From IMG/VR virus record IMGVR_UViG_3300017989_000014, positions 1 to 60,867 of that record: a stretch of 60,867 nt of DNA. One strand, written 5' to 3'. This document shows, in pieces, positions 1 to 60,867 of this stretch. The notes under the pieces were generated by a model. It saw nothing but the letters and a program-made list of their open reading frames with translations, was not told where the DNA came from and searched no databases. The stretch is from a virus. Lineage: Duplodnaviria; Caudoviricetes. Both the position numbers and the translations under genes were made by a program. How positions within the stretch are numbered: position 1 is the stretch's first letter; the number at the start of each line of letters is the position of its first letter.

Positions 1-123
1 CCGAGAACTCAGCAGGGCGCTTTGCGGCCAGCAGACGCTCTAGGAGGCGGTCGGAATAGCGTCGGGTGTAGGCAACGACCTTGCCTTGCGACACAACAGG
101 CTCCTCGACTCCATCAACGGCCC
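1..123. repeat. 123-bp terminal overlap, copy 1 (circular assembly)
   Basis: Identical to 60745-60867; the terS reading frame runs straight through the junction. Confidence 0.97.
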
Positions 124-511
124 GGCGTCGAGCTTCGGATTCAAGTCGGTCTGCGGCCAGTTCTAAGCACGCGGCACGGGCAGCGGCGAAGTCGGGGACA
201 CGCTCCTTCCAGTGCTGCGGCGTATTGGCCGAGACCCCCGCAGCGAGGCAGGCATCGCGGTGGATACCGGTCTTCGCCAGGGCGGTGAGATAAGCCCGCA
301 TACGGCGCACACGCGGGATTCCACCCATGGGCAATATCCGGTCATCCGGCCCGACTTTCGACCGAGGCGCAATACCGCCGGTGCGGTGGGAGGGCGCTTG
401 TCCATGCAGGAGGTCAAAGCGTGAAATGGTTGCTTCAATGGCGCGGTCGTCGAGGGTGTCATTGGGCAGGCCGGGCGGGGGTTCGGGGGCGTGTTTGTAG
501 GAGGTGCTCAT
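1..511 (-). CDS. terS: Terminase small subunit, N-terminal part (continues across the junction to 60744-60590; about 221 aa in total)
   Basis: Hand translation from ATG 511: ...MRAYLTALAKTGIHRDACLAAGVSANTPQHWKERVPDFAAARAACLELAADRLESEARRRAVDGVEEPVVSQGKVVAYTRRYSDRLLERLLAAKRPAEF. HTH plus EARRRA.G.EEP...YSD.LL pattern of phage TerS. ATGA overlap with the upstream gene; only the 3' end is in the ORF track. Confidence 0.88.
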   Translation of the reverse strand, partial: MSTSYKHAPEPPPGLPNDTLDDRAIEATISRFDLLHGQAPSHRTGGIAPRSKVGPDDRILPMGGIPRVRRMRAYLTALAKTGIHRDACLAAGVSANTPQHWKERVPDFAAARAACLELAADRLESEARRRAVDGVEEPVVSQGKVVAYTRRYSDRLLERLLAAKRPAEFS

Positions 512-684
512 GGTTTACGGCGCTTGCGTGTAGCTCGTAGGCGCGATTGTGAAAGGGCATCGTGAAGCGCTTGTGCGTGCTCTATGACGGCAGCGGCTGC
601 TTCTGTTGGACGGGAATAACCGAGGGGTGCAACGAGGGTTGCAGCGGCGTTAAGCAGACGCTCTTGGTATCTTACAGTAGGCAT
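508..684 (-). CDS. Small hypothetical protein (58 aa), first gene of the leftward operon
   Basis: ATG 684 after a G-rich SD, downstream of the leftward promoter; stop overlaps the terS start. Confidence 0.6.
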   Translation of the reverse strand: MPTVRYQERLLNAAATLVAPLGYSRPTEAAAAVIEHAQALHDALSQSRLRATRKRRKP

Positions 685-712
685 ATCAACCCCCCCCCGT
701 AGGTACCCCCCA

Positions 713-741
713 ACTATAGCGATTTTGGGGTATTGAGTCAA
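713..741 (-). promoter_or_regulatory. Sigma70-type promoter, leftward (terS operon)
   Basis: TTGACT (741-736), 17-nt spacer, TATAGT (718-713). Confidence 0.8.
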
Positions 742-769
742 GGCCGTAGTTCGGGAGTGAAAACGGGTG

Positions 770-798
770 TTGACATACGTAAGGGGGTAAGGTAGCGT
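770..798 (+). promoter_or_regulatory. Sigma70-type promoter, rightward (early cassette)
   Basis: TTGACA (770-775), 17-nt spacer, TAGCGT (793-798). Confidence 0.75.
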
Positions 799-847
799 AG
801 TGATGTTGGTCGGGTGGTCTGGCCGACGCACACAAGGAGCCAAGGAG

Positions 848-1039
848 ATGGACGTTGACTACGAGGTGGAGAAGCACTTCCGCCCCGAGGCGGTCGCACT
901 GCGGCGCAAGCTGGCGGTGTTCGTCGAGGAGAATCGGGTCGCAACGGGACTGCCCCCGAGGGGACTCGACGCGTACGAGATGAGCAAGGACGAGCTGCGG
1001 CACCACCTTAGCGTGCTGGCAACGCGGTGGGGGATCTAA
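848..1039 (+). CDS. Early hypothetical protein (63 aa)
   Basis: Two AAGGAG motifs precede ATG 848; followed by a GC hairpin. Confidence 0.7.
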   Translation: MDVDYEVEKHFRPEAVALRRKLAVFVEENRVATGLPPRGLDAYEMSKDELRHHLSVLATRWGI

Positions 1040-1091
1040 ACACACCAAGAGGGGGGCGCAAGCCCCCCCGCACACACAAGGGAGACGAGCA

Positions 1092-1634
1092 ATGACAAGA
1101 GACGAGATAGACACACTGCGGGACGAAATCGAGACGGCGCAGGGGACGTTGGAAGACCACTACGCGGAAGTCTGCCGCAAGGTGGTGCACGGGGCGAACG
1201 AAAGCAACTCCTTTCTACTCTGCACAGCGGGGCTTAGCTTGTACGCTGCAAAGCAGGGTCTTGGGCTGGCCTACACGGCGATGTCATACGCCACGAACCA
1301 TTGCGAAAGCGAGGAGCGTGACGAGCTGCAAAGCGCGCTTGATGACTGGGAATACATCGACTGCCCGAGCTGCGGCGGGGACGCGATCTACGACTGTATC
1401 GGGTCGCTTGTCGGGGATTTCGAGGACAAGCTTGAAGAGATTAAACAGGCGCTGCGGGACGCGGTCGAGGAGCATGAGGGCGAGTACATCGGTATGAGTG
1501 ACCGGGAGCTGGTCGAGGCGCACTCCGAGGAGTGGGCCGCAGTGGTTGCGCGCCTGCGGCAGGAGCACAAGGAGCGGGCCGAGGCGAAAGCGAAGGCCGA
1601 GCGTGAGCGGGTCGAAGCCGAAGCGGGGCTGTAA
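1092..1634 (+). CDS. Acidic helical early protein with CPSC/C motif
   Basis: 180-aa ORF with SD and natural composition. Confidence 0.8.
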   Translation: MTRDEIDTLRDEIETAQGTLEDHYAEVCRKVVHGANESNSFLLCTAGLSLYAAKQGLGLAYTAMSYATNHCESEERDELQSALDDWEYIDCPSCGGDAIYDCIGSLVGDFEDKLEEIKQALRDAVEEHEGEYIGMSDRELVEAHSEEWAAVVARLRQEHKERAEAKAKAERERVEAEAGL

Positions 1635-1665
1635 GGCCCCCTAATGCCCCCGAGGAGCTGACCCT

Positions 1666-2055
1666 ATGAAAGACACACCTAAGACCAAGAACGACGTACA
1701 CACGGCAACCTGCCCTGCTTGCTGGTTGCCGAGGTCGGTATGCGACTGCCTGACCGAGGAGGACCGACACCCCGAGGAGCTGCCGGTTGCGGTGGACGGC
1801 GCAGACCCGCAAGCGCTTGCCTGCCTGCGGGCGTGCGAGCGGACGGGCGCGGTTGTCGAACTGTTCGTTCGGTGCATCGGGATGGAGCTGCACGGGTTCG
1901 GGACAGTCGAGTTCTCGACCGAGCGGGACAGCGTGGCGCGTATCACGGTCGCGCTGGACAGCGGGGAAGTCACGTTCCTTGCTGGGTGCGTGCGGCGGGT
2001 TGTCGAGCGGTACGATCGCGAGGTTGGCGTGCTGGTGGACGTGGTAGTGGGTTGA
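1666..2055 (+). CDS. Early hypothetical protein with N-terminal CxxC...CxC
   Basis: 129-aa ORF, GAGGAG SD. Confidence 0.7.
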   Translation: MKDTPKTKNDVHTATCPACWLPRSVCDCLTEEDRHPEELPVAVDGADPQALACLRACERTGAVVELFVRCIGMELHGFGTVEFSTERDSVARITVALDSGEVTFLAGCVRRVVERYDREVGVLVDVVVG

Positions 2056-2103
2056 TTAACCGGGGGGCGGGCTTCGGCCCGTCCCCGACACAAGGAGCGA
2101 GGC

Positions 2104-2274
2104 ATGGTAGCAGTAAACGACAAAGTGATGAGCGAGGAAACGGCGCGGGCGCTTTTCGAGCTGGGTGGCGCGGTTATCGAGGCGCGTGCAGCGAGTCAGG
2201 GGCTGGTGGACGTCCTGCGGGAGAACAAGACCGACGGTTGCTATTCGATCATGATGCCCGCCCGTATCGCGTAA
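2104..2274 (+). CDS. Early hypothetical protein (56 aa, MVAVNDKVMSEETARALFELGG...)
   Basis: Not in the ORF track; ACAAGGAG SD before ATG 2104, TAA at 2272-2274, flanked by hairpins. Confidence 0.65.
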   Translation: MVAVNDKVMSEETARALFELGGAVIEARAASQGLVDVLRENKTDGCYSIMMPARIA

Positions 2275-2342
2275 CCCGGGCGGAACGACGGCCCCGGGGG
2301 AAACCCCGGGGCTTCCGCCCTCGCAAGGAAGGAAGCAAGACA

Positions 2343-2819
2343 ATGACAACGGAACACACCTGCCCGCTCCTGGATGAGGTCAGGGCGCAGCTTGTCGAGG
2401 CCACTGCGGCCGTAGCCGAGCGGGAGCAAGACCTACGCGAGGCCGATGCGCTGATAAAGGACAGGGATCGGCAGATAGAAGTCATGTCCAGACGAGACGA
2501 CATCAACAAGCGGCTCCTGTCGCAGTACCGTGACGCGGCTGCTGTCACGTGGCACGGGATTCACGGGCTGGACTATCCCGAGCGGGAAGCCCTGTGGGAT
2601 CGCGGGCGCAAGTTGGGCCTATCATACGATCAGTGGGAAGATCAGACGCCCGAGGATGAGGCAGTAGAGCTGGGGACGGCTCTCCCGGGCAACCTGCGTT
2701 TCAACGTGATTGATGAGTCCACTACCGAAATTGTGGATACCGAGGGGCGTTTGATAGTGACGGCGGGCGATCCGGTCGAAGCGCTGTCCCTTTATCGCCG
2801 GGATATCAAAAGGGCATAG
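2343..2819 (+). CDS. Early coiled-coil protein (158 aa)
   Basis: Likely start MTTEHTCP after AAGGAAGG; 3' part of track ORF 1719..2819. Confidence 0.75.
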   Translation: MTTEHTCPLLDEVRAQLVEATAAVAEREQDLREADALIKDRDRQIEVMSRRDDINKRLLSQYRDAAAVTWHGIHGLDYPEREALWDRGRKLGLSYDQWEDQTPEDEAVELGTALPGNLRFNVIDESTTEIVDTEGRLIVTAGDPVEALSLYRRDIKRA

Positions 2820-2941
2820 AAAAGCACGGCCCCGGGACCGGCAAGGAATCCCGGGGCCAACAAGGAAGGCGATGACGATGGACGTCAATCAACCCGAGGA
2901 AAAGCATACCAGAAAGCCCGCTTGCGGGCAAGGAGGAACCG

Positions 2942-3109
2942 ATGAGGACAGTGTTGTGGGCCATGTTCGTGCGGATGCTGTGGACGGTTCTCAAGAGGGA
3001 GCCCGGGCCGCTGGCGTTGCTGGACGTGACAGTGCTGGGTTTTGCGGTCTGGATGGATGTCCGGTGTGTTCTATCACGGACGGAAGCAACAAGGAGGGGA
3101 AGGCGATGA
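2942..3109 (+). CDS. Small hydrophobic protein (55 aa)
   Basis: AAGGAGG SD before ATG 2942; TGA overlaps the next ATG (ATGA). Confidence 0.45.
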   Translation: MRTVLWAMFVRMLWTVLKREPGPLALLDVTVLGFAVWMDVRCVLSRTEATRRGRR

Positions 3110-3537
3110 CGAACGGGCTGACAGAGAAGAAATCGAGACCGACGGGGGTAACGGTACAGGTTATCGACCTCACGCCGCTCTTGGAGAGGGCCGTAGGGCT
3201 GTTTTCGGTCACGATGAGCAACGACAAGGTGACGCTTGTCGATTTCAAGACGCGGGCGTCCCGCTGGGCGATCGCACCGAGCGCGAGGAATGAGGACACT
3301 ACGGTTCTCTTGAACACCGAGGGGTGCGGCGGTTACCTGCCGTACCGGATCGACCTGTACGGTGAGTATTCGAACGGCGACGTGGCTTGCACGCCGACGC
3401 TCACGATGCGGCTGACCAAGCCCTTCGTGGATGAGCTGGATATCACTGGCGAGGAGGATCTTTCCGACTTCGTGCGGGTCTTCGGGGATCGGCTGGAGGG
3501 TAACTTCTGGCAACTCTACAGGGAGTTGACGCCATGA
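3106..3537 (+). CDS. Early hypothetical protein (143 aa; in-frame upstream ATG at 2872 also possible)
   Basis: AACAAGGAGG SD before ATG 3106; ATGA overlap with the next gene. Confidence 0.75.
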   Translation: MTNGLTEKKSRPTGVTVQVIDLTPLLERAVGLFSVTMSNDKVTLVDFKTRASRWAIAPSARNEDTTVLLNTEGCGGYLPYRIDLYGEYSNGDVACTPTLTMRLTKPFVDELDITGEEDLSDFVRVFGDRLEGNFWQLYRELTP

Positions 3538-3812
3538 TGTACCTACACCTATTCCACGGGCGCACGCGCCCAGACGAGAAGCTGGAAGGCTGGGGGCGTG
3601 AAGGCCCGTGCCTGCGCGTATCGTGGGTCAAATGGACGTACGGGAGCATTGCGGTCGGGGAGCCGACTGTTGGCGTTCGTGTCGAGCTGCTGCACTACGA
3701 CGACCTGATCGAGTACGACGGGATCTTCTACGCTGACATGGAGATCCGTTGGGCACCCGTGCCCGATATGAAAGTCGAAGACTTCGACCCGTCAAAGGGG
3801 GCGCGTTCGTGA
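3534..3812 (+). CDS. Hypothetical protein (YLHLFHGR...GWG.EGP motif)
   Basis: 92-aa ORF, translationally coupled on both sides. Confidence 0.75.
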   Translation: MMYLHLFHGRTRPDEKLEGWGREGPCLRVSWVKWTYGSIAVGEPTVGVRVELLHYDDLIEYDGIFYADMEIRWAPVPDMKVEDFDPSKGARS

Positions 3813-4030
3813 GCTACTCGACGTGTGACACGTGCGGTGAGCTGAGGGAGCTGAAGGTCACCAGCGAGGGGGCGAGCCTCTGCCTCCTCTGCTGGTGTCG
3901 AACGATGAGAGGGAGAAGGCAGATCAATCGGCTGGCCGGGAGGAAGCTGTGCCGAGTAGAGGCGTGGGAAGATGCCGAGATGGCGTCGTATCGTGAAGTA
4001 ACCGAGGGGGGCGACAAGCCCCTGATTTGA
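3809..4030 (+). CDS. Small Zn-finger-like protein (CDTC...CLLC)
   Basis: GTGA overlap with the previous stop; two CxxC pairs. Confidence 0.55.
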   Translation: MSYSTCDTCGELRELKVTSEGASLCLLCWCRTMRGRRQINRLAGRKLCRVEAWEDAEMASYREVTEGGDKPLI

Positions 4031-4050
4031 CACAAGGAAGGAACAGGACA

Positions 4051-4461
4051 ATGGTAACCAAGAAGCAGACGAAGAAGCAGATCGCAGACATCGACGGGAT
4101 CAAGATCTACAGTGGAGTCCCGTGCCCGGGTGGAGAGACTGCCGGGATCGATTTCGATGCGATCGTGAGGGCCCTGAAGGTTGGCCACATGGCCGAGTGC
4201 AGCGAGAAGCAGGCGAAGGCGCTGGATAACGCTGCCCGCAAGGCCAAGATGAGCCTGAAAATCTGCAAACTCCCGGGTGGGATGTTCGGCGTGTGGCGCA
4301 TCCGCAAGCGCGAGACGAAGCCGCGCCGACCGGCGAACGGGAAGATCCGCAGGGCCCGCAAGGCCAGCAAGGCGAAGCCCGTGGTAAAAGACCCTGGCCC
4401 CCCGCCCCCTGGCGTTGCCGACGGGACGGTCGGTGCTGGCGAGCAGACGGTGAGGCTCTAG
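4051..4461 (+). CDS. Basic hypothetical protein, possibly DNA-binding
   Basis: ACACAAGGAAGG SD before ATG 4051; K/R-rich. Confidence 0.7.
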   Translation: MVTKKQTKKQIADIDGIKIYSGVPCPGGETAGIDFDAIVRALKVGHMAECSEKQAKALDNAARKAKMSLKICKLPGGMFGVWRIRKRETKPRRPANGKIRRARKASKAKPVVKDPGPPPPGVADGTVGAGEQTVRL

Positions 4462-4464
4462 GCT

Positions 4465-4653
4465 ATGGAGTGTCCAGTCTGCCATGTGGAATTCAAGCCG
4501 CGTTGCCCGATGTGTCACACAGACCCTACGGCGACTTTCGGCAGGGAGGGCGGTCGCAAGAGCAGGCGCACCCTGACCAGTGAGCAAGCGAAGGCGATGA
4601 GAGCCGCGAGAACGGCCAAGGAGGCGCAGGCGAAGCAGCCTACAATCGAATAA
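4465..4653 (+). CDS. Small Zn-ribbon protein with basic GREGGRKSRR motif
   Basis: CPVC..CPMC followed by a KGG-like basic helix; last gene before the convergent hairpin. Confidence 0.6.
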   Translation: MECPVCHVEFKPRCPMCHTDPTATFGREGGRKSRRTLTSEQAKAMRAARTAKEAQAKQPTIE

Positions 4654-4693
4654 CTCCCGTGGCCCTGTGGCTACGGGCGGAAAAACTGACTCA

Positions 4694-4724
4694 GAGGGGC
4701 TTGGACTCGCCATCCAAGCCCCTC
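4694..4724. terminator. Hairpin between convergent operons
   Basis: GAGGGGCTTGGA-N7-TCCAAGCCCCTC, 12-bp stem; no long U-tract directly adjacent. Confidence 0.6.
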
Positions 4725-4731
4725 GTTGCGT

Positions 4732-5328
4732 CTAGAACGGCGCTTCCGCAGGGGTGGCCACACTGGTATCCCATTGGGCGTTAGCGGCAGCGAGAGCCGC
4801 TTCTGCCCGCTTCCAGCGCTTCCCTACGGTACGCCGCAGACTCAAGAGTCCGTCTAGTCCCTCGTCCTTACACCGCGTCCGGATGCGATTCATGTGCTCC
4901 TCGCCTGCTTTGCACAGGCACGGCAGCGAGGTGTTGTGCTGGCCCGGGCGGTCAGGGAAGACATCGACCTCGGAGAGCGGCCCGTTCGGGTAGTCGTCGT
5001 ATGTTGCCCTGAACGACAGCCAACCCTCGTAACACCGGTCGCAGGCTTCCGCCTCGGCTCCGCCCGATGCGTCCCTCGCCTCCCTGCGCCATTGGAACAC
5101 CCAGATGCGGATGTCCTTCAGCGTGGGCTTGCTGCGGAACCGCCCTGGCTCCGTGTCCGACTGCCTCGACTTCCATCGTATCGCCGACGCAATCTCCCCT
5201 GGCATGAGGTGGCGTATCTCGCGCTCCAGCTCACCCTCCCAGCCGTCGATCTCGTCCTTGGTCAGCTTCACGCCGAAGTAGGCTGCGAGGAGTTTCCACC
5301 AGCGATCCATCCCGTGTGCTTCCATCAT
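4732..5328 (-). CDS. Putative helicase loader / replication accessory protein with Zn motif
   Basis: Downstream of the initiator; W...L...PT+.DI pattern followed by CDRC...CLC. Confidence 0.45.
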   Translation of the reverse strand: MMEAHGMDRWWKLLAAYFGVKLTKDEIDGWEGELEREIRHLMPGEIASAIRWKSRQSDTEPGRFRSKPTLKDIRIWVFQWRREARDASGGAEAEACDRCYEGWLSFRATYDDYPNGPLSEVDVFPDRPGQHNTSLPCLCKAGEEHMNRIRTRCKDEGLDGLLSLRRTVGKRWKRAEAALAAANAQWDTSVATPAEAPF

Positions 5329-5340
5329 CGTGGCCTCCTC

Positions 5341-5778
5341 TCAGCCATGGTAGTCCACCCCCACGGCTATCCATCCCGGGCGGTCGCGGTACGCCTTCAG
5401 GCACGTCCCCTTCCACGCATCCCCTTGAGCAGGGTCGTCCGACCTGTCATCCCACCCATCTGGCGTCAGGAGCGAGTACGGCACCTTCTCGCGCTCCAGG
5501 AGGGAGTCAGTGGTCGTCATGTTGCGCTCAAGGGTCTCAAACTCGCCCGTGAAGTTGAATCCCCGGCGCTCGTCATCGATGGCCCAGCCGTCCCATCTCC
5601 CCCCCGGCCGATACCAATCCCAGTACCCGTCAGGATTCCAGGTAGTCTCCTCGCCGTCCTCGTCGAGGTACGGCTCAACCTCCAGATCCTCGTCAAACGG
5701 GGCCATCAGCTCGGAGAGCCTATCCCTGACCCGGTCCTTCTGGTCCGGCTCGATCAACGCAACCAGCAGGTAGTGCAT
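5341..5778 (-). CDS. Conserved phage hypothetical protein (NP..WDWY..GGRW...VDYH)
   Basis: Recognisable phage motif; GGAGG SD and TGATG overlap. Confidence 0.7.
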   Translation of the reverse strand: MHYLLVALIEPDQKDRVRDRLSELMAPFDEDLEVEPYLDEDGEETTWNPDGYWDWYRPGGRWDGWAIDDERRGFNFTGEFETLERNMTTTDSLLEREKVPYSLLTPDGWDDRSDDPAQGDAWKGTCLKAYRDRPGWIAVGVDYHG

Positions 5779-6500
5779 CAGAACCTCCCCCATTCATCCG
5801 ACGGGTCTTTCGTGGCCTCGGCGTAGTCGTCAGCCCAACGGTTGTACTTCAGCCAGCGCTCGGGGTCGAGGATCTTCCTCTCCTCCCGTTCACACAGCCG
5901 TATGTACCCGCCGAGTGCGACAGTTGCAACGTCGGCCGTCATCCCTCGCTTCTTCGCTGCCTTCCACTCGGCGAACGCCCGAACCTTCCCGATCTTCTTC
6001 GGGTATCCAGCCCACCAGGAGGTGAACTCCTCGCTGTAGGCGGGGGCCTCTTTTCTCCCCCTCACACTCCCCCTCTTATCTTCTTCTTTTTCTTCTTCTT
6101 CTTCCTCTTCTTCTTCTTGCAGGGTAGGTACTACCCTTAAAGTACCCTTAGGGTACCCTTTGAGTGAATGTGCTTTGAGCAATGCAAAAACCCTTCGATG
6201 AGGAGCACAAGAGAGCTTCAACTCCCCGTACTGGAACTCGATGAAGGACGGTATTGCCCACAGCTTCCCGTCGTTGAACGGGATCACTCGGCCCTCGCAG
6301 GCTTCGAGGAAGTCCGAGACGAACTCACCCATGTCGGGAGAGGCGCAGATGCAGAACTGCGCCATCTCCATGTCCACCTTCCAGACGCCTGCGGCATCGC
6401 AGTTGTCCGTGATGTAGACCCACATGAGCTTGTCCACCGGCCGCAGCTTCCGGAACCACGGGTCCGACCACTTCTCCGTGCAGGTGAAGCGTTTTGCCAT
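5778..6500 (-). CDS. Replication initiator / replisome organiser (DnaD-like C-terminus)
   Basis: MAKRFTCTEKWSDPWF...DNCDAAG N-terminus, low-complexity linker with DNA repeats, C-terminal FTSWWAGYPKKIGK...PERWL...RW.D. Confidence 0.8.
   Translation of the reverse strand: MAKRFTCTEKWSDPWFRKLRPVDKLMWVYITDNCDAAGVWKVDMEMAQFCICASPDMGEFVSDFLEACEGRVIPFNDGKLWAIPSFIEFQYGELKLSCAPHRRVFALLKAHSLKGYPKGTLRVVPTLQEEEEEEEEEKEEDKRGSVRGRKEAPAYSEEFTSWWAGYPKKIGKVRAFAEWKAAKKRGMTADVATVALGGYIRLCEREERKILDPERWLKYNRWADDYAEATKDPSDEWGRF
6077..6160. promoter_or_regulatory. Putative replication origin (iterons plus purine-skewed tract) inside the initiator gene
   Basis: TACCCTT at 6132, 6143 and 6154 (11-bp period), inverted AGGGTA copies and an adjacent TTC-rich tract; lambda O-like arrangement. 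Confidence 0.6.
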
Positions 6501-6770
6501 CTTCACACCTCCGGTGGTCAATCCCATTCCTCGACGTCCTCGCCGGAAATGAGTCGGTGGATTGCCGAGCACAGGTCCACGGTGAGGTCTGACGCTCTGC
6601 GGATGCAGTCGCTCGCATCATTCACGTTGGCCTCGCACGGGTCTCGCGTGAGCTTGTCGTGTGCGATCTCCATCTGCCTGCCGATACAATCCACGTTCTC
6701 GTAGACGTCATCAGGTGGTGGAGAGACACCTGTTGTGTCTTCGTCCTGAAGTCCATCATGGCAACCTCCT

Positions 6771-7214
6771 CTACCAGGGACCAAGCTCATCTTCATCGGT
6801 CTCGGCAGCGGCGCTAGAAGCGTTGCACCCGAAGCGCGGGTCAGGCTTCTTCTCGGCAGGCGCTCGTGTCCCCTGGCCTTCCTCGCCCTTCTTGGGCCAC
6901 ACCTTCTGGACGCTCCCGCCGTAGCCGACGATGAAGTCGTGGCTAGTGCGCTCACCTCCGTCCTTCGCGTTGTACTTGCGCTGCTTGTACTCGGCGTTGG
7001 CGATGATGACGAGGTCACCCTTGGCGAGGTTGTCGCGGGCGAAGTCGGCCTGCTTACCAAAGCAGATGGCTCTCACCCATGAGGTTGTTGCCCGGTCTCC
7101 GAACCCGGCGCTGACAGCGACGGACAGCTCGCAGATACTCCCGCCGTCGTCGAAGCTCTTGATCTGCGGGTCGTGCCCGAGCCTCCCTGCAAACGTGCAT
7201 GAATTGAGTTTCAT
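6771..7214 (-). CDS. ssb: Single-stranded DNA-binding protein
   Basis: LNSCTFAGRLGHDP...W....FGKQA...L.KGD.V; acidic tail ending ELGPW. Confidence 0.92.
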   Translation of the reverse strand: MKLNSCTFAGRLGHDPQIKSFDDGGSICELSVAVSAGFGDRATTSWVRAICFGKQADFARDNLAKGDLVIIANAEYKQRKYNAKDGGERTSHDFIVGYGGSVQKVWPKKGEEGQGTRAPAEKKPDPRFGCNASSAAAETDEDELGPW

Positions 7215-7244
7215 TGCGCATCTCTCCTTCCTTGTTGTGTTTCC

Positions 7245-7775
7245 CTACCCTTGCCTTTTCAGAGCAGTGAGCGAGGAGATGTCGTATAGCCTGTCGCACG
7301 GGACTCCCCATCTTGGGCCGTTGCCGAAATCCCTCAACTCCTGCTGCACCATTACGTTATGCGTTGTCCACCCCATGATTGTCCAGCCTTCAGTGTCTCC
7401 ACCGCCGACAACCACGTAAATATCTGCCCATCGCTGCGGTTCTTCCGGGTTCATGATGGCGTTTCCGTTGTACCGCACGCTCCCATCCGGATGCCTTCCG
7501 AGCCACAGGATCTCGATCGTGAGCGACAGGACCGCATCCTGCCCGCCGTCTCCACCTCGGTAGATCCCCTCGTCAAAAGGCAGGCCAAGGTGCCTGCACG
7601 TGGCGAACTCGGCCAGGGTTGCCTCGATGTCATTATCCTCCCGGCACACCGATCCGTCCTTGCGCGTGGCGCTGAATCCCTGGCTTCGCTTGCTCCAGAA
7701 GCGCGCCTTACCTAGCGCCTTGACGTATTCGGCCGTCGCTTCCGGTATCCGGTCACATACCTGCGGCATCGACAT
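7245..7775 (-). CDS. Hypothetical protein, possibly a degenerate PD-(D/E)XK nuclease fold
   Basis: AE.A...LG...D...GGDGG.D and D.Y.....I.GW pattern. Confidence 0.45.
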   Translation of the reverse strand: MSMPQVCDRIPEATAEYVKALGKARFWSKRSQGFSATRKDGSVCREDNDIEATLAEFATCRHLGLPFDEGIYRGGDGGQDAVLSLTIEILWLGRHPDGSVRYNGNAIMNPEEPQRWADIYVVVGGGDTEGWTIMGWTTHNVMVQQELRDFGNGPRWGVPCDRLYDISSLTALKRQG

Positions 7776-7941
7776 CTCTCTGCCCTTTCCCGAAAAGCGC
7801 TAGAAGCCCGCCGAGCGCCATCGCAACGAATAGAAATATCATCACAAGCCACATCAATACTGGCCACACAAACATCACAAATAGAAACCTCGCAACGCCT
7901 GTCAGTGTGTAGGTCACTGTGCCAGCATCGTCGTCACTCAC
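7753..7941 (-). CDS. Small membrane protein
   Basis: 62 aa with a long hydrophobic stretch. Confidence 0.55.
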   Translation of the reverse strand: MSDDDAGTVTYTLTGVARFLFVMFVWPVLMWLVMIFLFVAMALGGLLALFGKGQRDVDAAGM

Positions 7942-8182
7942 CGCTTACCTCCAGCAGCCTGCGGGCTGCGGCTTCGTGTTTGTCGGAAACGTACATGTCC
8001 ATAACCGCCTCCGCCACCAACCGGATATCCTCCGGCGAGGGGGCGAGGGGGAGGTCGGTGAACTGCGGACCTTCGTCTACCGTCGGAACAGGTGCCCTGT
8101 TTTGGGCAGCAATGCCTGCTCGCCACCAGAAGTCGGCCACTGCATTCCACTCCTCCTCCGTCACGATCCTGCGTTCACTCAT
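7934..8182 (-). CDS. Hypothetical protein
   Basis: 82 aa, AAGGAGGTGA SD. Confidence 0.65.
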   Translation of the reverse strand: MSERRIVTEEEWNAVADFWWRAGIAAQNRAPVPTVDEGPQFTDLPLAPSPEDIRLVAEAVMDMYVSDKHEAAARRLLEVSGE

Positions 8183-8288
8183 CGCTCACCTCCTTCGGGC
8201 AGTCCGGGTGCGAGGTGGGCCGGTGGTGGTGCACGGCTGCGAACCACATCACGAGCATCAGGCTCGTTAGTACTACTGGTACTATCAT
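8175..8288 (-). CDS. Very small membrane peptide (37 aa, MIVPVVLTSLMLVMWFAAV...)
   Basis: Hand translation; TGATG overlap with the upstream stop. Confidence 0.4.
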   Translation of the reverse strand: MIVPVVLTSLMLVMWFAAVHHHRPTSHPDCPKEVSDE

Positions 8289-8476
8289 CAGTACGCCTCC
8301 CCGCGCCGATGGCACTCGGCCCGTTCGATCTCCCAGTCGGCAGGCTCCACATCGTCACGGGCGGAGTCAGGCGTGTCCTCGTCACTGTCCATCACGCAGT
8401 CACACGGCGTTGGGCCGTACGGGGCCTTGGGTGTACCCAGGTATCCTCTGCCTCCGCAGAATCTGCACGTCTTCAT
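8288..8476 (-). CDS. Small Zn-finger protein (CRFCGGRG...CDC)
   Basis: ACAAGGAGG SD before ATG 8476; 62 aa. Confidence 0.65.
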   Translation of the reverse strand: MKTCRFCGGRGYLGTPKAPYGPTPCDCVMDSDEDTPDSARDDVEPADWEIERAECHRRGEAY

Positions 8477-8496
8477 CGTATGCCTCCTTGTTGTTG

Positions 8497-8566
8497 TGCA
8501 GGGGAGAGGGGCTCGAACCCTCGACCTGGGCGCTACCCAGCCCATTCCCACTCTGGCATCCCCTGC
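8497..8566 (-). ncRNA. tRNA-like element (aberrant cloverleaf)
   Basis: GCAGGGGA/TCCCCTGC 8-bp acceptor, GAGGG-TTCGAGC-CCCTC T-arm, D-loop-like AGAGTGGGAAT, CTGGG-TAGCG-CCCAG anticodon-like arm; no encoded CCA. Confidence 0.6.
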
Positions 8567-8575
8567 GGTAATAAA

Positions 8576-8716
8576 TGCCCTGGCACCCCATCGCTCACAG
8601 CAGGCCGACATGTCTCTCTCGGACCAGTCGGTTCTTCGTGGAAGAAACGGTTACTGTTACTTCTCACCCACTGTATCGGCCCTTCGCGCTGGTCATGGCG
8701 GAGGGATGCCAGGGCA
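8576..8716 (-). ncRNA. Putative structured RNA (long interrupted rod)
   Basis: TGCCCTGGCATCCC/GGGGTGCCAGGGCA, CAGC/GCTG, GGCCGATA/TGTCGGCC and inner TTCTTC-CAC-GAAGAA stems; G-U wobbles work only on the minus strand. Confidence 0.5.
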
Positions 8717-8722
8717 AATTGT

Positions 8723-8881
8723 CTACTTGAACTCGCCGCACGCCCTCGTGGTCGGCCGGATCTCGGGACGTCCGCCGTCACGCGCCGGGGGGAAGCGGAA
8801 GCAGTGGAACTGGTCCGGCTGCGGGTCGGTGTTCTCGAAATACTTGCAGTCCTTGCACGTCTTCCCATCCTTCGCGAACAT
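8723..8881 (-). CDS. Small Cys-rich protein (CKDC...C.RFPP...CGEF, 52 aa)
   Basis: Not in the track; AAGGAGG SD; motif typical of small phage metal-binding proteins. Confidence 0.7.
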   Translation of the reverse strand: MFAKDGKTCKDCKYFENTDPQPDQFHCFRFPPARDGGRPEIRPTTRACGEFK

Positions 8882-8896
8882 CTCGTCCTCCTTTGG

Positions 8897-9313
8897 TTAG
8901 AACTCCTCGGTCTTCCATTCGCCATCCACCTTCTGGATAGCGATGAATCGAAACATCGGAAATAGCTCTGCCGCTACCTTGATCTTCACTCGCGCATCGT
9001 CTCGCCAGAACCCCTTGACCTCATGGAACTCGCAAGAGGCGTCCGTCTTGATTACGAAGAAGTCCGGCGTGTACCACGTACGGTCGGCCAACCGGAGCTT
9101 GATCGTTTCGAACTTCCAGATCGCAACCTCGCTGCTGCAATCCAGTAGCTGGGAGTACAGGTGCTCCGTCCCGTTCATGCGGTTCTTCGCATCTGCCTGG
9201 ATCTTCGCCTGCGGGCACTCGATCAAGGGTGGCACTCGGTGATCCGACAAGGCGAGCTGCTCCTCCACCTGTCGGCGCATCGCGGGAGGTAGGTCTTCCA
9301 GTCTCACTCTCAT
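8897..9313 (-). CDS. DUF1064-like PD-(D/E)XK endonuclease / resolvase
   Basis: YTPDF...EFHEVKGFWRDDARVKIKVAA..FP. Confidence 0.8.
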   Translation of the reverse strand: MRVRLEDLPPAMRRQVEEQLALSDHRVPPLIECPQAKIQADAKNRMNGTEHLYSQLLDCSSEVAIWKFETIKLRLADRTWYTPDFFVIKTDASCEFHEVKGFWRDDARVKIKVAAELFPMFRFIAIQKVDGEWKTEEF

Positions 9314-11022
9314 GACTTCATCTCCGGCATGAACATGCTCTCGGGTTTAGTCGTCGAAGTGTTTGCGATCATCAGGTGCTTCTCGGCCCTCGTGATGGCC
9401 ACGTACGCAAGCCGTCGTTCCTCCTCCAGCCTACCCTCTCGGATAGATCCAGACGAGGGCCATCTTCCCTCGGTAAGGCCGATGACGCAGACGGCAGGCC
9501 ACTCCAGACCCTTCGCTGCATGGACGGTGCATACGGTGATCCCTTCCGGAGCAGAGGGCATCTTGTCTTGCACGCCACGCATGGCGAACACCTCGATCAG
9601 CTCTCGGATCTCCGTGATCCCCTCGGTCCACATCAGGTCACCAAGCCACTGGATGGCGTCCTTCACCTCGTGTATCTCCAGCCTGGAGAGAACCCTCGCC
9701 TGGAGCATGTGGTCCTGGATGCTTTCAAGCGTGTCCGGCTGGATTGAGCGGGTACACTGCGAGAGCGAGCAGCCACGGGCCAGTGCCTCCTTGCGAATCT
9801 CTAGGATCGCCTCTGGTGTGAGGCCCTCGTGCTGGGCCACTGCCATAAAGGCCCGGTTGTCTTTCGGGTTGCAGGCGAGCCTCACGTACCCCATCGCGGC
9901 CCGCATCATAGGCATCTTCGTCATCTCGTCGTTGGGCGTGATCCGGTCCACGGTATGGCCAGCCGCAATGAGCTGTGAAGCGGCCACGTCCAGTTGCCTA
10001 TGGGTCCGCCCGATGACCGCGATGTCAGTCTCTCTGGCTCCGTCCTCTACCAGCGAGCTTATGAAGTCCACCACCCCCGTGATGCCCGCCTGCTCCCCTG
10101 CGAAATACGTGAGCCCACCGCTAAGGTGATCGGCAGGCTTAATGGTGACCGGTATCCTGCTCATGTTCCGCTGGATGAGCGTGTTGGCAGGCTCGGCCAC
10201 GTTGGCCCCGAACCGGTAGGTGGTCGGGAGGGTGTACCTCTCCGCCGTCTTGGAGAACTCGATGATGTTCTGCGGGCAAGCGCCACGCCACTCGTAGATC
10301 GACTGGTCGATGTCACCGACAGCGAAGATCGTGTCAGGCTCGAAGTCCTCCATGAGGGACCACTGTCCAAGATCCGTATCCTGGCACTCGTCTACCAGGA
10401 AGTGCCGGTAGTTCTTGCGGATCTCGGGGGCGAGATATTCCATCCCCATGATCTTCCGTGCTTCGTAGATGAGCGTCTGGTAGGTGAGCACGTTCTGCGA
10501 CTTCAGGCTTCCGCACAGTGCCCCCCATGCAGGCCCGTAGGTTTCACGCTCGCTGGCGCTGGCGCTCTCACCGGCTGGATCTACCAGCATCCTCGCCTTG
10601 TAGTGCTCCCACCCTGCCTTGTCCGCCCACGACACCCCGCTCCATCCGCCCCGCTTGCTCTTGAGGCCGACGTCTACGAGGACATCCCACTCCTCCTTCA
10701 TGGCGGTCCAGTCGTCCAGCACGCCGAGCCAGGACGGCTCCCAGCCCTGCACCTTGCCCCACTGGCGGACGATGGACAGGGCGAACGAATGGAACGTACC
10801 GATGAAAGCCAGTCCGGCCTTCTCTCCGATCCTTGCCTTGATCTCCCGTGCCGCATGTCGCGTGAATGTGAGCAGGACGATCTTGGAAGGAGGGACCTCC
10901 TCCACCAACTTCAAGAACCGGTGGGTGAGGGTGAGGGTCTTCCCGGACCCTGGTACTGCGGATACCAGAGCCCGGGCCGACGTTGTGTCTACTGCTGCTT
11001 GCTGGTGCTGGTCAAGCTGCAT
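9310..11022 (-). CDS. UvrD/PcrA/Rep-family SF1 helicase
   Basis: AVPGSGKT, LTFT, VDECQDTD, VGDIDQSIYEWRGA, TVHAAKGLEW, EEERRLAYVAITRA. Confidence 0.95.
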   Translation of the reverse strand: MQLDQHQQAAVDTTSARALVSAVPGSGKTLTLTHRFLKLVEEVPPSKIVLLTFTRHAAREIKARIGEKAGLAFIGTFHSFALSIVRQWGKVQGWEPSWLGVLDDWTAMKEEWDVLVDVGLKSKRGGWSGVSWADKAGWEHYKARMLVDPAGESASASERETYGPAWGALCGSLKSQNVLTYQTLIYEARKIMGMEYLAPEIRKNYRHFLVDECQDTDLGQWSLMEDFEPDTIFAVGDIDQSIYEWRGACPQNIIEFSKTAERYTLPTTYRFGANVAEPANTLIQRNMSRIPVTIKPADHLSGGLTYFAGEQAGITGVVDFISSLVEDGARETDIAVIGRTHRQLDVAASQLIAAGHTVDRITPNDEMTKMPMMRAAMGYVRLACNPKDNRAFMAVAQHEGLTPEAILEIRKEALARGCSLSQCTRSIQPDTLESIQDHMLQARVLSRLEIHEVKDAIQWLGDLMWTEGITEIRELIEVFAMRGVQDKMPSAPEGITVCTVHAAKGLEWPAVCVIGLTEGRWPSSGSIREGRLEEERRLAYVAITRAEKHLMIANTSTTKPESMFMPEMKS

Positions 11023-12682
11023 CCTGCGTTTCCCCGCTGAGGTCGACCACGTTCCACTCCTCGGGAATACTGCGCGGCTGATGACAGGTCATCACCACGC
11101 ACTGAAGGTCCTTGATGTTGCCGATGTGGGCAAGCACCTTGAACAGGTTGTCTCGGCCGGGCCACGTGTCAACCTCGGCTGCTTCCAGCACGACGAGAGC
11201 CGTGGTGGCAAGCGCGTGCCCGACCGCTGCGTCGAAGATAACCTGCTCTCCGCCGCTGAGCGTCTCTCGCTGCACACCCTTCCACCTGATCGTAATATCG
11301 GTCCCGTCGTCATCCAACTCCAGCTCTCCCTCTGGGAGGACAGACCGGGAACGCTCTGCCAGCAGCGAGGCCGCTGCGCGCACCACGCTCGCCTGTGCGT
11401 CGATTGCTTTGCTCAGGTCGGCCTTGGCCGCATCCTCATCCGATACCTTCTCCTGGGCCGCAATACGCGCCTTCTCGGCCTCGTTCCTCACCGTATCGTA
11501 CTTCACGATAGGCTCGATGGCCTTCTGGATGCCCTCGATCTTCTTGGCCGTCCCAGCCATGACCGCCTCGTCGTTCTTGTCCAACCCCTCGCCGATCTTG
11601 TCTCCGGCCTTTCGATCTCGCTCGATTGCGCTGATCTCTGCGTCCAGCATCTCGACCTGACGCTCCGCCTTGGACTTCACCTTCTGGAGCTTGTTGACCT
11701 TGCTCTGGAGGGTGCTCACCGTCGACCATGCGATCCGCGCCTGCTCCACCTGCTCCTCTGTTGGAGCGATACGCTGGAGAACATACGCAACCTGCTTCGC
11801 AAGGTCGGGGTGGTTGGCCAGCAAGGCCATCACCTCGGCAATGGCGTCGATGATCTCCTTCGATGCCTCGTGGACCCGCGACTCCTCAGCGAGCTGCGTT
11901 GCGTCATCCAGCTCGGTGAGCAGAGCCATCAGCTTTTCCTCTGCGTCCTTCTGCTCAGCAGTGTAGGCGATCCGCTGGTTGTTCTTGTCCTCCAGCGAGT
12001 CCACGCGCTCTTTCAGGTGCGCCCGGGCCTTGTCGTTGGCCATCCCCTCTGCCACGCGCTTCTGCGCATCGGAGAACTCGACCTGCGCCTCGCTCAGCTC
12101 CTTCTTCAGCTCGCCAAGATCGCCGACAGGCCGCTCCATTTCGGAGAGCGACTTCACGATCGTCTCGACAGCTTTCTCGGCAGACTGGCGCGCCTTGCGT
12201 GCCCGACTGAGGGCGTCCCGCGCAGCCTTCTCGTCTGAGGTCAGCTTCTTGATTGTCTCCTGGTCGGACACCATGCCGAGGATCATCCTCCGCTTATCGG
12301 TGCCGGTCATCGCCCAGAACGCGGGGATATCGATGAGGCGAGGCTCTGCGCCAAGGCACATCCTCAACATCGACTCCGCCGCATTCCTATTCCCCGGAAC
12401 CCCGTTCACGATAACCCTCTCACTCAGCGTCTTCCCGGCCGTCCACCGCCGCTCGACGTCAACCCCGTCGACGACAACGCCAGCCATCATTGTGTCGGCC
12501 GAGGCGTTTGCCATGACGGCCTTCTTCTGGTAGCCGGGGAGGTAACCCAGCAGCGCCAGATCCACAGCGTGAACCAGCGTGCTCTTGCCGGACCCGTTCG
12601 GCCCGATGAATAGGTTTTTCTCCCCGAACTCCTGCTCCTTCGTCTGTCCTCGCACGTTCTCCAAGCTAACCTTTGTAATCAC
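11012..12682 (-). CDS. Rad50/SbcC/SMC-like coiled-coil ABC ATPase
   Basis: GPNGSGKS Walker A, long coiled coil, LSGGEQ signature, atypical Walker B VVLEAAEVD, MTCH H-loop. Confidence 0.85.
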   Translation of the reverse strand: MITKVSLENVRGQTKEQEFGEKNLFIGPNGSGKSTLVHAVDLALLGYLPGYQKKAVMANASADTMMAGVVVDGVDVERRWTAGKTLSERVIVNGVPGNRNAAESMLRMCLGAEPRLIDIPAFWAMTGTDKRRMILGMVSDQETIKKLTSDEKAARDALSRARKARQSAEKAVETIVKSLSEMERPVGDLGELKKELSEAQVEFSDAQKRVAEGMANDKARAHLKERVDSLEDKNNQRIAYTAEQKDAEEKLMALLTELDDATQLAEESRVHEASKEIIDAIAEVMALLANHPDLAKQVAYVLQRIAPTEEQVEQARIAWSTVSTLQSKVNKLQKVKSKAERQVEMLDAEISAIERDRKAGDKIGEGLDKNDEAVMAGTAKKIEGIQKAIEPIVKYDTVRNEAEKARIAAQEKVSDEDAAKADLSKAIDAQASVVRAAASLLAERSRSVLPEGELELDDDGTDITIRWKGVQRETLSGGEQVIFDAAVGHALATTALVVLEAAEVDTWPGRDNLFKVLAHIGNIKDLQCVVMTCHQPRSIPEEWNVVDLSGETQDAA

Positions 12683-12704
12683 GTCCTTTGTCCCTTCTTT
12701 GTCG

Positions 12705-13820
12705 CTACGCCTTCTTCATCAGGTCGATCATCTCGACCAGCTTGGGCATGGGGAGAAGCTCGATAGGCTCATCCACACCCACGCCGACGGCCTTGCACGC
12801 CTTGGCGTACGCCGTCTTCTTGCGCTTGAGCTTGCCCAGCTCCTTAATCAGCTCCTCCAGCTCGTTCGTCTCCTTCGTTTCTTCCGGCTTGCCACCTCCG
12901 AAAGGCAGATCATCCTCTGGCTCGGAGGCGTCAGCCTCTTCCACCGGGTTGGCCGAGATGTCGGCCGCGATGACTGCGTGCTCGTCCTCTGCGTGCAGCT
13001 CGTCTGCACCCTGCTCCACGATAACCTCTCCGGAACCACCGCCCTCGGCGAGCTGGCGCTCGATGTCGAGCGTGCTCCCGTCCCAGCGCATCCCTCCGTC
13101 CCTGGAGTACCAGCAGTAAGTCGTCTCGACCGTCTGCGGCTCGTAGAACTTACGGCGAGGGGGCAGCGCCGGGTGATGGGCGATGGCATTACGCTCGGCG
13201 AACGTCTGGCAGATACGCGCAGCGTTCTTTCGGCGGTTCACCATTTCCTTCTGCCACTTCACGAACTCCTTTGCGGAGCAGTCGACCCACAGGTTGGTCG
13301 CCTCGTCGAGGTCGTACCGTGCCCACATCTCGCCCGGCCCCTCCAACTGCTTCGGCAGGATCTTCACGATGGCCGGGAACTTGTCGGCCTTCGCGATGAG
13401 GTCCTGGAGGTTGTAGAGCTTCACGTCGAACGAGACCGTGCGGTCGGAGATGCACGGGATGCCCATCTTCGTGAACCCACCGGCCTTGACCCGGTAGTAA
13501 ATCACACCGGTCTCTGGGTCCTGGTACCCGTTCGGCTGCTCCGTGCCGTTGGCAACCACCGTGTCAGCGGGCTGACAGATGATCCCACAGTCGGCTGCGA
13601 GCTTACCAAAGCCTTTCGCGGACGGGATGAAGACGTTCCGCCAGTCCGGTGAATTCCTCGTACCCAGGTTTTCCGACATCGGCAGCTTCACCAGCGTGCC
13701 ATCGTCCACCGACAGGCGCGCCCTCGACTTCATCATGCGGACCTCGTTGCCCTCCCGGGTGCGGATGAGCGACACATCCTCCATGCTGACGAGTTCCTGC
13801 CTGGGCTTTTCCGTAGTCAT
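12705..13820 (-). CDS. Putative single-strand annealing / recombination protein
   Basis: Position in the recombination block, folded N-terminus with acidic disordered tail; family not recognised with certainty. Confidence 0.4.
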   Translation of the reverse strand: MTTEKPRQELVSMEDVSLIRTREGNEVRMMKSRARLSVDDGTLVKLPMSENLGTRNSPDWRNVFIPSAKGFGKLAADCGIICQPADTVVANGTEQPNGYQDPETGVIYYRVKAGGFTKMGIPCISDRTVSFDVKLYNLQDLIAKADKFPAIVKILPKQLEGPGEMWARYDLDEATNLWVDCSAKEFVKWQKEMVNRRKNAARICQTFAERNAIAHHPALPPRRKFYEPQTVETTYCWYSRDGGMRWDGSTLDIERQLAEGGGSGEVIVEQGADELHAEDEHAVIAADISANPVEEADASEPEDDLPFGGGKPEETKETNELEELIKELGKLKRKKTAYAKACKAVGVGVDEPIELLPMPKLVEMIDLMKKA

Positions 13821-14232
13821 ACACCTTCTCCCTCATTTCGATATCAGCTCGACTTGCGTCGTAGCCACACCATTTCACCAACTCCCACCACCAGAACCGC
13901 AGCGTCCGTTTCCCGAAACGGAAGTGCGGTATCGCGCCCTCACGCACCTTCAACCTCACCCACGACTCACTCATGTCCATTCCCCATGCTGCCTCCCCAG
14001 CTTTCATGAGGGCCTGCATTGGCAATCCGGTCATGGCGTTCAGGATGATGTCACCCGCGTGCGCGAGTCCCTGGCGGTGATTTTTCTCAAGGAACTCACC
14101 CGAGACCCTGAGACCTACGTGAACCCCGTCGCGCTCCCGGCAGTCGAAAATAACGTCAGACGCTATTTGCCGGAAGGTTGGTCGGCTCACCCGCAACATA
14201 TTGCGGAATTCCTGCAGTTTCACCGCTCTCAT
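13603..14232 (-). CDS. Excisionase-like (HTH_17-type) DNA-binding protein
   Basis: LMKAGEAA...MSESWVRLKVREGAIPHFRFGKRTLRF...ELVKW; 3' end overlaps the next gene by 218 nt. Confidence 0.6.
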   Translation of the reverse strand: MRAVKLQEFRNMLRVSRPTFRQIASDVIFDCRERDGVHVGLRVSGEFLEKNHRQGLAHAGDIILNAMTGLPMQALMKAGEAAWGMDMSESWVRLKVREGAIPHFRFGKRTLRFWWWELVKWCGYDASRADIEMREKVYDYGKAQAGTRQHGGCVAHPHPGGQRGPHDEVEGAPVGGRWHAGEAADVGKPGYEEFTGLAERLHPVRERLW

Positions 14233-14238
14233 GCTGGT

Positions 14239-14268
14239 AATTTACAGCAATCTTGACGGTAATTGCAA
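14239..14268 (-). promoter_or_regulatory. Probable promoter of the replication operon (possibly leaderless)
   Basis: TTGCAA-N18-TAAATT ending 6 nt before ATG 14232; AT-rich 48-bp intergenic gap. Confidence 0.45.
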
Positions 14269-14280
14269 GAACTTTTGACG

Positions 14281-17200
14281 CTATTTTCCTTCGAGGTGCT
14301 CCAGGATGGCGTCGTCGAGCGCGTCACTGTCGAACATCGGGGCGGTACGGTTGATCGGAGTGATCTTGTTCGGGTCCCCCAGGAGGTCCCCTCCGTCGAT
14401 CCCGTCGAGCACCCGGCGCTGGCTCTTGGAGGCGTAACGCTTCACGCGGTCTACCTGACTCCCCCAGCGGGTGACGAGAGCGTTGTCCCAGCGGCGCTTC
14501 CAGTAGCCGAACTTGTAGCTCTTCGGGATGTACCCCTTCGCCTTCGCTTCCTTGTAGGCAGCGAGCCGAGCCTTCGCCAGGGCCTTCGAGGATGGCTTCT
14601 CACGGCCGAACGCCTCGATGTGCTTACGGATGGTCTTCCTGGCCCCTTCGCTGTTCCTGGCGTCCATCCTGCCCGCTTTACGGACCTCCGGGTCGTCCAT
14701 CGGGAATTCTTTCCGGTTGCTGAAGCGGATCAGGCGAGAAACGGCTGGCTCGACAAACCACGTGCCCTTGATTCGCTCCTCGAAGTCACCGCGCACCGTG
14801 CGGAGCCCGCTGCGGTTGGCCCGGGCGGTCATTCCGCCGAGCGTCTGGTTCCAGAACCACCGGAAGATGTCCTCGGCTGCGTACTTACCGCCAGCCTCCA
14901 TACGGTTCGGGTCGATGATCGGGCGACCGGTCCACGAGTCGATTGGGTTCGATCCCTGGTTGTATTGCCACGCCACCTGCGCGATCTTGATGACCGGGTT
15001 CAGCCTTGAGAACGGCATCTCACCCTGGAGGAACTTGTTGAAGTTGGTGATGTCCTTGTCATTGATGCTTTCGAACAGAGCCGACAGCGCACCTACAGCC
15101 ATCTCTCCCTGGAAGTCCATCGGGAGGATGGCGTACGCAGCCTCACCCTCCTCCGTGAGCCACAGCGGGATGATGTGCTTCCGGTGCATGTCATGCTTCC
15201 GCACACGCTTCATGATCTCCTGCATCGTCTCCTTCCACTCATCCGGCCAGGGGAGGAGGCCATAAAGGGCAGCGTACTTCAGCGCCATCGGGATGATGTC
15301 GTAGAGCACGGTCTTCACGGCGTACGTGATAGGCGTCTCCTTGACGGTCTCGACAGCCGACTGGATGCCGACCGTCTGCGCGTTGGAGAAGATCCAGATG
15401 TTATTGTAGATCAGGCGCAGAGCCCCGCCATCCCTGAAGTCCGGAGACCCTACGCGCGTGAGGAGCAGGTCCACGATCTTGTCCTCTGGCAGGTCCGTAC
15501 GCTCGCGGAGGAACTTCGCGCCTGCGACCTTCGGGAGCAACTCCCAAAACCTGTTGTAGTTCTGGAGGAAGTTCTTCAGGCCACCGAGCCAGCGCAACGG
15601 GTTCAGCGGGGAGCGCTTTTTGCCCTTCAGCTCCCGTATCTGGTACTCGTCGAACAGGCGCTCTACGCTGCCAGCCTCGTCGGAGCTATACCAGCTCGGC
15701 AGCTTGCCGCGCTTCAGCGCAAGGTAGGGCCTCGCCATACCGTGGCCGCGCCCGGCGATCAGCGCCCGGTTCTCGTACATCCAGCGCACGGTTTCGCTCT
15801 GCTCGCCTCGCACCACGTCTGCCCATGTGTCCGTCCACGCCTTCCCGTAGTACTTCAGCAGGGTCCAGGGACCCTTTACCGCACCAAGCTGCGGAAGCTG
15901 TTTCACGGTGGCCCGGAAGTCACGCTGCGCGTTCCATATCGAGAAGAACGGGTTCATCCCCACGTACATCTCCTTGAACGGTTGCGCGAGCGCCGAGAGC
16001 GTCTTGAATACGACGTCTCCCAGGAACACGTCCTTCGTGAACAGGTCCGCGAGTTCCTTGGGCACGTAGTACCCCTTGATCTGCCCGTTCTGCAGGATCG
16101 TAACCAGGCCCCAGTTCTTATTCCTCGGCTCCTTCGGCTGGCGTACGAACACCTCTTTCTCCACCCAGTCATTTGCCTTCTCATCCCACACCTTACGGCG
16201 TCCGATCGACACCCTGTGGGTCTTGGCTGGCTGGATCTCCTTCATGTCGGTGTTGTTCAGCATCCATTGAATCGTCTTGCGCTTGGCTCGGTTAGCGTAG
16301 CCGTTCATCAGGAGGGACAGGTCCTTCATCACCGTGGCGTCGAGCACGTTCCCGATACCCTCCAGCGTGCCCACCTGCTTGTGGATCATGCCAAGACCCT
16401 CTGACCCGAGGCGATCCTCCAGGAACTTCGTCACGTCGAAGGTCACGTAGTCCTCGTTGGTGAGGATCTTGTCGTAGAGCTTCTTGGTGTACATCCCCTC
16501 CTGAACCAGGACCGGGAAGATGTGGTGCTCGCGAAGCTGGAATAACTTCTTCCGCAATTCCCCGAACAGCGCGTATATCTCGCTGCCTACCCGCTCCTCC
16601 AGGGCTTCATCTGTATCCTTGGCCGTCTCGCCGATGAATCCGCCCGGGTTCCACAACTCTTCACGTTCGGTCCTCGCTCGGCGCAGGAAGAGGTACTTCG
16701 CGAAGTCGACCGGGTCAGCCCCAATCTCTTCCAGCCGGTCAATGATGTCCCGCTTGAAGTCGCGCAGATACATATTGGCCGCTGCGTCCGTGTACGCCAG
16801 CTTGCGCAACTCGACCATCGGGTCCTCGCTTACGCCTTTTACTCCCTGCTCCTTGCGCCACTTGGCGGTCCTCTTGTGCAGAGGCTCTGCCCGGCGGTAG
16901 AAGTTGCGCTTGATCCAGCTCAACGCGCCAGTGAACACAGCTCCACGCATAGCGTGCCGCGTGCGTAGAACCTCCTCGTGGTCGGCGAACATCTGGCCGA
17001 TGTTGTTATCCAGGCGGGCACCACGTGCCTCCCCGCTACGGATGTCCTTCTGGATCTGGTCGTACAGGGCCTTCACCTTGGGCTTCCTGCTCATCCAGGA
17101 CATAATCATACGGTAGGATTTCGGGGCCTTTATGCGCATCGACTCGGGGGCCATCAGCAGCACGCTCCACGCCTCGGCATACAGCTCCACGCTGCTCAGG

Positions 17201-20200
17201 CGATAGGTGTCGTACTTCTTGTCTTCACCGATGTTCCAAGGGTTCCACCACGCCGTCAGGCGCTCCAGCTCGTATCGGATCTCCTCCTTGGTGTAGACGC
17301 CAAGATCGTGAGACGCCTGCTTCATCTTGTCCCGGAACAGCTCTTTCCACATCTCGCGGTACTGGGTGCCTTCCGGCTTGAGGCCCAGCTTCTCCATCTC
17401 GGCCTTGGCCTCAGCCTTGGCTTCCTCGCGCAGCTTCTCCCTGGCCTCCTTGTTGACCTCGGGGTTCTTCTCGTATGCCTCGGGGGTCGCAGCGATCAGG
17501 TCCTTCTGGAACGCAGCGAAGTCGGCAATGCGGCCGAGGATGTTCAGGATGTTGTCCTCTCGAACGATGTTCTCCTTGTCGAAGTAGTCGTTCATGTGGC
17601 CCAGCTCGTGTGCCAGCACCTTCGCGGCCAGCTCAGGGTTATTGATGAGTGCGAACTTCAGCGCAATCTCGGTTTTGCCCTTCTTCGGCACGAAGTGCCC
17701 GAGCACTCCCTTGCCCAGACTATCGGCTAGACGCGGGTACTTGTTGAGCAGGGCCTTGCACAGCATGACCAGCTCCGGCATCTCGACCCGGTACTCCAGG
17801 TCCTCCTGCATCGACCAGGAGCCGACCTCGCGGGCGTCCATGATAGCCTTCGCCTGTTCTGGCGTGAGGGGGGCCTCCGGGCGTCCTCCACCGATCAGGT
17901 CAGCATGGTCGAATCCGTCGTTGAGCTTACCCATGCGCAGCGGCTTCGTGCTCATGTCCGGGCTGGCGTGCGTGAGGGACTCAGTCAGGTCGGCAGGAAC
18001 CGCACCCGAATCCACCTCAAATGCCGGGTGGGTCAGCGCGATCAACTCGACCAGCGATTCCATGTCGAATGCGGGCATGGTCCCGACCCAGGACCTTTTC
18101 GTCTCCGTCATGGCCTCTTCATCAAGAAGGTCCAGCAGACCCTCCGAATCCTTCAGCGCGTTCCCTACCTTCCCCTTCAGCAGCTCCACATTCACGCGCC
18201 CATCGCCGAGCATCAACTCCAACCGCCACGGGCCAGCCGACACAGCGATGTTCAGCACACCGCTGTCATTGGCTCCGTTAATGATCTTCATCAAGTTATC
18301 TTTGTCGACCGTCACGTGCGGTGCTGCCTCGATCTCGTTCTTCGGCTTCACGCCGCGCATCGTGCTGCCGTCTGCCATGGTGAAGTTGACCACCGTCCCC
18401 CCACCACCGAGAGCGATCACCGACGACATCGCCTGGAGTAGATTGCCAGTGACGAGCTGTATGTCGCTGTACTCCTGCCCGCGCCGGGCGTCCCAACTCT
18501 TGCCGATGTCTCTGCGCACTCGGGCGTAGTCAAGGTCCGTTGCCCGGGCGGTGTTAGAGTTCGCTGCGCCTTCGTCTTTGGCGCGGCGCTCTGCAATCTC
18601 TCGCGCCCGGTTGTACATCCAGCTTACCTTCGACCACGGCAGCTTCATGGTTCGAGACGATTTCGGGTCAGCGAAGAACAGGTACACATTCGATCTTGCG
18701 GCGGGGTTGGTGGCGTTCTGGTCTACCTTCACGCCAGTCAGCACCATGCCCATGTGCCACTTGCCGCGCTCGCGGATGTCCGTCTCATGACCCTTCTCGC
18801 TTACGTCGTAGACCGCACCTATGCGCAGCTCTTCCTGTGTGTCACCGTTCAGGAATCTGACGGCCTCACGGATCTGGCGCATTGCCCTGCTGCCCCGAGC
18901 GCCCGTGCCTTCCTTCATCAGCTCACGCGCCCACGGCATGGACTGTTCTTGGATGATACGCAGCGCGGCCGACACCTGCCCCTTGTTCTTCTCGACGCGC
19001 TCCTGTACGTCCTTCCAGGACGGCGGGCGCTTCAGGTTCTTCACTCGATACCACTTCGCCGTTGCGCTGCTCGTAAGAGGGTTGGACTGGTCGCTACCGA
19101 AGGAGATCGGAATCTTGCCCTTATCGGGCAGCTCAACCGCATCCCACTCCAGGTGATACGTCTTGTTCGGGTTGGCGAGATCCTCGTCGAGCTGATCCAT
19201 CTGGTCGAGGTAGGACTGCAACACGCGGTCCCACAGCTTGCGCTGCTCCTTGACCGGTAAGAGGTTGGCCCGCAGGAGTGCTCGCTTCGCGAAACCCTCC
19301 TGCTTATTCCAGGAAGTCTTGGCCATCGTGCCGTCGTCCTGGTAGGCGACGAGCATTTGCTCGCCAAGCTCACGGTCGTTGTTGAACAGGTCCCACACAA
19401 TCCGGTCACCGAACTTGTCGAACAGGTCGACGGACCCGTACTTCAAGCTCGTCTCGGCCTCGGCACTGACGTTGGCGTTCAGGCTAGCCATCTTCTTCAT
19501 GAGCACGCCGTGCGGCCGCAGCTCGATCGGAAGGTGCGTCTGGAGCAACCTGATCTCGGGCAGCTTGATCTGTCCGGAACGGTTGACGCGCCCGAACATC
19601 TGCACCTGGGTGTTCACTTCTTCGTGCGGCTGAATCGTGAGCATGACGCGCTGGTCGTCATTCTGGAACTCCGGTGCGGTGTGCATAGAGACACCAGTCG
19701 AGATAGTCGAGTTGCCTATGACGACACGGAAGTCACCACGGTTGAACCCGTCGATTACGGTGCGCGTGTTGCGCTCCTCTGTCGACCTCGGGACCAGCTT
19801 GCCGTCCTTGATCTTGTTCTTCCTGCCGGACGCTTCAGCGACCTTGATCCCGTTTGCTTCGAGCTGGTCTCGAATGTAGTCGTACGACGAGAATGGAATC
19901 CCCAACTGAGAAGCCTTGACCTTGGCCACTTCCGCCTTGAACTCATCCAGCAGCCCCGCAGCCTTCAGGTCTGCATCCGTGATCCAGTAGATATTGTCCT
20001 TCTTGCCTGCCGCATCGGTGTACGAGAACTGGCGCAGGGTCTTGTTCATCATCCAGACAAGCACGCCGCTGAAGTCGGTCGGGAGCGTCTCCCCGTCCCA
20101 GATACGAGAGTCGGTCATGTCGTCGATGACTGTCTCCATCGTGTTCTGGGTCGTGATGACGAGGCTTCGGTCGCCAGACTCACCCGGTTGATTCAGGTAG

Positions 20201-23200
20201 CGAAGGGTCTCCGCTACCGCTGCGTCCGCCTTCGCAGACAGGAGGAAGTAGTTGACCGTAGTGTGGTACAACTCCTTGTACTCAGCCCAGTTGTACACCG
20301 GCTGTCCGGTCTTCTTGTCGACCTTGATCTTCCCCTCTGCGACCAGCCGTGGTAGCACGATCTTCGAGACCAACTTCTGCAACCTGGAGTCCCAGGCCCA
20401 GATGGCCTTCATACTCACGCCGAGCTTGTCCGCTGCTTCCTCCAGCATCTTCCGCTTCTCTTCGGCCTCCATGTATCCGCTGCTCTCGTACGGCGTGAGG
20501 GGTCCGAACTCGATGCCACTGAAGTCCTTCTCGCGCCTCACCATTTGCCCCTTGAGGGCCAGGGCCTCGGCGATCCACTCCTGCATTGGGACACCGCCAG
20601 CCTCCAGCGCAGCGACGAGGTCGGAGTGGTTCATTCCGACCTTGCCCAACTGGGTCCTGATGTACAGGCCCAGTGTGTCCGGGCGCTTGGCGTACGTGGC
20701 AGACAGGTAGGTGACCCCTTCCGCCCTCGGGTTCTCGCCCGCACCTTCGAGCATGGCCCGCACCATGACCCCGGTGTTGCTGTCAGCGCCAGCAGCCATG
20801 TGGCTCTCGTCCAGGATCATCATGTTGTCCTGCGAGGCAACGGCAAGAAACAGCTTCTTGTTGACCCCACCTTGTGCGATCTGGGAGTAAGTCCCCATGA
20901 CGAGGTCCTTGCCCTCCATGAATGGAGCCTTCACCCCCTGCGTGTACTGCTTGCCGAAGTCTGCCTTCTCTTTCCCGCTCTTCTTCTTGAACAGCACCTC
21001 GGTACCGCCGCTCTCCGGGTCCATAACGTCGACCTCGTTGAGGACGAACGGCACGGGCAGCTTCTTGCCGAGCGCCTTCGATACAGCCTGTAGGTCACGA
21101 TAGATATCGGTGAGCAAGTCCTTCTTCGCTGTCAGGAATATCGGCTTCTTGCCGTTCTTGATCGACCACAGGAGCATACCCGCGCCGATGCGGCCCTTGC
21201 CCGTACCCGTGTCGTCACCGATGATGAGCGCGCCGTCGTTTTCGGTCTGGTACATCGACATGCCGAGCGCGTCGACCTGATGCCCGTAGAACGCGCTGTG
21301 TAACCTCTTGATCGCGGCCTCGTCTGTCCCCAGGCCGAGCTGGTCGGCGACGTATGCGTCGACCGTCATACCGACATCCTTCTCCAGGGCATCGATTGCG
21401 GCGTGGATGGCGTCACGCATGTTGCGCGGGACAAGCACACCGCCTGCCTTGTTCGCGCTGCGTGGCTCGTACTCTACCGTGAAGCTGATACCCTCATCGC
21501 CAAGGCGGTCCTCTTCTGCCTTCTTCTTGGCAGCGGCCTCTTCCTCCGCCTTCTTTTGCGCCTCAGCCTCCTTGGCCTCGGCCTGCTTGGCGTCCGCTTC
21601 TGCGGCCCCTTGCTCCAGCATGTCGACGACGTCCTGCGGAGTCATCTGGCCAACCACACGCGGATCGGTCATCTTCTCACGGATCGCAGCATCGGCGCGC
21701 TTGTAGATCGAGACGTACGCCGACGGCAGGTACGGGGTCGTCCCTTCCCCGAGGTTGTCGCGGAAGACCTTGGCGAAGCGGTAGAAGTCGGTAACGCCCT
21801 TCTCGTTCACGAGACGCTTACCGGCCTGCGCGACCTTCATGAGGATTTCGGGGTCGACGGCGGAAGCCATCGCCAAGCGCCCGCCGGGTCCACGCGGGAC
21901 CGCCATGCTGAAGACATCCTTCAGGTCGTCGAAGATGTCACCGGGGTCTACGTCCCCTTCAGCCACTCCCGGAGTAGATTCGTCCACTCCTGTAGCTGGT
22001 GTACCTCCAGCTTCTCCTCCGGGTTCGGCCGGGCTTTCGGGTCCAGCGGCGTCTCCTTCAGCGTCCCCTCGACCTTCTCCAGGTCCGGCTTCACGTCCTG
22101 TCCCCGCAGCGCCTTCTCCACCAGGGCCTCCATCGCCTGCAGGTTCCGGAATGACTTCAGGACCGCGTCCGACAGGTTCAGCAGGCTTGCCCCCTTCTGC
22201 TGCGCCGGTTCCATCGCCCCTTGGTCCACGTCCACCGGATCGCCCGTCTCCAGGTAATCCCGCAGATCCTGGTTGTCCTGGTCCCTCACCCGGCGCAATA
22301 TCCGTGCCAGCTTGGTCTGGTACAGCAGGCGGTACGGCTGTTCCTTCGGGTTCCCCGGCACGGTCAGCAGGAGATACAGTTCCTCCGTCGGCATCAGGTC
22401 TGGGTGATACCACCAGCTCATCAGTCGCCTCCTTGTCAATAGCACCAGGAAGGTCGAGGTTGACCGAGTCGGCCATCGCCCGCTCGAAGGGGTTGTAGTT
22501 CGTGTCCCCTTCCACCTTCCGCTGCCCTAGTTCACCTAGTATAGGGTTAATCTCGCTTTCAGTCAAGTCCGCGACCCGCTCTGCAAGCCCCTTCTCCTGG
22601 GCCGCAGGGCCAAGGATCTTGCGGGCAATGCTCTCCGCAGCGGTCATCGTCGGCACTTCACCGATCACCATACCGCCCAGCCTGCCAAGTCGAGGCCCGG
22701 TGGTGATGCGAACATCTCCGAGTTCGGTTGGTTTCAGCTCCGCCACTGCTGTCGCGGGCCCGTTCCCGCCATACAGCACGGTCCCGTCTGGTGCAGCGTC
22801 CGTCACGGTGTCTGTCACTGCGGGCAGGTAACGCCCTGCCTCGTCAGGCGGGGCAAGGACCTTCCGCTCCACGAGAGTCTTGAGCAATTCCCCAGCATCC
22901 TGGAACGACGTGCCGGGCGCGATGCGCTGGATCTTCCCCTGCGACAGGTAGTCGAAGTCGGGGCGCTGGACCTCTTTCTCGATTGTCTCTGCTACAGCCT
23001 GGATCTTCTCGGCCTTGTCCTTCGCCGCTGCGGCCCTTATCTCCTCCATGGAGGCGATCTTGTCCACAATCCCCTGTAGACCCTCTGCTTCGGCTTTGCG
23101 CCGCTCTGGCGAAGGCTCAGCCCCCTCCTCGACGGCCTCCAGCCTCTCGTCAAGCTCGGCCTGCATCTGCTCGATCTCGACCCGCTCCGGACCAGGAAGC

Positions 23201-26200
23201 TCGGCAATGGCGTCAGCGACCGTCTTGCGCTTAGCTGCGATGTCCTCTAGCTCGCCCTGTACAGTGGCTCGACGTGCCTCCTCGGCTTCACGCTCCGCCT
23301 GTTCGGCAGCAGCTTTCTCCTCTGCGGCCTTGCGCTCCTCGTAGGCTTCCTGTTTGCCTTCCTGCTTCGCGGCCTTGCGCCGGGCAGTCGCTGCGGCAAT
23401 ATCCTTGGCTCGCTGCTTCTCTTCAGCCGTCTGCGGCTGCTTCACGCCCCAGAACTGGCCTTGCGACTCGTACCCCATTCGCTTGAGGTCTGCGCGCTTG
23501 ATGCCTGCCATCCTCGCGGTGGACTTTTTGACCTGCTGGCCACGTTTCATCCTGCGGGCGAGTTGGACCCTGGCGTCCTTCACGGCCTTATTCCAGATCC
23601 CGTCAGCCTTCTTCGAGTCGCCAGCCGCAAACGCTTCTGCGTATTCCTCGGCCACCTCTCGGTAAGGCATCCACTCCATGGCCATATCGAGCGCTTCCTG
23701 GGCCGTGGATACATTCTCAGGCCCGAGCTGCGAGCTGATACGCGCCTGGAATAAGCGGTCGGCCTCTTTCTTCTCCTGGGCCAACTTCTCCGCGAGTTCT
23801 GCCTGCTCGGCCTCGTACTCCTCCAGCACCGAGTCCTGGCGCTGCTCTTCAGTGAGAGTGTCCGCGTCTTCCCCTGGCTCCATGAACTCTGCCATCGCCT
23901 CGAAGTCGTTACCGAGGCGCAGCTTCTCCTCGTCGCTCATGTTGTCGACGACATCATCTCCCAGGTACCCTTTCAGGTATTCGGACAGCTTCGGGTCAGC
24001 GCCATCAGTGAAGGTAACCTCTACCCTGTCGACTTTCGGAGGCTTCTTCACGTCGGTGGTGCGACGGGCTTCCTTCTTCCAACTGCTCGCAAGCTCTGGA
24101 TTGCGCTCTGCCTCGGCCTCATCGATCTCCCAGCCGTACAGCTTCGCGACAATCATCGGGTCTTCAATAGAGAATAGGGCTTCCAGCTCGAACTGCTCGA
24201 CCTCATCCAGCCCGTTGTTGTCTGCAGCCTTCTTGATAAGGTCGGCCGCACGCCCGTCGATATGGTCTACGACGTCACGCAGTCGCTTCGGGGTTGTCTC
24301 CTTGTTTGCTTCACGGCCGCGCAGAACAGCGGCAAGTACGCCGATGCGCCGTTCGGGCTGCTTCAGCTTGTCCTGGAGAAGCCTCGCGATATCGACAGCG
24401 CGATCCCGCCGCGACGTGCCGTGCGGGCCAACGATGTCTCCGTCTTTGTCGCTGGCGAGGTAGCCGAACACCTTCCCTCGCTCTTCCATGCGCTGCGCTA
24501 GCGGCACGGACCTCCGACGCTCCTCGACCTTGCCCATCCGGCGACCACGGCGCATCTGCTGGCCAGCGCCAGCAACGCCTGGGGTCCCACCGATGAGAGC
24601 GAAGATGCCAAGCTCTGTGAAGTACTGGTCGAGGTCCGTATGCGCGCCGACAAGACGCTCCAGCTTCCCACGCTTGTCTCCGGACGCACGCGGGTCCATG
24701 TTGAATCCGATCAGGATGGAGTCGGCCAAGCGCTCCTCACCGATCTCGAAGAAGATGCCATCGAACCCGCCAGCCTTCAGCGTCCCCTTCGCCCACCGAG
24801 CAGCCTTCGCCTTATTGGCTGCGCGCCAACCATTCGCAATGCGGTTGAGGATGTTGTGGCTCTTGGCAAGACCTGGGACCGTGTCGAACTTGGTGGCGTA
24901 CTTGCCGCTCTGCCGTAGCATCCAGAGAGGCTTGAACAGCATCTCCGAGCCTTCCTCGCCGAAGTTCTCCACGTACTGCCTGAATGCCGCAGTCGCAATA
25001 GCGGCCATCGGCCGGTCATGGAACTCCGAAATGAGCAGCCTGCCGTCATCGGTCAGTTCGTGATCGGACATCATGTGCAGGGCTTCAGCGCCGTACCGGT
25101 GGACCTGCGGCAGTGTACGAAGTCCGGCGCGCCCGCCCCACTTGGCGAACTCCCCGCCGATCCTCTTCATGAGGCCCTTGGCACCAGCCGTCTCAAGGTA
25201 GTCGCGCAACGCCTTGCGTCCGTATCGGTAGGCCCCAGCCTTCAGGGCACTCTTCAGTCCGCTGAACATCCCCATACTGGTGCCGAACTCAACCATGTGC
25301 GGCAGGGAACGCATCACCCCGGAACCCACCTTGGCCGACCGTGTCCACTCGCGATTCGACAACTCCTCGGCCTCTTCCAACCAGTTGAAGATCAACGCAG
25401 CATCCCGCTGCTGCATCGACTTGCCTTGCTCGGTATCAAGGTATGCGTTGTTGATGAACCGGTCGAACACGCCCTTCTTGAACAGGGCCTTGAAAAGCCC
25501 GGTAGGACTCCATGGGATATTGTTGGCGAAGTCGCCGTTCTCCCAGCTCTTCTTGACCAGATCCCATGCGCCGACCGGCTCCATCTGCTGGTACTCTTTC
25601 GGCGTGTAGTCCTTCTTCAGCTTCGGAGCCGCAAACAGCCAGTGGCCATCCTTACCGACACCGCCAGCCGCGTGGTACATTGACAAAGACTGCTGGATCT
25701 TCGCGTCGTTCAGGTTCTGCGCAATCTCCACCAGATCGTCAGTGCCGAAATGCTTCTTCAGGAACTCCGGGTTCTTGATGAGCCGCTCAGGGGGTATGAA
25801 GTTGTCGAACATCCACTGCAACTCGCAGAAGACAGCGCCCTCGGCTTCTGCCCTGGCCATCTCTCGCCCTCTCGCCTCGCGCTCGGCGTTGCGCACAGCC
25901 CACTGGCCGTTGAGCTTCCTGTCGGTCTTGCCGCGAAAGCGCTCGTGGTGGTCGTCATCGAGGAAGGCAGGATGCAGGTCTACATCACCAGCGGACTTCT
26001 GTGGTTCCCACGCCTTCTTGTAGTTCATGCTGAACCACTCGGCCTCGTCTACGGTGGGGAACTGGATTGCGTTGCCGGTCTTCTTCGCGTGCTCGACAGC
26101 CTTGTCGTGCGGAAGCTCTACCAGCTTCCCGTCCTCCCCGGCTACGACTGTCGGGAAGACGATGGCACCCTCGTCCGTCTCGGCGTATGCCATCTTGTGG

Positions 26201-27255
26201 GTCGACACACTGCCGTCAGCGTTCTTGATCGGCTTGTGCTTCTTCGGGTCCAGGATTCTCTGTACGAACGGTTTGTCGCTATGCTTCCCGAGGACCTCTT
26301 TAATACGGTCCTGCTCGCGCCGCTCTGCTCCAGGCTCAGGCAGCGCGCCAGCACGCCATGCACCGCGCCAGTCGTACTTGTAGTTCTCGTCATCTGGATT
26401 CGGATTGATGCCGAGGAGAGCAGCTTTTTCCTCGAAGTCCTTTCGGAAAGCCCTCTCGTCGTCCGGATGCAGCTTCGTCCGTGTGCGCGGCACACCTTCA
26501 CGTGCCTGCTTCTCTGCGAGCGCCATGGCCACGTTCTTCCACGCCTCTCGCTCTTCTGCCTGATACGCGGCAACAGCGTCCCGCAAGTTGGTCGCATTCT
26601 TGAACGCTTCCGAGCTACCCGTAGGCCCGATGGCGTGTGGAGTAATGAGGCGCTGGCCCCACATAGTGGCTTTCCCGCCAAAATTACCTATCGGTCCAAG
26701 GCCGATACTCGTAGAAGGAGTTACCTCCGTCTCGTACTCATACGTCTCAGTGGCCATCTTCTGGATCTCTTCCCAGTTCATGGCCTTCCGGATGTCCAGG
26801 TCTGCGATCTTGCCGTCGATAATCTTGCCTGGGGGCATGTCGAAGGTTTGACCGTCTTTCGTCACAAACCTGTTTCGCCCGTCGATCCAGGCAATCTCAA
26901 CGGGGTCGCCAGTGGTGCTGTCGATATACTTGTTGACGACACGCACAATGCGGTGGGGGTGGTCAGGATGCTTCCAGCGAGACGCCCAATGATGATCCTT
27001 GTCGGTTCTTGGATCTACACCACCCTTCCACGCGCCACGATAATCGTAGTTGCCACGGTCAGGATTTACCGGCTCGTCCAGCTCCTGGTTGACGTCATCG
27101 AGCCAGGAACGGAAGTCGCGCTCTTCATCCAGCGTGAGCGTTGTATTCCACTCATGGTCCGGTCCACGCATCGGGCTGAGGTCGGGAGTCCATTCAATGT
27201 CCGAAGCCTCGCCACCATCTGCGATCCTGGCTTCAACCTCGTCGAAAAAACCCAT
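14281..27255 (-). CDS. Giant polyvalent virion/ejection protein (4324 aa): Strawberry-notch-type SF2 helicase, zincin HExxH domain, LPD38-like C-terminus
   Basis: IIGDDTGTGKGR, MILDESH, YLSATYAKRP, STGVSMH, QMFGRVNRSGQ; VLAHELGH...ELYAEAW; C-terminal NP.IK......N..DSWTGRPI; last gene of the structural operon. Confidence 0.88.
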   Translation of the reverse strand: MGFFDEVEARIADGGEASDIEWTPDLSPMRGPDHEWNTTLTLDEERDFRSWLDDVNQELDEPVNPDRGNYDYRGAWKGGVDPRTDKDHHWASRWKHPDHPHRIVRVVNKYIDSTTGDPVEIAWIDGRNRFVTKDGQTFDMPPGKIIDGKIADLDIRKAMNWEEIQKMATETYEYETEVTPSTSIGLGPIGNFGGKATMWGQRLITPHAIGPTGSSEAFKNATNLRDAVAAYQAEEREAWKNVAMALAEKQAREGVPRTRTKLHPDDERAFRKDFEEKAALLGINPNPDDENYKYDWRGAWRAGALPEPGAERREQDRIKEVLGKHSDKPFVQRILDPKKHKPIKNADGSVSTHKMAYAETDEGAIVFPTVVAGEDGKLVELPHDKAVEHAKKTGNAIQFPTVDEAEWFSMNYKKAWEPQKSAGDVDLHPAFLDDDHHERFRGKTDRKLNGQWAVRNAEREARGREMARAEAEGAVFCELQWMFDNFIPPERLIKNPEFLKKHFGTDDLVEIAQNLNDAKIQQSLSMYHAAGGVGKDGHWLFAAPKLKKDYTPKEYQQMEPVGAWDLVKKSWENGDFANNIPWSPTGLFKALFKKGVFDRFINNAYLDTEQGKSMQQRDAALIFNWLEEAEELSNREWTRSAKVGSGVMRSLPHMVEFGTSMGMFSGLKSALKAGAYRYGRKALRDYLETAGAKGLMKRIGGEFAKWGGRAGLRTLPQVHRYGAEALHMMSDHELTDDGRLLISEFHDRPMAAIATAAFRQYVENFGEEGSEMLFKPLWMLRQSGKYATKFDTVPGLAKSHNILNRIANGWRAANKAKAARWAKGTLKAGGFDGIFFEIGEERLADSILIGFNMDPRASGDKRGKLERLVGAHTDLDQYFTELGIFALIGGTPGVAGAGQQMRRGRRMGKVEERRRSVPLAQRMEERGKVFGYLASDKDGDIVGPHGTSRRDRAVDIARLLQDKLKQPERRIGVLAAVLRGREANKETTPKRLRDVVDHIDGRAADLIKKAADNNGLDEVEQFELEALFSIEDPMIVAKLYGWEIDEAEAERNPELASSWKKEARRTTDVKKPPKVDRVEVTFTDGADPKLSEYLKGYLGDDVVDNMSDEEKLRLGNDFEAMAEFMEPGEDADTLTEEQRQDSVLEEYEAEQAELAEKLAQEKKEADRLFQARISSQLGPENVSTAQEALDMAMEWMPYREVAEEYAEAFAAGDSKKADGIWNKAVKDARVQLARRMKRGQQVKKSTARMAGIKRADLKRMGYESQGQFWGVKQPQTAEEKQRAKDIAAATARRKAAKQEGKQEAYEERKAAEEKAAAEQAEREAEEARRATVQGELEDIAAKRKTVADAIAELPGPERVEIEQMQAELDERLEAVEEGAEPSPERRKAEAEGLQGIVDKIASMEEIRAAAAKDKAEKIQAVAETIEKEVQRPDFDYLSQGKIQRIAPGTSFQDAGELLKTLVERKVLAPPDEAGRYLPAVTDTVTDAAPDGTVLYGGNGPATAVAELKPTELGDVRITTGPRLGRLGGMVIGEVPTMTAAESIARKILGPAAQEKGLAERVADLTESEINPILGELGQRKVEGDTNYNPFERAMADSVNLDLPGAIDKEATDELVVSPRPDADGGTVSPADRAGEPEGTAVPPAVPDQAGTDIAPGEGPGQPGSAGLPGDGRSGGRGPRGDGTGAAEGGKPAEPVGRGPEVIPEPAGDGGPGGEGAAGTGREAGPGEGRGDAEGDAAGPESPAEPGGEAGGTPATGVDESTPGVAEGDVDPGDIFDDLKDVFSMAVPRGPGGRLAMASAVDPEILMKVAQAGKRLVNEKGVTDFYRFAKVFRDNLGEGTTPYLPSAYVSIYKRADAAIREKMTDPRVVGQMTPQDVVDMLEQGAAEADAKQAEAKEAEAQKKAEEEAAAKKKAEEDRLGDEGISFTVEYEPRSANKAGGVLVPRNMRDAIHAAIDALEKDVGMTVDAYVADQLGLGTDEAAIKRLHSAFYGHQVDALGMSMYQTENDGALIIGDDTGTGKGRIGAGMLLWSIKNGKKPIFLTAKKDLLTDIYRDLQAVSKALGKKLPVPFVLNEVDVMDPESGGTEVLFKKKSGKEKADFGKQYTQGVKAPFMEGKDLVMGTYSQIAQGGVNKKLFLAVASQDNMMILDESHMAAGADSNTGVMVRAMLEGAGENPRAEGVTYLSATYAKRPDTLGLYIRTQLGKVGMNHSDLVAALEAGGVPMQEWIAEALALKGQMVRREKDFSGIEFGPLTPYESSGYMEAEEKRKMLEEAADKLGVSMKAIWAWDSRLQKLVSKIVLPRLVAEGKIKVDKKTGQPVYNWAEYKELYHTTVNYFLLSAKADAAVAETLRYLNQPGESGDRSLVITTQNTMETVIDDMTDSRIWDGETLPTDFSGVLVWMMNKTLRQFSYTDAAGKKDNIYWITDADLKAAGLLDEFKAEVAKVKASQLGIPFSSYDYIRDQLEANGIKVAEASGRKNKIKDGKLVPRSTEERNTRTVIDGFNRGDFRVVIGNSTISTGVSMHTAPEFQNDDQRVMLTIQPHEEVNTQVQMFGRVNRSGQIKLPEIRLLQTHLPIELRPHGVLMKKMASLNANVSAEAETSLKYGSVDLFDKFGDRIVWDLFNNDRELGEQMLVAYQDDGTMAKTSWNKQEGFAKRALLRANLLPVKEQRKLWDRVLQSYLDQMDQLDEDLANPNKTYHLEWDAVELPDKGKIPISFGSDQSNPLTSSATAKWYRVKNLKRPPSWKDVQERVEKNKGQVSAALRIIQEQSMPWARELMKEGTGARGSRAMRQIREAVRFLNGDTQEELRIGAVYDVSEKGHETDIRERGKWHMGMVLTGVKVDQNATNPAARSNVYLFFADPKSSRTMKLPWSKVSWMYNRAREIAERRAKDEGAANSNTARATDLDYARVRRDIGKSWDARRGQEYSDIQLVTGNLLQAMSSVIALGGGGTVVNFTMADGSTMRGVKPKNEIEAAPHVTVDKDNLMKIINGANDSGVLNIAVSAGPWRLELMLGDGRVNVELLKGKVGNALKDSEGLLDLLDEEAMTETKRSWVGTMPAFDMESLVELIALTHPAFEVDSGAVPADLTESLTHASPDMSTKPLRMGKLNDGFDHADLIGGGRPEAPLTPEQAKAIMDAREVGSWSMQEDLEYRVEMPELVMLCKALLNKYPRLADSLGKGVLGHFVPKKGKTEIALKFALINNPELAAKVLAHELGHMNDYFDKENIVREDNILNILGRIADFAAFQKDLIAATPEAYEKNPEVNKEAREKLREEAKAEAKAEMEKLGLKPEGTQYREMWKELFRDKMKQASHDLGVYTKEEIRYELERLTAWWNPWNIGEDKKYDTYRLSSVELYAEAWSVLLMAPESMRIKAPKSYRMIMSWMSRKPKVKALYDQIQKDIRSGEARGARLDNNIGQMFADHEEVLRTRHAMRGAVFTGALSWIKRNFYRRAEPLHKRTAKWRKEQGVKGVSEDPMVELRKLAYTDAAANMYLRDFKRDIIDRLEEIGADPVDFAKYLFLRRARTEREELWNPGGFIGETAKDTDEALEERVGSEIYALFGELRKKLFQLREHHIFPVLVQEGMYTKKLYDKILTNEDYVTFDVTKFLEDRLGSEGLGMIHKQVGTLEGIGNVLDATVMKDLSLLMNGYANRAKRKTIQWMLNNTDMKEIQPAKTHRVSIGRRKVWDEKANDWVEKEVFVRQPKEPRNKNWGLVTILQNGQIKGYYVPKELADLFTKDVFLGDVVFKTLSALAQPFKEMYVGMNPFFSIWNAQRDFRATVKQLPQLGAVKGPWTLLKYYGKAWTDTWADVVRGEQSETVRWMYENRALIAGRGHGMARPYLALKRGKLPSWYSSDEAGSVERLFDEYQIRELKGKKRSPLNPLRWLGGLKNFLQNYNRFWELLPKVAGAKFLRERTDLPEDKIVDLLLTRVGSPDFRDGGALRLIYNNIWIFSNAQTVGIQSAVETVKETPITYAVKTVLYDIIPMALKYAALYGLLPWPDEWKETMQEIMKRVRKHDMHRKHIIPLWLTEEGEAAYAILPMDFQGEMAVGALSALFESINDKDITNFNKFLQGEMPFSRLNPVIKIAQVAWQYNQGSNPIDSWTGRPIIDPNRMEAGGKYAAEDIFRWFWNQTLGGMTARANRSGLRTVRGDFEERIKGTWFVEPAVSRLIRFSNRKEFPMDDPEVRKAGRMDARNSEGARKTIRKHIEAFGREKPSSKALAKARLAAYKEAKAKGYIPKSYKFGYWKRRWDNALVTRWGSQVDRVKRYASKSQRRVLDGIDGGDLLGDPNKITPINRTAPMFDSDALDDAILEHLEGK
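21948..22421 (-). CDS. Nested +1-frame gene (157 aa) inside the giant gene
   Basis: AAGGAGG 6 nt before ATG 22421, dedicated upstream promoter, helical-looking product; coincides with a P/G/E-rich linker in the main frame. Confidence 0.72.
   Translation of the reverse strand: MSWWYHPDLMPTEELYLLLTVPGNPKEQPYRLLYQTKLARILRRVRDQDNQDLRDYLETGDPVDVDQGAMEPAQQKGASLLNLSDAVLKSFRNLQAMEALVEKALRGQDVKPDLEKVEGTLKETPLDPKARPNPEEKLEVHQLQEWTNLLREWLKGT
22538..22566 (-). promoter_or_regulatory. Internal sigma70 promoter within the giant gene
   Basis: TTGACT (22566-22561), 17-nt spacer, TATACT (22543-22538). Confidence 0.75.
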
Positions 27256-27275
27256 GGCAACCTCCAGTCAAGGTG

Positions 27276-28634
27276 CTACTCGTTATCGAACGCGGACAAC
27301 GCTTTATACACCTCAAGCGCGTCCTTGACAGCAGCCTCCGTCCAAGGCACCTGCGCCTGCGGAAGTCCGCTCGACGGGTCCGTCTCGGCAAGCACCTTTT
27401 TCGCCCATGATTTCCAATGGTCGAACTCGTCTTGCGTGATAACGCCGTCACCGTGCGTGTCCAGCCGTTTGAAAACATCGTCAGGAAGGTCGATCTTCTC
27501 ACGAGGGATAGACATGCCACGAGGTGGCCCACCTGCAGCCTGCCCGCCAGGGCCAACAGCAGGACCACCAACGCCCTGCTCTACACCTTCTGCGTACCGG
27601 CGCGCCATTCCGGCACTTACCTGCCTGCGCTGTGCCTGCTCGCGACGGATGATGCCGTTCAGCGCGTGCCATGGAGTGGTGCGCCTGAAATCTACAGCCT
27701 TCTTCTTCCCGGCCAGTGTCTGCGTCAGCTTTTCGACTTCTGCTCGCAGATCGTTCCGCTTCTTTGTGTATTCTGCGGTCGCACCCTTGGTCTTGAACAT
27801 GGGAGGAGTCATCTCTTTCAATTGGAGACTCTTCGCCTTCAATTGCTCCTCCAGCGCCGTGAGCTTGCCCGGGTTCTTCGGGGTTAACTGGAGGGCTGTA
27901 GCGATATCCGCAAACGAGGTGCGGGGATCGTCCAGCATAGCTTCGATCCCTTCGGCCATCGTTTTGCCGAACGGGTTCTCTGCGCCTTCTTCGCCTGCGA
28001 CCCGCTCGTCGACACCTTCGTACAGATCCTTGAGCTGAGTCAGGCGCACAGCGCGTCTCTGCGCCTTGAGGTCCTGACCAATACGCTTGTAGCGCTCCGC
28101 TACCTGGGAGCCAAGGATTCCCATCTCTGCCAGCTCCTGGCGATTCCATACCCTGGTGCTCTGGTCTTCGTTCGTGATGACCATGTTGCCTTCCGAATCG
28201 ATATTGACGTCAATCGCCTGCTTCGAGCCAGGAGGAAGTGACATATTCAGGTCGCGGAGAGCGATCTCGGGAAGGTCGAACAAGGCCATGTGGTAGGATG
28301 ACTGGAGCATTCCTTTGCGGGCTTTCGAGCCAAGACTCTTCGCCTTGCGGCCATAGCGCTCGGATTCAGCACGCGCCTTGCGCCACTCGATGGTCGCTTC
28401 GACATCCGCTTTCCACAACTCATGCCGTTCGCGCTCCTTTTCCATCGACCAGTCGTGCTTCTCACGATCCCAGCCGTGCTTCTCTTGGCGCATATCCCAC
28501 TCTTCGCCCTTGCGCTCTTCCTGCTTGTCGATACGCGCTTCAGCACGATCCTCACGCTTCCACTTACGCCCGCGCTCCATACCACCCATGAAGCCCCCGA
28601 TGGCGCTTGATACTGTAGTTGGTCTGATTGCCAT
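27276..28634 (-). CDS. Putative internal virion / DNA ejection protein with EF-hand-like loop
   Basis: N-terminal AIGGFMGGMERG, long helical body, DTHGDGVITQDE; sits between the pilot-like and giant genes. Confidence 0.6.
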   Translation of the reverse strand: MAIRPTTVSSAIGGFMGGMERGRKWKREDRAEARIDKQEERKGEEWDMRQEKHGWDREKHDWSMEKERERHELWKADVEATIEWRKARAESERYGRKAKSLGSKARKGMLQSSYHMALFDLPEIALRDLNMSLPPGSKQAIDVNIDSEGNMVITNEDQSTRVWNRQELAEMGILGSQVAERYKRIGQDLKAQRRAVRLTQLKDLYEGVDERVAGEEGAENPFGKTMAEGIEAMLDDPRTSFADIATALQLTPKNPGKLTALEEQLKAKSLQLKEMTPPMFKTKGATAEYTKKRNDLRAEVEKLTQTLAGKKKAVDFRRTTPWHALNGIIRREQAQRRQVSAGMARRYAEGVEQGVGGPAVGPGGQAAGGPPRGMSIPREKIDLPDDVFKRLDTHGDGVITQDEFDHWKSWAKKVLAETDPSSGLPQAQVPWTEAAVKDALEVYKALSAFDNE

Positions 28635-28645
28635 TGGTCTGCCTC

Positions 28646-29803
28646 CTAGCCCCAAGCCATTCCGCTATCTCCGCCCCAGCTCGAACTCCCGGCTGGAGTT
28701 GTTGTCGGGTTCGTGGAAATTTGATATCCACCGTAATCCCCATCCCACGAATCTAGGTAATCTCCTCCGTATCCGATAGTGCCTGAAGCACCGAGGCCGC
28801 TCTGGCTACCGGAAGAGAACTTTTGACCCACCATCCGCCCGGCTTGCCCGCCTACGGCACCACCAGCAGGCCCGCCGAAGTACCAGCCAGCAGCGGTACC
28901 AGCGAGGCCGAAGATGTTGCCCCACATGGCGTCTTCGCTCTGCTGAGCCTGCGCACGCATCGCCATGTCGGTTTCGTACTTCTTCATGGCAAGCTCGGCA
29001 TTCGCAATGGATGCCCTCGTGTTGAGCTGTGCTGCGGTTGCCCAGGCGTTACCATAAATCTGCGCGCCGCGCCCGCCGGTAGCACCGGCTTGGCTCAGTC
29101 CCTCTATGGCCTGCGCCTTCTGCGCCCGCTGTTCCGGGATAAGTGCGCGGCCAAGCTCAATCGCTTGCAGCCTGCGCTTATCGTTGAGGTCACGGACATA
29201 CTTGCGGGCCTGATTCCTCGCACCGGCCTCTGCCGCAGCTCGGGCCACAGCCATCTCCGACTGGGTCGACGCATACTGAGGGCTGGAAGGGTCAAGGCCA
29301 AGGCCGCGCAGTTCACGGTCTCGTGACTGCTTCGCCTTCGTGAAGCTCTGCGTGATGTCCGCCACAGACTCACCGAGTGCTTGCTGGACAGGGAATCCGG
29401 CAAATGCTGCCTTCGTCCATCTCCTCTCCCCGGGGCGATAGTACTTCTTGTATTCCTTCCAGAGGACATCGCTTCGCGTATTAGCCTGCTTCGCGTACTC
29501 GGCCTGCTGCTCCATCAACTCGGAGGCTCGCGTGTAGTAATCCTTGAGTTCCTGCGGAACGGATGCACCAGCAATTTCGATGTCGGGATATTCTGGAGGA
29601 GGTCCTTGCTGGCCACCGCCCATCCATTCTCCGAATTCGCCGAACCAGTCCATCCAGTCCCCGGTAAACTGCGCAGCCTGGATCGGATACCAGTCACCAA
29701 CTACGTCCAGGATATCGTCCCACTGCAGCTTGCCTGACCACGTCTTGTCCCAGAAGTCGTTGAACGGGTCTCTTACATTGTCATCCCACCAATCCCATCC
29801 CAT
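28646..29803 (-). CDS. Putative DNA ejection / pilot protein
   Basis: Ala/Gln-rich helices, RGLGLDPSSP motif, C-terminal glycine zipper WGNIFGLAGTAAGWYFGGPAGGAVGG. Confidence 0.65.
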   Translation of the reverse strand: MGWDWWDDNVRDPFNDFWDKTWSGKLQWDDILDVVGDWYPIQAAQFTGDWMDWFGEFGEWMGGGQQGPPPEYPDIEIAGASVPQELKDYYTRASELMEQQAEYAKQANTRSDVLWKEYKKYYRPGERRWTKAAFAGFPVQQALGESVADITQSFTKAKQSRDRELRGLGLDPSSPQYASTQSEMAVARAAAEAGARNQARKYVRDLNDKRRLQAIELGRALIPEQRAQKAQAIEGLSQAGATGGRGAQIYGNAWATAAQLNTRASIANAELAMKKYETDMAMRAQAQQSEDAMWGNIFGLAGTAAGWYFGGPAGGAVGGQAGRMVGQKFSSGSQSGLGASGTIGYGGDYLDSWDGDYGGYQISTNPTTTPAGSSSWGGDSGMAWG

Positions 29804-29816
29804 GGCAAGCTCCTCT

Positions 29817-30668
29817 CTATACAGCGTCGTCTAGGCTATTGGTGGCCCAGTACACGATTCTGACGCGCACATCTCCTGCGAATGTACCTGTCGCGTTGCC
29901 AGCTCCGTCGGTTGCGTAGACCTGGATGTCCATTGCGGTGGCGGTAGTGTTGGCGATTGAGTCTATCTTCAAATTCTTGGTCAGGCCCGACGTCTCACCG
30001 AACTGGTCAGGGTCTGCTGCGACACCGACTCCGATAGCCGTGCATCCCCCCGCACCAGTGATGAGAGTCTCCAGGTTCGCCTGGACCGAAAGGATGTACC
30101 CGGTGAAGTCGATGTTGAGATCCTCGGCTGCAACGGTTGCGCCCGTCACGGTCTCCTCGAACACCTTCAACTCCAACCCTTCAGTGGCCGTCCCTCCGAC
30201 CTGGAGCGCCGTAGCTCCACTGGTGCTGTCATTCGAGTGCAGAGTGTTATCGGACACCTCGCATCCGGTAAGCGTGCCACCGTCGATGGTGCAGCTCCCG
30301 CCAATAGTACCGCCGCTTACCTTGTCCCCGCTGATCGCGTCGTCGTCAAGCGTCAGGATCTGCCCTGTCATATCGATGTCACCTGTAGCGAACCCTGTGC
30401 CAGCGATTGTACCGCCAGTGATCGCTACCGCGTTTGCGTCCTGGGTCGCAATGGTGCCGAGGTTGGACTGATCGATCTGGACCCATGTAGGGCCTGCCGA
30501 GTCGGTGAGAACCCAGAAAGAGTCATTGTCTGCCTGACGGGCAATCTTGCCCTCGTCCGAAGTGCCCAGGCCGGTCGCGCCGGTCCTGGCTGCTGCGTCA
30601 GCGTAGGACCACTGATAGACGATATGGATCTCGCCAGTGCCTACGTCGGAATGTAGTCCTGTTGCCAT
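29817..30668 (-). CDS. Tail fibre/spike-like virion protein (no signal peptide)
   Basis: LGTIATQDANAVAITGGTIAG fibre motif; beta-rich C-terminus. Confidence 0.6.
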   Translation of the reverse strand: MATGLHSDVGTGEIHIVYQWSYADAAARTGATGLGTSDEGKIARQADNDSFWVLTDSAGPTWVQIDQSNLGTIATQDANAVAITGGTIAGTGFATGDIDMTGQILTLDDDAISGDKVSGGTIGGSCTIDGGTLTGCEVSDNTLHSNDSTSGATALQVGGTATEGLELKVFEETVTGATVAAEDLNIDFTGYILSVQANLETLITGAGGCTAIGVGVAADPDQFGETSGLTKNLKIDSIANTTATAMDIQVYATDGAGNATGTFAGDVRVRIVYWATNSLDDAV

Positions 30669-30669
30669 G

Positions 30670-31032
30670 TTATGCGTCCTCTGGGTCTACGAAGTCGGTC
30701 CTGATAGGCTGACTTACTAGTTGCGCTCCTGAAGAATCGACGATAGGGATGCCAGTCGTGGTCGTGAGGATGAATTGCGTGTACTCGAACTCCGGGTCGG
30801 TGATCGGCGCGATCTCGTCGATTGGAGTGGTGGTGACGGTCTTGTCGTACAGCGTGACATTATCCTCGGCCACGCCGATCAGCCCCATCTCTGTCAGGTC
30901 CGACACCAGCAGGGCTCGGTCTTCCGTAGGCCCGCGCTCGCCGAACAGGACCTCAAGGCGCTCACGCATTGCCTCCAGGATGTCCCTGAGGTTCTTGTCC
31001 TCGATTCGCTGCGGTGACGGTATCCTTCTCAC
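30670..31032 (-). CDS. Tail-associated hypothetical protein
   Basis: L..MRERLEVL.GERG...DRA....DL pattern, located after the tail nozzle gene. Confidence 0.55.
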   Translation of the reverse strand: MRRIPSPQRIEDKNLRDILEAMRERLEVLFGERGPTEDRALLVSDLTEMGLIGVAEDNVTLYDKTVTTTPIDEIAPITDPEFEYTQFILTTTTGIPIVDSSGAQLVSQPIRTDFVDPEDA

Positions 31033-32966
31033 AGGTCCCTCATGCTCGTGCTCATGGTAATCTCGATGATCTCGTATTGCGACTCGACCTCAACCGACCA
31101 GCGGCGCTCGTCACGCTTCACTGGGATACGCTTGGCCCGCTCGCTGGTGAACGTATGCGTCCACACGAGGTCCTCCTCGGCGTAGATACGAAAGATGACG
31201 GGATAGCCCTCGGCCTTCACCTGGGCAACGGAGAAGGAACCAGTCCTGGCATAGAGGAACTGCTTGCTCCTCCATGTGGCCGTCAGAGGGTTGCTACCCT
31301 GGTTCCAGGCAGTGAGCTTCCCATCTTGGATCAGGTAAAGCGTGTCGTCTTCCAGGTTCGCGTGCCCGCCTGTAGCGAGTTGATCGGTTGTGACTAGCGC
31401 TCGCCCGCCAGCCGACGGATCGAATATCAGCGCTGTGCCGTCCGTGAACCAGCAGTGGTATCGGTTGTCATGCGCCTTGGCTATCATCGTCGCAGGATCA
31501 AGCGCCTTCCACTGTTTCTTCGAGTAGAACGACGTCGTGAGCACTTGGCTGTTCGCCCCATTCACGGCAATTAAACCGTCCGGACTTGCGTATATTACCA
31601 AGGCCGCAGCGATATCACCGAACGTAACTACAGACCTCTTGGCCGAACACGCCTGCCTGGAGTTGCTTCGGTCGACGCTCATGTACAGCGGGTCATTCCC
31701 GGTGATGAAATGCGGATGTCCAGTCGTAAGCACGATGACCTGATTCAGCGTGTACGCAATCGCCACGATGTCCTCGTCAATCGTCTTGGCGTAGTCATCC
31801 GGCCATGCGTGCGGGCGGTTCGGCTCCGAGAAGTACACCGTCTTGCCGACGAACCCGGCCATCACTCCGTTCGTGCATTCAATCAGGCCGGTCAGGTCGT
31901 CTGGAGGCCCTTCCCAATCCACGGACGGCAGGATCTCGTTGACGTCAGCGTCCAGGGTTGTGTCTAGATACGACGTCGTCCCGATATCCAGCTCGGTAAT
32001 GAAGAAGTAGGACGTCCCGCTGGTACCAGTCACCGTCCTGTACACCCTGATGTTCGTGATGTTGTAGTCGCCAGTTGGCGCGCCAGGGATATTCGTGAGC
32101 TGGCAATCCTCCGTAGGCTGGATGGCAACCACGGTGGACGGGTCGGAAGGAGGCCCTTCCTCTCCGAAGGCCGAGACATACGTCAGGACGTACGTGCGGT
32201 CTGCGGTGTAGTCAGAGGCCCGGGAGGTGTCGAAAGACAGCCTGAGGCGCGCTGAGGGGTCACCAGACGCCGGATAGCCGATCTTGCCGGTCACCCTGGC
32301 TCCGTTCAGGTAGAAATCGGTGTTCGCTGCGTATACGGAGTTGCTCGGGTAGCACGCACCGAGGTACACGCCCGTCTCGCTGTATGCCTGGAACCACATC
32401 ATGAAGTTGGCGTCGTCGGTGGCGGTCGTCTTCGCCGGGAGCGTCTCGATCTTGAATACCGATAGCTGCGACTGCTGGAAGACAGTCTCTCCGCCGTACT
32501 CGCCCTCTGTCAGGTCTCCCTCCTGGGACACCGTCCCGTCCTCTTCTTCATAAAAATAATACCACGTGCGGGTCCAGGTCGTCTCCAGTGCGTCCACGGC
32601 TTCCACCGTAGGGGGAGAAGCGGGGGCCGGGATGCCAAGCGTGTACTCGACCTCGTTGCCGTCCAGGATGCCACGGACCTTCGGGACTCCGTCCCCGGTG
32701 TAGTAGATTCGGTCGTAGAGGTCCTCAGCGACGGGGCTTTTCACCACATCGACATCCGTTGCCCACTCCAGCCAGTTGCCGTTGTACGGGAAGACTGACA
32801 CCGTGTCGGACTGCAAGTCCTGGATCTCGTTCGGCTCATCGAAAGGAAGGACGGTACCGCCCCAGATATATGCGTTCTCTGCCGTCTGCGCCTGACTGGC
32901 ACCGAGCAAGTTCGGTGCGGCCCGTGGAAGCAGTCCTTCGAATATGCTGATCTTGATCTTAGACAC
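31029..32966 (-). CDS. Tail tubular / nozzle (packaged DNA stabilisation) protein
   Basis: FEGLLPR..P.LL....AQ.A.N, YVLTYVSAFGEEGPPS, FSEP.RPHAWP, YASPDGL, WRSKQF. Confidence 0.75.
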   Translation of the reverse strand: MSKIKISIFEGLLPRAAPNLLGASQAQTAENAYIWGGTVLPFDEPNEIQDLQSDTVSVFPYNGNWLEWATDVDVVKSPVAEDLYDRIYYTGDGVPKVRGILDGNEVEYTLGIPAPASPPTVEAVDALETTWTRTWYYFYEEEDGTVSQEGDLTEGEYGGETVFQQSQLSVFKIETLPAKTTATDDANFMMWFQAYSETGVYLGACYPSNSVYAANTDFYLNGARVTGKIGYPASGDPSARLRLSFDTSRASDYTADRTYVLTYVSAFGEEGPPSDPSTVVAIQPTEDCQLTNIPGAPTGDYNITNIRVYRTVTGTSGTSYFFITELDIGTTSYLDTTLDADVNEILPSVDWEGPPDDLTGLIECTNGVMAGFVGKTVYFSEPNRPHAWPDDYAKTIDEDIVAIAYTLNQVIVLTTGHPHFITGNDPLYMSVDRSNSRQACSAKRSVVTFGDIAAALVIYASPDGLIAVNGANSQVLTTSFYSKKQWKALDPATMIAKAHDNRYHCWFTDGTALIFDPSAGGRALVTTDQLATGGHANLEDDTLYLIQDGKLTAWNQGSNPLTATWRSKQFLYARTGSFSVAQVKAEGYPVIFRIYAEEDLVWTHTFTSERAKRIPVKRDERRWSVEVESQYEIIEITMSTSMRDL

Positions 32967-33723
32967 GTGGACACTCCATCGTTACAACGTCAACGTGGTG
33001 CTGGTGAAGGTGCCACGCCCGGTTCAACCCATGCCAAATCCACATCGGGCATGTTTCGTCTGCGCAGAGCTTCAGCCCCAGTAGCATCGAGTGTTTCCAT
33101 ATCGGATCTGCGACGAGATGGGCAACGAACTCGCAGCACGTCTTCTTCAGCGGGCTCTTGCTCTTGAGGGGCATCCCGCGTCCCCACAGCAGGAAGAAAA
33201 GGTTGTGGACGAGCTGCACGGACGCATACTCCGTTGTGCCGGTCTCGCTCATCGCGACATCAAGCGCATGCTGCGCTTGCCCTGGCCACGGCGGTACCCT
33301 CCGGATTGCCAACCTCCGGCCAGTTTCATGGCAGTAGTGGACTTGCTCGCCGTCGGCATTCTTCGCCCGGGCCCAGTCAATCAGCTCGCCAATCGGGATT
33401 GGCCCGCGCACGCCGCGATGCCCGGTGATCGGGTCCTTCTTCATCCAGCTCTCGAAGTAGTAGCTGCCAGCCTCGATCTCCACGCCGTTTACGACCACGT
33501 CCTGGTAGATGTCGAAGATCACCCCGACATGGCTGAAGCGATGAGAGATCCCGTCACCGGAAACCCACGGGGCCTCTGGCAGCAGTTGCTCTTTGCCCTT
33601 CTTCTTCAGCGCCGTAGATTTGCGCTTCAATATCTCCTGCGCAATCGAGATAGAACCTGACGTCAATCCAGGCTGAGACGTCCAGAAGAGCCTCATCTCG
33701 ACATGCGTGTCCTTGGGAGTCAT
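32959..33723 (-). CDS. Permuted papain-like (YiiX/YebB-type NlpC/P60) amidase
   Basis: FSHVGV...YYFES upstream of KTCCEFVA (His before Cys). Confidence 0.6.
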   Translation of the reverse strand: MTPKDTHVEMRLFWTSQPGLTSGSISIAQEILKRKSTALKKKGKEQLLPEAPWVSGDGISHRFSHVGVIFDIYQDVVVNGVEIEAGSYYFESWMKKDPITGHRGVRGPIPIGELIDWARAKNADGEQVHYCHETGRRLAIRRVPPWPGQAQHALDVAMSETGTTEYASVQLVHNLFFLLWGRGMPLKSKSPLKKTCCEFVAHLVADPIWKHSMLLGLKLCADETCPMWIWHGLNRAWHLHQHHVDVVTMECPRV

Positions 33724-34154
33724 GGCAGTATCGGGCCTTTCGCAATCTCGTGGATGAGTTTAACGATTCCCCCGACGATCACAGCGACCGTCCCTACGAT
33801 AATCATCACGGCCGAAGCCCGCTTGACGAAATTATTCGCCTCAGCCATCCAGTCGACATCCCTCCTCGGGCGATTGGAGTTCGCAGGATTCGTAGCTACA
33901 GCGGCACGGATAACTCCGATTTCCTCTGAATTCGCTCCAGTCTGCTTTTCGACACGCTCGAAACGCTCGTCACAGTGAGCACGATGACTCTTTGTCTCTG
34001 CCGCAATTACCGCCAGCTTCTTGTCAAATTCCGCATCGGCCTTCTGCTGCGCCTCATGGTTCGCTTGACCTTCTTTCCTGGTCTCTCGGACCTCCGTCAA
34101 GATCGTGTTGAACAGCAGCTTCGTGGAATCATCAAGGCCGTCAGTTGCACTCAT
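33720..34154 (-). CDS. Coiled-coil protein with C-terminal transmembrane helix (holin-like)
   Basis: H...C.ERF..VE coil and AVMIIVGTVAVIVGGIV. Confidence 0.5.
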   Translation of the reverse strand: MSATDGLDDSTKLLFNTILTEVRETRKEGQANHEAQQKADAEFDKKLAVIAAETKSHRAHCDERFERVEKQTGANSEEIGVIRAAVATNPANSNRPRRDVDWMAEANNFVKRASAVMIIVGTVAVIVGGIVKLIHEIAKGPILP

Positions 34155-34591
34155 GCGTCATATACCTCATCGATCCGCCCATCGAATTTGCACTCCAGCA
34201 AGAACGTACGTTCAGCTTCGCTCTGGATGGCGTGGCGCTGCTGGCCGAACTGGTCCGCCCACCACCAACCATCCTCTTCCCACATCACCCCAGTGTGACC
34301 CGTATACGTCTTCACCACACCTTGAGAAGTCTCTACCACCACTGTCGGCTCCAGCGGTACGACGTGAACCACTTTCGCCGGGATACCGAGCCGGCCGAAC
34401 ACTTCGCACAAGGCGTCACGATAGGCCCAGCACCGGTCTGCGGTACGGCCCTGGCTAGACCACACAGGCCACGCCTTCTCACGCAGGAGCGCGGCAGCGT
34501 GTGCACCCGTTTCGGCTTCCTTGACTACGTCGGCAATCGACCAGCCGTTAAAGAACCGTCGGAACCAGGTTTTCAGTGACTCCCACATCAC
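34151..34591 (-). CDS. Transglutaminase-like Cys protease fold protein
   Basis: RCWAYRDAL...GIPAKVV...GHTGV...WWWAD (Cys-His-Asp order). Confidence 0.55.
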   Translation of the reverse strand: MMWESLKTWFRRFFNGWSIADVVKEAETGAHAAALLREKAWPVWSSQGRTADRCWAYRDALCEVFGRLGIPAKVVHVVPLEPTVVVETSQGVVKTYTGHTGVMWEEDGWWWADQFGQQRHAIQSEAERTFLLECKFDGRIDEVYDA

Positions 34592-35223
34592 GTACCACCA
34601 TTTGCTTCCAGGTATTCGCGGATGGCCCTGATGTCATCCTCGTCCAGCGCCATATCGTCGAGCATGTTGAACAGGGACAGGCTTATCAGCAGGTTGAACT
34701 TACCTGCCGCGTCCAGGGTGTCGTTGTCCACCTGCTCCAGCAGGCTTGCTTTGACCCCGTTGAATGTCCACGGCGGGGTGAACCCGAGCGCGATCAGGTG
34801 ACGGCGCAGGAGCTTGACGCAGATAGCGATGGATGGGTCAGCGGCATACGCAGCAATCTGCGCTTCCCTCGCTGCAATAGCAGCAGCCTCCGCCTCGGCA
34901 GCGGCAGCGGCAGCAGCGGCATCCTCGTCAGCGATGCTGACGGTGTCCGTGATGGCGATAGCAGCCGTACCATTGCTGAGTACCCATGCTGTGGACACCA
35001 CACGATACCCATCGGCAGGCTGATGCCGTACCACCGTATACCAGCCGGGAGCCGGGTTATCCACCGTGTAGCCTGTCGTCTCTCCCTGACTACGTGGCGG
35101 GATGCGTGGGTAGTCCTCGGCAATGGGGAGGAGGACAGGTTCTGGCTCACCGTCAGGCCAGTACACCCAGTCGGCTGCAGCTACGGAAAGCGTCATTGCC
35201 AGTAGTGCGAGCAGGTACTTCAT
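34588..35223 (-). CDS. Signal-peptide protein, tail-assembly-like
   Basis: MKYLLALLAMTLSVAAA followed by D; poly-Ala helix. Confidence 0.65.
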   Translation of the reverse strand: MKYLLALLAMTLSVAAADWVYWPDGEPEPVLLPIAEDYPRIPPRSQGETTGYTVDNPAPGWYTVVRHQPADGYRVVSTAWVLSNGTAAIAITDTVSIADEDAAAAAAAAEAEAAAIAAREAQIAAYAADPSIAICVKLLRRHLIALGFTPPWTFNGVKASLLEQVDNDTLDAAGKFNLLISLSLFNMLDDMALDEDDIRAIREYLEANGGT

Positions 35224-35232
35224 CGGTTCTCC

Positions 35233-36390
35233 TTAGTCCACTGTGTAGGTGATGAGCGTGTCACGGAGGTTGTCATCCATCATCGTGATGAACGAGTTGC
35301 TGTAGATATTCCCTGTATACCAGCACTCGTCGATGCTGTACGGAGTGGTGGCTTCTCCGTTGTTGTTGGCTATGTAGACAGGAAGGTTGTTCGTCTCCAT
35401 CGATTGAGAATCGGTGTTGGTGTCATCTGACGTCCCGTTGAGCCACACTTCCGCAGCATACGCAGTGCCGTTAGACCTATAGGAACAAGCTCCGTATAGC
35501 CACACCTCATTGCCAACGGTGTCTGAGTCTTGTACGAGGTAATCGTTTGCGTTTGCCAATACCGCAGTACGCAGCCTGTCTGTCCCGCTTACATCACGCT
35601 GCGTCAATAGCCATTCGCTGTTGTCGTTGCTGCCTTCCCACTTATCGATCATGCGGATGGAGCCGTTAGGGTCGCTATCGAAATATACACACCCTATAGC
35701 CAGCACTCCGTCAGCACCCGAATGAATCGCAGGGTCAGCCACAGACACGTACTGGCTCTCCGTATCCGTGAAATGACTCGCAGTATTCTCGCAACCCTCG
35801 ATGCCATTGGTCAGCGTCACGTTCGCACTGCCACCTACGCACGTCTGTCGGTTCACTGTACTGTCGAACTGCGTCACGGTATTGAAGCCCATGTGGTAAA
35901 CGCTGATCCACTCGGTCCACACGTTGGTGGCTACGTCAGAGTGCAGCCCGCCGAGATTGCTGTTATCATCACCGCTCGCGTTCCATGACAGAGACAACAC
36001 TGTATCTGTAGCGTTGCTGATCGACTGCACACCAACCCACATGCCAGCACACTCCTCCGTCGCGTTGTAGTACTCCATCTCAATAGGGAGACTCGTACCA
36101 TCCTGCGTGACCGAGAGCTTATTGCTGTTCTCGCCAAGATCGTCGAATACCACGGTGACATCGGTACCGCTGATGCCTACGCTCGTACCCAAACACACCC
36201 GTATAGGAATCACGCCAGTCTGGTCTAACGATATGAGGTCGCTGTCCAGCGTCAGCGTCAGGCTCCCGCTACCACCGGGTGTAGCCTCCTCCGCAATCGC
36301 CTGACCGGCGATAATCTTACGCAACCCGCTTCGCGCCTGCCCGTAGGCAATACCAGCAATCAACAGCAGTACCAGCGTCAGTTTCCTCAT
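35233..36390 (-). CDS. Signal-peptide protein with DUF2341-like and LamG/concanavalin-like domains
   Basis: MRKLTLVLLLIAGIAYG followed by Q; LPIEMEYY...WV.V..IS...DT, VW.....VYHM...DST, IDE strand. Confidence 0.65.
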   Translation of the reverse strand: MRKLTLVLLLIAGIAYGQARSGLRKIIAGQAIAEEATPGGSGSLTLTLDSDLISLDQTGVIPIRVCLGTSVGISGTDVTVVFDDLGENSNKLSVTQDGTSLPIEMEYYNATEECAGMWVGVQSISNATDTVLSLSWNASGDDNSNLGGLHSDVATNVWTEWISVYHMGFNTVTQFDSTVNRQTCVGGSANVTLTNGIEGCENTASHFTDTESQYVSVADPAIHSGADGVLAIGCVYFDSDPNGSIRMIDKWEGSNDNSEWLLTQRDVSGTDRLRTAVLANANDYLVQDSDTVGNEVWLYGACSYRSNGTAYAAEVWLNGTSDDTNTDSQSMETNNLPVYIANNNGEATTPYSIDECWYTGNIYSNSFITMMDDNLRDTLITYTVD

Positions 36391-39300
36391 GGGCTCACCT
36401 GATTGATGTACCAGTTCGTCTCACCGAACTCGCTCCAGATAGCAATCGTGCTGTAGTAAGCGTTCGACAGGCTGATGCCACGGTAGGCATCGTTCGTCTG
36501 GAACGTCGTGCCGAGGCCAGTCCACGTCACCGTGTTGCTCGCACGCAATCCGAACCAGATCTCCTGCTGCTCGCCAGTGTTCCCAGGCTCGATGGCAATG
36601 GTCACTACGCCAGTGGCGAAATGCGCCTGCCACAGCCCGTTCGTCGGGTCTAGCGTGATGCTCGCCGCTGCCGCGATTTCATACGGTGCGTGACCTGCCT
36701 GATCGTACATATTGTCCAGCGCCGTCACCTGCGTCTGGAGCGCACTCGTCGAGGTGTTCAGCGTCGTGATGCCGTTGGTTGCCGTGAACAGGTTGCTCAA
36801 CTCGTCGGCTACGTTCGTGCTCCCTGCCAGGAGCGTGTCACTCTCTACCCTTGCGAAATCGCCTGTCGTGGCAGCAACCCTATCACCATTGGCCGTGTTG
36901 TATGTTATGTCACCAGTGAAACTGATCGTGCCGCTCTGGAACTCATGGGCCAACCCGTTTACGATGAGGTTCGTCTTCACGGTCACCTGCGACTCGCTCG
37001 CGTTGAGCCCGTCACCCGTGAACCCGCCACTGAAGCTCGGCGTCTGCGGGAAGTCCACGTTACCACTGATCTGCGCAGCCTCGAAATGGTCAACGTTCGT
37101 GATGTTGTTTCCGGTCATGTCCAGCGCCCCAGACATCGAGCCACCGTTCACATTTACATAGTCGCCAGTCGCGCCGTTCAGGATACCGATAGCCTGCATC
37201 ACATTGGTGCCGTAAATGTTGGGGTCAGCGTCGAAGTGCCACTCGGCACTCACGGTATTCGTGGTTGTCCATGTGTTGCCCAGTCCAACGTAGGCGTAGT
37301 CATTTGTCTGCCCTTCCAGCCCGCTCACCGTGGTCTGCAACGCTGCCGTGCTGGTATTGAGTGTACCGATTGCAGAAGCAATGTTGGTGCCATGAACGTC
37401 GATACCTGTCTCGGCGTCCAGTTCGATGTACCTGCTCGGGGCATCCTCGCCTGCTACGTCGTACAGGTACATCTCACCAGCCCGATTAGCATTGAGACCG
37501 ACTGTCCAGTGGTTTGTCGTTGTGTCTACGCTGAAACCTTCTACCGCAGATGTGTCATCGTACATCTCGATGCGTAGATCGGACTGGTTCGTGATTACGA
37601 GGTCAGCAGTATCGCCGCTCATGACAAGGTCGCCGGTCATCGTATCGCCAGCCTTCGCAACTTTCGCATCCACCTGTGTCTGCAACGCTGCCGTGCTGGT
37701 GTTGAGCGGGTCGATCCAGTCGCCCTTCAAGTCGTTGGTCGCACCGTCCACATACGCCTTCGACGCATAGATGCCAGCCTGCTCCAGATTCGGCGTGTCG
37801 AGGTGGGTACTGTAAGCCTCGGTACCGCCCTGCACGTACAGGTCAGCCGATACACCGCCGCTGCGGAGCGCGTAGTAGGCTACACCGAGGTAGCTCGTCG
37901 CCGTGACGGTGATGTTCGTCTCCAGATAGATCGAGTCGTCGTATTCTGTGAGCGCAGAACTCAGTAGCCTGATGGTGCTGCGCTTGATCTCGTTGCTCGA
38001 TCCTGTCGTACCGTATACGAGCGCAACCTGCCCGCTGATCGTCGGCCCGCCAATACTGTCGTAGCCAATCCAGTAGTCCATGTTGTAGAGCCCCGCCGGG
38101 ATAGTGACGTTCGCTCCTACTGCGTTCGTCCAGTACCAGTAGCCGATGAGGTTCGTGCCTGTGGAGAGCGCGTTCGTCACAGCCCACAACCCTGCCGCTG
38201 GCAGACTACCTTCCAGTGCCGATGCGCCAGTGATGACAGGATGCGCGTTCGTCGTGCCGAATAGGCGCAAGGACGAGAACTGGCCGAACAAGTCGATGAC
38301 ATCACCGTACCGCATTGCATCGTCGAGATCATACGGAGCACCCTCTTCCAGATGCACCTCGTCGGCGTAGAGCGTCGCAACGTTCGTGATGATGTTCGCG
38401 CCCATATTGACATCGCCTGCAAAAGTATCGCCGTTGATGTTTGCGTAGTCGTTCGTCTGGCTAATCAGTTGCACCGCGTCATTAGTTGCCTGATCCCAAT
38501 CGAGACTGCGCTGGCCGTACAGGTCGGCTGCGGCAGGCGCATGCTCAAGATGGATCTTGACCTGACCCTCGGTCGCATGCACGTACTCTACAATACCAAT
38601 GTGCTCGGCATACTCGCCGCTCGCACCGTCAGGTGCCACGTTCGTGATGACACCCGCCTCGGTCGGATGGAGGTACAGCTTATCGCCTACAGCCCAGTTG
38701 CTCGTATCAATGTCATGAACCGCACCGGCCACCGTGACGTAACCGAACTGGTTATTCGCGATGTTACTGCTGGTCACCAGCCCGTATACTGTCGCGTTCG
38801 TTACTGCATCACCAACCGCCAACTGTACTTCTGGCGCATGGGCAGCACCGCCAGAGATCCGTACCGCCATACCGTTAGTGAGCGTGTCGCCATTCGTGTT
38901 CTTCACACGCCTGACAAGCTCCTGCCCAATCTGCACAGTCACGTCGGCATCGTCGTTGTAGTAGGCAAACGCATGGTGGTCAGGATCGTAGAACATGGTG
39001 CCTTCTTCGTGTGTCGGATCAGATCCGATCAAGTTGAATATGATCCTGCCGTCACCGTTTATCTCTACGCCCTGTGTCCCGTTCGTATCGTTGACAGTGA
39101 TCTTGCCACCCTGCGCTCCGCTATCGGAACCGATGAACACTACCGCATCAGCAGTCTCGTCGTTTAGGACGCGCATGGCAGTCTCGTCGGCAGGAATCAT
39201 CACGTCGATCTGCGTCGTGTTCGTCACGAATATGCGCCCGCCACTCACCTCGATGCCGTCCTCGAAATAGTTGGTGGTTGCCCATTTGTTCAAGTCGTTC

Positions 39301-41768
39301 GTGCTCACACCGGAGATCCCGGCGATCTCCTCCATGACGTTCGTCCCGCCTACGAGGATGTCCGTGTTGAAGTACACTGTGTTATCGAACTCGTTCGACG
39401 GGCCGGTGAAGTGGTTGTACGCCGCTAGGTTCACGCTGCCGGTCGGGCTAAGTGCGTCGATCTGCACCTGCAAGGCGTTCGTGCCGGTCACCAGTTCATC
39501 CAGGCGCGTGGTCACGTTCGTGGTGCCAACAATAAGCTCATTCGTGACAACGACATTGCCGTCTGCCTGCAACACCATGATCGTGTCGTTCGCCGTCTTG
39601 AAGTAAATGTTGCCAGTCTCGTTATCCGAATCCGAGATACCGAAGTTTACGTCGCTGTTGCCGTAGGTGAACGCGAACACATCGTTCCCGGTCTGGTCAA
39701 GGAAGGCGATGGCGAAGTCCGCAGCACCGTTGGTGTCGCTGCTGTCGTACATATACAACTGCGGGAAAGCGTCCACTATCGACAGATCCTCGGTAGGATT
39801 GTTCGTGCCGATACCGACATCACCAGATCCGTCTACATACAAGCCCTCGTTCACGTTCTCGTCACCGTTGATCCAGTTACCGTTCAGGTTAATGAGCCCC
39901 TGCATCAACAGTTCGCCAGCGTTCACCATGCCGCTGAACTCACCACCAACCATGTTCGTCACATCACCAACCGTCTGGCCGTCGATGTCACCGAAGATCG
40001 TGATCGTCCCGGCACCGGCGATGTTGCCAACGTTCATGTTCAGGTTGGCTGTTGCAGCACCACCCTTGAAGGTCACGTCGTTGGAGAATATCGTATCACC
40101 GAAGAACGTGTTCGTGCTCGCGGCAGTGAACACGTTGGGCTGGTTCGTGTAGACCTCTGTCCCGCCAGCGAGCGTCAGCAGGTTCGTGGTCCCTGCATAA
40201 ATCGAACCGCCAACGTTCAGCTCTCCGGTGAAGTGGCCGTCGATGAAGTTCGTGACATTCGCGCTCGACTCACCGTCCACCTCTACACCAACGCCGACCG
40301 TCTCCGTATCAACAAGGTTGGCCCATATCGTGGCGTCCGTTGCGTCGATATTCCCGACATCAACGATGACCCCACCAACGACGTGCAGGTTGTCCTGCGG
40401 ATCGTTTGTGCCGATACCCACGTTGCCGTTGTACAGGGTCGTAGTGTTGAACGTGTTCGTAGCAGTGAACGTCTGGTTGCTCGCCAGGAAGGCAGTACCA
40501 CTCGCGCCGGGGATCGCCGTGATCTGGGTCTGTAGCGCGTTCGTGGACGCAACCCACACCTCGTAGTCCATCAGGTCGCCCGAGTTGACAGAGGGGCCTG
40601 CCCAGCGGTCGCGCCACACCTGCATCTCGTCGGGCTCTCCCACTACGCACTCGTATCGGAAGTCGTCAGACCATGCGATACCCTCTCCCTGCGTGAAAGC
40701 ATTCGTCTGTCGCTGGAGGATGTTGCCAGTCACCGGGTCGAACTCGAACACGAGAGGCGTAGCATCGCTGATGCAGAAGAACCGCCCGTCAACGATCTCG
40801 ATGTCGGATAGGTCATCTACGACATTCGACCACACCGCCTCTGCGTCGAACGGCTCGGTCATCGTGAGCTTGTTGCTGGCTGCTACGAGTCCGATCTCGA
40901 AGAACCGCATCGCGTTATCGCCAGGGTCCTCGCCCTCTTGCACGCCGTACCACTTGTCGGCGTTCTCGTCGTAGGCAATACCTTCAAGGCCGTCGGTCGC
41001 GTTGCTGGGTGCGTTCTGGTCAAAGGTCCACTGGGTGAAGTCAGCATCGTCGATGGTCGTCGTGTTCGTATCGATCCCGATGAAGTAGATGCCCTGCGGA
41101 ACTCCGCTGTCGTCGTATCCGCCCTCTTCGCAGATCGCGAAGTTCGTGCCACCGTACCACTCGATGCCTTCCAGGTCCTTGAACCCAGTCAGCGTTACGC
41201 GCTGCTGCAAGGTGTTGTCCGGCTCGAATCGGTGCGCGTAGACGTACTTCGTCTGGTTGAAGTTGTTCTCCATCCACCAGAACATTCTCCTGTTCTGGTC
41301 CCAGGTCACGGCACCAACGTTATCGATCTCCGGGTCAGCCGCGTAATCTGAGGCGTTGACGATGTCTTCGAGGTCGTTCGTGAGGTAGGCATCGCCCATC
41401 GTCTCCAGGGTGTAGCGATTCCCGGTGGCTCGGACCCACGTGCCTGCACCAGTAACGTCGTTGGTGCAGACCCACTGGTAATTGCGCTCTGACCCGTCCA
41501 CAAACCGGATGATCGAGTTCGTGACCACGAACGGGCCATTCGTAAACCCGACTTCTCCATCCACGTACAGCTTGCCGTGTACAATACCCCCGTCCCAGGT
41601 CGATACGAGGCTGTCGCGGTGGTCCTTCGGCGAGATGTCCTGCGTTACGTTATCCTGTAGCAGCGTCAGCGTAGTGTCGCGATCACGGATCGTGGCATTT
41701 GTCTGCCCGTAGGCTGAGCCAACAACCAGCCACAGGGCGAGAGCGGTCATAAAAATACGGCTGGCCAT
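36387..41768 (-). CDS. Large signal-peptide tail fibre/adhesin (1793 aa) with SdiA-regulated/YjiK-like propeller and fibre repeats
   Basis: MASRIFMTALALWLVVGSAYG followed by Q; DLEGI, GLEGIAYD, DLSDI, QGEGIA blades; GNVGIGT..P, KAGDTMTG and LNTST.ALQ repeats. Confidence 0.75.
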   Translation of the reverse strand: MASRIFMTALALWLVVGSAYGQTNATIRDRDTTLTLLQDNVTQDISPKDHRDSLVSTWDGGIVHGKLYVDGEVGFTNGPFVVTNSIIRFVDGSERNYQWVCTNDVTGAGTWVRATGNRYTLETMGDAYLTNDLEDIVNASDYAADPEIDNVGAVTWDQNRRMFWWMENNFNQTKYVYAHRFEPDNTLQQRVTLTGFKDLEGIEWYGGTNFAICEEGGYDDSGVPQGIYFIGIDTNTTTIDDADFTQWTFDQNAPSNATDGLEGIAYDENADKWYGVQEGEDPGDNAMRFFEIGLVAASNKLTMTEPFDAEAVWSNVVDDLSDIEIVDGRFFCISDATPLVFEFDPVTGNILQRQTNAFTQGEGIAWSDDFRYECVVGEPDEMQVWRDRWAGPSVNSGDLMDYEVWVASTNALQTQITAIPGASGTAFLASNQTFTATNTFNTTTLYNGNVGIGTNDPQDNLHVVGGVIVDVGNIDATDATIWANLVDTETVGVGVEVDGESSANVTNFIDGHFTGELNVGGSIYAGTTNLLTLAGGTEVYTNQPNVFTAASTNTFFGDTIFSNDVTFKGGAATANLNMNVGNIAGAGTITIFGDIDGQTVGDVTNMVGGEFSGMVNAGELLMQGLINLNGNWINGDENVNEGLYVDGSGDVGIGTNNPTEDLSIVDAFPQLYMYDSSDTNGAADFAIAFLDQTGNDVFAFTYGNSDVNFGISDSDNETGNIYFKTANDTIMVLQADGNVVVTNELIVGTTNVTTRLDELVTGTNALQVQIDALSPTGSVNLAAYNHFTGPSNEFDNTVYFNTDILVGGTNVMEEIAGISGVSTNDLNKWATTNYFEDGIEVSGGRIFVTNTTQIDVMIPADETAMRVLNDETADAVVFIGSDSGAQGGKITVNDTNGTQGVEINGDGRIIFNLIGSDPTHEEGTMFYDPDHHAFAYYNDDADVTVQIGQELVRRVKNTNGDTLTNGMAVRISGGAAHAPEVQLAVGDAVTNATVYGLVTSSNIANNQFGYVTVAGAVHDIDTSNWAVGDKLYLHPTEAGVITNVAPDGASGEYAEHIGIVEYVHATEGQVKIHLEHAPAAADLYGQRSLDWDQATNDAVQLISQTNDYANINGDTFAGDVNMGANIITNVATLYADEVHLEEGAPYDLDDAMRYGDVIDLFGQFSSLRLFGTTNAHPVITGASALEGSLPAAGLWAVTNALSTGTNLIGYWYWTNAVGANVTIPAGLYNMDYWIGYDSIGGPTISGQVALVYGTTGSSNEIKRSTIRLLSSALTEYDDSIYLETNITVTATSYLGVAYYALRSGGVSADLYVQGGTEAYSTHLDTPNLEQAGIYASKAYVDGATNDLKGDWIDPLNTSTAALQTQVDAKVAKAGDTMTGDLVMSGDTADLVITNQSDLRIEMYDDTSAVEGFSVDTTTNHWTVGLNANRAGEMYLYDVAGEDAPSRYIELDAETGIDVHGTNIASAIGTLNTSTAALQTTVSGLEGQTNDYAYVGLGNTWTTTNTVSAEWHFDADPNIYGTNVMQAIGILNGATGDYVNVNGGSMSGALDMTGNNITNVDHFEAAQISGNVDFPQTPSFSGGFTGDGLNASESQVTVKTNLIVNGLAHEFQSGTISFTGDITYNTANGDRVAATTGDFARVESDTLLAGSTNVADELSNLFTATNGITTLNTSTSALQTQVTALDNMYDQAGHAPYEIAAAASITLDPTNGLWQAHFATGVVTIAIEPGNTGEQQEIWFGLRASNTVTWTGLGTTFQTNDAYRGISLSNAYYSTIAIWSEFGETNWYINQVSP

Positions 41769-41778
41769 TTGGTTCTCC

Positions 41779-42243
41779 TTACTGCTCCGCAGGCAAGACT
41801 CCGTTGTCGGTCAGGACCTCTTTCCAGTCATCGCCGGTCTGGAGGATGAATGATGCCTTGTCCACGCGGCCGGTGATCGCGTTGCGGCGTGCCTGTAACT
41901 TCGCCTTGTTTGCGTCCCACCACATCTGAAAATGCGCGTTGCTCAACCGTCGGGCACCGGTACGCCCGAGCCACTTCGCGCAGAAGTGCTTCGTGTAGAA
42001 CACGGCGTAGTAGACAACCGTGTTCGTGTCAGCAGCGAGGCTCCCCTCCTGGTAGTACTTCCACGGGTCGTTGTCCAACGTCTCGCTCGTTTTGAGGAGC
42101 GAACGCAGGCCGGTCTTCAGCTTCGTTCGCGTCGCGGCGTCAAGGTCGTCCTTCTGGATGCCGACTACCACGTACTTCGGGAATGCCAGGACCGAGACCA
42201 CTGCCAGAATCCAAATCAGGAATGCCATCTTCTTCATCGTCAT
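41779..42243 (-). CDS. Signal-peptide hypothetical protein
   Basis: (MT)MKKMAFLIWILAVVSVLA followed by F; AAGGAG SD. Confidence 0.65.
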   Translation of the reverse strand: MTMKKMAFLIWILAVVSVLAFPKYVVVGIQKDDLDAATRTKLKTGLRSLLKTSETLDNDPWKYYQEGSLAADTNTVVYYAVFYTKHFCAKWLGRTGARRLSNAHFQMWWDANKAKLQARRNAITGRVDKASFILQTGDDWKEVLTDNGVLPAEQ

Positions 42244-42247
42244 CTCC

Positions 42248-43696
42248 TTAAAGACCGAACCCGCCGTCGGTATTTTCCTGGGCGAAGACTGCGGCGACCT
42301 CACCAGTAGTAAGCGCTCGGTTCCACAACTGCGGTCGAGCAAGCCACCCGTTCCATGCCAGATACCCATCGCCGCTATTAAAGTAACTGCTGAACGTCAT
42401 CTTCGTCCACGCAGACGCACCGTTGGTGTCTGCGTTGATCCAGCTACCGTGGTTGCTGCCGCTCGTGACGGTCCAGGTGCTCTGCGTACCGTTGATGTAG
42501 GTCACGTAAGACGAGCCGTCCGCTGTGAACGCCAGGTGGTACCAGGTGTTCGTCGTGAGCGCATCTCCGGCAGGTGCCTGGATGGCGCAGTAGCTGGAGA
42601 TGGTCCGGCAAGTGAGGTACGGGCGTGCCGCATTGATGCCGAAACCGAGGTGGCGGTCGCCGTCGCTCGTCGGAGGGGCCATGCCGAAAACATCGTGCTC
42701 CCCAACCCCGTCGTCAGTGCTGTATGCCCAGCAGGCAAACGTACCCTCAGACGAAGCCTTGATCGCGCCGTAATCGTTCGTCGTGGCCAGCAGATGATCG
42801 TTGTTGCCATCGAACTCGAAGGCGTTCCAGGCGATCCCGGCGTCGTTGCTGGACACGAACAACGGCTCCGCACTCGTGCCCTGGTTGATCGAAGCGTGAT
42901 CCTCATACGGGCTTGTGTCAGCAGTCGTACCTGCGGTCGGGTTGTTCGTTGCGTCGAACGTGTACCGGCGCAGCACCTTCGTCCACCAGGGGTACGAGGC
43001 GCTGAGTGACGTAGCGTTCGTCCACGCACCTCCGGTTGCCGTGACAGACCAGTTGCTGCCGTTGAGAGCTACAATGTCGGCACCTGCCGCGTTCGTTGCG
43101 TCACTCGATGCCGGGGCACCGTCAGCCAACAGGCCCGCACCAGGAATGATGAGCGCGTCGGTAGATGCAGGAGTGATCTGCAACACCTGCTGGTAGGCCG
43201 TGTTACGGACTGAAATCGAACGGCCCGCTACAGCGTCCGGCAACTCGATCTCCGTGGCACCGTCGTAGGTGACATTGAACACCGTGCCGAAGGTATCGTT
43301 CGTCGTGGCGGTGATGCCTGCGGCTGGGATCGAACGAACCGTAAGCGTCGGGTCGTACGGCGTGATCCCGCTCACCTGGGACTGAAGTGCAGACGTGCTC
43401 GTGTTGAGAGTCGTCACATCAGTCGTCAGGTTATTCGTGGCGGTAGAGAGCGACGAGACATCCGACACAAGACCGTTCGTCGCGGCCGCGAGATTCCCGA
43501 TCTCGTCGGCTACATTCGTCGTTCCTGTCAGGAGCGAGCCGATCGTCTTCTGGCCGGAGATCACCTGGGCAGTATCGAGCGTCACGAAGTTGTTCGTAGG
43601 GATCGTCGTCCCAACATCCGTGCGCTCGCCATTCACGTACACGCCAGCGAAGGCGGTGGACGCGGCAAGAAGCAGTCCAACTGTAAGAAAACGCAT
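42248..43696 (-). CDS. Signal-peptide fibre protein with C-terminal LamG domain
   Basis: MRFLTVGLLLAASTAFA followed by G; coiled segment; AFEFDGNND...TFACW...WYHLAFT.DG...YING...LWNRALT..EV. Confidence 0.8.
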   Translation of the reverse strand: MRFLTVGLLLAASTAFAGVYVNGERTDVGTTIPTNNFVTLDTAQVISGQKTIGSLLTGTTNVADEIGNLAAATNGLVSDVSSLSTATNNLTTDVTTLNTSTSALQSQVSGITPYDPTLTVRSIPAAGITATTNDTFGTVFNVTYDGATEIELPDAVAGRSISVRNTAYQQVLQITPASTDALIIPGAGLLADGAPASSDATNAAGADIVALNGSNWSVTATGGAWTNATSLSASYPWWTKVLRRYTFDATNNPTAGTTADTSPYEDHASINQGTSAEPLFVSSNDAGIAWNAFEFDGNNDHLLATTNDYGAIKASSEGTFACWAYSTDDGVGEHDVFGMAPPTSDGDRHLGFGINAARPYLTCRTISSYCAIQAPAGDALTTNTWYHLAFTADGSSYVTYINGTQSTWTVTSGSNHGSWINADTNGASAWTKMTFSSYFNSGDGYLAWNGWLARPQLWNRALTTGEVAAVFAQENTDGGFGL

Positions 43697-43706
43697 AGCT
43701 TTTCCC

Positions 43707-44099
43707 TTACTGAAGCGACTTCGCAAACGTCACGAAAGCCGTGTTCGTATCCGTGTTCTCGATAATCAACACACCGTTCTCGCAGACGGGGATCTTCCCG
43801 CCGTTTGACTCGAACAAGAACGTCACCATTGCCGCGTCATTGTCTGTAGACACGGTGTTCGTGTACGTGTGCTGGACCGCGCCGTTGGTGTAGATGTTCT
43901 CGACGGTGTACACGGTCGTCGTGTTCGCTGTGCCTGCAGGGAACGTGACCATGATGCTCTCGATCGAAACCTTGTACCCGCCACTGTTCGTCCAGGCTAC
44001 AGTGCCATTCATCGGCGTCTTCCATACGGAATCCAGCGGCCCGGCAAGGCACAAGCTAGCCGCGCAGGCGATTGCGGCGATGATAACGAGCTTCTTCAT
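43707..44099 (-). CDS. Signal-peptide beta-rich protein
   Basis: MKKLVIIAAIACAASLCLA followed by G. Confidence 0.7.
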   Translation of the reverse strand: MKKLVIIAAIACAASLCLAGPLDSVWKTPMNGTVAWTNSGGYKVSIESIMVTFPAGTANTTTVYTVENIYTNGAVQHTYTNTVSTDNDAAMVTFLFESNGGKIPVCENGVLIIENTDTNTAFVTFAKSLQ

Positions 44100-44108
44100 G
44101 TTCTCTCC

Positions 44109-45221
44109 TTAGTGTTTGATGATGAAGTTCACGTAGACATTCTTCGGGCGAGTCTCGTTCGTGGTTGTAGAGGAGGCTGCACCCGGCGGGAAACTCATCT
44201 GCGTCGTCGTCTGCGTATCGTCTGCGCTCTGCCCTCTATGCTCAAGGTAGGTGTCTGTTCCATCGGACGACTGAGCGGTTGGGAACGTGTGATTGTGTGC
44301 CTGAACGCTGTCTACCTGACGGCTACCTACGTTATCGCCCGAGTTGCCATCGCCTGTGTTCTTGAGGCGGTCAGCAGCGTCAGGGTCGCGGCCCTGGCCG
44401 TTGTCCCATCCGCGCAAGAAGTAGCCGCGAAGATCAGGCACTCGGAACTTGCCTGCCGCAATGTTGAAGCCGAAGTTCGTGCCGATCGTGAAGTAGAGGT
44501 TTGAATATACACCGTTCGTTTCGTACCCGGTTCCGTCACAGAAAAGGAATCCGCTCGGCGCGTTACTCATCGAGCCCCATGGAAGGATCGTGCCCGCAGG
44601 CACGACATTCGTGTCGAACCCTGGCCAGGAATCCCGCGCTACACCACCAAGCGTGATGCTGTTGCTTACGGTGAGGTTCGAAGCGACGACGAGGCTATCC
44701 TGACACTCGGCATAGTAGAAGCTCTGCGTGGTACCCGTCTTGTAGACGATCGTCTGTGTGTTCGTAACGACCCGCAGGATCTCGGATGAGTCGGCGCTCT
44801 GGATTACACCAGTACCGCCTTTCGACTGGTCCCACAGCGGGTTCCAGTAATCCGCCTTGGGCGCGCCAGTAACGATTCCAGAGCCCTGGAATACCGTGAA
44901 GTATCCTGCATCGACTCCACCGTTCACTGTCACGGTGACGCCGTTCGAGATGTCAAAGTATGTGTCCGCAGCGAACACGAGGTGAAGGTTGGTGGGGAAG
45001 GTAACGCTCTTATCGACATCCCAGCGACCGCCATCGATGACGACGTACGAGAACCTGTCTCCCATCCTGTCCACAAAATTGGTCAGCGTTGTCCCGTTGA
45101 GACTGCTGCCATATTGCGCTGCGAACACACGGTAAAAACTACGCTTCACCGACTGCGAGTACACGAGCACCGCTGAACACATCAGGAAGATCGTGTATAC
45201 GATTATGGCTTTCTTGAACAT
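44109..45221 (-). CDS. Tail fibre with phage tail-collar domain and N-terminal signal peptide
   Basis: MFKKAIIVYTIFLMCSAVLVYS followed by Q; VPAGTILPW...PSGFLFCDG...FRVPDLRGYFLRGWD...HNH...ETRPKNVYVNFIIK; AGGAG SD. Confidence 0.88.
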   Translation of the reverse strand: MFKKAIIVYTIFLMCSAVLVYSQSVKRSFYRVFAAQYGSSLNGTTLTNFVDRMGDRFSYVVIDGGRWDVDKSVTFPTNLHLVFAADTYFDISNGVTVTVNGGVDAGYFTVFQGSGIVTGAPKADYWNPLWDQSKGGTGVIQSADSSEILRVVTNTQTIVYKTGTTQSFYYAECQDSLVVASNLTVSNSITLGGVARDSWPGFDTNVVPAGTILPWGSMSNAPSGFLFCDGTGYETNGVYSNLYFTIGTNFGFNIAAGKFRVPDLRGYFLRGWDNGQGRDPDAADRLKNTGDGNSGDNVGSRQVDSVQAHNHTFPTAQSSDGTDTYLEHRGQSADDTQTTTQMSFPPGAASSTTTNETRPKNVYVNFIIKH

Positions 45222-45229
45222 GTCTCCTC

Positions 45230-45856
45230 CTAAGAGCCGAGCGTGATGGCGTCGGTGATGTAAACGCGCCCGTCGACCTCGATGGCCAGATACCACGTGG
45301 TCGAAGAGCCCGTGTGAGTTATTGAGTGCGAGTATGCCCCAGACGAATCCGTGATGACCGTCCATTCAACGCTCGTGTCTCCGCCTGTTGGGACCGACAA
45401 TGTGACATCGTTCGGGTTCGTGTTGTCGTCGATGAGCCACATCCGCAAAGAGGTGTACGTGAGGTTGTCCGGGTGATCGTTTACCTGGATGGATATCGTG
45501 GCCGTGTTACTCACCACGCTAGGTGTGCCAAGGGTTAGGTTCGGCAGCGCGGCCAGCTCAAGCAGCAGAGCCCTGGTGACCCACATCTCTACGCGGTCGC
45601 CGTCGCAGAAGGTGTTGGCAATAGTGCCATCGGCTGCTCGCTCGATCGTCGCGACCTTGGTCGTTGCGTCGAACGCTGTCACCTTCACGATCTCCTTCGT
45701 GGCGTCCGTTGCTCGGACCAACACGAGGTAGAAGTAGTCGTCGTTCGTGATCGTTGGCCATCCGGACACGCTTGAGACCGTCATCGTGAGGTCAGTGTCC
45801 GTGATGTCTCCATCCAGCGTCGTCCGGATGTAGTTTGCAGGCAACGGTGCGTACAT
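45230..45856 (-). CDS. Tail protein / fibre adaptor
   Basis: N..RTTL...I...D....V, EIVKVTA...TIERA.DGT....F..GDRVE. Confidence 0.65.
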   Translation of the reverse strand: MYAPLPANYIRTTLDGDITDTDLTMTVSSVSGWPTITNDDYFYLVLVRATDATKEIVKVTAFDATTKVATIERAADGTIANTFCDGDRVEMWVTRALLLELAALPNLTLGTPSVVSNTATISIQVNDHPDNLTYTSLRMWLIDDNTNPNDVTLSVPTGGDTSVEWTVITDSSGAYSHSITHTGSSTTWYLAIEVDGRVYITDAITLGS

Positions 45857-45867
45857 GATCGAGTCTC

Positions 45868-46140
45868 CTATCCGATGTCAAAGCCGGAGTCGTATCCGCT
45901 GTCGTAGGCACCACCAGGGGTGTATGCCCCGCCGTGTAGCGGGTAGTCACCGATAACTGGACTGAATGCCGCGACGTCAGTCGTCTTCGAGTCATCCTGA
46001 AACACGATGAAAGCGCGGTTGATTCTAAACTGGTCGGCCGACACTGACGCAGTGAGCTTCGTCCCCTGGCTGATCTTCTGGCAATGGCTACTGCCGGAGG
46101 AACTCGTCGAACAACTACCGGTGTTGCACGTACTGCTCAT
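45868..46140 (-). CDS. Hypothetical virion-region protein
   Basis: 90-aa ORF in the operon, ATGA-coupled; C-terminal YDSGYDSGFDIG. Confidence 0.5.
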   Translation of the reverse strand: MSSTCNTGSCSTSSSGSSHCQKISQGTKLTASVSADQFRINRAFIVFQDDSKTTDVAAFSPVIGDYPLHGGAYTPGGAYDSGYDSGFDIG

Positions 46141-46484
46141 GATGCTTCCGCAAACTGCTCGTAGACCCGAAAAGACTGTTTATCCAGAACCGTCTGTGCT
46201 CCCGATGAGAACGTGATGATTATCTGCCCCTCGTAACGACCCGGGGTCAGGTCCTCCAGGCCGTCAGATGGCCAGGAGAGCCGCACGTAGCCGGTCTCGC
46301 CTTCGTCGACCTTCGTCATGGCCTGCTCGAAGAGCGTCGTTGCAGAGCCTTTCATGCGAAAGCGGAACGCCAGGGTGGTGTTGCTCCCGGACACATCGAC
46401 GGGCTCATCGTTCGAATCGTTCTTCAGTTGAAAGATAACGTCAGGGAGTGTGTCGTTCGCTACGACGCGGATAAGTGAACTCAT
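46137..46484 (-). CDS. BppU-N-like tail adaptor (115 aa)
   Basis: NDT.P...F.L.....PVD.SG...G.V...W....L...G.YEG.I.ITF.SG..TV. Confidence 0.65.
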   Translation of the reverse strand: MSSLIRVVANDTLPDVIFQLKNDSNDEPVDVSGSNTTLAFRFRMKGSATTLFEQAMTKVDEGETGYVRLSWPSDGLEDLTPGRYEGQIIITFSSGAQTVLDKQSFRVYEQFAEAS

Positions 46485-47104
46485 AGAAGCCAACTCTCCC
46501 CTTGGGCATCGGTCTCGGCACCAACACCCTGATTGCTGTAGAAGAAGATCGCATCGGCCAGGAGTCGCCTGTACTCCCCCTTGTAATAGCCTGCGAGCTG
46601 CGGGTTGTAGAAAGCCTTGCTTGGCATCGAGAGGAGCTTCATGGCCGTCCCTGCGGCCCAGCACTCGTACCAGCGGTTGAAGAAGTGAGTCGGGATGTAG
46701 ACCGCGCAGGGCGATGGGACGATAACGAGGTCCATCGTGAGCCCATCCGCCTCATCCTCGCTGGGCTCGACGGCAAGCTTAATCATCGGCCCGTCATCGC
46801 CATCGAAGAGAGAGTAGTCCTCCCCAGCCGTCATCAAGGAATCCTTGTACTTGCAGGTGCCGTCCTTGATCGTCTCCACCCTCGTGCAAGCGATATCCAC
46901 GTGAGTCGTGTCGTAGTCCAGGTCGTAATCGACCACGTCTTCGATCAGGCCAATCGTATCGGCCTCAATCGTCCAGCCCTCTGTCCTTCGGAAGAACTCG
47001 ATGATAATGTTACGCGCTTCCTGGAGCATCAGCGGCTTGGGAGCGCCAGGAACGATCGTGACGACATGCGGCAGGAGGCATGATTCGATTTCAGTTTTCG
47101 CCAT
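46481..47104 (-). CDS. Head-tail adaptor / tail tubular protein A-like
   Basis: VPGAP........IEFFRRT..W and G...KLLSMP.K...NPQLA.YY pattern. Confidence 0.65.
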   Translation of the reverse strand: MAKTEIESCLLPHVVTIVPGAPKPLMLQEARNIIIEFFRRTEGWTIEADTIGLIEDVVDYDLDYDTTHVDIACTRVETIKDGTCKYKDSLMTAGEDYSLFDGDDGPMIKLAVEPSEDEADGLTMDLVIVPSPCAVYIPTHFFNRWYECWAAGTAMKLLSMPSKAFYNPQLAGYYKGEYRRLLADAIFFYSNQGVGAETDAQGESWLL

Positions 47105-47113
47105 CTGACTCTC

Positions 47114-47452
47114 CTACAGCGCTACACGGTCATTGAACTCCCGGAGATGCTGCTTGGATAGATCCATGTTGTCCACGTCCTCGGCATCCTCGCCAAGAGC
47201 GCGCCAGCAGACGTAACTGCACAACGCGGCGCGGTACTCCGTACGCATTGAAATCGTTGAGTTGGTGGCCGTTGCCTCGTCCGGCGCGTCGATCACCACT
47301 GAGGTAAGGTGGAAGGCGTCCGGGGCCAGACGCCATATCTCCTGGAGGCCATCGCTGATGTACCGGAGGAGTCGCGTATCGCCCCAGCGATACTCCTCTA
47401 CGGTGTCGGAGATCAGGTCTCTCACTCGACTGATGATGTCCGCTGCTGTCAT
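47114..47452 (-). CDS. Head-tail adaptor (short)
   Basis: II.RVR.LI.D....RW.D..LL.YI.DG..EI....PDA; AL..YV.WRA...DAE. Confidence 0.7.
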   Translation of the reverse strand: MTAADIISRVRDLISDTVEEYRWGDTRLLRYISDGLQEIWRLAPDAFHLTSVVIDAPDEATATNSTISMRTEYRAALCSYVCWRALGEDAEDVDNMDLSKQHLREFNDRVAL

Positions 47453-47470
47453 CGCTGGCCTCTCCAGTCC

Positions 47471-47839
47471 CTATTCCCCGCTGTAGACGGGCTGGGACTC
47501 CCTCATCCCGGTCTCAATCTCTTCGCTCTGCTTCAGAGCGTCGTAGATATGCCTGCGGATGGTTTCAGTCTTCCACTTGTCACCGACGTGAATCTTCAGC
47601 TCGTCGGCCTTCTGGATAAGCTCGTCGCGGAGCATGTCCTTGATCTCGGTCGGGGCGGGCGCGTTCAGCTTAGTCTCTACAGCCTTTGCGGCCCGGATCT
47701 GGCCGTCGCGCTTCTGCGCTTCGACGCAAGCGTCCCGCTCTTCCTGAGAGATCGGGATCATGTCCGGGCGCTGAGCCTGGATTGGGGTCCACTGGAGAAC
47801 CACGTTGGTGCCGCGCCTGCGCAGATACGATTCGGTCAT
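47471..47839 (-). CDS. Hypothetical protein with HeH/Rho-N-like motif
   Basis: RDELIQKADELKI.V...WKTETIR..I. Confidence 0.55.
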   Translation of the reverse strand: MTESYLRRRGTNVVLQWTPIQAQRPDMIPISQEERDACVEAQKRDGQIRAAKAVETKLNAPAPTEIKDMLRDELIQKADELKIHVGDKWKTETIRRHIYDALKQSEEIETGMRESQPVYSGE

Positions 47840-47913
47840 GTCGCTTCCTCTTTCGTGTTGTGTCCCCCGGGGCGGAGTAAACCACCCCGGGGCACTTTGT
47901 CGTCAAAGCCCGA

Positions 47914-48351
47914 CTACACGTTGTTGGACGCGCCGGTCGGGTCGTAGTACAGAACGTGGACGACGATCTTCGCCGTGTCCGCGTCGTTCTTCGGGGTCAG
48001 CGTCAGGATGGACGCAGCCGTATAAAGGCTGTGAACAGTTGTGGTCGCGGTCGTACCGTCGCCACCGTCACCCATCAGCCACGCGGCGCTGTTGCCGTTC
48101 GCGCCGTCGATGTAGTCGTCCGCAGCACTCGCGGCATCACCAACGTCGAACGTCAGCGTGCCACCCTCTGCGGTGACCACCTGAGCGGTGACTGCCTCGA
48201 TGTAGCAGCCAGCCGGAATCGTCCACAGGTTCACGGTATCGTCAGCAACGACAGTCTCTTTCGAGAAGTCGACGACGATCTGCGCGACCTTGCGGTTTGC
48301 CTGGGCTGCGAGGAGCCCGCCAGCCTTCTTGAAGGTATTCGTCGATCCCAT
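47914..48351 (-). CDS. Capsid decoration / spike-base protein
   Basis: Directly after the major capsid gene; IPAG......V.TAEGGTLTFDVGD jelly-roll pattern. Confidence 0.7.
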   Translation of the reverse strand: MGSTNTFKKAGGLLAAQANRKVAQIVVDFSKETVVADDTVNLWTIPAGCYIEAVTAQVVTAEGGTLTFDVGDAASAADDYIDGANGNSAAWLMGDGGDGTTATTTVHSLYTAASILTLTPKNDADTAKIVVHVLYYDPTGASNNV

Positions 48352-48408
48352 GGTATCCTTTTCCTTTCCGCGTCAGGGGGCCTTGCGGCCCCCGTCAGCA
48401 ATCATCTT

Positions 48409-49341
48409 CTAGCCCTGGTAAGCGTACAGCCAACCGAGCGCCTCCGGCTTGACGACCTTGTAACCGTAGACCTGGAGGCCACGGTACAGCGTGCCGAACC
48501 CGTTCGGGTTGCGGAGCGACTCGTTCTTCGTGAGCTGGCTCGCGAACGTGAGCGCGTGGTTCGTGCCGAAGATGCAGTTCGCAACTTCGTTCGCGCCATC
48601 GGTCGTGTTCGTGAGGTTGTTGCTCATGTAGATCGTGAAGCGGTCGATCATGCCGACGCGACCGTTCCGGATCACGCTGGTGCCGTCACCGGCCAGCGAA
48701 GCATCCTTGAGGTCGGACTTCTTAATCATCGCGCACGCCCACGCAGGAAGCACGATCCAGCGTCCCATCTCGGGGACGTTCTGCTCGTCGAGAACCTGAC
48801 CACAGTCAACGATCTTTTCGAGGATGTTGGCCTTGGTCAGCGCCAGCGGCGTACCGCTCACGCCCAGGTTGATGTTCGAGCTGATCGCGCCAGCCGTCGC
48901 GCCCTGGTTGCTAGCATTCGCGGAGCTGTAGATGTCACCGAGGATACCGGTGTCGATCGTGATGGCGAGCTGCTCGGCAGCATCGCCCGTCCACTGTTCG
49001 ACGTAGTCCTTGATGTCGGTCTGCTTCTGGTCGACGTCATCGTCGACGAAGGCCCAGTACTTGCCCTTGTCGATGAGCAGATTCGTCGCGGTCGACGTCG
49101 GCTGCTCGTTGACGAGCGTCTGGCCCTTGCGGTAATCACGAATCGTGATGTCGGGAAGCGTGCGGATCTTGACTTCCTGACCCATCTTCGAGATCTGACC
49201 CTCGTAGTCGGTGTTGGAGATCGCGCCGAAAACCGTTCTCGCGTAGAACTTGATGAGCAGTTTCGGAGCGTACAGGGTCGGATGATAAATCATCGTGGTC
49301 GACCCAATGTCCCTGAATCCAGGTGCGGTCGGATATGCCAT
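48409..49341 (-). CDS. Major capsid protein
   Basis: P.LYA.KL...FY..TV..AISNTDYEG.I...G..V.I, IRNG.VG.IDRF.IY.SN, RGLQVYG.KV.KPEAL. Confidence 0.92.
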   Translation of the reverse strand: MAYPTAPGFRDIGSTTMIYHPTLYAPKLLIKFYARTVFGAISNTDYEGQISKMGQEVKIRTLPDITIRDYRKGQTLVNEQPTSTATNLLIDKGKYWAFVDDDVDQKQTDIKDYVEQWTGDAAEQLAITIDTGILGDIYSSANASNQGATAGAISSNINLGVSGTPLALTKANILEKIVDCGQVLDEQNVPEMGRWIVLPAWACAMIKKSDLKDASLAGDGTSVIRNGRVGMIDRFTIYMSNNLTNTTDGANEVANCIFGTNHALTFASQLTKNESLRNPNGFGTLYRGLQVYGYKVVKPEALGWLYAYQG

Positions 49342-49373
49342 TTTCTTCTCCTCCAGCCCCGACTATCAGGCGG

Positions 49374-50321
49374 TTACGAGATTCCCTCGATGCGCCCTTC
49401 CATCGCGGCTTCTGTTAGTTCTTGTTCAATTCGAGACGCTTCCTTCACCCGCCCCTGCACGTTGTACTTGATCGCCTTCTGCGTCAGCCTGTTGGCCTCA
49501 GCGGCGGTGTAGTACTTCTTGCTCGCGTTCCTGGCCTCCGCAGAGCGGGGCGTAGGACGAGAGGGTGGAGATACGGTCTCGGGAGCTTTAGGCGCAGCGC
49601 CATTCAGCTTCAGGTAGGTCCTGAAGAATTCTGCAACCCTATCGACGTCACCTTCGCGGTAGGCTTGCTGTGCGATTTCGCCACGTGTAACAGCGGAACC
49701 ATCGTCCTTGCCCATGAGCCACTCCATGAAGTCGGGATCAGGCTCGATGCCTCGGGATGGATCACCATTCAGCTTGATCGCACCCGGGCACTGAATCTCG
49801 ACCTTGGAGAAGAACAGCTCGCTCTTCAGCGAGTTGAGCTTGGCGTTGATCGTCTCCTGCTGTTCGGTTACGGGCTTCAGCTTGTCCTCAATCACTCCCT
49901 CGGTAATCCGCCCCTGGAGGCCAACCGAGTCCTCATCGACGCTCTGACGTTCCTCTTCCGTCAGGTGTCGGAGATACGGCGGTACGGCATTCGCCGCTTC
50001 GCGTTCCTCTTTCTCCTGCATGAGGCCCTCGATCTTGGATGTCAGGCGAGTGATCTGTTCGGTCTGCTGTCGCACAGTTGCCGACAGACGCGGCACCTCG
50101 GCGTTGTACTTGCCCTGGAGAACACTCCAGCGCTGCTTGTACGTCTCCGAGTTCTCATCCTCCGAGTGAGGCTGATGCGCGTCCTGCTCCGGTTCATGGC
50201 CGTAGTGCTGGTCAGCCTGGGGCTCATTGGCCTCGGTGTTGACATTCCCGCTCTCTATATCATCGAGAATACGGTCAGCTTCTCTTCCGGCTTCTACCAG
50301 TGCTTGTGGCAGCTTCGTCAT
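49374..50321 (-). CDS. Capsid scaffolding protein
   Basis: Acidic N-terminus, YKQRWSVLQGKYNAEVPRL coil, ends AAMEGRI; directly upstream of the major capsid gene. Confidence 0.8.
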   Translation of the reverse strand: MTKLPQALVEAGREADRILDDIESGNVNTEANEPQADQHYGHEPEQDAHQPHSEDENSETYKQRWSVLQGKYNAEVPRLSATVRQQTEQITRLTSKIEGLMQEKEEREAANAVPPYLRHLTEEERQSVDEDSVGLQGRITEGVIEDKLKPVTEQQETINAKLNSLKSELFFSKVEIQCPGAIKLNGDPSRGIEPDPDFMEWLMGKDDGSAVTRGEIAQQAYREGDVDRVAEFFRTYLKLNGAAPKAPETVSPPSRPTPRSAEARNASKKYYTAAEANRLTQKAIKYNVQGRVKEASRIEQELTEAAMEGRIEGIS

Positions 50322-50384
50322 TCGTTTTTCCTTTCGTGAGCCCTTCAGGGTCTTCACAGGCGCGGAGCCCGTAATGGTGTTCCG

Positions 50385-50657
50385 CTACAAGTCTTCGAGA
50401 AAATCCTCAGGCCGCTCCAGGTACTCAACGAGATCAGCGTGAGTCAAAGCCATGCCCTGTCCTCGGTATATGGCTGTACCTTCGAGCTGGTCGTTTTTCA
50501 CCCTCTGCTCCTGAAGACTGTCTTTCACCCATCGCCGGATGTTTTCGAAACGAGGGTCACCCGACAGACCCAATATCGACTCCAGAACTTTTTTGTCTGG
50601 TGATTTCAAGCGTTCTACCTGTTGCTGAGCCCGATGATGAGGAGCCGGGGGCTTCAT
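50385..50657 (-). CDS. Small conserved head-module protein (start uncertain)
   Basis: IYRGQG.A....L motif typical of the gene between portal and scaffold. Confidence 0.55.
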   Translation of the reverse strand: MKPPAPHHRAQQQVERLKSPDKKVLESILGLSGDPRFENIRRWVKDSLQEQRVKNDQLEGTAIYRGQGMALTHADLVEYLERPEDFLEDL

Positions 50658-50676
50658 GCCGGGCTCCTCTAAATCC

Positions 50677-51456
50677 TTACTTCACGCCGATGGCAATCCA
50701 ATTGCACGTCAGGCCGTTCGCCACGTTCGTGCAAACAAAACCGGTCGTGCCCGCGCCGGCTGCATAAGCGTTCGTCCCGCCCGTAGCACCAAGTTCATCG
50801 ACCAGAACAATGGGGGTGCCGCTCGCAAAAGCGGTACCGAACGTGACCGCCTCGTCGGCCGTAGCCGTGCCGGTCTCGACACGCCAGGGCGTGTTGGACT
50901 CGGACAGGAGCATCGCGAACCCGTCGACACTCACCGTGTCGCCACTCGCCAGAGCCAGGCCGCTCGAACTGAACGTACCAACCGTAGTCTCCGTGCCAGC
51001 AACCGGTACCGCGATAGCGACCGTTGCATCCTCGGTCCCGTCCGTAACGTCCGTGGCCGTGACCGTGATCTTGCCGTAGGTGACGTTCGTAGTCGTGGCG
51101 TCGTCCGCTGCCTGGAAGTCCAGGATGAACGTCTGGTTGTCGGCCATGTTGTTCGTAAGGTTGTCCGACTCGAACACGATGCTCAGAAGATTCGAGGCAC
51201 CCGTAACAACAGTGTCCTCGATGAACTTCAGGATCTTGGCCGTGTCGTTGTCCTGCACCATGCCGTTCGCCATCGTGATGTCGCCACCGATGGTCAGGCC
51301 ACCGGTCTGCGTCACATCGCCAACCTGCGTCAGCGTGCCGTTGTTGACAATGCTCGACTCGATAGTCAACTCGCCAACACTGAACTGCTCGCGGTCGTTA
51401 CCGAACGCGCACGTCGCAATGAGGCCCACCAGGGCCATCGCTACCCATTTCTTCAT
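50677..51456 (-). CDS. Signal-peptide beta-rich virion-like protein
   Basis: MKKWVAMALVGLIATCAFG followed by N; C-terminal VTFGTAF...P.V...TTGF...NWIAIG fibre-tip (gp53-like) pattern. Confidence 0.7.
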   Translation of the reverse strand: MKKWVAMALVGLIATCAFGNDREQFSVGELTIESSIVNNGTLTQVGDVTQTGGLTIGGDITMANGMVQDNDTAKILKFIEDTVVTGASNLLSIVFESDNLTNNMADNQTFILDFQAADDATTTNVTYGKITVTATDVTDGTEDATVAIAVPVAGTETTVGTFSSSGLALASGDTVSVDGFAMLLSESNTPWRVETGTATADEAVTFGTAFASGTPIVLVDELGATGGTNAYAAGAGTTGFVCTNVANGLTCNWIAIGVK

Positions 51457-51480
51457 ATCCTTCTCCTGCTGGTTCGTTTG

Positions 51481-53583
51481 TTATTCCGGCCCCATCGGAG
51501 GACCTTGTGGAGGAGCCTCCATGGGTCCACCTTGAGCGGCACCCGCTGCCTGAGCTTCCTCAGCGGCCTGCTGCTTCATTCTCGCTTCTTCTCGTGCGTC
51601 CAGCTCCTCTTCCGACGGGATTATTCCTTCCCGAACGTCTTGCGCCCTGAAGATTTCGCGCAGCAGTTCGGCGCGGCCCTTGATACCCATGATCTGCATG
51701 TCGACCGGGTTCTGGGTCGCGGCGAGGAGTTCCTGTCGTCGAGCAGCCACCTGCTCCTTGATGATTAGGTGCAGCACACCCAGAGGACGAATGCGCACAT
51801 CACCCTTTATCGTCTCGTCAGATGAGTGATCCATGTTGTACTCGAACTGGCGCATCACTACTTCGCTGACAACTTCTTCGTAGATACGCGCAATCACCTT
51901 CCGGATGCCTCTGGCCGCAGAGTTCATGAGCATGGATAGCCCACCCATCGTACGGCCAGCACCAGCAACACGCTCGTTGCCATAGGCATACGCGGGGATT
52001 CCGGTGATGTCGTCCGACAGGCGGATGAACTGATCCAGAATCCTCAGAAGCTCAGGTGCGCGTGACTCGACATTGAAAAACGTCATCGGGGCTCCACCGC
52101 CCGGGGCTCCGGCATTGTTGAACTGCCAAATCTTGAGGGGGTGGATGGCGGTAACCTTCTTCTGGTTAGGGGGCAGCTTCGTGATGTCGTGGATAGCGGC
52201 CTGCGGCCCAGCGGCCAGACCCATATTCACCACCAGGGACCGCACAGCAGCGTTGATAATCTGCTGCGTGTCTTCCATGAGCTGCGGGATACCCTTGCCC
52301 CAGAACCCGCCCGGCACGATAGCGTAGCAGGACTTGGAGTACGGCCTCCGGTCCATCTCGTCCGGATTCGGACGTGCCATGATGAGCGTCTCAGCGCACG
52401 TGATGAGGTTGACCTCGTACTCGCCAAGAGGCTCGATGCCGGAGAAGCCCAGGCTCTCAAGGGCCCGGCCCTGGCCGTCGGCCCAATCCATAAGCAGAGC
52501 GCCCTGCACGCTACCCCAGAAGTTGAGACCTTCGAGCGACTGGTCGCTCTTGTGCTGGTCCTGGGTGTTCTCTCTGCGCTGCTGGAGCCTCTTGCGCTCC
52601 TCGTTGTACTCGTACCCCGTCTCGATCTCGTATCCGGTCATCCCGAAGGTCTGCAGGACTACGTCGATCGCCTCGGAATCGTATCCGGGCTCCTTCTTCA
52701 ACCTGACCAAGTCTGCACGGCTGAGCCGGATCTTCTCGATGAAGAAGCTGCCGTCCTGGCAGGTCGTCGAGTCAGACGATGGGTAAGCATCAAACGGGCT
52801 GATGCACTCGTATTCAGGGCTCAGGTCGTGCGTAATCTGCCGCTTCCACCGCCCCGTCTTCTCGTTCTTGACCCACTTGTAGGTCTTCCTGCGCCGCACG
52901 ATCGGCCCCTTGAGAATGCCGACGTGGAAGGTGCAGAGGTCGCTGATGAATTCGTTGAAAGCCTTGGTGAAGTTCCCCTCGACGAACTGGTCCTTGATTT
53001 TGACCTGCATCCGCTTCGCCGCGTCATCGGCGTGCTTCTTCATGTCCGTCAGGGTGTCGTCCCGTAGCTGCCCGGCGCGCATGGCTATCTCGGATGGGTC
53101 GATAGGCGTGCCCATCCTCTGGCGCTCTTCCAGCCACTCCATGAGCGTCTTCTGGACGATTTGCTGCGTCACGTCCTCAGGCAGGTCCGGTATAGGCGTG
53201 CCCTCCAACCCCCAGGTTTTCTCCTCGGGTGAAGAGAGGATGTCGGAGATCCACGCCTCTGCGGCTCTGCACTTGGTCTCGGTGACCTTCAAGAAGATCG
53301 GCTGGATGCCCTTCTTCTCGATTTTGGCCTTTTTCTCGGCGTCGTAGTAGCCGTCCCGCTGCCGTTGGAACTGCAGCATCTCGTACTGGACGGTCTGCTT
53401 CGCCTCGCTGGCCTGTAGGTACGACTCATGCACGAAGGCAGAAAGCATGGATTTCCAGGGAGAGCCCTGCTCGGCTACTTCCTCCTGGATCGCGGCCTCT
53501 TCCTGCTGAGAAAGCTGTTCAGCAGTCGAGTATTGGATCAGTCCGTGGGTTCCGCGTGTCTGCGTGAACTGCCCACCGTTCAT
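51481..53583 (-). CDS. Portal protein
   Basis: TETKCRAAEAW..D.L, G.LKGP, SPFD.YP, PG.FWG.G, GAGRT.GGLSMLM..A...I; follows terL. Confidence 0.88.
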   Translation of the reverse strand: MNGGQFTQTRGTHGLIQYSTAEQLSQQEEAAIQEEVAEQGSPWKSMLSAFVHESYLQASEAKQTVQYEMLQFQRQRDGYYDAEKKAKIEKKGIQPIFLKVTETKCRAAEAWISDILSSPEEKTWGLEGTPIPDLPEDVTQQIVQKTLMEWLEERQRMGTPIDPSEIAMRAGQLRDDTLTDMKKHADDAAKRMQVKIKDQFVEGNFTKAFNEFISDLCTFHVGILKGPIVRRRKTYKWVKNEKTGRWKRQITHDLSPEYECISPFDAYPSSDSTTCQDGSFFIEKIRLSRADLVRLKKEPGYDSEAIDVVLQTFGMTGYEIETGYEYNEERKRLQQRRENTQDQHKSDQSLEGLNFWGSVQGALLMDWADGQGRALESLGFSGIEPLGEYEVNLITCAETLIMARPNPDEMDRRPYSKSCYAIVPGGFWGKGIPQLMEDTQQIINAAVRSLVVNMGLAAGPQAAIHDITKLPPNQKKVTAIHPLKIWQFNNAGAPGGGAPMTFFNVESRAPELLRILDQFIRLSDDITGIPAYAYGNERVAGAGRTMGGLSMLMNSAARGIRKVIARIYEEVVSEVVMRQFEYNMDHSSDETIKGDVRIRPLGVLHLIIKEQVAARRQELLAATQNPVDMQIMGIKGRAELLREIFRAQDVREGIIPSEEELDAREEARMKQQAAEEAQAAGAAQGGPMEAPPQGPPMGPE

Positions 53584-53651
53584 AAGCTCGGACCTCGCTT
53601 GTAGGCACACCGGGTGCCGCGCAGGATTCCCGAGCTTGAAATCCACCATAG

Positions 53652-53680
53652 AAGGTATCAAATAACGTCAACGCTGTCAA
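53652..53680 (-). promoter_or_regulatory. Sigma70-type promoter for the portal/structural operon
   Basis: TTGACA (53680-53675), 17-nt spacer, TACCTT (53657-53652) with a TGn extension. Confidence 0.6.
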
Positions 53681-53831
53681 GCAACCGTCAAGCAAAGTGG
53701 AAAATAACGCTAAAGCATGACGCCGTGACACCACTTTTTCCCCCTTATGAACACAAAAGGTATAGGGAATATAGAAAGAGAGAGTGTTCTCTTCTGACAA
53801 AGGCAGAAACTTGCCGTCACGCCGTCATGGA

Positions 53832-53847
53832 TGTTCCACGTGGAACA
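53832..53847. promoter_or_regulatory. parS-type palindrome
   Basis: TGTTCCACGTGGAACA matches the bacterial chromosomal parS consensus; intergenic, abutting the terL stop. Confidence 0.8.
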
Positions 53848-55380
53848 TCAAAACCAAGCGTCAACGACGTCGGCGTCTGGCTCGACATCGAAGGCGTGCT
53901 GCCCGCCGTATCCGGTGCCGATTGTGTTTTCGCTCTCGTGGCCACCGCGAGCAGCCAGGGCAGCGTACTGGAGCGCGTCGTGCGCGTGTGAGAAGATGTT
54001 CTTGTCTGGCACCATGGCGTAGCGGGTGGCTCCCGGGACGTTCATTTTGCGCAGGCAGTACTTGCCCATGAATCCGCCCCTCAGCATCCGGCATTCCGGC
54101 GAGAGGGCGAATCCGGGCCGTCCGTCGAGATCGCTCACCATGAGGAAGCTGGCAACCGCGTCACGCCGCTTCTTGAACTTGTTCGTGGAGGCAGGGATGA
54201 TCGGGAGCCCCTCCTCCTTGACAATGCGCATGGCGGTCATCTCGTCGGTTTCTACGCGCTGAGAGCCAGCAGGATCGCCCACAGACATCAGGTGCATTCC
54301 TGGGTACCGGTTGCGCATGAACGGGACAACCATGTTGCGGACGAACCTGCGCACGCCCATATCCTCTGAAATCAGCTCATGTAGCACAACGAACTGCCCA
54401 GTAGAGGTGAGCTGGCAGACTACGCAAGCCGGGTTCAGGCCGAAGTCCCACCCGAGAATTAACGGCAATCCGTAGAGAGGGGTGGGGGGATTCTCAAGTG
54501 CGTGCTTCCCGTCGTTGTACTCCGGATAAATTGGCTTTCCGGCCTGGATTACGCCGTATTCGCCCTGGATGAAGACCTTGATCCACTCGCGGTCCTTGCC
54601 GGGGATCTGCCGCATGTAGTAGTCGAAACCGCTGTTGTGGTTGACGATATTTTCCGCAGCGGGGATTCCAGGGACCTGTCCGGCATTCGGGACGTAGATC
54701 GGCTCCGTCTCGTCATCATGCTCCGGATTCATGAGGATCAGGCCCGGAGGCTGCTTGAAGAATATCATCTCCCTCGGCCGCTTCTCCTCGGCGATCTCGT
54801 ACCACCAGGAGTCAGTGTCTGGAGGGTTCGTATCCATGATGACACCCGTCCAGGTCGTCCCGCCGAGCTTCTTGGAGGGGTAGCGGTCGACGCGGCCAGT
54901 CAGCATGTCGAAAACAGACTTCGGTATTTCGCACGCTTCGTTGATCCATCCGCCGGTCAATTCAAGCGATTTGAGCTTCCTGACGTCCTCATCTCGGTCG
55001 CAGGCCAGGAAGATGACCTCCATGTCCAGCGCCGTGCCGTCGCCGATGTCCGGGATCTTCATGCGCCCCGTGATCGGGGAGCCCCGGGTAATTGGGCAGA
55101 TCTTGCGACCACATCCGTCCTGCTCGGGAACCCACTCAGTCCAGGTCTTGATCGTCGTGCTCAAGAGTTCTGGATACGTGTTTCGGATGATCGCCCAACG
55201 ACTCCTGCGGACTCCCCGAAACGGCTTTTGCCGTAGGGCACGCATGTATATCTCGACACAACAAGCACTCGACTTGCCGCTCCCGATAGGCCCCATAATG
55301 CCCCGCACGAAATGCTGGGAAGCATGGAACAGCTTCGGGGTGGCCTCAGGCGTGTACTTGATGTATTCGGTTTCCGGCAT
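53848..55380 (-). CDS. terL: Terminase large subunit
   Basis: GPIGSGKS, RNTYPEL..TT.KTW, WINEA.E, DTNPP, GWDFGLNPA, SH.HDALQY. Confidence 0.95.
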   Translation of the reverse strand: MPETEYIKYTPEATPKLFHASQHFVRGIMGPIGSGKSSACCVEIYMRALRQKPFRGVRRSRWAIIRNTYPELLSTTIKTWTEWVPEQDGCGRKICPITRGSPITGRMKIPDIGDGTALDMEVIFLACDRDEDVRKLKSLELTGGWINEACEIPKSVFDMLTGRVDRYPSKKLGGTTWTGVIMDTNPPDTDSWWYEIAEEKRPREMIFFKQPPGLILMNPEHDDETEPIYVPNAGQVPGIPAAENIVNHNSGFDYYMRQIPGKDREWIKVFIQGEYGVIQAGKPIYPEYNDGKHALENPPTPLYGLPLILGWDFGLNPACVVCQLTSTGQFVVLHELISEDMGVRRFVRNMVVPFMRNRYPGMHLMSVGDPAGSQRVETDEMTAMRIVKEEGLPIIPASTNKFKKRRDAVASFLMVSDLDGRPGFALSPECRMLRGGFMGKYCLRKMNVPGATRYAMVPDKNIFSHAHDALQYAALAARGGHESENTIGTGYGGQHAFDVEPDADVVDAWF

Positions 55381-55626
55381 CTAGAACTGACGCTCCTTCT
55401 TCTTGATCTTGGCCACGGCTTTGTTGACGTGTCCTATCTGCCGCTTTGCCTTGCTGACATTCCGGTGACCACCGCCATCTAGCGGCTTGCTGTTGGAATT
55501 CAGCGAGACCTCGCCCGTAGTTGAATCGACCACCCGCCATAGAGCCCCTACCTTCCGGACCTGCACGAACACGTCGTCCGGAATATCTGCTTCTGCGTCG
55601 TAGAGATCGTAATCTTCAACCATCAC
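55381..55626 (-). CDS. Hypothetical protein (DGGGH motif)
   Basis: 81 aa, abuts the terL start. Confidence 0.6.
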   Translation of the reverse strand: MMVEDYDLYDAEADIPDDVFVQVRKVGALWRVVDSTTGEVSLNSNSKPLDGGGHRNVSKAKRQIGHVNKAVAKIKKKERQF

Positions 55627-55784
55627 TCACCCTCCACAAACTCAAGGGTTCCGGAGTTATACGCTCGTTTTATCCGGCGGAAGAAGTTCTGGAACGTCTG
55701 CCCCGGGACCTTCTGGCGCTGCGGCATCGCGTTCCATGTTCGCAGTGCGATTGTCCGCAACCATTTTGCGCGCTTGCTGTTCAT
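55623..55784 (-). CDS. Small basic protein (MNSKRAKWLR...RRIKRAY)
   Basis: GGAGAGG SD; overlaps the tail of the upstream ORF. Confidence 0.55.
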   Translation of the reverse strand: MNSKRAKWLRTIALRTWNAMPQRQKVPGQTFQNFFRRIKRAYNSGTLEFVEGE

Positions 55785-56094
55785 TCGGTGCCTCTCCTGT
55801 GCAATGTGTCGAATCGATAAAGACCGGAGCGCCCGGCCCCATATATCGAGCGCCACGCGCTATATTGTACTCGAACCATTCGATCGCCTCGGGGAGGTTT
55901 AGCCCTTGCGTCATCAGCTTATTTAGTATCTTGGTCTCGTCATAGACTACGACCGGCTGATCGACATCGTGCATGACTCCTACGATAGCTTTGTCGTACC
56001 CGTAGCGCGCCTCCCCTTCCGCCCCGAACACGTCCAGGAACATCAGTTCGACGCCGTACCAGTCCGCCAGTCTGTCTCTCCAGGACTGATTCAT
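55657..56094 (-). CDS. Conserved phage hypothetical protein
   Basis: GYD.AIVG...VVYD..KI...L...EAIEWFEYN......G..P.F. Confidence 0.7.
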   Translation of the reverse strand: MNQSWRDRLADWYGVELMFLDVFGAEGEARYGYDKAIVGVMHDVDQPVVVYDETKILNKLMTQGLNLPEAIEWFEYNIARGARYMGPGAPVFIDSTHCTGEAPNEQQARKMVADNRTANMERDAAAPEGPGADVPELLPPDKTSV

Positions 56095-56546
56095 TCCTTG
56101 GTCTCCTCGGGAAAATCGCTCTTCTCAGCGGCGGGAGCGGGCTTCTTCGCGGCCTTCTTGCGGCGCGGGCGCTTCTTCTCTGCATTTCGGTTCTCCGCAA
56201 TTCGGGAGAGGGAGCGCATCATGACGTCACCCACCGCGAGGATCGCCGCAGGAGCGAGCTTCCCTGGCCCCAGGACGGTCGAATAGTGGTGCATCGTCGC
56301 CAGGAGCATCATGTTCAGCTCGTCGAGCTTCTGATCCTTCTCAACCACTGGCTGCGAGAACACCACGAGTCGGCTGAACTTGTCTTCGCCGCGACCCTTG
56401 TTGTCGACCTCAATCTCGTGCTCCCGGTCCATATCGAAGCCGTGGTGCGCGAGGAACCCCTGGACCTCGTCGTTCGAGTCCACGTCCTCGATCTCCACCG
56501 CCAGGAACACCCGACCGTCAGCCTGCCACCTGTTCGTCGCTTTCAT
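56091..56546 (-). CDS. Hypothetical protein
   Basis: 151 aa, SD, ATGA coupling. Confidence 0.65.
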   Translation of the reverse strand: MKATNRWQADGRVFLAVEIEDVDSNDEVQGFLAHHGFDMDREHEIEVDNKGRGEDKFSRLVVFSQPVVEKDQKLDELNMMLLATMHHYSTVLGPGKLAPAAILAVGDVMMRSLSRIAENRNAEKKRPRRKKAAKKPAPAAEKSDFPEETKE

Positions 56547-56913
56547 TGAACTCCCTTCTTATGTCTACCGCTACCCCAGCGGGTGACGCCACGGACAACG
56601 AGTCCATGCCGCACTCTTCCGTAACCGCAAGAAGCCTCTCTGCATCTTGCGAAATTCGTCGTACGAGCTTCGAGATGACCGGACGGTACTGACTCGGCAC
56701 CTGCTCCGGAGAGACCTCATCATGCGGGTCTACTCCGTCGTGCTTCATGAGCATGTACCTGGAGTCGTAGTAGCCCAGCTCGTACGCTACACAGGCTGGC
56801 ACGTCGCAAGAGAAGTGGTCTGACGCCTGCCTCTCCATCACCTGGGCGACGTGGAGAACCTCAGGCCACAGCTTCCGCCCTGTCAGCAGCCTCTCGTCAA
56901 TCATCGTTTCCAT
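56518..56913 (-). CDS. Hypothetical protein
   Basis: Co-directional ORF with natural composition. Confidence 0.55.
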   Translation of the reverse strand: METMIDERLLTGRKLWPEVLHVAQVMERQASDHFSCDVPACVAYELGYYDSRYMLMKHDGVDPHDEVSPEQVPSQYRPVISKLVRRISQDAERLLAVTEECGMDSLSVASPAGVAVDIRREFNESDEQVAG

Positions 56914-56915
56914 GG

Positions 56916-57323
56916 TCAATACTCGAACAGTATGCCGGTCTTCCCGTGCCACGTGATTGGACGCTTCGGTTTACCTTTCCAGATCGTTGTCCCGCTGACC
57001 TCATCCTTGTGGATCAGCGCATGATTTCCGGCGTGCGAGCGGCACCTGCGTGCCGCCGCACTCCAGGTGTGAACTTGGCCATCGACGGCAATATGGCCAG
57101 AACGGATACGAATCCCATCGTACGGTTCTTCCTCTTCTTCGACCGGTGGTGCCGGGGGAGCCTCAGTGACGGGGCAGGCTGGAACCCCGTCGGGAGGAGT
57201 GCTTGCTGGGGTAGCGTTCTCCCCCGGCGCGACCGATTCCACGATCTCGGGTATATCCGGGAGCGTGGTTGATCTACATCCGATTACGAGTGAGATCAAG
57301 AAGACGAGCGCCGTGCTTTTCAT
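56916..57323 (-). CDS. Predicted lipoprotein
   Basis: MKSTALVFLISLVIG-C lipobox-like start, Pro-rich linker. Confidence 0.6.
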   Translation of the reverse strand: MKSTALVFLISLVIGCRSTTLPDIPEIVESVAPGENATPASTPPDGVPACPVTEAPPAPPVEEEEEPYDGIRIRSGHIAVDGQVHTWSAAARRCRSHAGNHALIHKDEVSGTTIWKGKPKRPITWHGKTGILFEY

Positions 57324-57555
57324 ACATCACCTTGTGGTCGTTGCAGCAGAAGGTCTCTTTCGCTTCTGCACACCATCCATCCGGCAAACCTACCTTCCCT
57401 GCAGGCTTGCAGGTCGTGGTGCCGCAAAAAGAGCAGTGGAACCAGTCGAAATCCCCATATAGGACCCTGAGAGTTCGTAGCCGCAGGTACAGTCGTACGC
57501 CCATAATGATCGCCGCAAGTGCCAATATCGTTAGGACTGTCAGGATCGGCTTCAT
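57274..57555 (-). CDS. Membrane-anchored Zn-finger protein
   Basis: N-terminal TM helix; CSFC...LPDGW...FCC. Confidence 0.55.
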   Translation of the reverse strand: MKPILTVLTILALAAIIMGVRLYLRLRTLRVLYGDFDWFHCSFCGTTTCKPAGKVGLPDGWCAEAKETFCCNDHKVMYEKHGARLLDLTRNRM

Positions 57556-57749
57556 GATGCGCGCTTCGCTTTAGAGTATCCACAGGCAGGACACTCCCCC
57601 TTTTCGACTGATTCCATTGCCCAAGCTGTTTTGTTCTTCTTCGCGATCTCGCTGAGAAGGCCGGTAGCCTTGTCGGCGTACAACCAGACCCAGCCGCAAG
57701 AGGAGCATCGGAAGCCCTTGTCTCGCGGTGGGTCTGGGATACAGATCAC
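57552..57749 (-). CDS. Small Zn-ribbon protein
   Basis: CSSC...CPAC. Confidence 0.6.
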   Translation of the reverse strand: MICIPDPPRDKGFRCSSCGWVWLYADKATGLLSEIAKKNKTAWAMESVEKGECPACGYSKAKRAS

Positions 57750-57752
57750 GTG

Positions 57753-57968
57753 TTACCTCGCCATCTGTCCGGGTCCGTACTGGTTGCCTGCGCCACCGGG
57801 GCCGTAGGCCATGTTGGGGCGCTTCTTGGTGGCACTGGACGAGCCGTAAGTCATGGGGCACTTGCAGCGGTGAGCTTCGTGGTTGGTGCGGCCAACCTTG
57901 TAGCACTGGGAGTGGGAGGATTTCCCCCCCGTACCGCCGTGGCTGCTCTTCTGGTCGTACTGCTTCAT
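57753..57968 (-). CDS. Small Gly/basic hypothetical protein
   Basis: AAAGGAG SD; low complexity. Confidence 0.45.
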   Translation of the reverse strand: MKQYDQKSSHGGTGGKSSHSQCYKVGRTNHEAHRCKCPMTYGSSSATKKRPNMAYGPGGAGNQYGPGQMAR

Positions 57969-57998
57969 CTCTCTGGTCTCCTTTGCCCTGGTGGGCGG

Positions 57999-58685
57999 TT
58001 ACATGATGCTGTCGGGGTCGGAGGGGCTTCTGGTGCCCATGATGAGGGACTCGTAGTCTTCGCCGAACTTGTCCTTCATGAGTTCGTCGGTGCGGGCATC
58101 GATGAGGTCGTCCGAGACGCCGAACTTGGAGAGTTGGCCACGGATGTTGTCCCTGGCCTCCTGGATTTCATCCATTGCTTGGCCCTGGCGACGTTCGAAC
58201 TGCTCCCTGCCACGGTAGAGGCCGTAGAGTGCCTTGATGATACCGCCTCGACCTTCGGGCGTCCGAGTGCGCAGGAGGTCCTCGTAGGACGGCCCTTTGC
58301 CCTTTCCGGGTTTATAGAACCGGTTGTCGGTTGGGGCAGTCGGAGTCGGAGCCCACCCATCTTCCCCGATACGGCTGAATATATTGCCCTCCCCCGGCTG
58401 AGTCAGCGGGCCTTTTCTCCCTTTATCCGACCCGATCCCGCTGTCGGGCATGGGCTGACGCGGCTCCTCGGGTTCGGTATCCCAGTGTCCGATATCGCCC
58501 TCATCAAGCGGTCCTCGGCCGAGTTCCTTGCGTTTCTGGTCGCGTTTCGCTGCTCCCGACGGGGGCATACGGCGATCGAGGGGATGTTGCCCACCCCTGA
58601 CCTTATTCTGCATCGCCATACCCATCCCTACCATGGAGGCTCCGCCGATGATCCTCTTGAGGATCTTGTTACGTGAGGTTCCCAT
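57999..58685 (-). CDS. Hypothetical, largely disordered protein
   Basis: 228 aa, GAGG SD. Confidence 0.6.
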   Translation of the reverse strand: MGTSRNKILKRIIGGASMVGMGMAMQNKVRGGQHPLDRRMPPSGAAKRDQKRKELGRGPLDEGDIGHWDTEPEEPRQPMPDSGIGSDKGRKGPLTQPGEGNIFSRIGEDGWAPTPTAPTDNRFYKPGKGKGPSYEDLLRTRTPEGRGGIIKALYGLYRGREQFERRQGQAMDEIQEARDNIRGQLSKFGVSDDLIDARTDELMKDKFGEDYESLIMGTRSPSDPDSIM

Positions 58686-58842
58686 TTCTTCCTCTCCTTT
58701 CGCAGAGCCGGGAGCAGAACGTCTCGCCAGTGCTGTGGTTCTTCCTCCAACTGCCGGGCATCGTCTGTCGCATTTTACTACAACAAACGAGCACCCAGCA
58801 GGCTGCGCACTGGTACCAGACGTTTTGGTTCTCGTCCGTCAC
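58669..58842 (-). CDS. Small Zn-finger protein
   Basis: CAAC...MPGSW...FCSRLC; GTG start. Confidence 0.5.
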   Translation of the reverse strand: MTDENQNVWYQCAACWVLVCCSKMRQTMPGSWRKNHSTGETFCSRLCERRGRNGNLT

Positions 58843-58846
58843 GGCT

Positions 58847-59119
58847 CTACCTTCCTGGTCTCCTGAGTGCCGGGCCACTGAATCCGACCATTTCCTGCTT
58901 CATCGCGGTCTTGCGGCCGGGCTTGACCTTGACAGCTTTGCCAACCATGGCGACCTTCTTGCCGGGCTTGGGCTTCTTGACCTTGACCGGCTTGCCGACC
59001 ATCTTCGTGGCTTTCCCAACACCCTTCCCCATCTTGCTGGGGCCGACCTTGCGGCCACCAGTTGCTTTCGAGGGGCGGGCAGGCTTGCTCGGGCGATACG
59101 GTCGCGGGGTCCTGGGCAT
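58847..59119 (-). CDS. Highly basic Lys/Pro/Gly-rich protein (90 aa)
   Basis: AGGAG SD; repeats MVGKPVKVK and MVGKAVKVK. Confidence 0.6.
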   Translation of the reverse strand: MPRTPRPYRPSKPARPSKATGGRKVGPSKMGKGVGKATKMVGKPVKVKKPKPGKKVAMVGKAVKVKPGRKTAMKQEMVGFSGPALRRPGR

Positions 59120-59141
59120 GTCTCTCTCCTGGTTACGGGTC

Positions 59142-59948
59142 CTATTCCATTTCCACCTTCGGTACGAACATCCACCGGCTCGTCGCGTCGTCCCACTGCT
59201 GAAGCAGGTACCTGCCGTCAACCTTCACAAAACGAAGACTCGACTCGTGGTTCGCAGGAGCGTCGTGCTTCTTCTCCAACACTCCCAACCGAGAAAGGAT
59301 CTGGTTGTTGACGTACGACATACTGTGGCCAAGGTTGTTCCGAGCCTTCTCCGCACCAGCGATATCCTTCTCCATCGTCTCAAAACTACGCTCCAACTCC
59401 TCGATCCGTGTCAGGACCGCATCGAACTCCACCACCGTTGCCCCGCTCGACTTCTCGCACCGAATATCGAGGCAGTTCAACTTGTCCTGCAGCCTGTTGA
59501 TGTTGTTCCCGTCCTTCATCAGCAGGTCCATGTGCAGCTCCTGGCGCTCCTTCATCTCCTCCACAGTATCCTGTAGATCAGATGCACGCTCGAGCTTACG
59601 CACCGACTCGCGTGCTTCACGCGCAATCGCTTCAGCACGGTCATACCGGACCTTCACAAGCTTCTTCAGCTCGTCCAGACCCGCCCGCGCTTCTCTCTCA
59701 CGCTTCTCCAATCCATCAAGCCGCTTGCTGTGGCAAGAGGTGATGAACTTGCTACTCGAATGGTTGTTCTCGCTCGTGAGCGCCTTCTGCTCAAGCACAC
59801 CCACCCGCCCCCGCAGCGAGTCATCAACGTACGGCTTCCACGCCGCATACAACTCCGGGCCCATCACGCACCTGTCACTCGGCACATCTTGCCCCACCTC
59901 CACCACGCACGGCCCAAATTCACCGCAATTACTGCAAATACACTTCAT
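59142..59948 (-). CDS. Coiled-coil protein with N-terminal Cys domain
   Basis: CSNC...CVV...C followed by long heptads. Confidence 0.65.
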   Translation of the reverse strand: MKCICSNCGEFGPCVVEVGQDVPSDRCVMGPELYAAWKPYVDDSLRGRVGVLEQKALTSENNHSSSKFITSCHSKRLDGLEKREREARAGLDELKKLVKVRYDRAEAIAREARESVRKLERASDLQDTVEEMKERQELHMDLLMKDGNNINRLQDKLNCLDIRCEKSSGATVVEFDAVLTRIEELERSFETMEKDIAGAEKARNNLGHSMSYVNNQILSRLGVLEKKHDAPANHESSLRFVKVDGRYLLQQWDDATSRWMFVPKVEME

Positions 59949-60160
59949 TCCACCAACCCCCTCGCTGCCCTCAGCAGCCTCGTAGCCATCCAGCAACCAA
60001 CCCCCTGCTTCTCCTCAACCCACTCCGGCCTCACTCCCTCCCCCACACGCACAGGGCACACCTCAGGCTCGCTCTCGTGCATCACCACGCAGCTACCGTA
60101 CCCATGCGCCTTCTTCACCCCAGCCTCATCCGAGCATTTCGTGCAGTGCCACTCCCTCAT
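59945..60160 (-). CDS. Small Cys-containing protein
   Basis: CTKC...CVV...CP; ATGA coupling on both sides. Confidence 0.5.
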   Translation of the reverse strand: MREWHCTKCSDEAGVKKAHGYGSCVVMHESEPEVCPVRVGEGVRPEWVEEKQGVGCWMATRLLRAARGLVE

Positions 60161-60345
60161 TCCGCCATCCTCAATCCCAGCTCCCTCAAACACCCAGCAC
60201 TACACACGTGCCACCCATCACCAGGACTCTTCGGCGATGAAACCACGTACCAGTCATCCGGTAACATCGCGTTGTACAACGCATCCAGCCCAGCCTCAGC
60301 CGTCACCCCACACACATCGCAATCAACCACCCTCCGAAAACTCAT
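60157..60345 (-). CDS. Small Zn-finger protein
   Basis: CDVC...LPDDW...VCSAGC. Confidence 0.6.
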   Translation of the reverse strand: MSFRRVVDCDVCGVTAEAGLDALYNAMLPDDWYVVSSPKSPGDGWHVCSAGCLRELGLRMAE

Positions 60346-60589
60346 TCACCAACTCCTTGGCTTTCTTTTTCGCATTTCTGAGACCTAAGGGGGTTCTCAG
60401 CACATTTCATAATTTTTCGCATAAGGGAGAAAAATACTGGCGTGTCGAGCGCGGGGGACCCCGATATGAAGTTTGACCCCGGCGAGCGCAAAAAATGGTC
60501 CCGCCCCCCCCCGCCCTGCGGGCCGTGCTCTGGAGTGAAAAGAGCGACCTGCGGGGAAAAAGCGAAGCAAGCGAATGAACCGAGTGGAG

Positions 60590-60744
60590 TCACGAGCTGC
60601 CCCCGTCCTGCTGTGCGTCGGGAGGACCGAGCTGGTTCGGTGCGTGGCCGGGTGCGGGTGCATCGGGCAGCGGGTCGCACAACGAGGTGTCAATCTGAAA
60701 GACCACGCCTACGTGCTTGTGTGCGTGTTGGTGTTGGACCTTGT
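60590..60744 (-). CDS. terS: Terminase small subunit, C-terminal part (continuation of 511-1)
   Basis: Same frame as track ORF 60590..60838 and as 1..511 across the overlap. Confidence 0.85.
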
Positions 60745-60867
60745 CCGAGAACTCAGCAGGGCGCTTTGCGGCCAGCAGACGCTCTAGGAGGCGGTCGGAA
60801 TAGCGTCGGGTGTAGGCAACGACCTTGCCTTGCGACACAACAGGCTCCTCGACTCCATCAACGGCCC
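60745..60867. repeat. 123-bp terminal overlap, copy 2
   Basis: Identical to 1-123. Confidence 0.97.

Follow-up and report, generated by a model that had tools for sequence, protein, structure and literature searches.

Evidence for a small gene nested in the +1 frame of a giant Strawberry-notch helicase gene of a phage, and for a family of similarly placed frames in relatives

In the Rz/Rz1 spanin genes of phage lambda, the gene for the Rz1 lipoprotein lies wholly inside a larger gene, in its +1 frame and with its own start. In the usual picture of such overprinting, it is the new frame that carries atypical codon usage. Small acidic proteins or protein segments acting on enzymes are represented by Ocr and ArdA, which are acidic DNA-mimic inhibitors, and by the SNF2-type remodeller Chd1 with its autoinhibitory acidic helices. 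Overprinted virus genes have been reviewed (PMC8227390), and they have been detected by single-genome methods (PMC6188560).

Polyvalent proteins, including those built around a DNA methylase-helicase dyad, have DarB of phage P1 as their archetype, and the giant members are thought to be delivered together with phage or plasmid DNA and to disarm host defences (Iyer et al., 2017, PMC5512222). The main text of that study contains neither the word 'overlapping' nor 'frameshift', which implies that the nested gene discussed here is not described in it. No description of this nested gene was found in the searched literature, the coverage of which stops short of subscription journals. To our knowledge, it is also not known how the motors of giant polyvalent proteins are controlled.

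The nested reading frame and its signals

The window, by which we mean the whole stretch of 60,867 nucleotides that was analysed, holds a complete phage genome of 60.9 kb. The giant gene of interest sits downstream of the genes for virion and internal-virion proteins (Table 1). Its product carries both parts of a Strawberry-notch (Sno) motor, namely Pfam AAA_34, the Sno N-terminal NTPase (residues 2008-2251, E = 1.3e-15), and Helicase_C_4, the Sno C-terminal domain (residues 2471-2624, E = 5.3e-14), with helicase homology beginning at residue 1929; no Pfam methylase was matched in it. Comparison of the giant gene with cultured phages by blastn gave no match, and tblastn returned three distant records. 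The best match in word-index searches was 41% identical in the helicase only, none of the matches spanning the linker, and the nearest helicase is 43% identical to that of the window. The helicase is absent from three of four larger phage records with related capsids.

Table 1. Coordinates in the window of the nested frame, its candidate signals and the surrounding host gene.
Feature	Coordinates	Strand	Basis or remark
Nested +1-frame gene	21948..22421	minus	157 codons + TAG; inside the 4324-codon Sno helicase gene
Stop of the nested ORF, TAG	21950..21948	minus	from translation
Shine-Dalgarno sequence AAGGAGG	22434..22428	minus	six bases ahead of ATG 22421
Sigma-70-like promoter candidate TTGACT-N17-TATACT	22566..22538	minus	10/12 consensus matches
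Giant polyvalent-type host gene with Strawberry-notch helicase, 4324 codons	14281..27255	minus	ORF + Pfam
Sno helicase motor	19384..21471	minus	domain matches
Host-frame (frame 0) G/P/A/E/D-rich low-complexity linker, residues ~1612-1769	21949..22422	minus	composition

An initial annotation of this DNA had pointed to a hidden ORF in the +1 frame of the giant gene, preceded by a Shine-Dalgarno (SD) sequence and a promoter-like sequence and coinciding with a linker of the host protein. All four elements are present where they had been placed: the ORF has the length and TAG end listed in Table 1 and the translation that had been quoted, AAGGAGG and the ATG are separated by six nucleotides, the promoter-like sequence shows its ten matches out of twelve, and the 158 host-frame residues comprise 43 Gly, 24 Pro, 22 Ala, 17 Glu and 14 Asp. 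The description of the ORF as ending just before the helicase was inaccurate, since its end lies about 160 codons from the start of helicase homology and 240 from AAA_34. Counted in codons from the start of that homology, the ORF occupies -310 to -162 in frame +1. This falls on the same strand and inside the stretch of ~450 codons ahead of the homology by which the family described below is defined, although most relatives have their nested frame some 150 codons closer to the helicase.

As is typical of embedded genes, the ORF is entirely enclosed by a larger gene, is read in another frame and has start signals of its own. AGGAG-like motifs precede the starts of most genes in this phage, and among the five SD-plus-start sites within the 13-kb giant gene the nested one is the only combination of SD and ATG. 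The -10 element of the promoter candidate ends 117 bases ahead of the nested ATG. With a pI of 5.04 the encoded protein is acidic; it is also helical, and its fold predicted from the single sequence is mediocre (pLDDT 60).

The open +1 frame is by itself not significant: when the amino acids of the linker were fixed and codons were drawn according to genome usage, that frame was free of stops by chance in 15% of 20,000 simulations. The evidence for coding comes from codon usage. Within the nested region the +1 frame scores 0.83-0.85 bits per codon, values that resemble those of real genes, and frame 0 scores -0.60, as against +0.88 per codon for frame 0 over the whole giant gene; nowhere else in the 4324 codons does another frame outscore frame 0. 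The top +1 coding segment (22409..21954) reaches 148 bits, the next best +1 segment anywhere along the 13-kb gene 9.8 bits, and the 35 open codons 5' of the nested ATG have a negative coding score. The +1 coding signal is bounded by the AAGGAGG-N6-ATG start and the TAG stop.

Synonymous codon choice alone gives the same picture, with z = -12.5 for the host frame and +1.3 for the +1 frame. The corresponding scores are -0.41 and +0.46, to be compared with a mean of 0.26 (sd 0.10, minimum 0.07) in 31 other genes. In the host-frame linker GAA and GAG occur 15:2 vs 23:77 in the genome, and GGA accounts for 24 of the 43 Gly codons vs 12% genome-wide. The +1 frame of the nested region is therefore the one with native usage, and the host frame the one with atypical usage. 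When the nested protein is recoded with synonymous codons, frame 0 stays open in only 0.8% of cases, from which it follows that both frames are maintained. Selection seems to preserve the +1 frame for the sake of its protein and the host frame as a spacer under little constraint.

As to the assembly, an indel error is unlikely, since independent contigs reproduce the region without indels: Logan contigs from three runs, one of them from a different study, show 0 differences and 0 gaps across it. No variants inside the nested region were found among four runs, and a look-up of runs containing this sequence listed no RNA run.

The initial annotation had further assumed that the small protein is made from its own promoter, independently of the late operon. 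Such expression is not established by the present comparisons. The candidate in the window has near-consensus -35 and -10 hexamers at a spacing within the 16-18 bases of the sigma-70 type, and its score is matched by only 1.2% of windows of the same size across the giant gene. It is also one of just two sites with at least 10/12 matches in the genome, the other falling in an intergenic gap ahead of a leftward operon, which speaks in its favour. The number of such sites is at chance, both in 14 kb (2 found vs 2.6 expected) and over the two strands of the genome (2 vs 2.0). Among the family loci described below, promoter-like sites 5' of the nested start reach the 5% level in 6/45 (median background fraction 0.68), good ones being found upstream in the window and three relatives. 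The promoter sequence is thus present in the window but not conserved across the family. The conserved ATG and SD-like motif would fit internal initiation on the mRNA of the giant gene itself.

A family of +1 frames upstream of Sno helicases

Relatives were scanned among the best 80 of 508 viral and the best 80 of 560 bacterial matches. In 67/74 giant Sno genes, that of the window included, the +1 frame has an open run of 100 codons or more immediately ahead of the helicase, and in 39 of these 67 it is the longest such run of its gene. Among giant genes with a GC content of at most 0.50, the run is found in 28/30, compared with 0/30 for the +2 frame; no giant gene examined, the low-GC ones included, has a frame-0 stop within the segment. 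Stops in the +1 frame of homologues had been named beforehand as the observation that would speak against a gene, and the outcome was the opposite, the frame being open in nearly all of them.

A codon-usage island 5' of the helicase was detected at 44 of the best 80 of 508 related viral loci, in frame +1 each time. Across these 44 relatives the usage z ranges from -1.3 to -16.7 in frame 0 and from -4.1 to +2.2 in the +1 frame. Profile models match 59/81 viral sequences and 31/80 bacterial loci (the best 80 of 560). In six-frame searches, 50/50 and 9/9 matches were in frame +1 and ahead of the helicase, as were 31/31 matches in bacterial genomes; elsewhere in the ~20-kb loci searched in six frames there were no family matches. 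In the consensus of alignment A3, the nested gene lies between methylase and helicase in many relatives. The carriers are phages, plasmids and bacterial chromosomes, and the family consists of small acidic helical proteins of ~90-160 residues, whose coding frame is always +1 within the low-complexity linker ahead of the Sno helicase domain.

It is the +1 product that is conserved in the relatives and that the codon changes indicate to be under purifying selection. Similarity was detected for 83/990 pairs of +1 peptides vs 22 for frame-0 peptides, and the +1 score exceeded the frame-0 score in 70/70 scoring pairs. In two pairs of loci, silent and replacing codon changes stand at 23:19 in the +1 frame and 5:36 in frame 0 (L085/L089), and at 24:18 and 5:35, respectively (L080/L105). 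Nested ORFs start with ATG in 39/45 cases, and an SD-like motif precedes 23 of these 39 ATGs vs a background of 12% (p = 6e-12); 44/45 of the proteins have a pI below 6. Family motifs include an ATG a few residues before W-x-P and an L-x-x-L-L-E-like C terminus. With a family alignment of 25 rows, AlphaFold2 yields a fold with pLDDT 89.5 and pTM 0.82.

In cluster 1 of the family, the ATG and SD-like motif lie within conserved host-frame codons for W-E-x-V-Y, and there they could partly be by-products.

The protein of the window scores 18.0 bits (E = 3.8e-4) against a model of 17 family sequences built without it and 20.2 bits (E = 1e-4) against a 23-sequence model, the best of 2000 shuffles reaching 11.2 and 10.6 bits on the family models. 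This profile match is weak, and BLASTP and Smith-Waterman comparisons with the nested protein of the nearest relative were not significant. The alignment to the family is collinear over the full length (MSWWYHP..., LTVP, ...LQEWTNLLREWL), with W-x-x-P in the window at the place of the family W-x-P. On these comparisons the +1 ORF of the window is taken to be a genuine gene and a divergent member of a large family that annotation has left out.

Some genes for methylase-helicase or Sno proteins lack the nested gene: no coding island is present in P1 darB (maximum 8 bits) or in the Sno gene of plasmid pND6-2, the +1 run of which is R/S-rich junk. An in-frame copy of the domain was looked for with the family models in 36 other giant proteins and rejected, all scores being below 8 bits.

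The core of the initial proposal, a dual-coding unit making a real small +1 protein, is upheld by codon usage, by the SD and ATG, by the conserved family with its purifying selection and by the confident fold. The expectation that gene callers would discard such a gene is also borne out: there are only four called relatives among 5.8 billion protein clusters, and annotation lacks the nested ORF both in BS-TP4, a cultured phage of Bacteroides salyersiae (L124:8549-8911, gp3 of PQ571277.1), and in the model cyanobacterium Picosynechococcus PCC 7002, where it lies inside SYNPCC7002_RS15125 of plasmid pAQ6 (L207:2408-2959).

Possible function and competing explanations

Searches for known relatives of the nested protein were negative. 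For the protein of the window, phmmer found 0 matches in 1.84 billion representative proteins, PHROGs offered none that was credible (best E = 0.4), the ESM Atlas gave no usable match, and neither a back-translated peptide scan of viral contigs nor Foldseek on the single-sequence model returned anything. Pfam matched neither this protein nor the family. The family fold model had no match at E <=0.001 in the PDB by Foldseek, a best Z of 3.2 in a VIA-wide comparison and no match in BFVD. None of the known folds or families points to a biochemical activity.

A complex model offers a clue to function. When the nested protein of relative L072 was modelled with the helicase of the same locus, ipSAE values of 0.82, 0.72 and 0.85 (median 0.82) were obtained, as against 0.00 for the best of three controls; the mark used for calibration is reached by 58/80 solved complexes and by 2/110 mismatched pairs. 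The runs share at least 76% of contacts, with a partner pLDDT of at least 82. Contacts in the model involve motor motifs I, II, III and VI and include T83 of Walker A, E207/H209 of DESH, A236/T237 of SAT, TGR 513-515 and Q594. The acidic nested protein of L072 is thus predicted to sit in the motor cleft of its helicase, and by analogy the Sno motor of the window is the predicted partner of its own nested protein. The residues at the modelled interface are no more conserved in the nested protein than the rest (Mann-Whitney p = 0.87). The initial suggestion of a helicase inhibitor or chaperone finds its backing in this L072 model; the accompanying suggestion of a superinfection-exclusion factor received no support.

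Taken as a whole, the best explanation, which we regard as probably correct, is that of a real, internally initiated Sno-linker gene the product of which regulates the adjacent helicase. Ribosomes would start at AAGGAGG-N6-ATG within the mRNA of the giant gene, and this phage may have a second mRNA that begins at the TTGACT-N17-TATACT site. The product would dock into the cleft separating the two lobes of the adjacent downstream helicase motor and act on the motor in trans, most likely as a brake or a loading chaperone. With both encoded on one mRNA, the small protein immediately ahead of its target, capture during translation would be favoured. A more specific version, which we put forward tentatively as a possibility, would make the protein a 'safety catch': made from the same mRNA, the acidic protein would plug the DNA/ATP cleft of the nascent Sno helicase and keep it inactive or chaperoned until delivery into a new cell. 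If so, the overlap would serve to load one regulator onto each helicase during translation, a device conserved in Proteobacteria, Cyanobacteria and Bacteroidota alike.

The alternative to which we give most weight, unlikely as we hold it, accepts the gene but assigns it a function unrelated to the helicase, such as anti-defence, mimicry of DNA towards a host enzyme or an early protein expressed from its own promoter, the overlap being a frozen packing accident. The acidity of 44/45 proteins would equally suit a DNA mimic directed at host restriction enzymes, promoter-like sites do occur 5' of the gene in the window and three relatives, the interface residues are not specially conserved, and no structural relative links the nested protein to helicases. 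A packing accident sits poorly, however, with the strict place just 5' of the Sno motor (50/50, 9/9 and 31/31) and with the gap between the complex model and its controls. An improbable alternative makes the frame a fossil, in that a segment formerly read in +1, whether within the giant protein or as an independent gene, was put out of frame by a compensated frameshift or fusion, so that in this phage only frame 0 is now translated. Codon usage reflects former selection as much as that of today, the copy in the window comes without close relatives or variants that would reveal current constraint, and at the junction ACTGATGAGC the ATG is overlapped by an out-of-frame TGATGA that resembles a former stop-start boundary between two genes. 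Yet the ORF, its ATG, the perfect SD and the N-terminal W-x-x-P motif are all intact, the arrangement persists with ongoing +1 purifying selection among relatives whose helicases are just 30-40% identical, and the family models detect no in-frame copy in the 36 giant proteins.

Two further readings dispense with a separate small gene. In one, programmed frameshifts carry the giant protein into the +1 frame and back, so that the segment is a domain of it; the conserved, foldable +1 segment and the filler-like frame-0 reading agree with this, but frame 0 is open in all giant genes examined, 130 open codons at low GC do not arise by chance, and for the window the chance of an open frame 0 is the 0.8% given above. 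The conserved initiator ATG (39/45), the SD enrichment and the ORF's own stop likewise speak against recoding, and we know of no precedent for two programmed shifts within one gene, so this reading appears very improbable. In the other, to which we attach hardly any credence and which is already contradicted, the ORF is an untranslated chance by-product of a Gly/Glu/Ala/Asp/Pro-rich linker, whose GNN and CCN codons leave few +1 stops and spell out a helix-like peptide rich in Leu/Glu/Lys/Gln/Arg. The 15% of stop-free simulations, a 60% GC genome with many long shadow ORFs and the chance-level count of promoter-like sites are what this reading would predict. It does not account for linker synonymous codons that are wrong for the genome (z = -12.5) when those of the +1 frame are typical, for a signal whose limits are the ATG and the stop, for the 28/30 vs 0/30 contrast in low-GC relatives, or for +1 peptides that are conserved, under purifying selection and folded with a pLDDT of 89.5.

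Comparison with described systems

The present locus resembles the Rz/Rz1 pair in having an embedded +1 gene with its own start and in that embedded and host products work together, which here is a prediction. It differs in that the host is a virion-type polyvalent protein of 4324 codons and the overlap falls on a disordered linker, and in that the embedded protein is not a lipoprotein but cytoplasmic, acidic and helical, its partnership being predicted for a relative only. The likeness to Ocr, ArdA and Chd1 lies in a small acidic helical protein or segment on the nucleic-acid surface of an enzyme, here according to the L072 model. The nested protein differs in that no solved structure was found to resemble it in fold or sequence, and in that its target would be the element's own helicase and not a host enzyme.

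As in the described polyvalent proteins (PMC5512222), the product of the host gene is giant, has multiple domains and includes a motor of the Sno/SWI2-SNF2 type. The dyad of P1 differs in that darB has no coding island, and the giant protein of the window in that it has no Pfam methylase match. The findings point to a conserved partner protein overlooked by annotation, and two culturable systems, BS-TP4 and pAQ6 of PCC 7002, make the hypothesis directly testable.

With overprinted genes as reviewed, the locus shares two frames encoding two proteins, one of which is a low-complexity or disordered reading (PMC8227390, PMC6188560). It departs from the pattern outlined at the outset in that the embedded frame has native usage and the long host frame is the atypical one, a clear case of a selective signal carried by the short embedded frame and not by the long ORF. 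Native usage in the embedded frame suggests that the small gene is the constrained and probably older reading and the linker its passenger. Low-complexity linkers in giant genes can therefore hide real genes, which a simple scan of codon usage in each frame can find.

The giant Sno gene and its viral setting

The 60,867-bp viral record is complete, has direct terminal repeats and a GC content of about 60%, and carries nearly all genes on the minus strand. AAA_34 and Helicase_C_4 in the product of its giant ORF together make up, as judged from the domain matches, a Strawberry-notch (Sno) helicase, and the giant Sno protein fits the picture of the giant "polyvalent proteins" that phages and conjugative elements encode (PMC5512222). 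Nucleotide, protein and word-index searches found no close relative of the giant protein. Its C-terminal third contains a HELGH motif (HExxH, metallopeptidase-like) at about 17600-17800 (-), within KVLAHELGHMNDYF, a stretch for which no Pfam family was found at E <=0.01. A minor contig in runs X1 and X2 differs at 21 positions over 156 bases (25997-26152) in the N-terminal part of the gene, pointing to either a hypervariable patch or a co-occurring strain. In runs X3 and X4, another minor contig has an in-frame deletion of 3 bases (2 plus 1) at 21211-21214, close to where the helicase domain begins. Summed contig depth is about twofold in the bins 17269-17735 and 23807-24273 in all four runs, and contigs run into unrelated sequence at 24187 and 24219; doubled depth and contig ends suggest segments common to other elements of the same samples.

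Features of the viral genome, the giant protein and the nested ORF
Feature	Position	Strand	Source or remark
Terminase	53848-55380		PHROGs
Portal	51481-53583		PHROGs
Major head protein	48409-49293		PHROGs
Internal virion protein	31029-32966		PHROGs
Virion structural protein	28646-29803		PHROGs
Giant ORF, 4324 codons	27255..14281	-	Immediately downstream of the virion structural protein gene
AAA_34 in giant protein	residues 2008-2251		Pfam
Helicase_C_4 in giant protein	residues 2471-2624		Pfam
Promoter-like site	22566..22538	-	TTGACT-N17-TATACT
AAGGAGG motif	22434..22428	-	Six bases 5' of ATG 22421
Nested ORF, 157 codons	22421..21948	-	+1 frame
TAG stop of nested ORF	21950..21948	-	
Second promoter-like site	741..713	-	TTGACT-N17-TATAGT; intergenic gap between divergent gene blocks, before the leftward operon

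Coding signature of the nested frame

All elements that the initial annotation had assembled into a nested, independently promoted gene were found in place, namely the promoter-like site, the Shine-Dalgarno (SD) motif and the +1-frame ORF with its stop, and the host frame (frame 0) across this ORF is a linker rich in Gly, Pro, Ala, Glu and Asp, as proposed. The ORF had also been said to end right before the helicase, which needs correction, since about 160 codons separate its end from the helicase homology. Its SD-plus-ATG is the sole such combination in the giant gene, the other four of the five SD-plus-start sites using GTG. The nested start (22417-22426, -) lies within ACTGATGAGC. In the third frame, two adjacent stops (TGATGA) occur here, the first sharing one base with the ATG; this resembles the stop-start junction of translationally coupled genes and may be a relic of an upstream part fusing through the small gene.

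On their own, the open +1 frame and the promoter-like site are weak arguments. With the amino acids of the linker fixed and synonymous codons drawn from genome usage, the +1 frame was stop-free in 15% of 20,000 simulations, +1 stops being few because the linker consists of GNN and CCN codons. The decisive evidence for a nested gene is codon usage. In sliding windows, codons 1600-1750 are the sole stretch of the giant gene where another frame beats frame 0, the +1 frame scoring +0.83 bits per codon and frame 0 -0.60 (gene-wide real coding, +0.88). Over the nested ORF the host frame uses GAA and GAG at 15:2, where the genome-wide ratio is 23:77, and encodes 24 of its 43 glycines with GGA, whose share in the genome is 12%. 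Synonymous usage scores -0.41 for frame 0 and +0.46 for the +1 frame, the 31 other genes having a mean of 0.26 (sd 0.10, minimum 0.07); in simulation, the deviation from typical usage is 12.5 standard deviations for frame 0 and +1.3 for the +1 frame. The best +1 coding segment (148 bits, 22409..21954) equals the ATG-to-TAG span within four codons, the runner-up across the 13-kb gene reaches 9.8 bits, and the 35 open +1 codons 5' of the nested ATG score negatively. Among all ORFs of the genome, the nested ORF, with 0.85 bits per codon, stands at the level of real genes. Were the nested protein recoded with synonymous codons, frame 0 would stay open in only 0.8% of cases, and frame 0 is therefore also maintained. 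Assembly indels were rejected as the cause of the frame pattern, since the nested region reads identically (0 differences, 0 gaps) in Logan contigs assembled independently from three runs, of which one belongs to a different study.

A +1-frame family upstream of Sno helicases

No homologue of the window's small protein was detected among 1.84 billion representative proteins. The same arrangement was found in G005, a related-capsid phage with a 5957-codon Sno gene, in which the same codon-usage scan places a 66-bit +1 island directly upstream of the helicase; the start of this island is likewise AAGGAGG-N6-ATG, and TTGACA-N17-GATATT lies upstream of it. Among the best 80 of 508 viral loci encoding a related helicase, 44 have an island of at least 20 bits upstream of the helicase, always in the +1 frame, with synonymous usage at z = -1.3 to -16.7 in frame 0 and -4.1 to +2.2 in the +1 frame. 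Low GC weakens the codon-usage test, not the open-frame test, which was applied to 74 genes, counting the window's, whose frame 0 extends for 450 codons or more ahead of the helicase. The open +1 frame persists in these homologues: in 67 of the 74, 100 or more consecutive +1 codons ahead of the helicase contain no stop, and no other +1 run of the gene is as long in 39, while in 58 this run is among the top three. At GC <=0.50, such runs occur in 28 of 30 genes (ranking first in 24), against 0 of 30 in the +2 frame. The start is ATG in 39 of 45 nested ORFs, and the SD-like motif is likewise retained, at -17..-4 of 23 of these 39 ATGs, compared with 12% of other +1-frame ATGs (p = 6e-12). Giant genes at six related loci (L058, L056, L072, L079, L094 and L049) show further +1 codon-usage islands, among them two in L058 (101 bits, codons 7-80; 80 bits, codons 647-710), one in L056 (51 bits, codons 640-726) and one in L094 (44 bits, about 1500 codons past the helicase start). 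The further islands may mark additional hidden genes, or may have arisen artefactually from stop-to-stop extension; in the window's giant gene no extra island exceeds 11.5 bits.

In the relatives, it is the +1 reading that is conserved. BLASTP of the 45 peptide pairs, run all against all within each frame, gave 83 of 990 related pairs (E below 1e-3) for the +1 frame and 22 for frame 0, and the +1 score exceeds the frame-0 score in all 70 pairs scoring at least 35 bits. Substitutions follow the +1 codon pattern, falling on positions 1, 2 and 3 at 0.32, 0.29 and 0.39 (67 pairs), and as 11/12/33 and 13/11/29 in the two closest informative pairs. Silent and replacing codon changes stand at 23:19 in the +1 frame and 5:36 in frame 0 for L085/L089, and at 24:18 and 5:35 for L080/L105. 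In 11 of 12 pairs conservation is higher for the +1 product; the members of the twelfth differ by five bases only.

The window's protein scores 18.0 bits against a 17-relative profile built without it (best of 2000 shuffles, 11.2) and 20.2 bits against a 23-sequence profile (best of 2000, 10.6), and is collinear with the family in its N-terminal W-x-x-P, LTVP, central helix and C-terminal L-x-x-L-L. The pairwise comparison with the G005 protein was not significant, so that its membership, judged from the profiles, appears real but distant, and the link is weak. The iterated profile recruits 50 of 83 sequences and matches none of 187 shuffles or 106 +2-frame controls. When all 81 viral sequences were searched in six frames, the +1 frame upstream of the helicase accounted for all 50 matches to this profile and all nine to a second, Bacteroidota-type profile, and likewise for all 31 matches among 80 bacterial loci (the best of 560); an in-frame copy of the domain was found in 0 of 36 giant proteins. 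Bacterial carriers include Betaproteobacteria, Pseudoalteromonas, Enterovibrio, many Cyanobacteria, Desulfovibrio piger and Phocaeicola coprophilus. In the cultured Bacteroides phage BS-TP4, whose host is known, a Bacteroidota-type nested ORF (L124:8549-8911; a 121-codon run, longest of 250) lies unannotated inside gp3 (PQ571277.1), deposited only as a 5391-residue hypothetical protein. Plasmid pAQ6 of the model cyanobacterium Picosynechococcus sp. PCC 7002 has one of 184 codons (L207:2408-2959; longest of 88, profile E = 2.5e-7), also unannotated, inside the Sno gene SYNPCC7002_RS15125; on this plasmid the methylase is a separate gene upstream, with a RelE/ParE toxin-antitoxin pair separating it from the Sno gene. 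The nested gene was not found in P1 darB or in the Sno gene of plasmid pND6-2, nor was a Pfam match for the family. Called proteins matching it number four among 5.8 billion clusters, on contigs of 1.2 to 2.5 kb or without recorded length.

Predicted fold, helicase contact and expression

The AlphaFold2 family model (25-row family alignment) is compact and mainly helical (pLDDT 89.5, pTM 0.82), and such a confident predicted fold would not be expected of a non-coding frame; the window's protein modelled alone is all-helical with pLDDT 60. Solved and viral predicted structures yielded no relative of the family model (no Foldseek match at E <=0.001, best VIA Z 3.2). The pI is below 6 in 44 of 45 nested proteins (median 4.55; the window's, 5.04). 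Because the Sno motor is the only domain always accompanying the nested gene, the L072 nested protein (127 residues) was modelled with its own helicase region (790 residues), with an alignment for each. Three runs gave ipSAE values of 0.82, 0.72 and 0.85, three controls all 0.00, and the runs share at least 76% of contacts with partner pLDDT of at least 82; the calibration mark, reached by 58 of 80 solved complexes and 2 of 110 mismatched pairs, is rough here, our own alignments having been used. The modelled protein is lodged between the two motor lobes, contacting Walker A (T83), DESH (E207, H209), SAT (A236, T237), TGR (513-515) and Q594, and its interface residues show no extra conservation over other residues (p = 0.87). 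This one model of a relative supports a predicted binding of the nested protein to the Sno motor.

The promoter postulated for the nested gene is one of two sites with at least 10/12 matches in the genome, and 1.2% of equal-sized windows of the giant gene score as well. Promoter-like sites are no commoner than in shuffled sequence, either in the 14-kb region (2 vs 2.6) or, with at least 10/12 matches, genome-wide (2 vs 2.0). Nor does the promoter persist in homologues, a comparably unusual site occurring at 6 of 45 family loci (median background fraction 0.68). An internal promoter in the window seems plausible from its sequence, though less likely than not, and is not a defining feature of the system. 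At the other site of this quality, a short ORF follows 3' from ATG 683, its TGA overlapping the next gene's ATG at 511.

No description of this nested gene was found in the literature searched, nor by a text search of PMC5512222. We propose that the nested protein would be made by internal initiation on the mRNA of the giant gene and could act in trans as a brake or chaperone of the Sno motor, and the position of its gene just 5' of the coding region of its target may favour co-translational capture.

Out-of-frame embedded genes are known in phages, for example Rz/Rz1, with which the present case has in common the out-of-frame embedding in a phage gene. Here the embedded genes form a conserved, widespread family, and what is unusual is that the short embedded frame bears the native coding signature, the giant ORF passing through it as spacer.

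Follow-up and report, generated by a model that had tools for sequence, protein, structure and literature searches.

Tailed-phage assembly is, in the textbook view, entirely cytoplasmic, and tailed-phage fibres normally stay in the cytoplasm as well. Why, then, does the complete 61-kb genome of the tailed phage analysed here (the window, 60,867 nucleotides) carry a run of secretion-type N-termini in its fibre region? Sec export of virion parts is not known to us from any tailed phage, and literature searches gave no report of it. The run comprises seven back-to-back ORFs on the minus strand (45221 to 34588; about 10.6 kb, or about 17% of the genome), which are separated by 4-10 nt or overlap by 4 nt (ATGA). 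All seven begin with a signal-like N-terminus, as the first-pass annotation had described, and the cleavage-like sites it read are also in place: VYS-Q (start 45221), CLA-G (44099), AFA-G (43696), VLA-F (42243), AYG-Q (41768), AYG-Q (36390) and AAA-D (35223).

These seven N-termini, and that of one further product encoded at 50677-51456, run from basic to hydrophobic to small residues. The n-regions of the seven hold one or two Lys/Arg each, the hydrophobic cores span 10-16 residues, and small residues occupy positions -3 and -1 in eight of eight proteins. By inspection and by a crude n/h/c test, all eight follow the Sec/signal peptidase I pattern (basic n-region, h-region of 7-15 residues, polar c-region and small -3/-1 residues, within about 30 residues). 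Scored by the best 10-residue Kyte-Doolittle window near the N-terminus in 33 minus-strand genes, the block reaches 2.34-3.16 and the 50677-51456 product 2.74, while the remaining 25 stay at or below 1.53, except 46481-47104, which scores 2.17 and has no basic n-region. The n/h/c test, a rule set of our own rather than SignalP, is positive for ten of 58 candidate genes: the block seven, 50677-51456, a lipobox protein (56916-57323, LVIGC) and a protein with an N-terminal transmembrane segment (57274-57555). A run of at least seven among ten positives in 58 genes arose with a frequency of 1.7e-5 in 1,000,000 shuffles. The earlier expectation that signals would be confined to the block and 50677-51456 thus holds among the 33 scored minus-strand genes and fails in its strict form, since 56916-57323 and 57274-57555 pass the test too. 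Its companion claim, that flanking adaptor and nozzle genes have no signals, agrees with the N-termini of the adaptor, the anchor, the 645-aa protein and the giant flanking protein, none of which is of this type. From these sequence features, the eight N-termini are probably genuine Sec-type signal peptides cut by signal peptidase I. Fibre-like parts with secretion signals would seem to exit the cytoplasm before joining the virion, or instead of joining it.

The annotation had also named starts downstream of the hydrophobic segments as a possible source of error; ribosome-binding sites and conserved starts in homologues back the proposed ones. AAGGAG or AGGAGG lies 5' of starts 45221, 44099, 41768 and 35223, AAGGG lies upstream of 43696, and start 36390 overlaps the stop of the upstream gene. 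For the 42243 ORF the third codon (42237) makes a better start: AAGGAG lies 6 nt upstream of it, and the Atlas record begins there; the signal is retained with both. Across 32000-49500, a consensus scan found no promoter-like site where 6.3 were expected, and no minus-strand terminator. Moron status (accessory genes of the Lom/Bor type) was rejected, as promoters and terminators of their own are absent in the consensus scans and the genes lie 4-10 nt apart or overlap.

The block is flanked by a tail-fibre anchor gene and the gene for a conserved 645-aa protein, and its synteny bears out the description of these ORFs as tail-region genes, placing them in the tail-fibre locus of Bcep22-type phages. 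Bcep22-type podophages (Lessievirus: Bcep22, BcepIL02, JC1; PMC9144972) share with this phage the order portal, capsid, adaptor-type proteins, fibre genes, 'head closure/internal virion' and giant DarB-like protein, and have three to four tail-fibre genes in a locus ending at the conserved protein. Protein identities are about 30%, so that the likeness is one of synteny only and the phage falls outside the genus. The 645-aa virion protein (31029..32966, minus strand; 'internal virion/head closure', phrog_511, 1.6e-144) is the downstream end marker of the fibre locus in those phages. At the upstream side, the signal-less 208-aa product of 45230..45856 (minus strand) joins a Bcep22-type tail-fibre N-terminal anchor domain to an Ig-like C-terminal half. 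It matches phrog_30299 and phrog_8469 (tail fibre N-termini), and its residues 8-106 match the N-termini of Bcep22 gp64/65 and of fibre genes in the loci L097, L101 and L118. Bcep22-type fibres each start with the anchor domain and have no signal, whereas here one short anchor precedes seven signal-bearing genes, all of which are without the anchor domain of the 208-aa protein and Bcep22 gp64-66. In L097 and L118, signal-less distal proteins come after stand-alone anchor proteins; here the signal-bearing genes stand in their place.

Within the block (all minus strand), five of the seven proteins are rich in Thr/Ser/Asn/Gly and two small ones are of ordinary composition. The product of 44109..45221 (370 aa) consists of a conserved N-domain (about residues 30-130) and a phage tail collar/HxH domain. 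The latter, which the annotation had recognised, is confirmed by PF07484 (45 bits against a cut-off of 24), by similarity to the T4 gp12 chains 1ocy (3.5e-4) and 1pdi and to 9cuy (4.2e-8), and by H309 and H311, which are almost invariant in the alignment. The 130-aa product of 43707..44099 has a small Thr/Asn-rich domain and found no relatives and no family match in profile searches. The 482-aa product of 42248..43696 combines a fibre-type module with a C-terminal LamG domain (residues 297-468, PF13385, Laminin_G_3, 43.2 bits against a cut-off of 27.6); its 477 library matches are all limited to the LamG part. Its residues 54-111 are 48% identical to residues 1645-1684 of the largest protein of the block (36387..41768, 1793 aa), a long fibre preceded by an SdiA-regulated/YjiK-type domain (residues 149-351, PF06977, 60.9 bits against a cut-off of 21). 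Around residues 909-1143 the latter has a tail-fibre domain shared with 14 phage records annotated as tail fibres and with signal-less tail-locus proteins of relatives. It is without the N-terminal virion-attachment module of these signal-less relatives and has a signal and a propeller domain instead; the 'TRAGKGSPLT'-type N-terminus of relatives sharing its central domain is absent from all seven. The 385-aa product of 35233..36390 has a single homologue, P0122, which is 43% identical over the full length, matches 15 of the first 20 residues and keeps the signal. The remaining two, of ordinary composition, are candidate helper proteins: a basic 154-aa product (41779..42243; likelier 152 aa from 42237) with no family match, and a 211-aa product with an Ala-rich linker (34588..35223) and weak leads only in Atlas.

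We further note that the signal-type N-terminus is retained while sequence drifts, in P0122, in the 468-aa protein of the related phage G001 and in the portal-adjacent family described below. The N-domain of the 370-aa collar protein is homologous to this signal-bearing G001 protein, which has 33% identity, the same Met start and the same type of N-terminus. In G001, a signal-bearing protein also matches a PHROG annotated as virion structural protein (2e-14). The Ig-like half of the 208-aa anchor similarly matches a 105-aa protein of G001, and the gene pair, an Ig-like anchor half followed by a protein with signal and conserved N-domain, thus recurs there. The signal trait is common to one capsid-defined clade, which also keeps the signal-bearing portal-adjacent gene, while no large fibre-like ORF with a signal-like N-terminus occurs in 15 more distant relatives (there the n/h/c test was positive for 22 of 205 ORFs, most of them lysis genes or members of a single small non-secretory family). 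Signals thus recur in clade homologues; the fusion of signal with collar domain, for which the annotation had suggested a survey, is rare: one of 80 collar-domain ORFs in IMG/VR has a signal-like N-terminus. The premise that collar parts normally have no signal is sound for viral contigs and does not hold generally, as a hydropathy-only test gives a signal-like N-terminus for 51 of the best 120 collar-domain proteins across all metagenomes, a set that includes the query.

The second signal-bearing locus is the gene at 50677..51456 (minus strand), which lies between the portal and scaffold genes and encodes a Thr/Gly-rich protein of 259 aa. Homologues or genes in the equivalent position, likewise with signals, occur in L084-L087, L090, L093 and L096, and the signal is present in all eight clade members in which the region is visible. 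The hydrophobic cores diverge across this family, and position -1 stays Ala or Gly. A conserved motif follows directly after the predicted cleavage site; written as RE[QR]x[SNDH][VI]x[EG]L[TSK][IVL], a pattern composed from the same sequences in which it was then matched, it lies 1-2 residues past the site in five loci and at residues 4-14 in two signal-less relatives (L100 and L165), with no further occurrence among 5.67 million six-frame residues from 243 loci. The proposed homology of the signal-bearing with the signal-less proteins is based only on the 11-residue motif and gene position, and BLAST and hhalign gave it no support. The placement of the motif fits a cleavage that exposes the N-terminus which signal-less relatives expose directly.

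If the proteins are exported, they may nevertheless never enter the virion, a reading that we regard as possible though somewhat doubtful. They would be made late and work in the periplasm, on the cell surface or in the medium as anchored or free fibres or lectins, possibly to mask or destroy receptors and so save progeny from loss on debris, to prevent superinfection or to give the infected cell adhesive properties. T5 Llp and lambda Lom and Bor are well-known exported phage-encoded proteins that are not virion parts. T4 RI, with a cleavable signal, is another (PMC8385771). Like the block, these carry Sec or lipoprotein signals, some adjoining receptor-binding genes; unlike it, they are single small genes for exclusion or lysis timing, none of them fibre-like or part of a 10-kb run in a structural operon. 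An exclusion lipoprotein of the Llp/Cor type was rejected, a lipobox with Cys at +1 being present in none of the seven. Bacteria, too, export trimers that resemble phage fibres: all 21 Bdellovibrio bacteriovorus MATs are surface-located and combine a Sec signal with variable tips and with a conserved domain of about 130 aa that directly follows the signal (PMC10769870), an arrangement that surface display of the block proteins would resemble. Most MATs also have an S74 chaperone. The MAT genes are chromosomal genes of a predator acting on its own surface, whereas the genes here lie within a phage late operon, and Pfam/NCBIfam searches, which compare families rather than MAT sequences, found no Peptidase_S74 or other common family. 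A conserved N-domain with a variable C-terminus suits any anchored fibre, whether on cell or virion. The collar domain itself is 35-49% identical to bacterial 'microcystin-dependent proteins' (a JGI name), many with signal-like N-termini, and the frequency of signals among the best collar matches favours an exported role; these matches cover only the C-terminal 45% of the 370-aa protein. T4 gp12, which resembles the C-terminal 170 residues, is cytoplasmic and attached to the baseplate by its N-terminus, where the 370-aa protein has a signal and an unrelated domain found only in G001. Similarly, the exchange of the attachment N-terminus for a signal and a YjiK-type domain in the 1793-aa fibre may reflect re-targeting off the virion, which it fits as well as it would a periplasmic route to the particle. 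Against a role off the virion stand the size of the block, far beyond what known exclusion or masking genes need, and its place inside the late structural unit, in which the block has neither a promoter nor a terminator to itself. Soluble proteins are also freed by lysis without a signal, and anchoring finds little basis in the seven, which show no lipobox, no C-terminal aromatic residue (the C-terminal residues are H, Q, L, Q, P, D, T and K) and no recognised outer-membrane or T9SS sorting domain (family searches, E <= 0.01-0.05). This reading would leave both the present phage and G001 without a convincing large signal-less fibre. Finally, the portal-adjacent motif also occurs in relatives that have no signal, and in these its partner has to be in the cytoplasm.

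Improbable by comparison is that the N-termini are uncleaved signal-anchors that hold the proteins at the inner membrane, on its periplasmic side, up to the time of lysis, which would make them a membrane-bound fibre store or give them an envelope-directed or lysis-related role. The model of the 370-aa collar protein is helical over residues 1-20 with its highest confidence (pLDDT 81-86), some uncharged stretches reach 19-23 residues, and VLA-F and CLA-G, with Pro after each, depart somewhat from typical cleavage sites. Opposed to this, the strongly hydrophobic cores are just 10-16 residues long, the small -3/-1 residues are retained across the divergent portal-adjacent family, and the conserved motif at most two residues past the predicted site matches the free N-terminus of signal-less relatives. 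Least probable of all, and very much so, is that the segments are not export signals, either because the true starts lie downstream or because the helices serve ordinary fibres in the cytoplasm, for docking or for trimerisation. The usual cytoplasmic fate of such fibres speaks for it. The ribosome-binding sites, the conserved starts and N-termini in P0122, G001 and the portal-adjacent family, and the restriction of such N-termini on large fibre-like ORFs relative to the 15 distant relatives argue otherwise, and a docking helix gives no reason to conserve basic n-regions and AXA-type c-regions.

We tentatively favour fibres that mature in the periplasm and attach to particles once the inner membrane has been breached over proteins that are exported and never enter the virion. 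On this favoured account the seven genes would be the distal fibre and receptor-binding set of a podophage, the five Thr/Ser/Asn/Gly-rich products being fibre or lectin proteins and the two ordinary ones possible helpers, transcribed with the particle genes as a single late unit. After export, the proteins would fold in the periplasm, where LamG, YjiK-type and many collar-domain proteins naturally reside. Only when the cytoplasmic membrane is breached at lysis would they meet DNA-filled, fibre-less particles, and then dock on platforms made in the cytoplasm, of which the 208-aa anchor is one example; for the portal-adjacent protein, docking would go through the N-terminal motif exposed by cleavage. 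We infer export, cleavage, compartment, timing and docking alike. No holin or endolysin was recognised in the phage genome, which leaves the mixing step at lysis without assigned machinery. It also speaks against this account that receptor binding could in truth fall to signal-less proteins, such as the 208-aa anchor and the 283-aa product of 29817-30668. More tentatively still, one clade of tailed phages may build its particle in two compartments, with capsid, tail and anchor made in the cytoplasm while receptor-binding fibres, a head/neck fibre and helpers leave through Sec, undergo processing and folding in the periplasm, and snap on at the breach. This would allow secreted bacterial adhesin domains to be recruited as receptor binders, and is perhaps an adaptation to hosts such as Planctomycetes.

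A clade with conserved export signals on all its fibre-type proteins would imply either that virion assembly has a second branch in the periplasm or that a lytic-type phage makes a large, so far undescribed investment in exported fibre adhesins. Both readings bear on the traffic of receptor-binding modules between secreted bacterial proteins and phages, and on the prediction of host range from fibre genes. The signal-bearing portal-adjacent gene with its post-cleavage motif provides a marker with which to find further such phages.

As a separate observation, a contig identical to this genome occurs in a Planctomycetales MAG, which serves as a host lead only.

Seven contiguous minus-strand ORFs at 34588-45221, separated by gaps of 4-10 nt or overlapping by 4 nt, each encode one or two basic residues, a hydrophobic core and a small-residue cleavage-like site at the N-terminus, as the first-pass annotation had described (starts at 45221, VYS-Q; 44099, CLA-G; 43696, AFA-G; 42243, VLA-F; 41768, AYG-Q; 36390, AYG-Q; 35223, AAA-D). 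Their hydropathy scores range from 2.34 to 3.16, and that of the portal-adjacent gene at 50677-51456 is 2.74. Of the 33 minus-strand genes scored, the remaining 25 stay at or below 1.53, apart from a single gene that reaches 2.17 but lacks a basic n-region. By our own crude test of n-, h- and c-regions, 10 of 58 candidate genes pass, and a run of at least seven positives would arise by chance with a probability of about 2e-5. The expectation that signals would be confined to the block and 50677-51456 does not hold strictly: all eight of these genes pass, but so do two further minus-strand genes. One (56916-57323) encodes a Pro-rich lipobox protein (LVIGC) and overlaps by 50 nt the other (57274-57555), which encodes a 93-aa protein with an N-terminal transmembrane domain and a Cys-rich tail; together they may form a spanin-like pair. 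No lipobox or recognised sorting domain is found in the seven block proteins.

Four of the seven starts have a strong ribosome-binding site in front of them and a fifth has a weaker one, while another overlaps the stop codon of the preceding gene. In the ORF at 42243 the third codon is the likelier start, which leaves the signal intact. The 385-aa protein (start at 36390) has one homologue among those found, P0122, with 43% identity over the full length from the same start methionine and 15 of the first 20 residues in common, including the AYG-Q-type site. The four DNA datasets that contain phage sequence are near-identical, with no differences in the signal-coding segments, and are therefore uninformative on signal constraint. 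The seven-gene pattern is genuine, is not a product of chance and is conserved across a clade. As judged from sequence, the eight proteins very probably carry genuine, cleavable Sec signals, and it would be surprising if these N-termini were not signals at all.

The portal-adjacent gene provides the best evidence for real signals. A signal is found in all eight capsid-clade members in which the region is visible (the window and loci L084-L087, L090, L093 and L096), a count that leaves out L089, where the gene is absent, and L088, where the region lies outside coverage. In the capsid tree, all eight loci fall within one 11-row clade (support 94/87), and the five loci whose positional analogues lack a signal branch elsewhere. 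BLAST joins the window protein to those of L085, L086 and L090 at 1e-6 to 1e-7; for L087, L093 and L096 the analogy is one of gene position alone. The hydrophobic cores of these signals diverge and the -1 Ala or Gly is kept. That the N-termini of the eight window proteins are uncleaved membrane anchors is improbable. The 259-aa product has no match in phage records, and prediction of its mature structure (6 rows) reaches a mean pLDDT of 38.

One or two residues past the predicted cleavage site, five of these loci share an 11-residue motif, RE-Q/R-x-x-V/I-x-E/G-L-x-I/V/L, which recurs at residues 4-14 in the signal-less relatives L100 and L165 and is otherwise absent from 5.67 million six-frame residues of 243 loci, the pattern having been derived from the very sequences in which it was counted. 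Apart from the motif, nothing supports homology between the signal-bearing and signal-less proteins, with no BLAST match across the groups and an hhalign probability of 0.2%. Because the pattern comes from the same sequences and the profile comparison lends no support, we count the link as an argument from motif and position, not as demonstrated homology. The motif marks the portal-adjacent N-terminus with or without a signal (in the window at 50677-51456, L084-L087, L090, L100 and L165) and could be a search handle for this phage group.

Signal-bearing genes directly follow the capsid and decoration genes in several clade members (L084, L087, L089, L090 and L093). Beyond G001 (L093 / L203), in which the crude test passes 7 of 15 ORFs, profile scans of viral and metagenome contigs yielded no further close relative; scans for loci using the anchor protein alone or the 645-aa protein alone found no close match. 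G001 is a 36.6-kb contig with 63% capsid identity and 48% GC. Signal-bearing genes of this contig occur both behind the capsid and decoration genes and ahead of the 645-aa homologue, with a further one downstream (L203 12729-13595). Of 205 upstream ORFs in 15 distant relatives that the 645-aa protein identified, 22 pass; they belong to one small conserved family or are lysis-type genes, and none is a large fibre-like ORF. Only one of the best 80 collar-domain ORFs in IMG/VR has a signal-like start, whereas 51 of the best 120 collar-domain proteins of all metagenomes (query included) pass a hydropathy-only test; the fusion of signal and collar is thus frequent among bacteria, but viral contigs seldom carry it.

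The block lies within a structural module on the minus strand, which holds nearly all genes of the window: large terminase (53848-55380), SU10-type portal (51481-53661), major capsid protein (48409-49341), SU10-type adaptor (47114-47452) and a 208-aa anchor protein (45230-45856) whose N-terminus matches tail-fibre N-termini, followed by the seven signal-bearing genes, three small genes, a 645-aa protein (31029-32966; phrog_511, 1.6e-144) and a 4324-aa protein with AAA_34 and Helicase_C_4 (Strawberry-notch / Sbno-type) domains (14281-27255). Across 32000-49500 there are no sigma-70-like promoter sites on either strand (6.3 +/- 2.7 in shuffles) and no minus-strand terminator-like site, and with the tight gene spacing the block therefore reads as part of a late structural transcription unit; late transcription may use another promoter type. 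The closest isolates are remote (Rhizobium phage RHph_TM3_14A, 29.5% identity in the portal and 47% in the capsid), and identity between the 645-aa protein and its counterparts in Bcep22-type, Vibrio and other phages is about 31-36%. The 60,867-bp window is an entire IMG/VR virus record with a completeness rating of 100% and direct terminal repeats, and no tRNA was found in it. The exact repeat spans 123 bp (1-123 and 60745-60867) and may reflect overlapping assembly in a circular or permuted genome instead of a physical end.

Directly downstream of the block, a minus-strand gene (33720-34154) encodes a 144-aa protein with one C-terminal transmembrane segment, flanked by genes for two unassigned Trp/Cys/His-rich proteins of 146 and 254 aa (34151-34591 and 32959-33723); none of the three has a family or PDB match. 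A PDB search with the giant 1793-aa block protein likewise found no match. Downstream of the 645-aa gene, a signal-less 283-aa protein (29817-30668, minus strand) has a weak OB-fold (BOF) match and an N-terminus that may resemble those of small fibre-type proteins, and is a possible candidate for a signal-less receptor binder.

Several block proteins carry fibre-type modules. The 45221 product ends in a T4 gp12-like collar/HxH domain, and its conserved N-domain (residues 30-130) has a counterpart in G001, on a 468-aa protein that likewise starts with a signal; the predicted structure of the 45221 product (31 rows) has a mean pLDDT of 53, and its N-domain stays under 50. A LamG domain forms the C-terminal end of the 43696 product, whose homologue search finds matches through that domain alone. 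In the giant, the signal is followed by an SdiA-regulated/YjiK-type domain and a long fibre. The stretch at residues 909-1143 has matches in proteins of isolates that are annotated as tail fibres, and this domain also occurs in tail-locus proteins of distant relatives that have a canonical fibre N-terminus and no signal; no relative of the N-terminal 460 aa was found among proteins 986-3138 aa long. A 58-residue module, 48% identical (E 6e-8), is common to the LamG protein (residues 54-111) and the giant (1645-1684) and hints that the block's genes have exchanged modules. Six of the eight signal-bearing proteins resemble the anchor in being acidic, low in Lys/Arg and 36-41% Thr/Ser/Asn/Gly; the composition of the 154-aa and 211-aa proteins is ordinary, and these two could be helpers. 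The mature parts contain 1-7 Cys, a count that does not settle their compartment. Pairwise comparison of the 211-aa and 130-aa proteins with G001 proteins of 152 and 147 aa, respectively, gave no alignment, and Atlas matches score only 0.77-0.81 and are leads at best.

The signal-bearing fibre-type set is a variant of phage fibre clusters and exported fibre adhesins, both already known. Bcep22-type phages have three to four tail-fibre genes directly upstream of the 645-aa homologue and a giant DarB-like gene downstream of it (PMC9144972). The 4324-aa ORF occupies the position of the Bcep22 'DarB-like antirestriction' gp75. Bcep22-type fibres begin with the anchor domain and have no signal, whereas here the anchor domain is on the separate 208-aa protein; loci L097 and L118 have stand-alone anchor versions followed by proteins without signals.

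The first-pass annotation had proposed that the block products are exported and then attached to virions. The signal-bearing block and its conservation in the clade stand, and the route itself is plausible on sequence grounds; we favour it tentatively, short of calling it probable. Virion attachment is favoured by the position in a tail-fibre locus and the fibre modules, by the recurrence of the anchor-half/N-domain gene pair, by there being no other convincing candidate for a large fibre, and by the portal-adjacent motif shared with signal-less relatives. Holin holes are micron-sized, and the lysis sequence would be the moment when periplasmic and cytoplasmic contents can mix. This sequence is described as three steps in which the inner membrane, then the wall and then the outer membrane are disrupted (10.1101/2023.09.08.556860). 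Literature searches found no description of tailed-phage fibres with Sec signals, NCBIfam, Pfam and PHROGs identify no lysis enzymes, and no endolysin or holin is found anywhere in the genome; this lack of precedent and of identified lysis genes weakens the virion route.

In the giant, a signal replaces the virion-attachment N-terminus, which also counts against the virion route and fits a different outcome, in which the fibres go instead to the envelope or surface and the exported proteins function outside the virion. Bdellovibrio MAT fibres (PMC10769870) would offer a model for such re-targeting by analogy. We regard this outcome as possible and only slightly less likely than the virion route. 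Either outcome would be of interest.

A 48.5-kb contig of a 10.1-Mb 'uncultured Planctomycetales bacterium' MAG is 100% identical to the window, and this binning is weak evidence for a Planctomycetales host. GC is about 65% in the MAG sample versus 59% in the phage, and the sample contains planctomycete-type prepilin-like N-termini. No spacer match to the phage was found; 35-bp matches at 12575-12609 that appeared spacer-like correspond to P-loop codons. No other homologue of either the giant's N-terminus or the LamG protein turned up in the MAG, and none of the datasets listed with phage sequence is an RNA dataset. More distant capsid relatives occur in Methylomarinum, Methylophaga and Thiolinea MAGs, and DNA of the phage itself is present in sediment and seawater metagenomes. 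The MAG with the identical contig (G006, contigs C77 and C271) also has a second contig, which carries a related portal fragment with 74% nucleotide identity over 104 bp.
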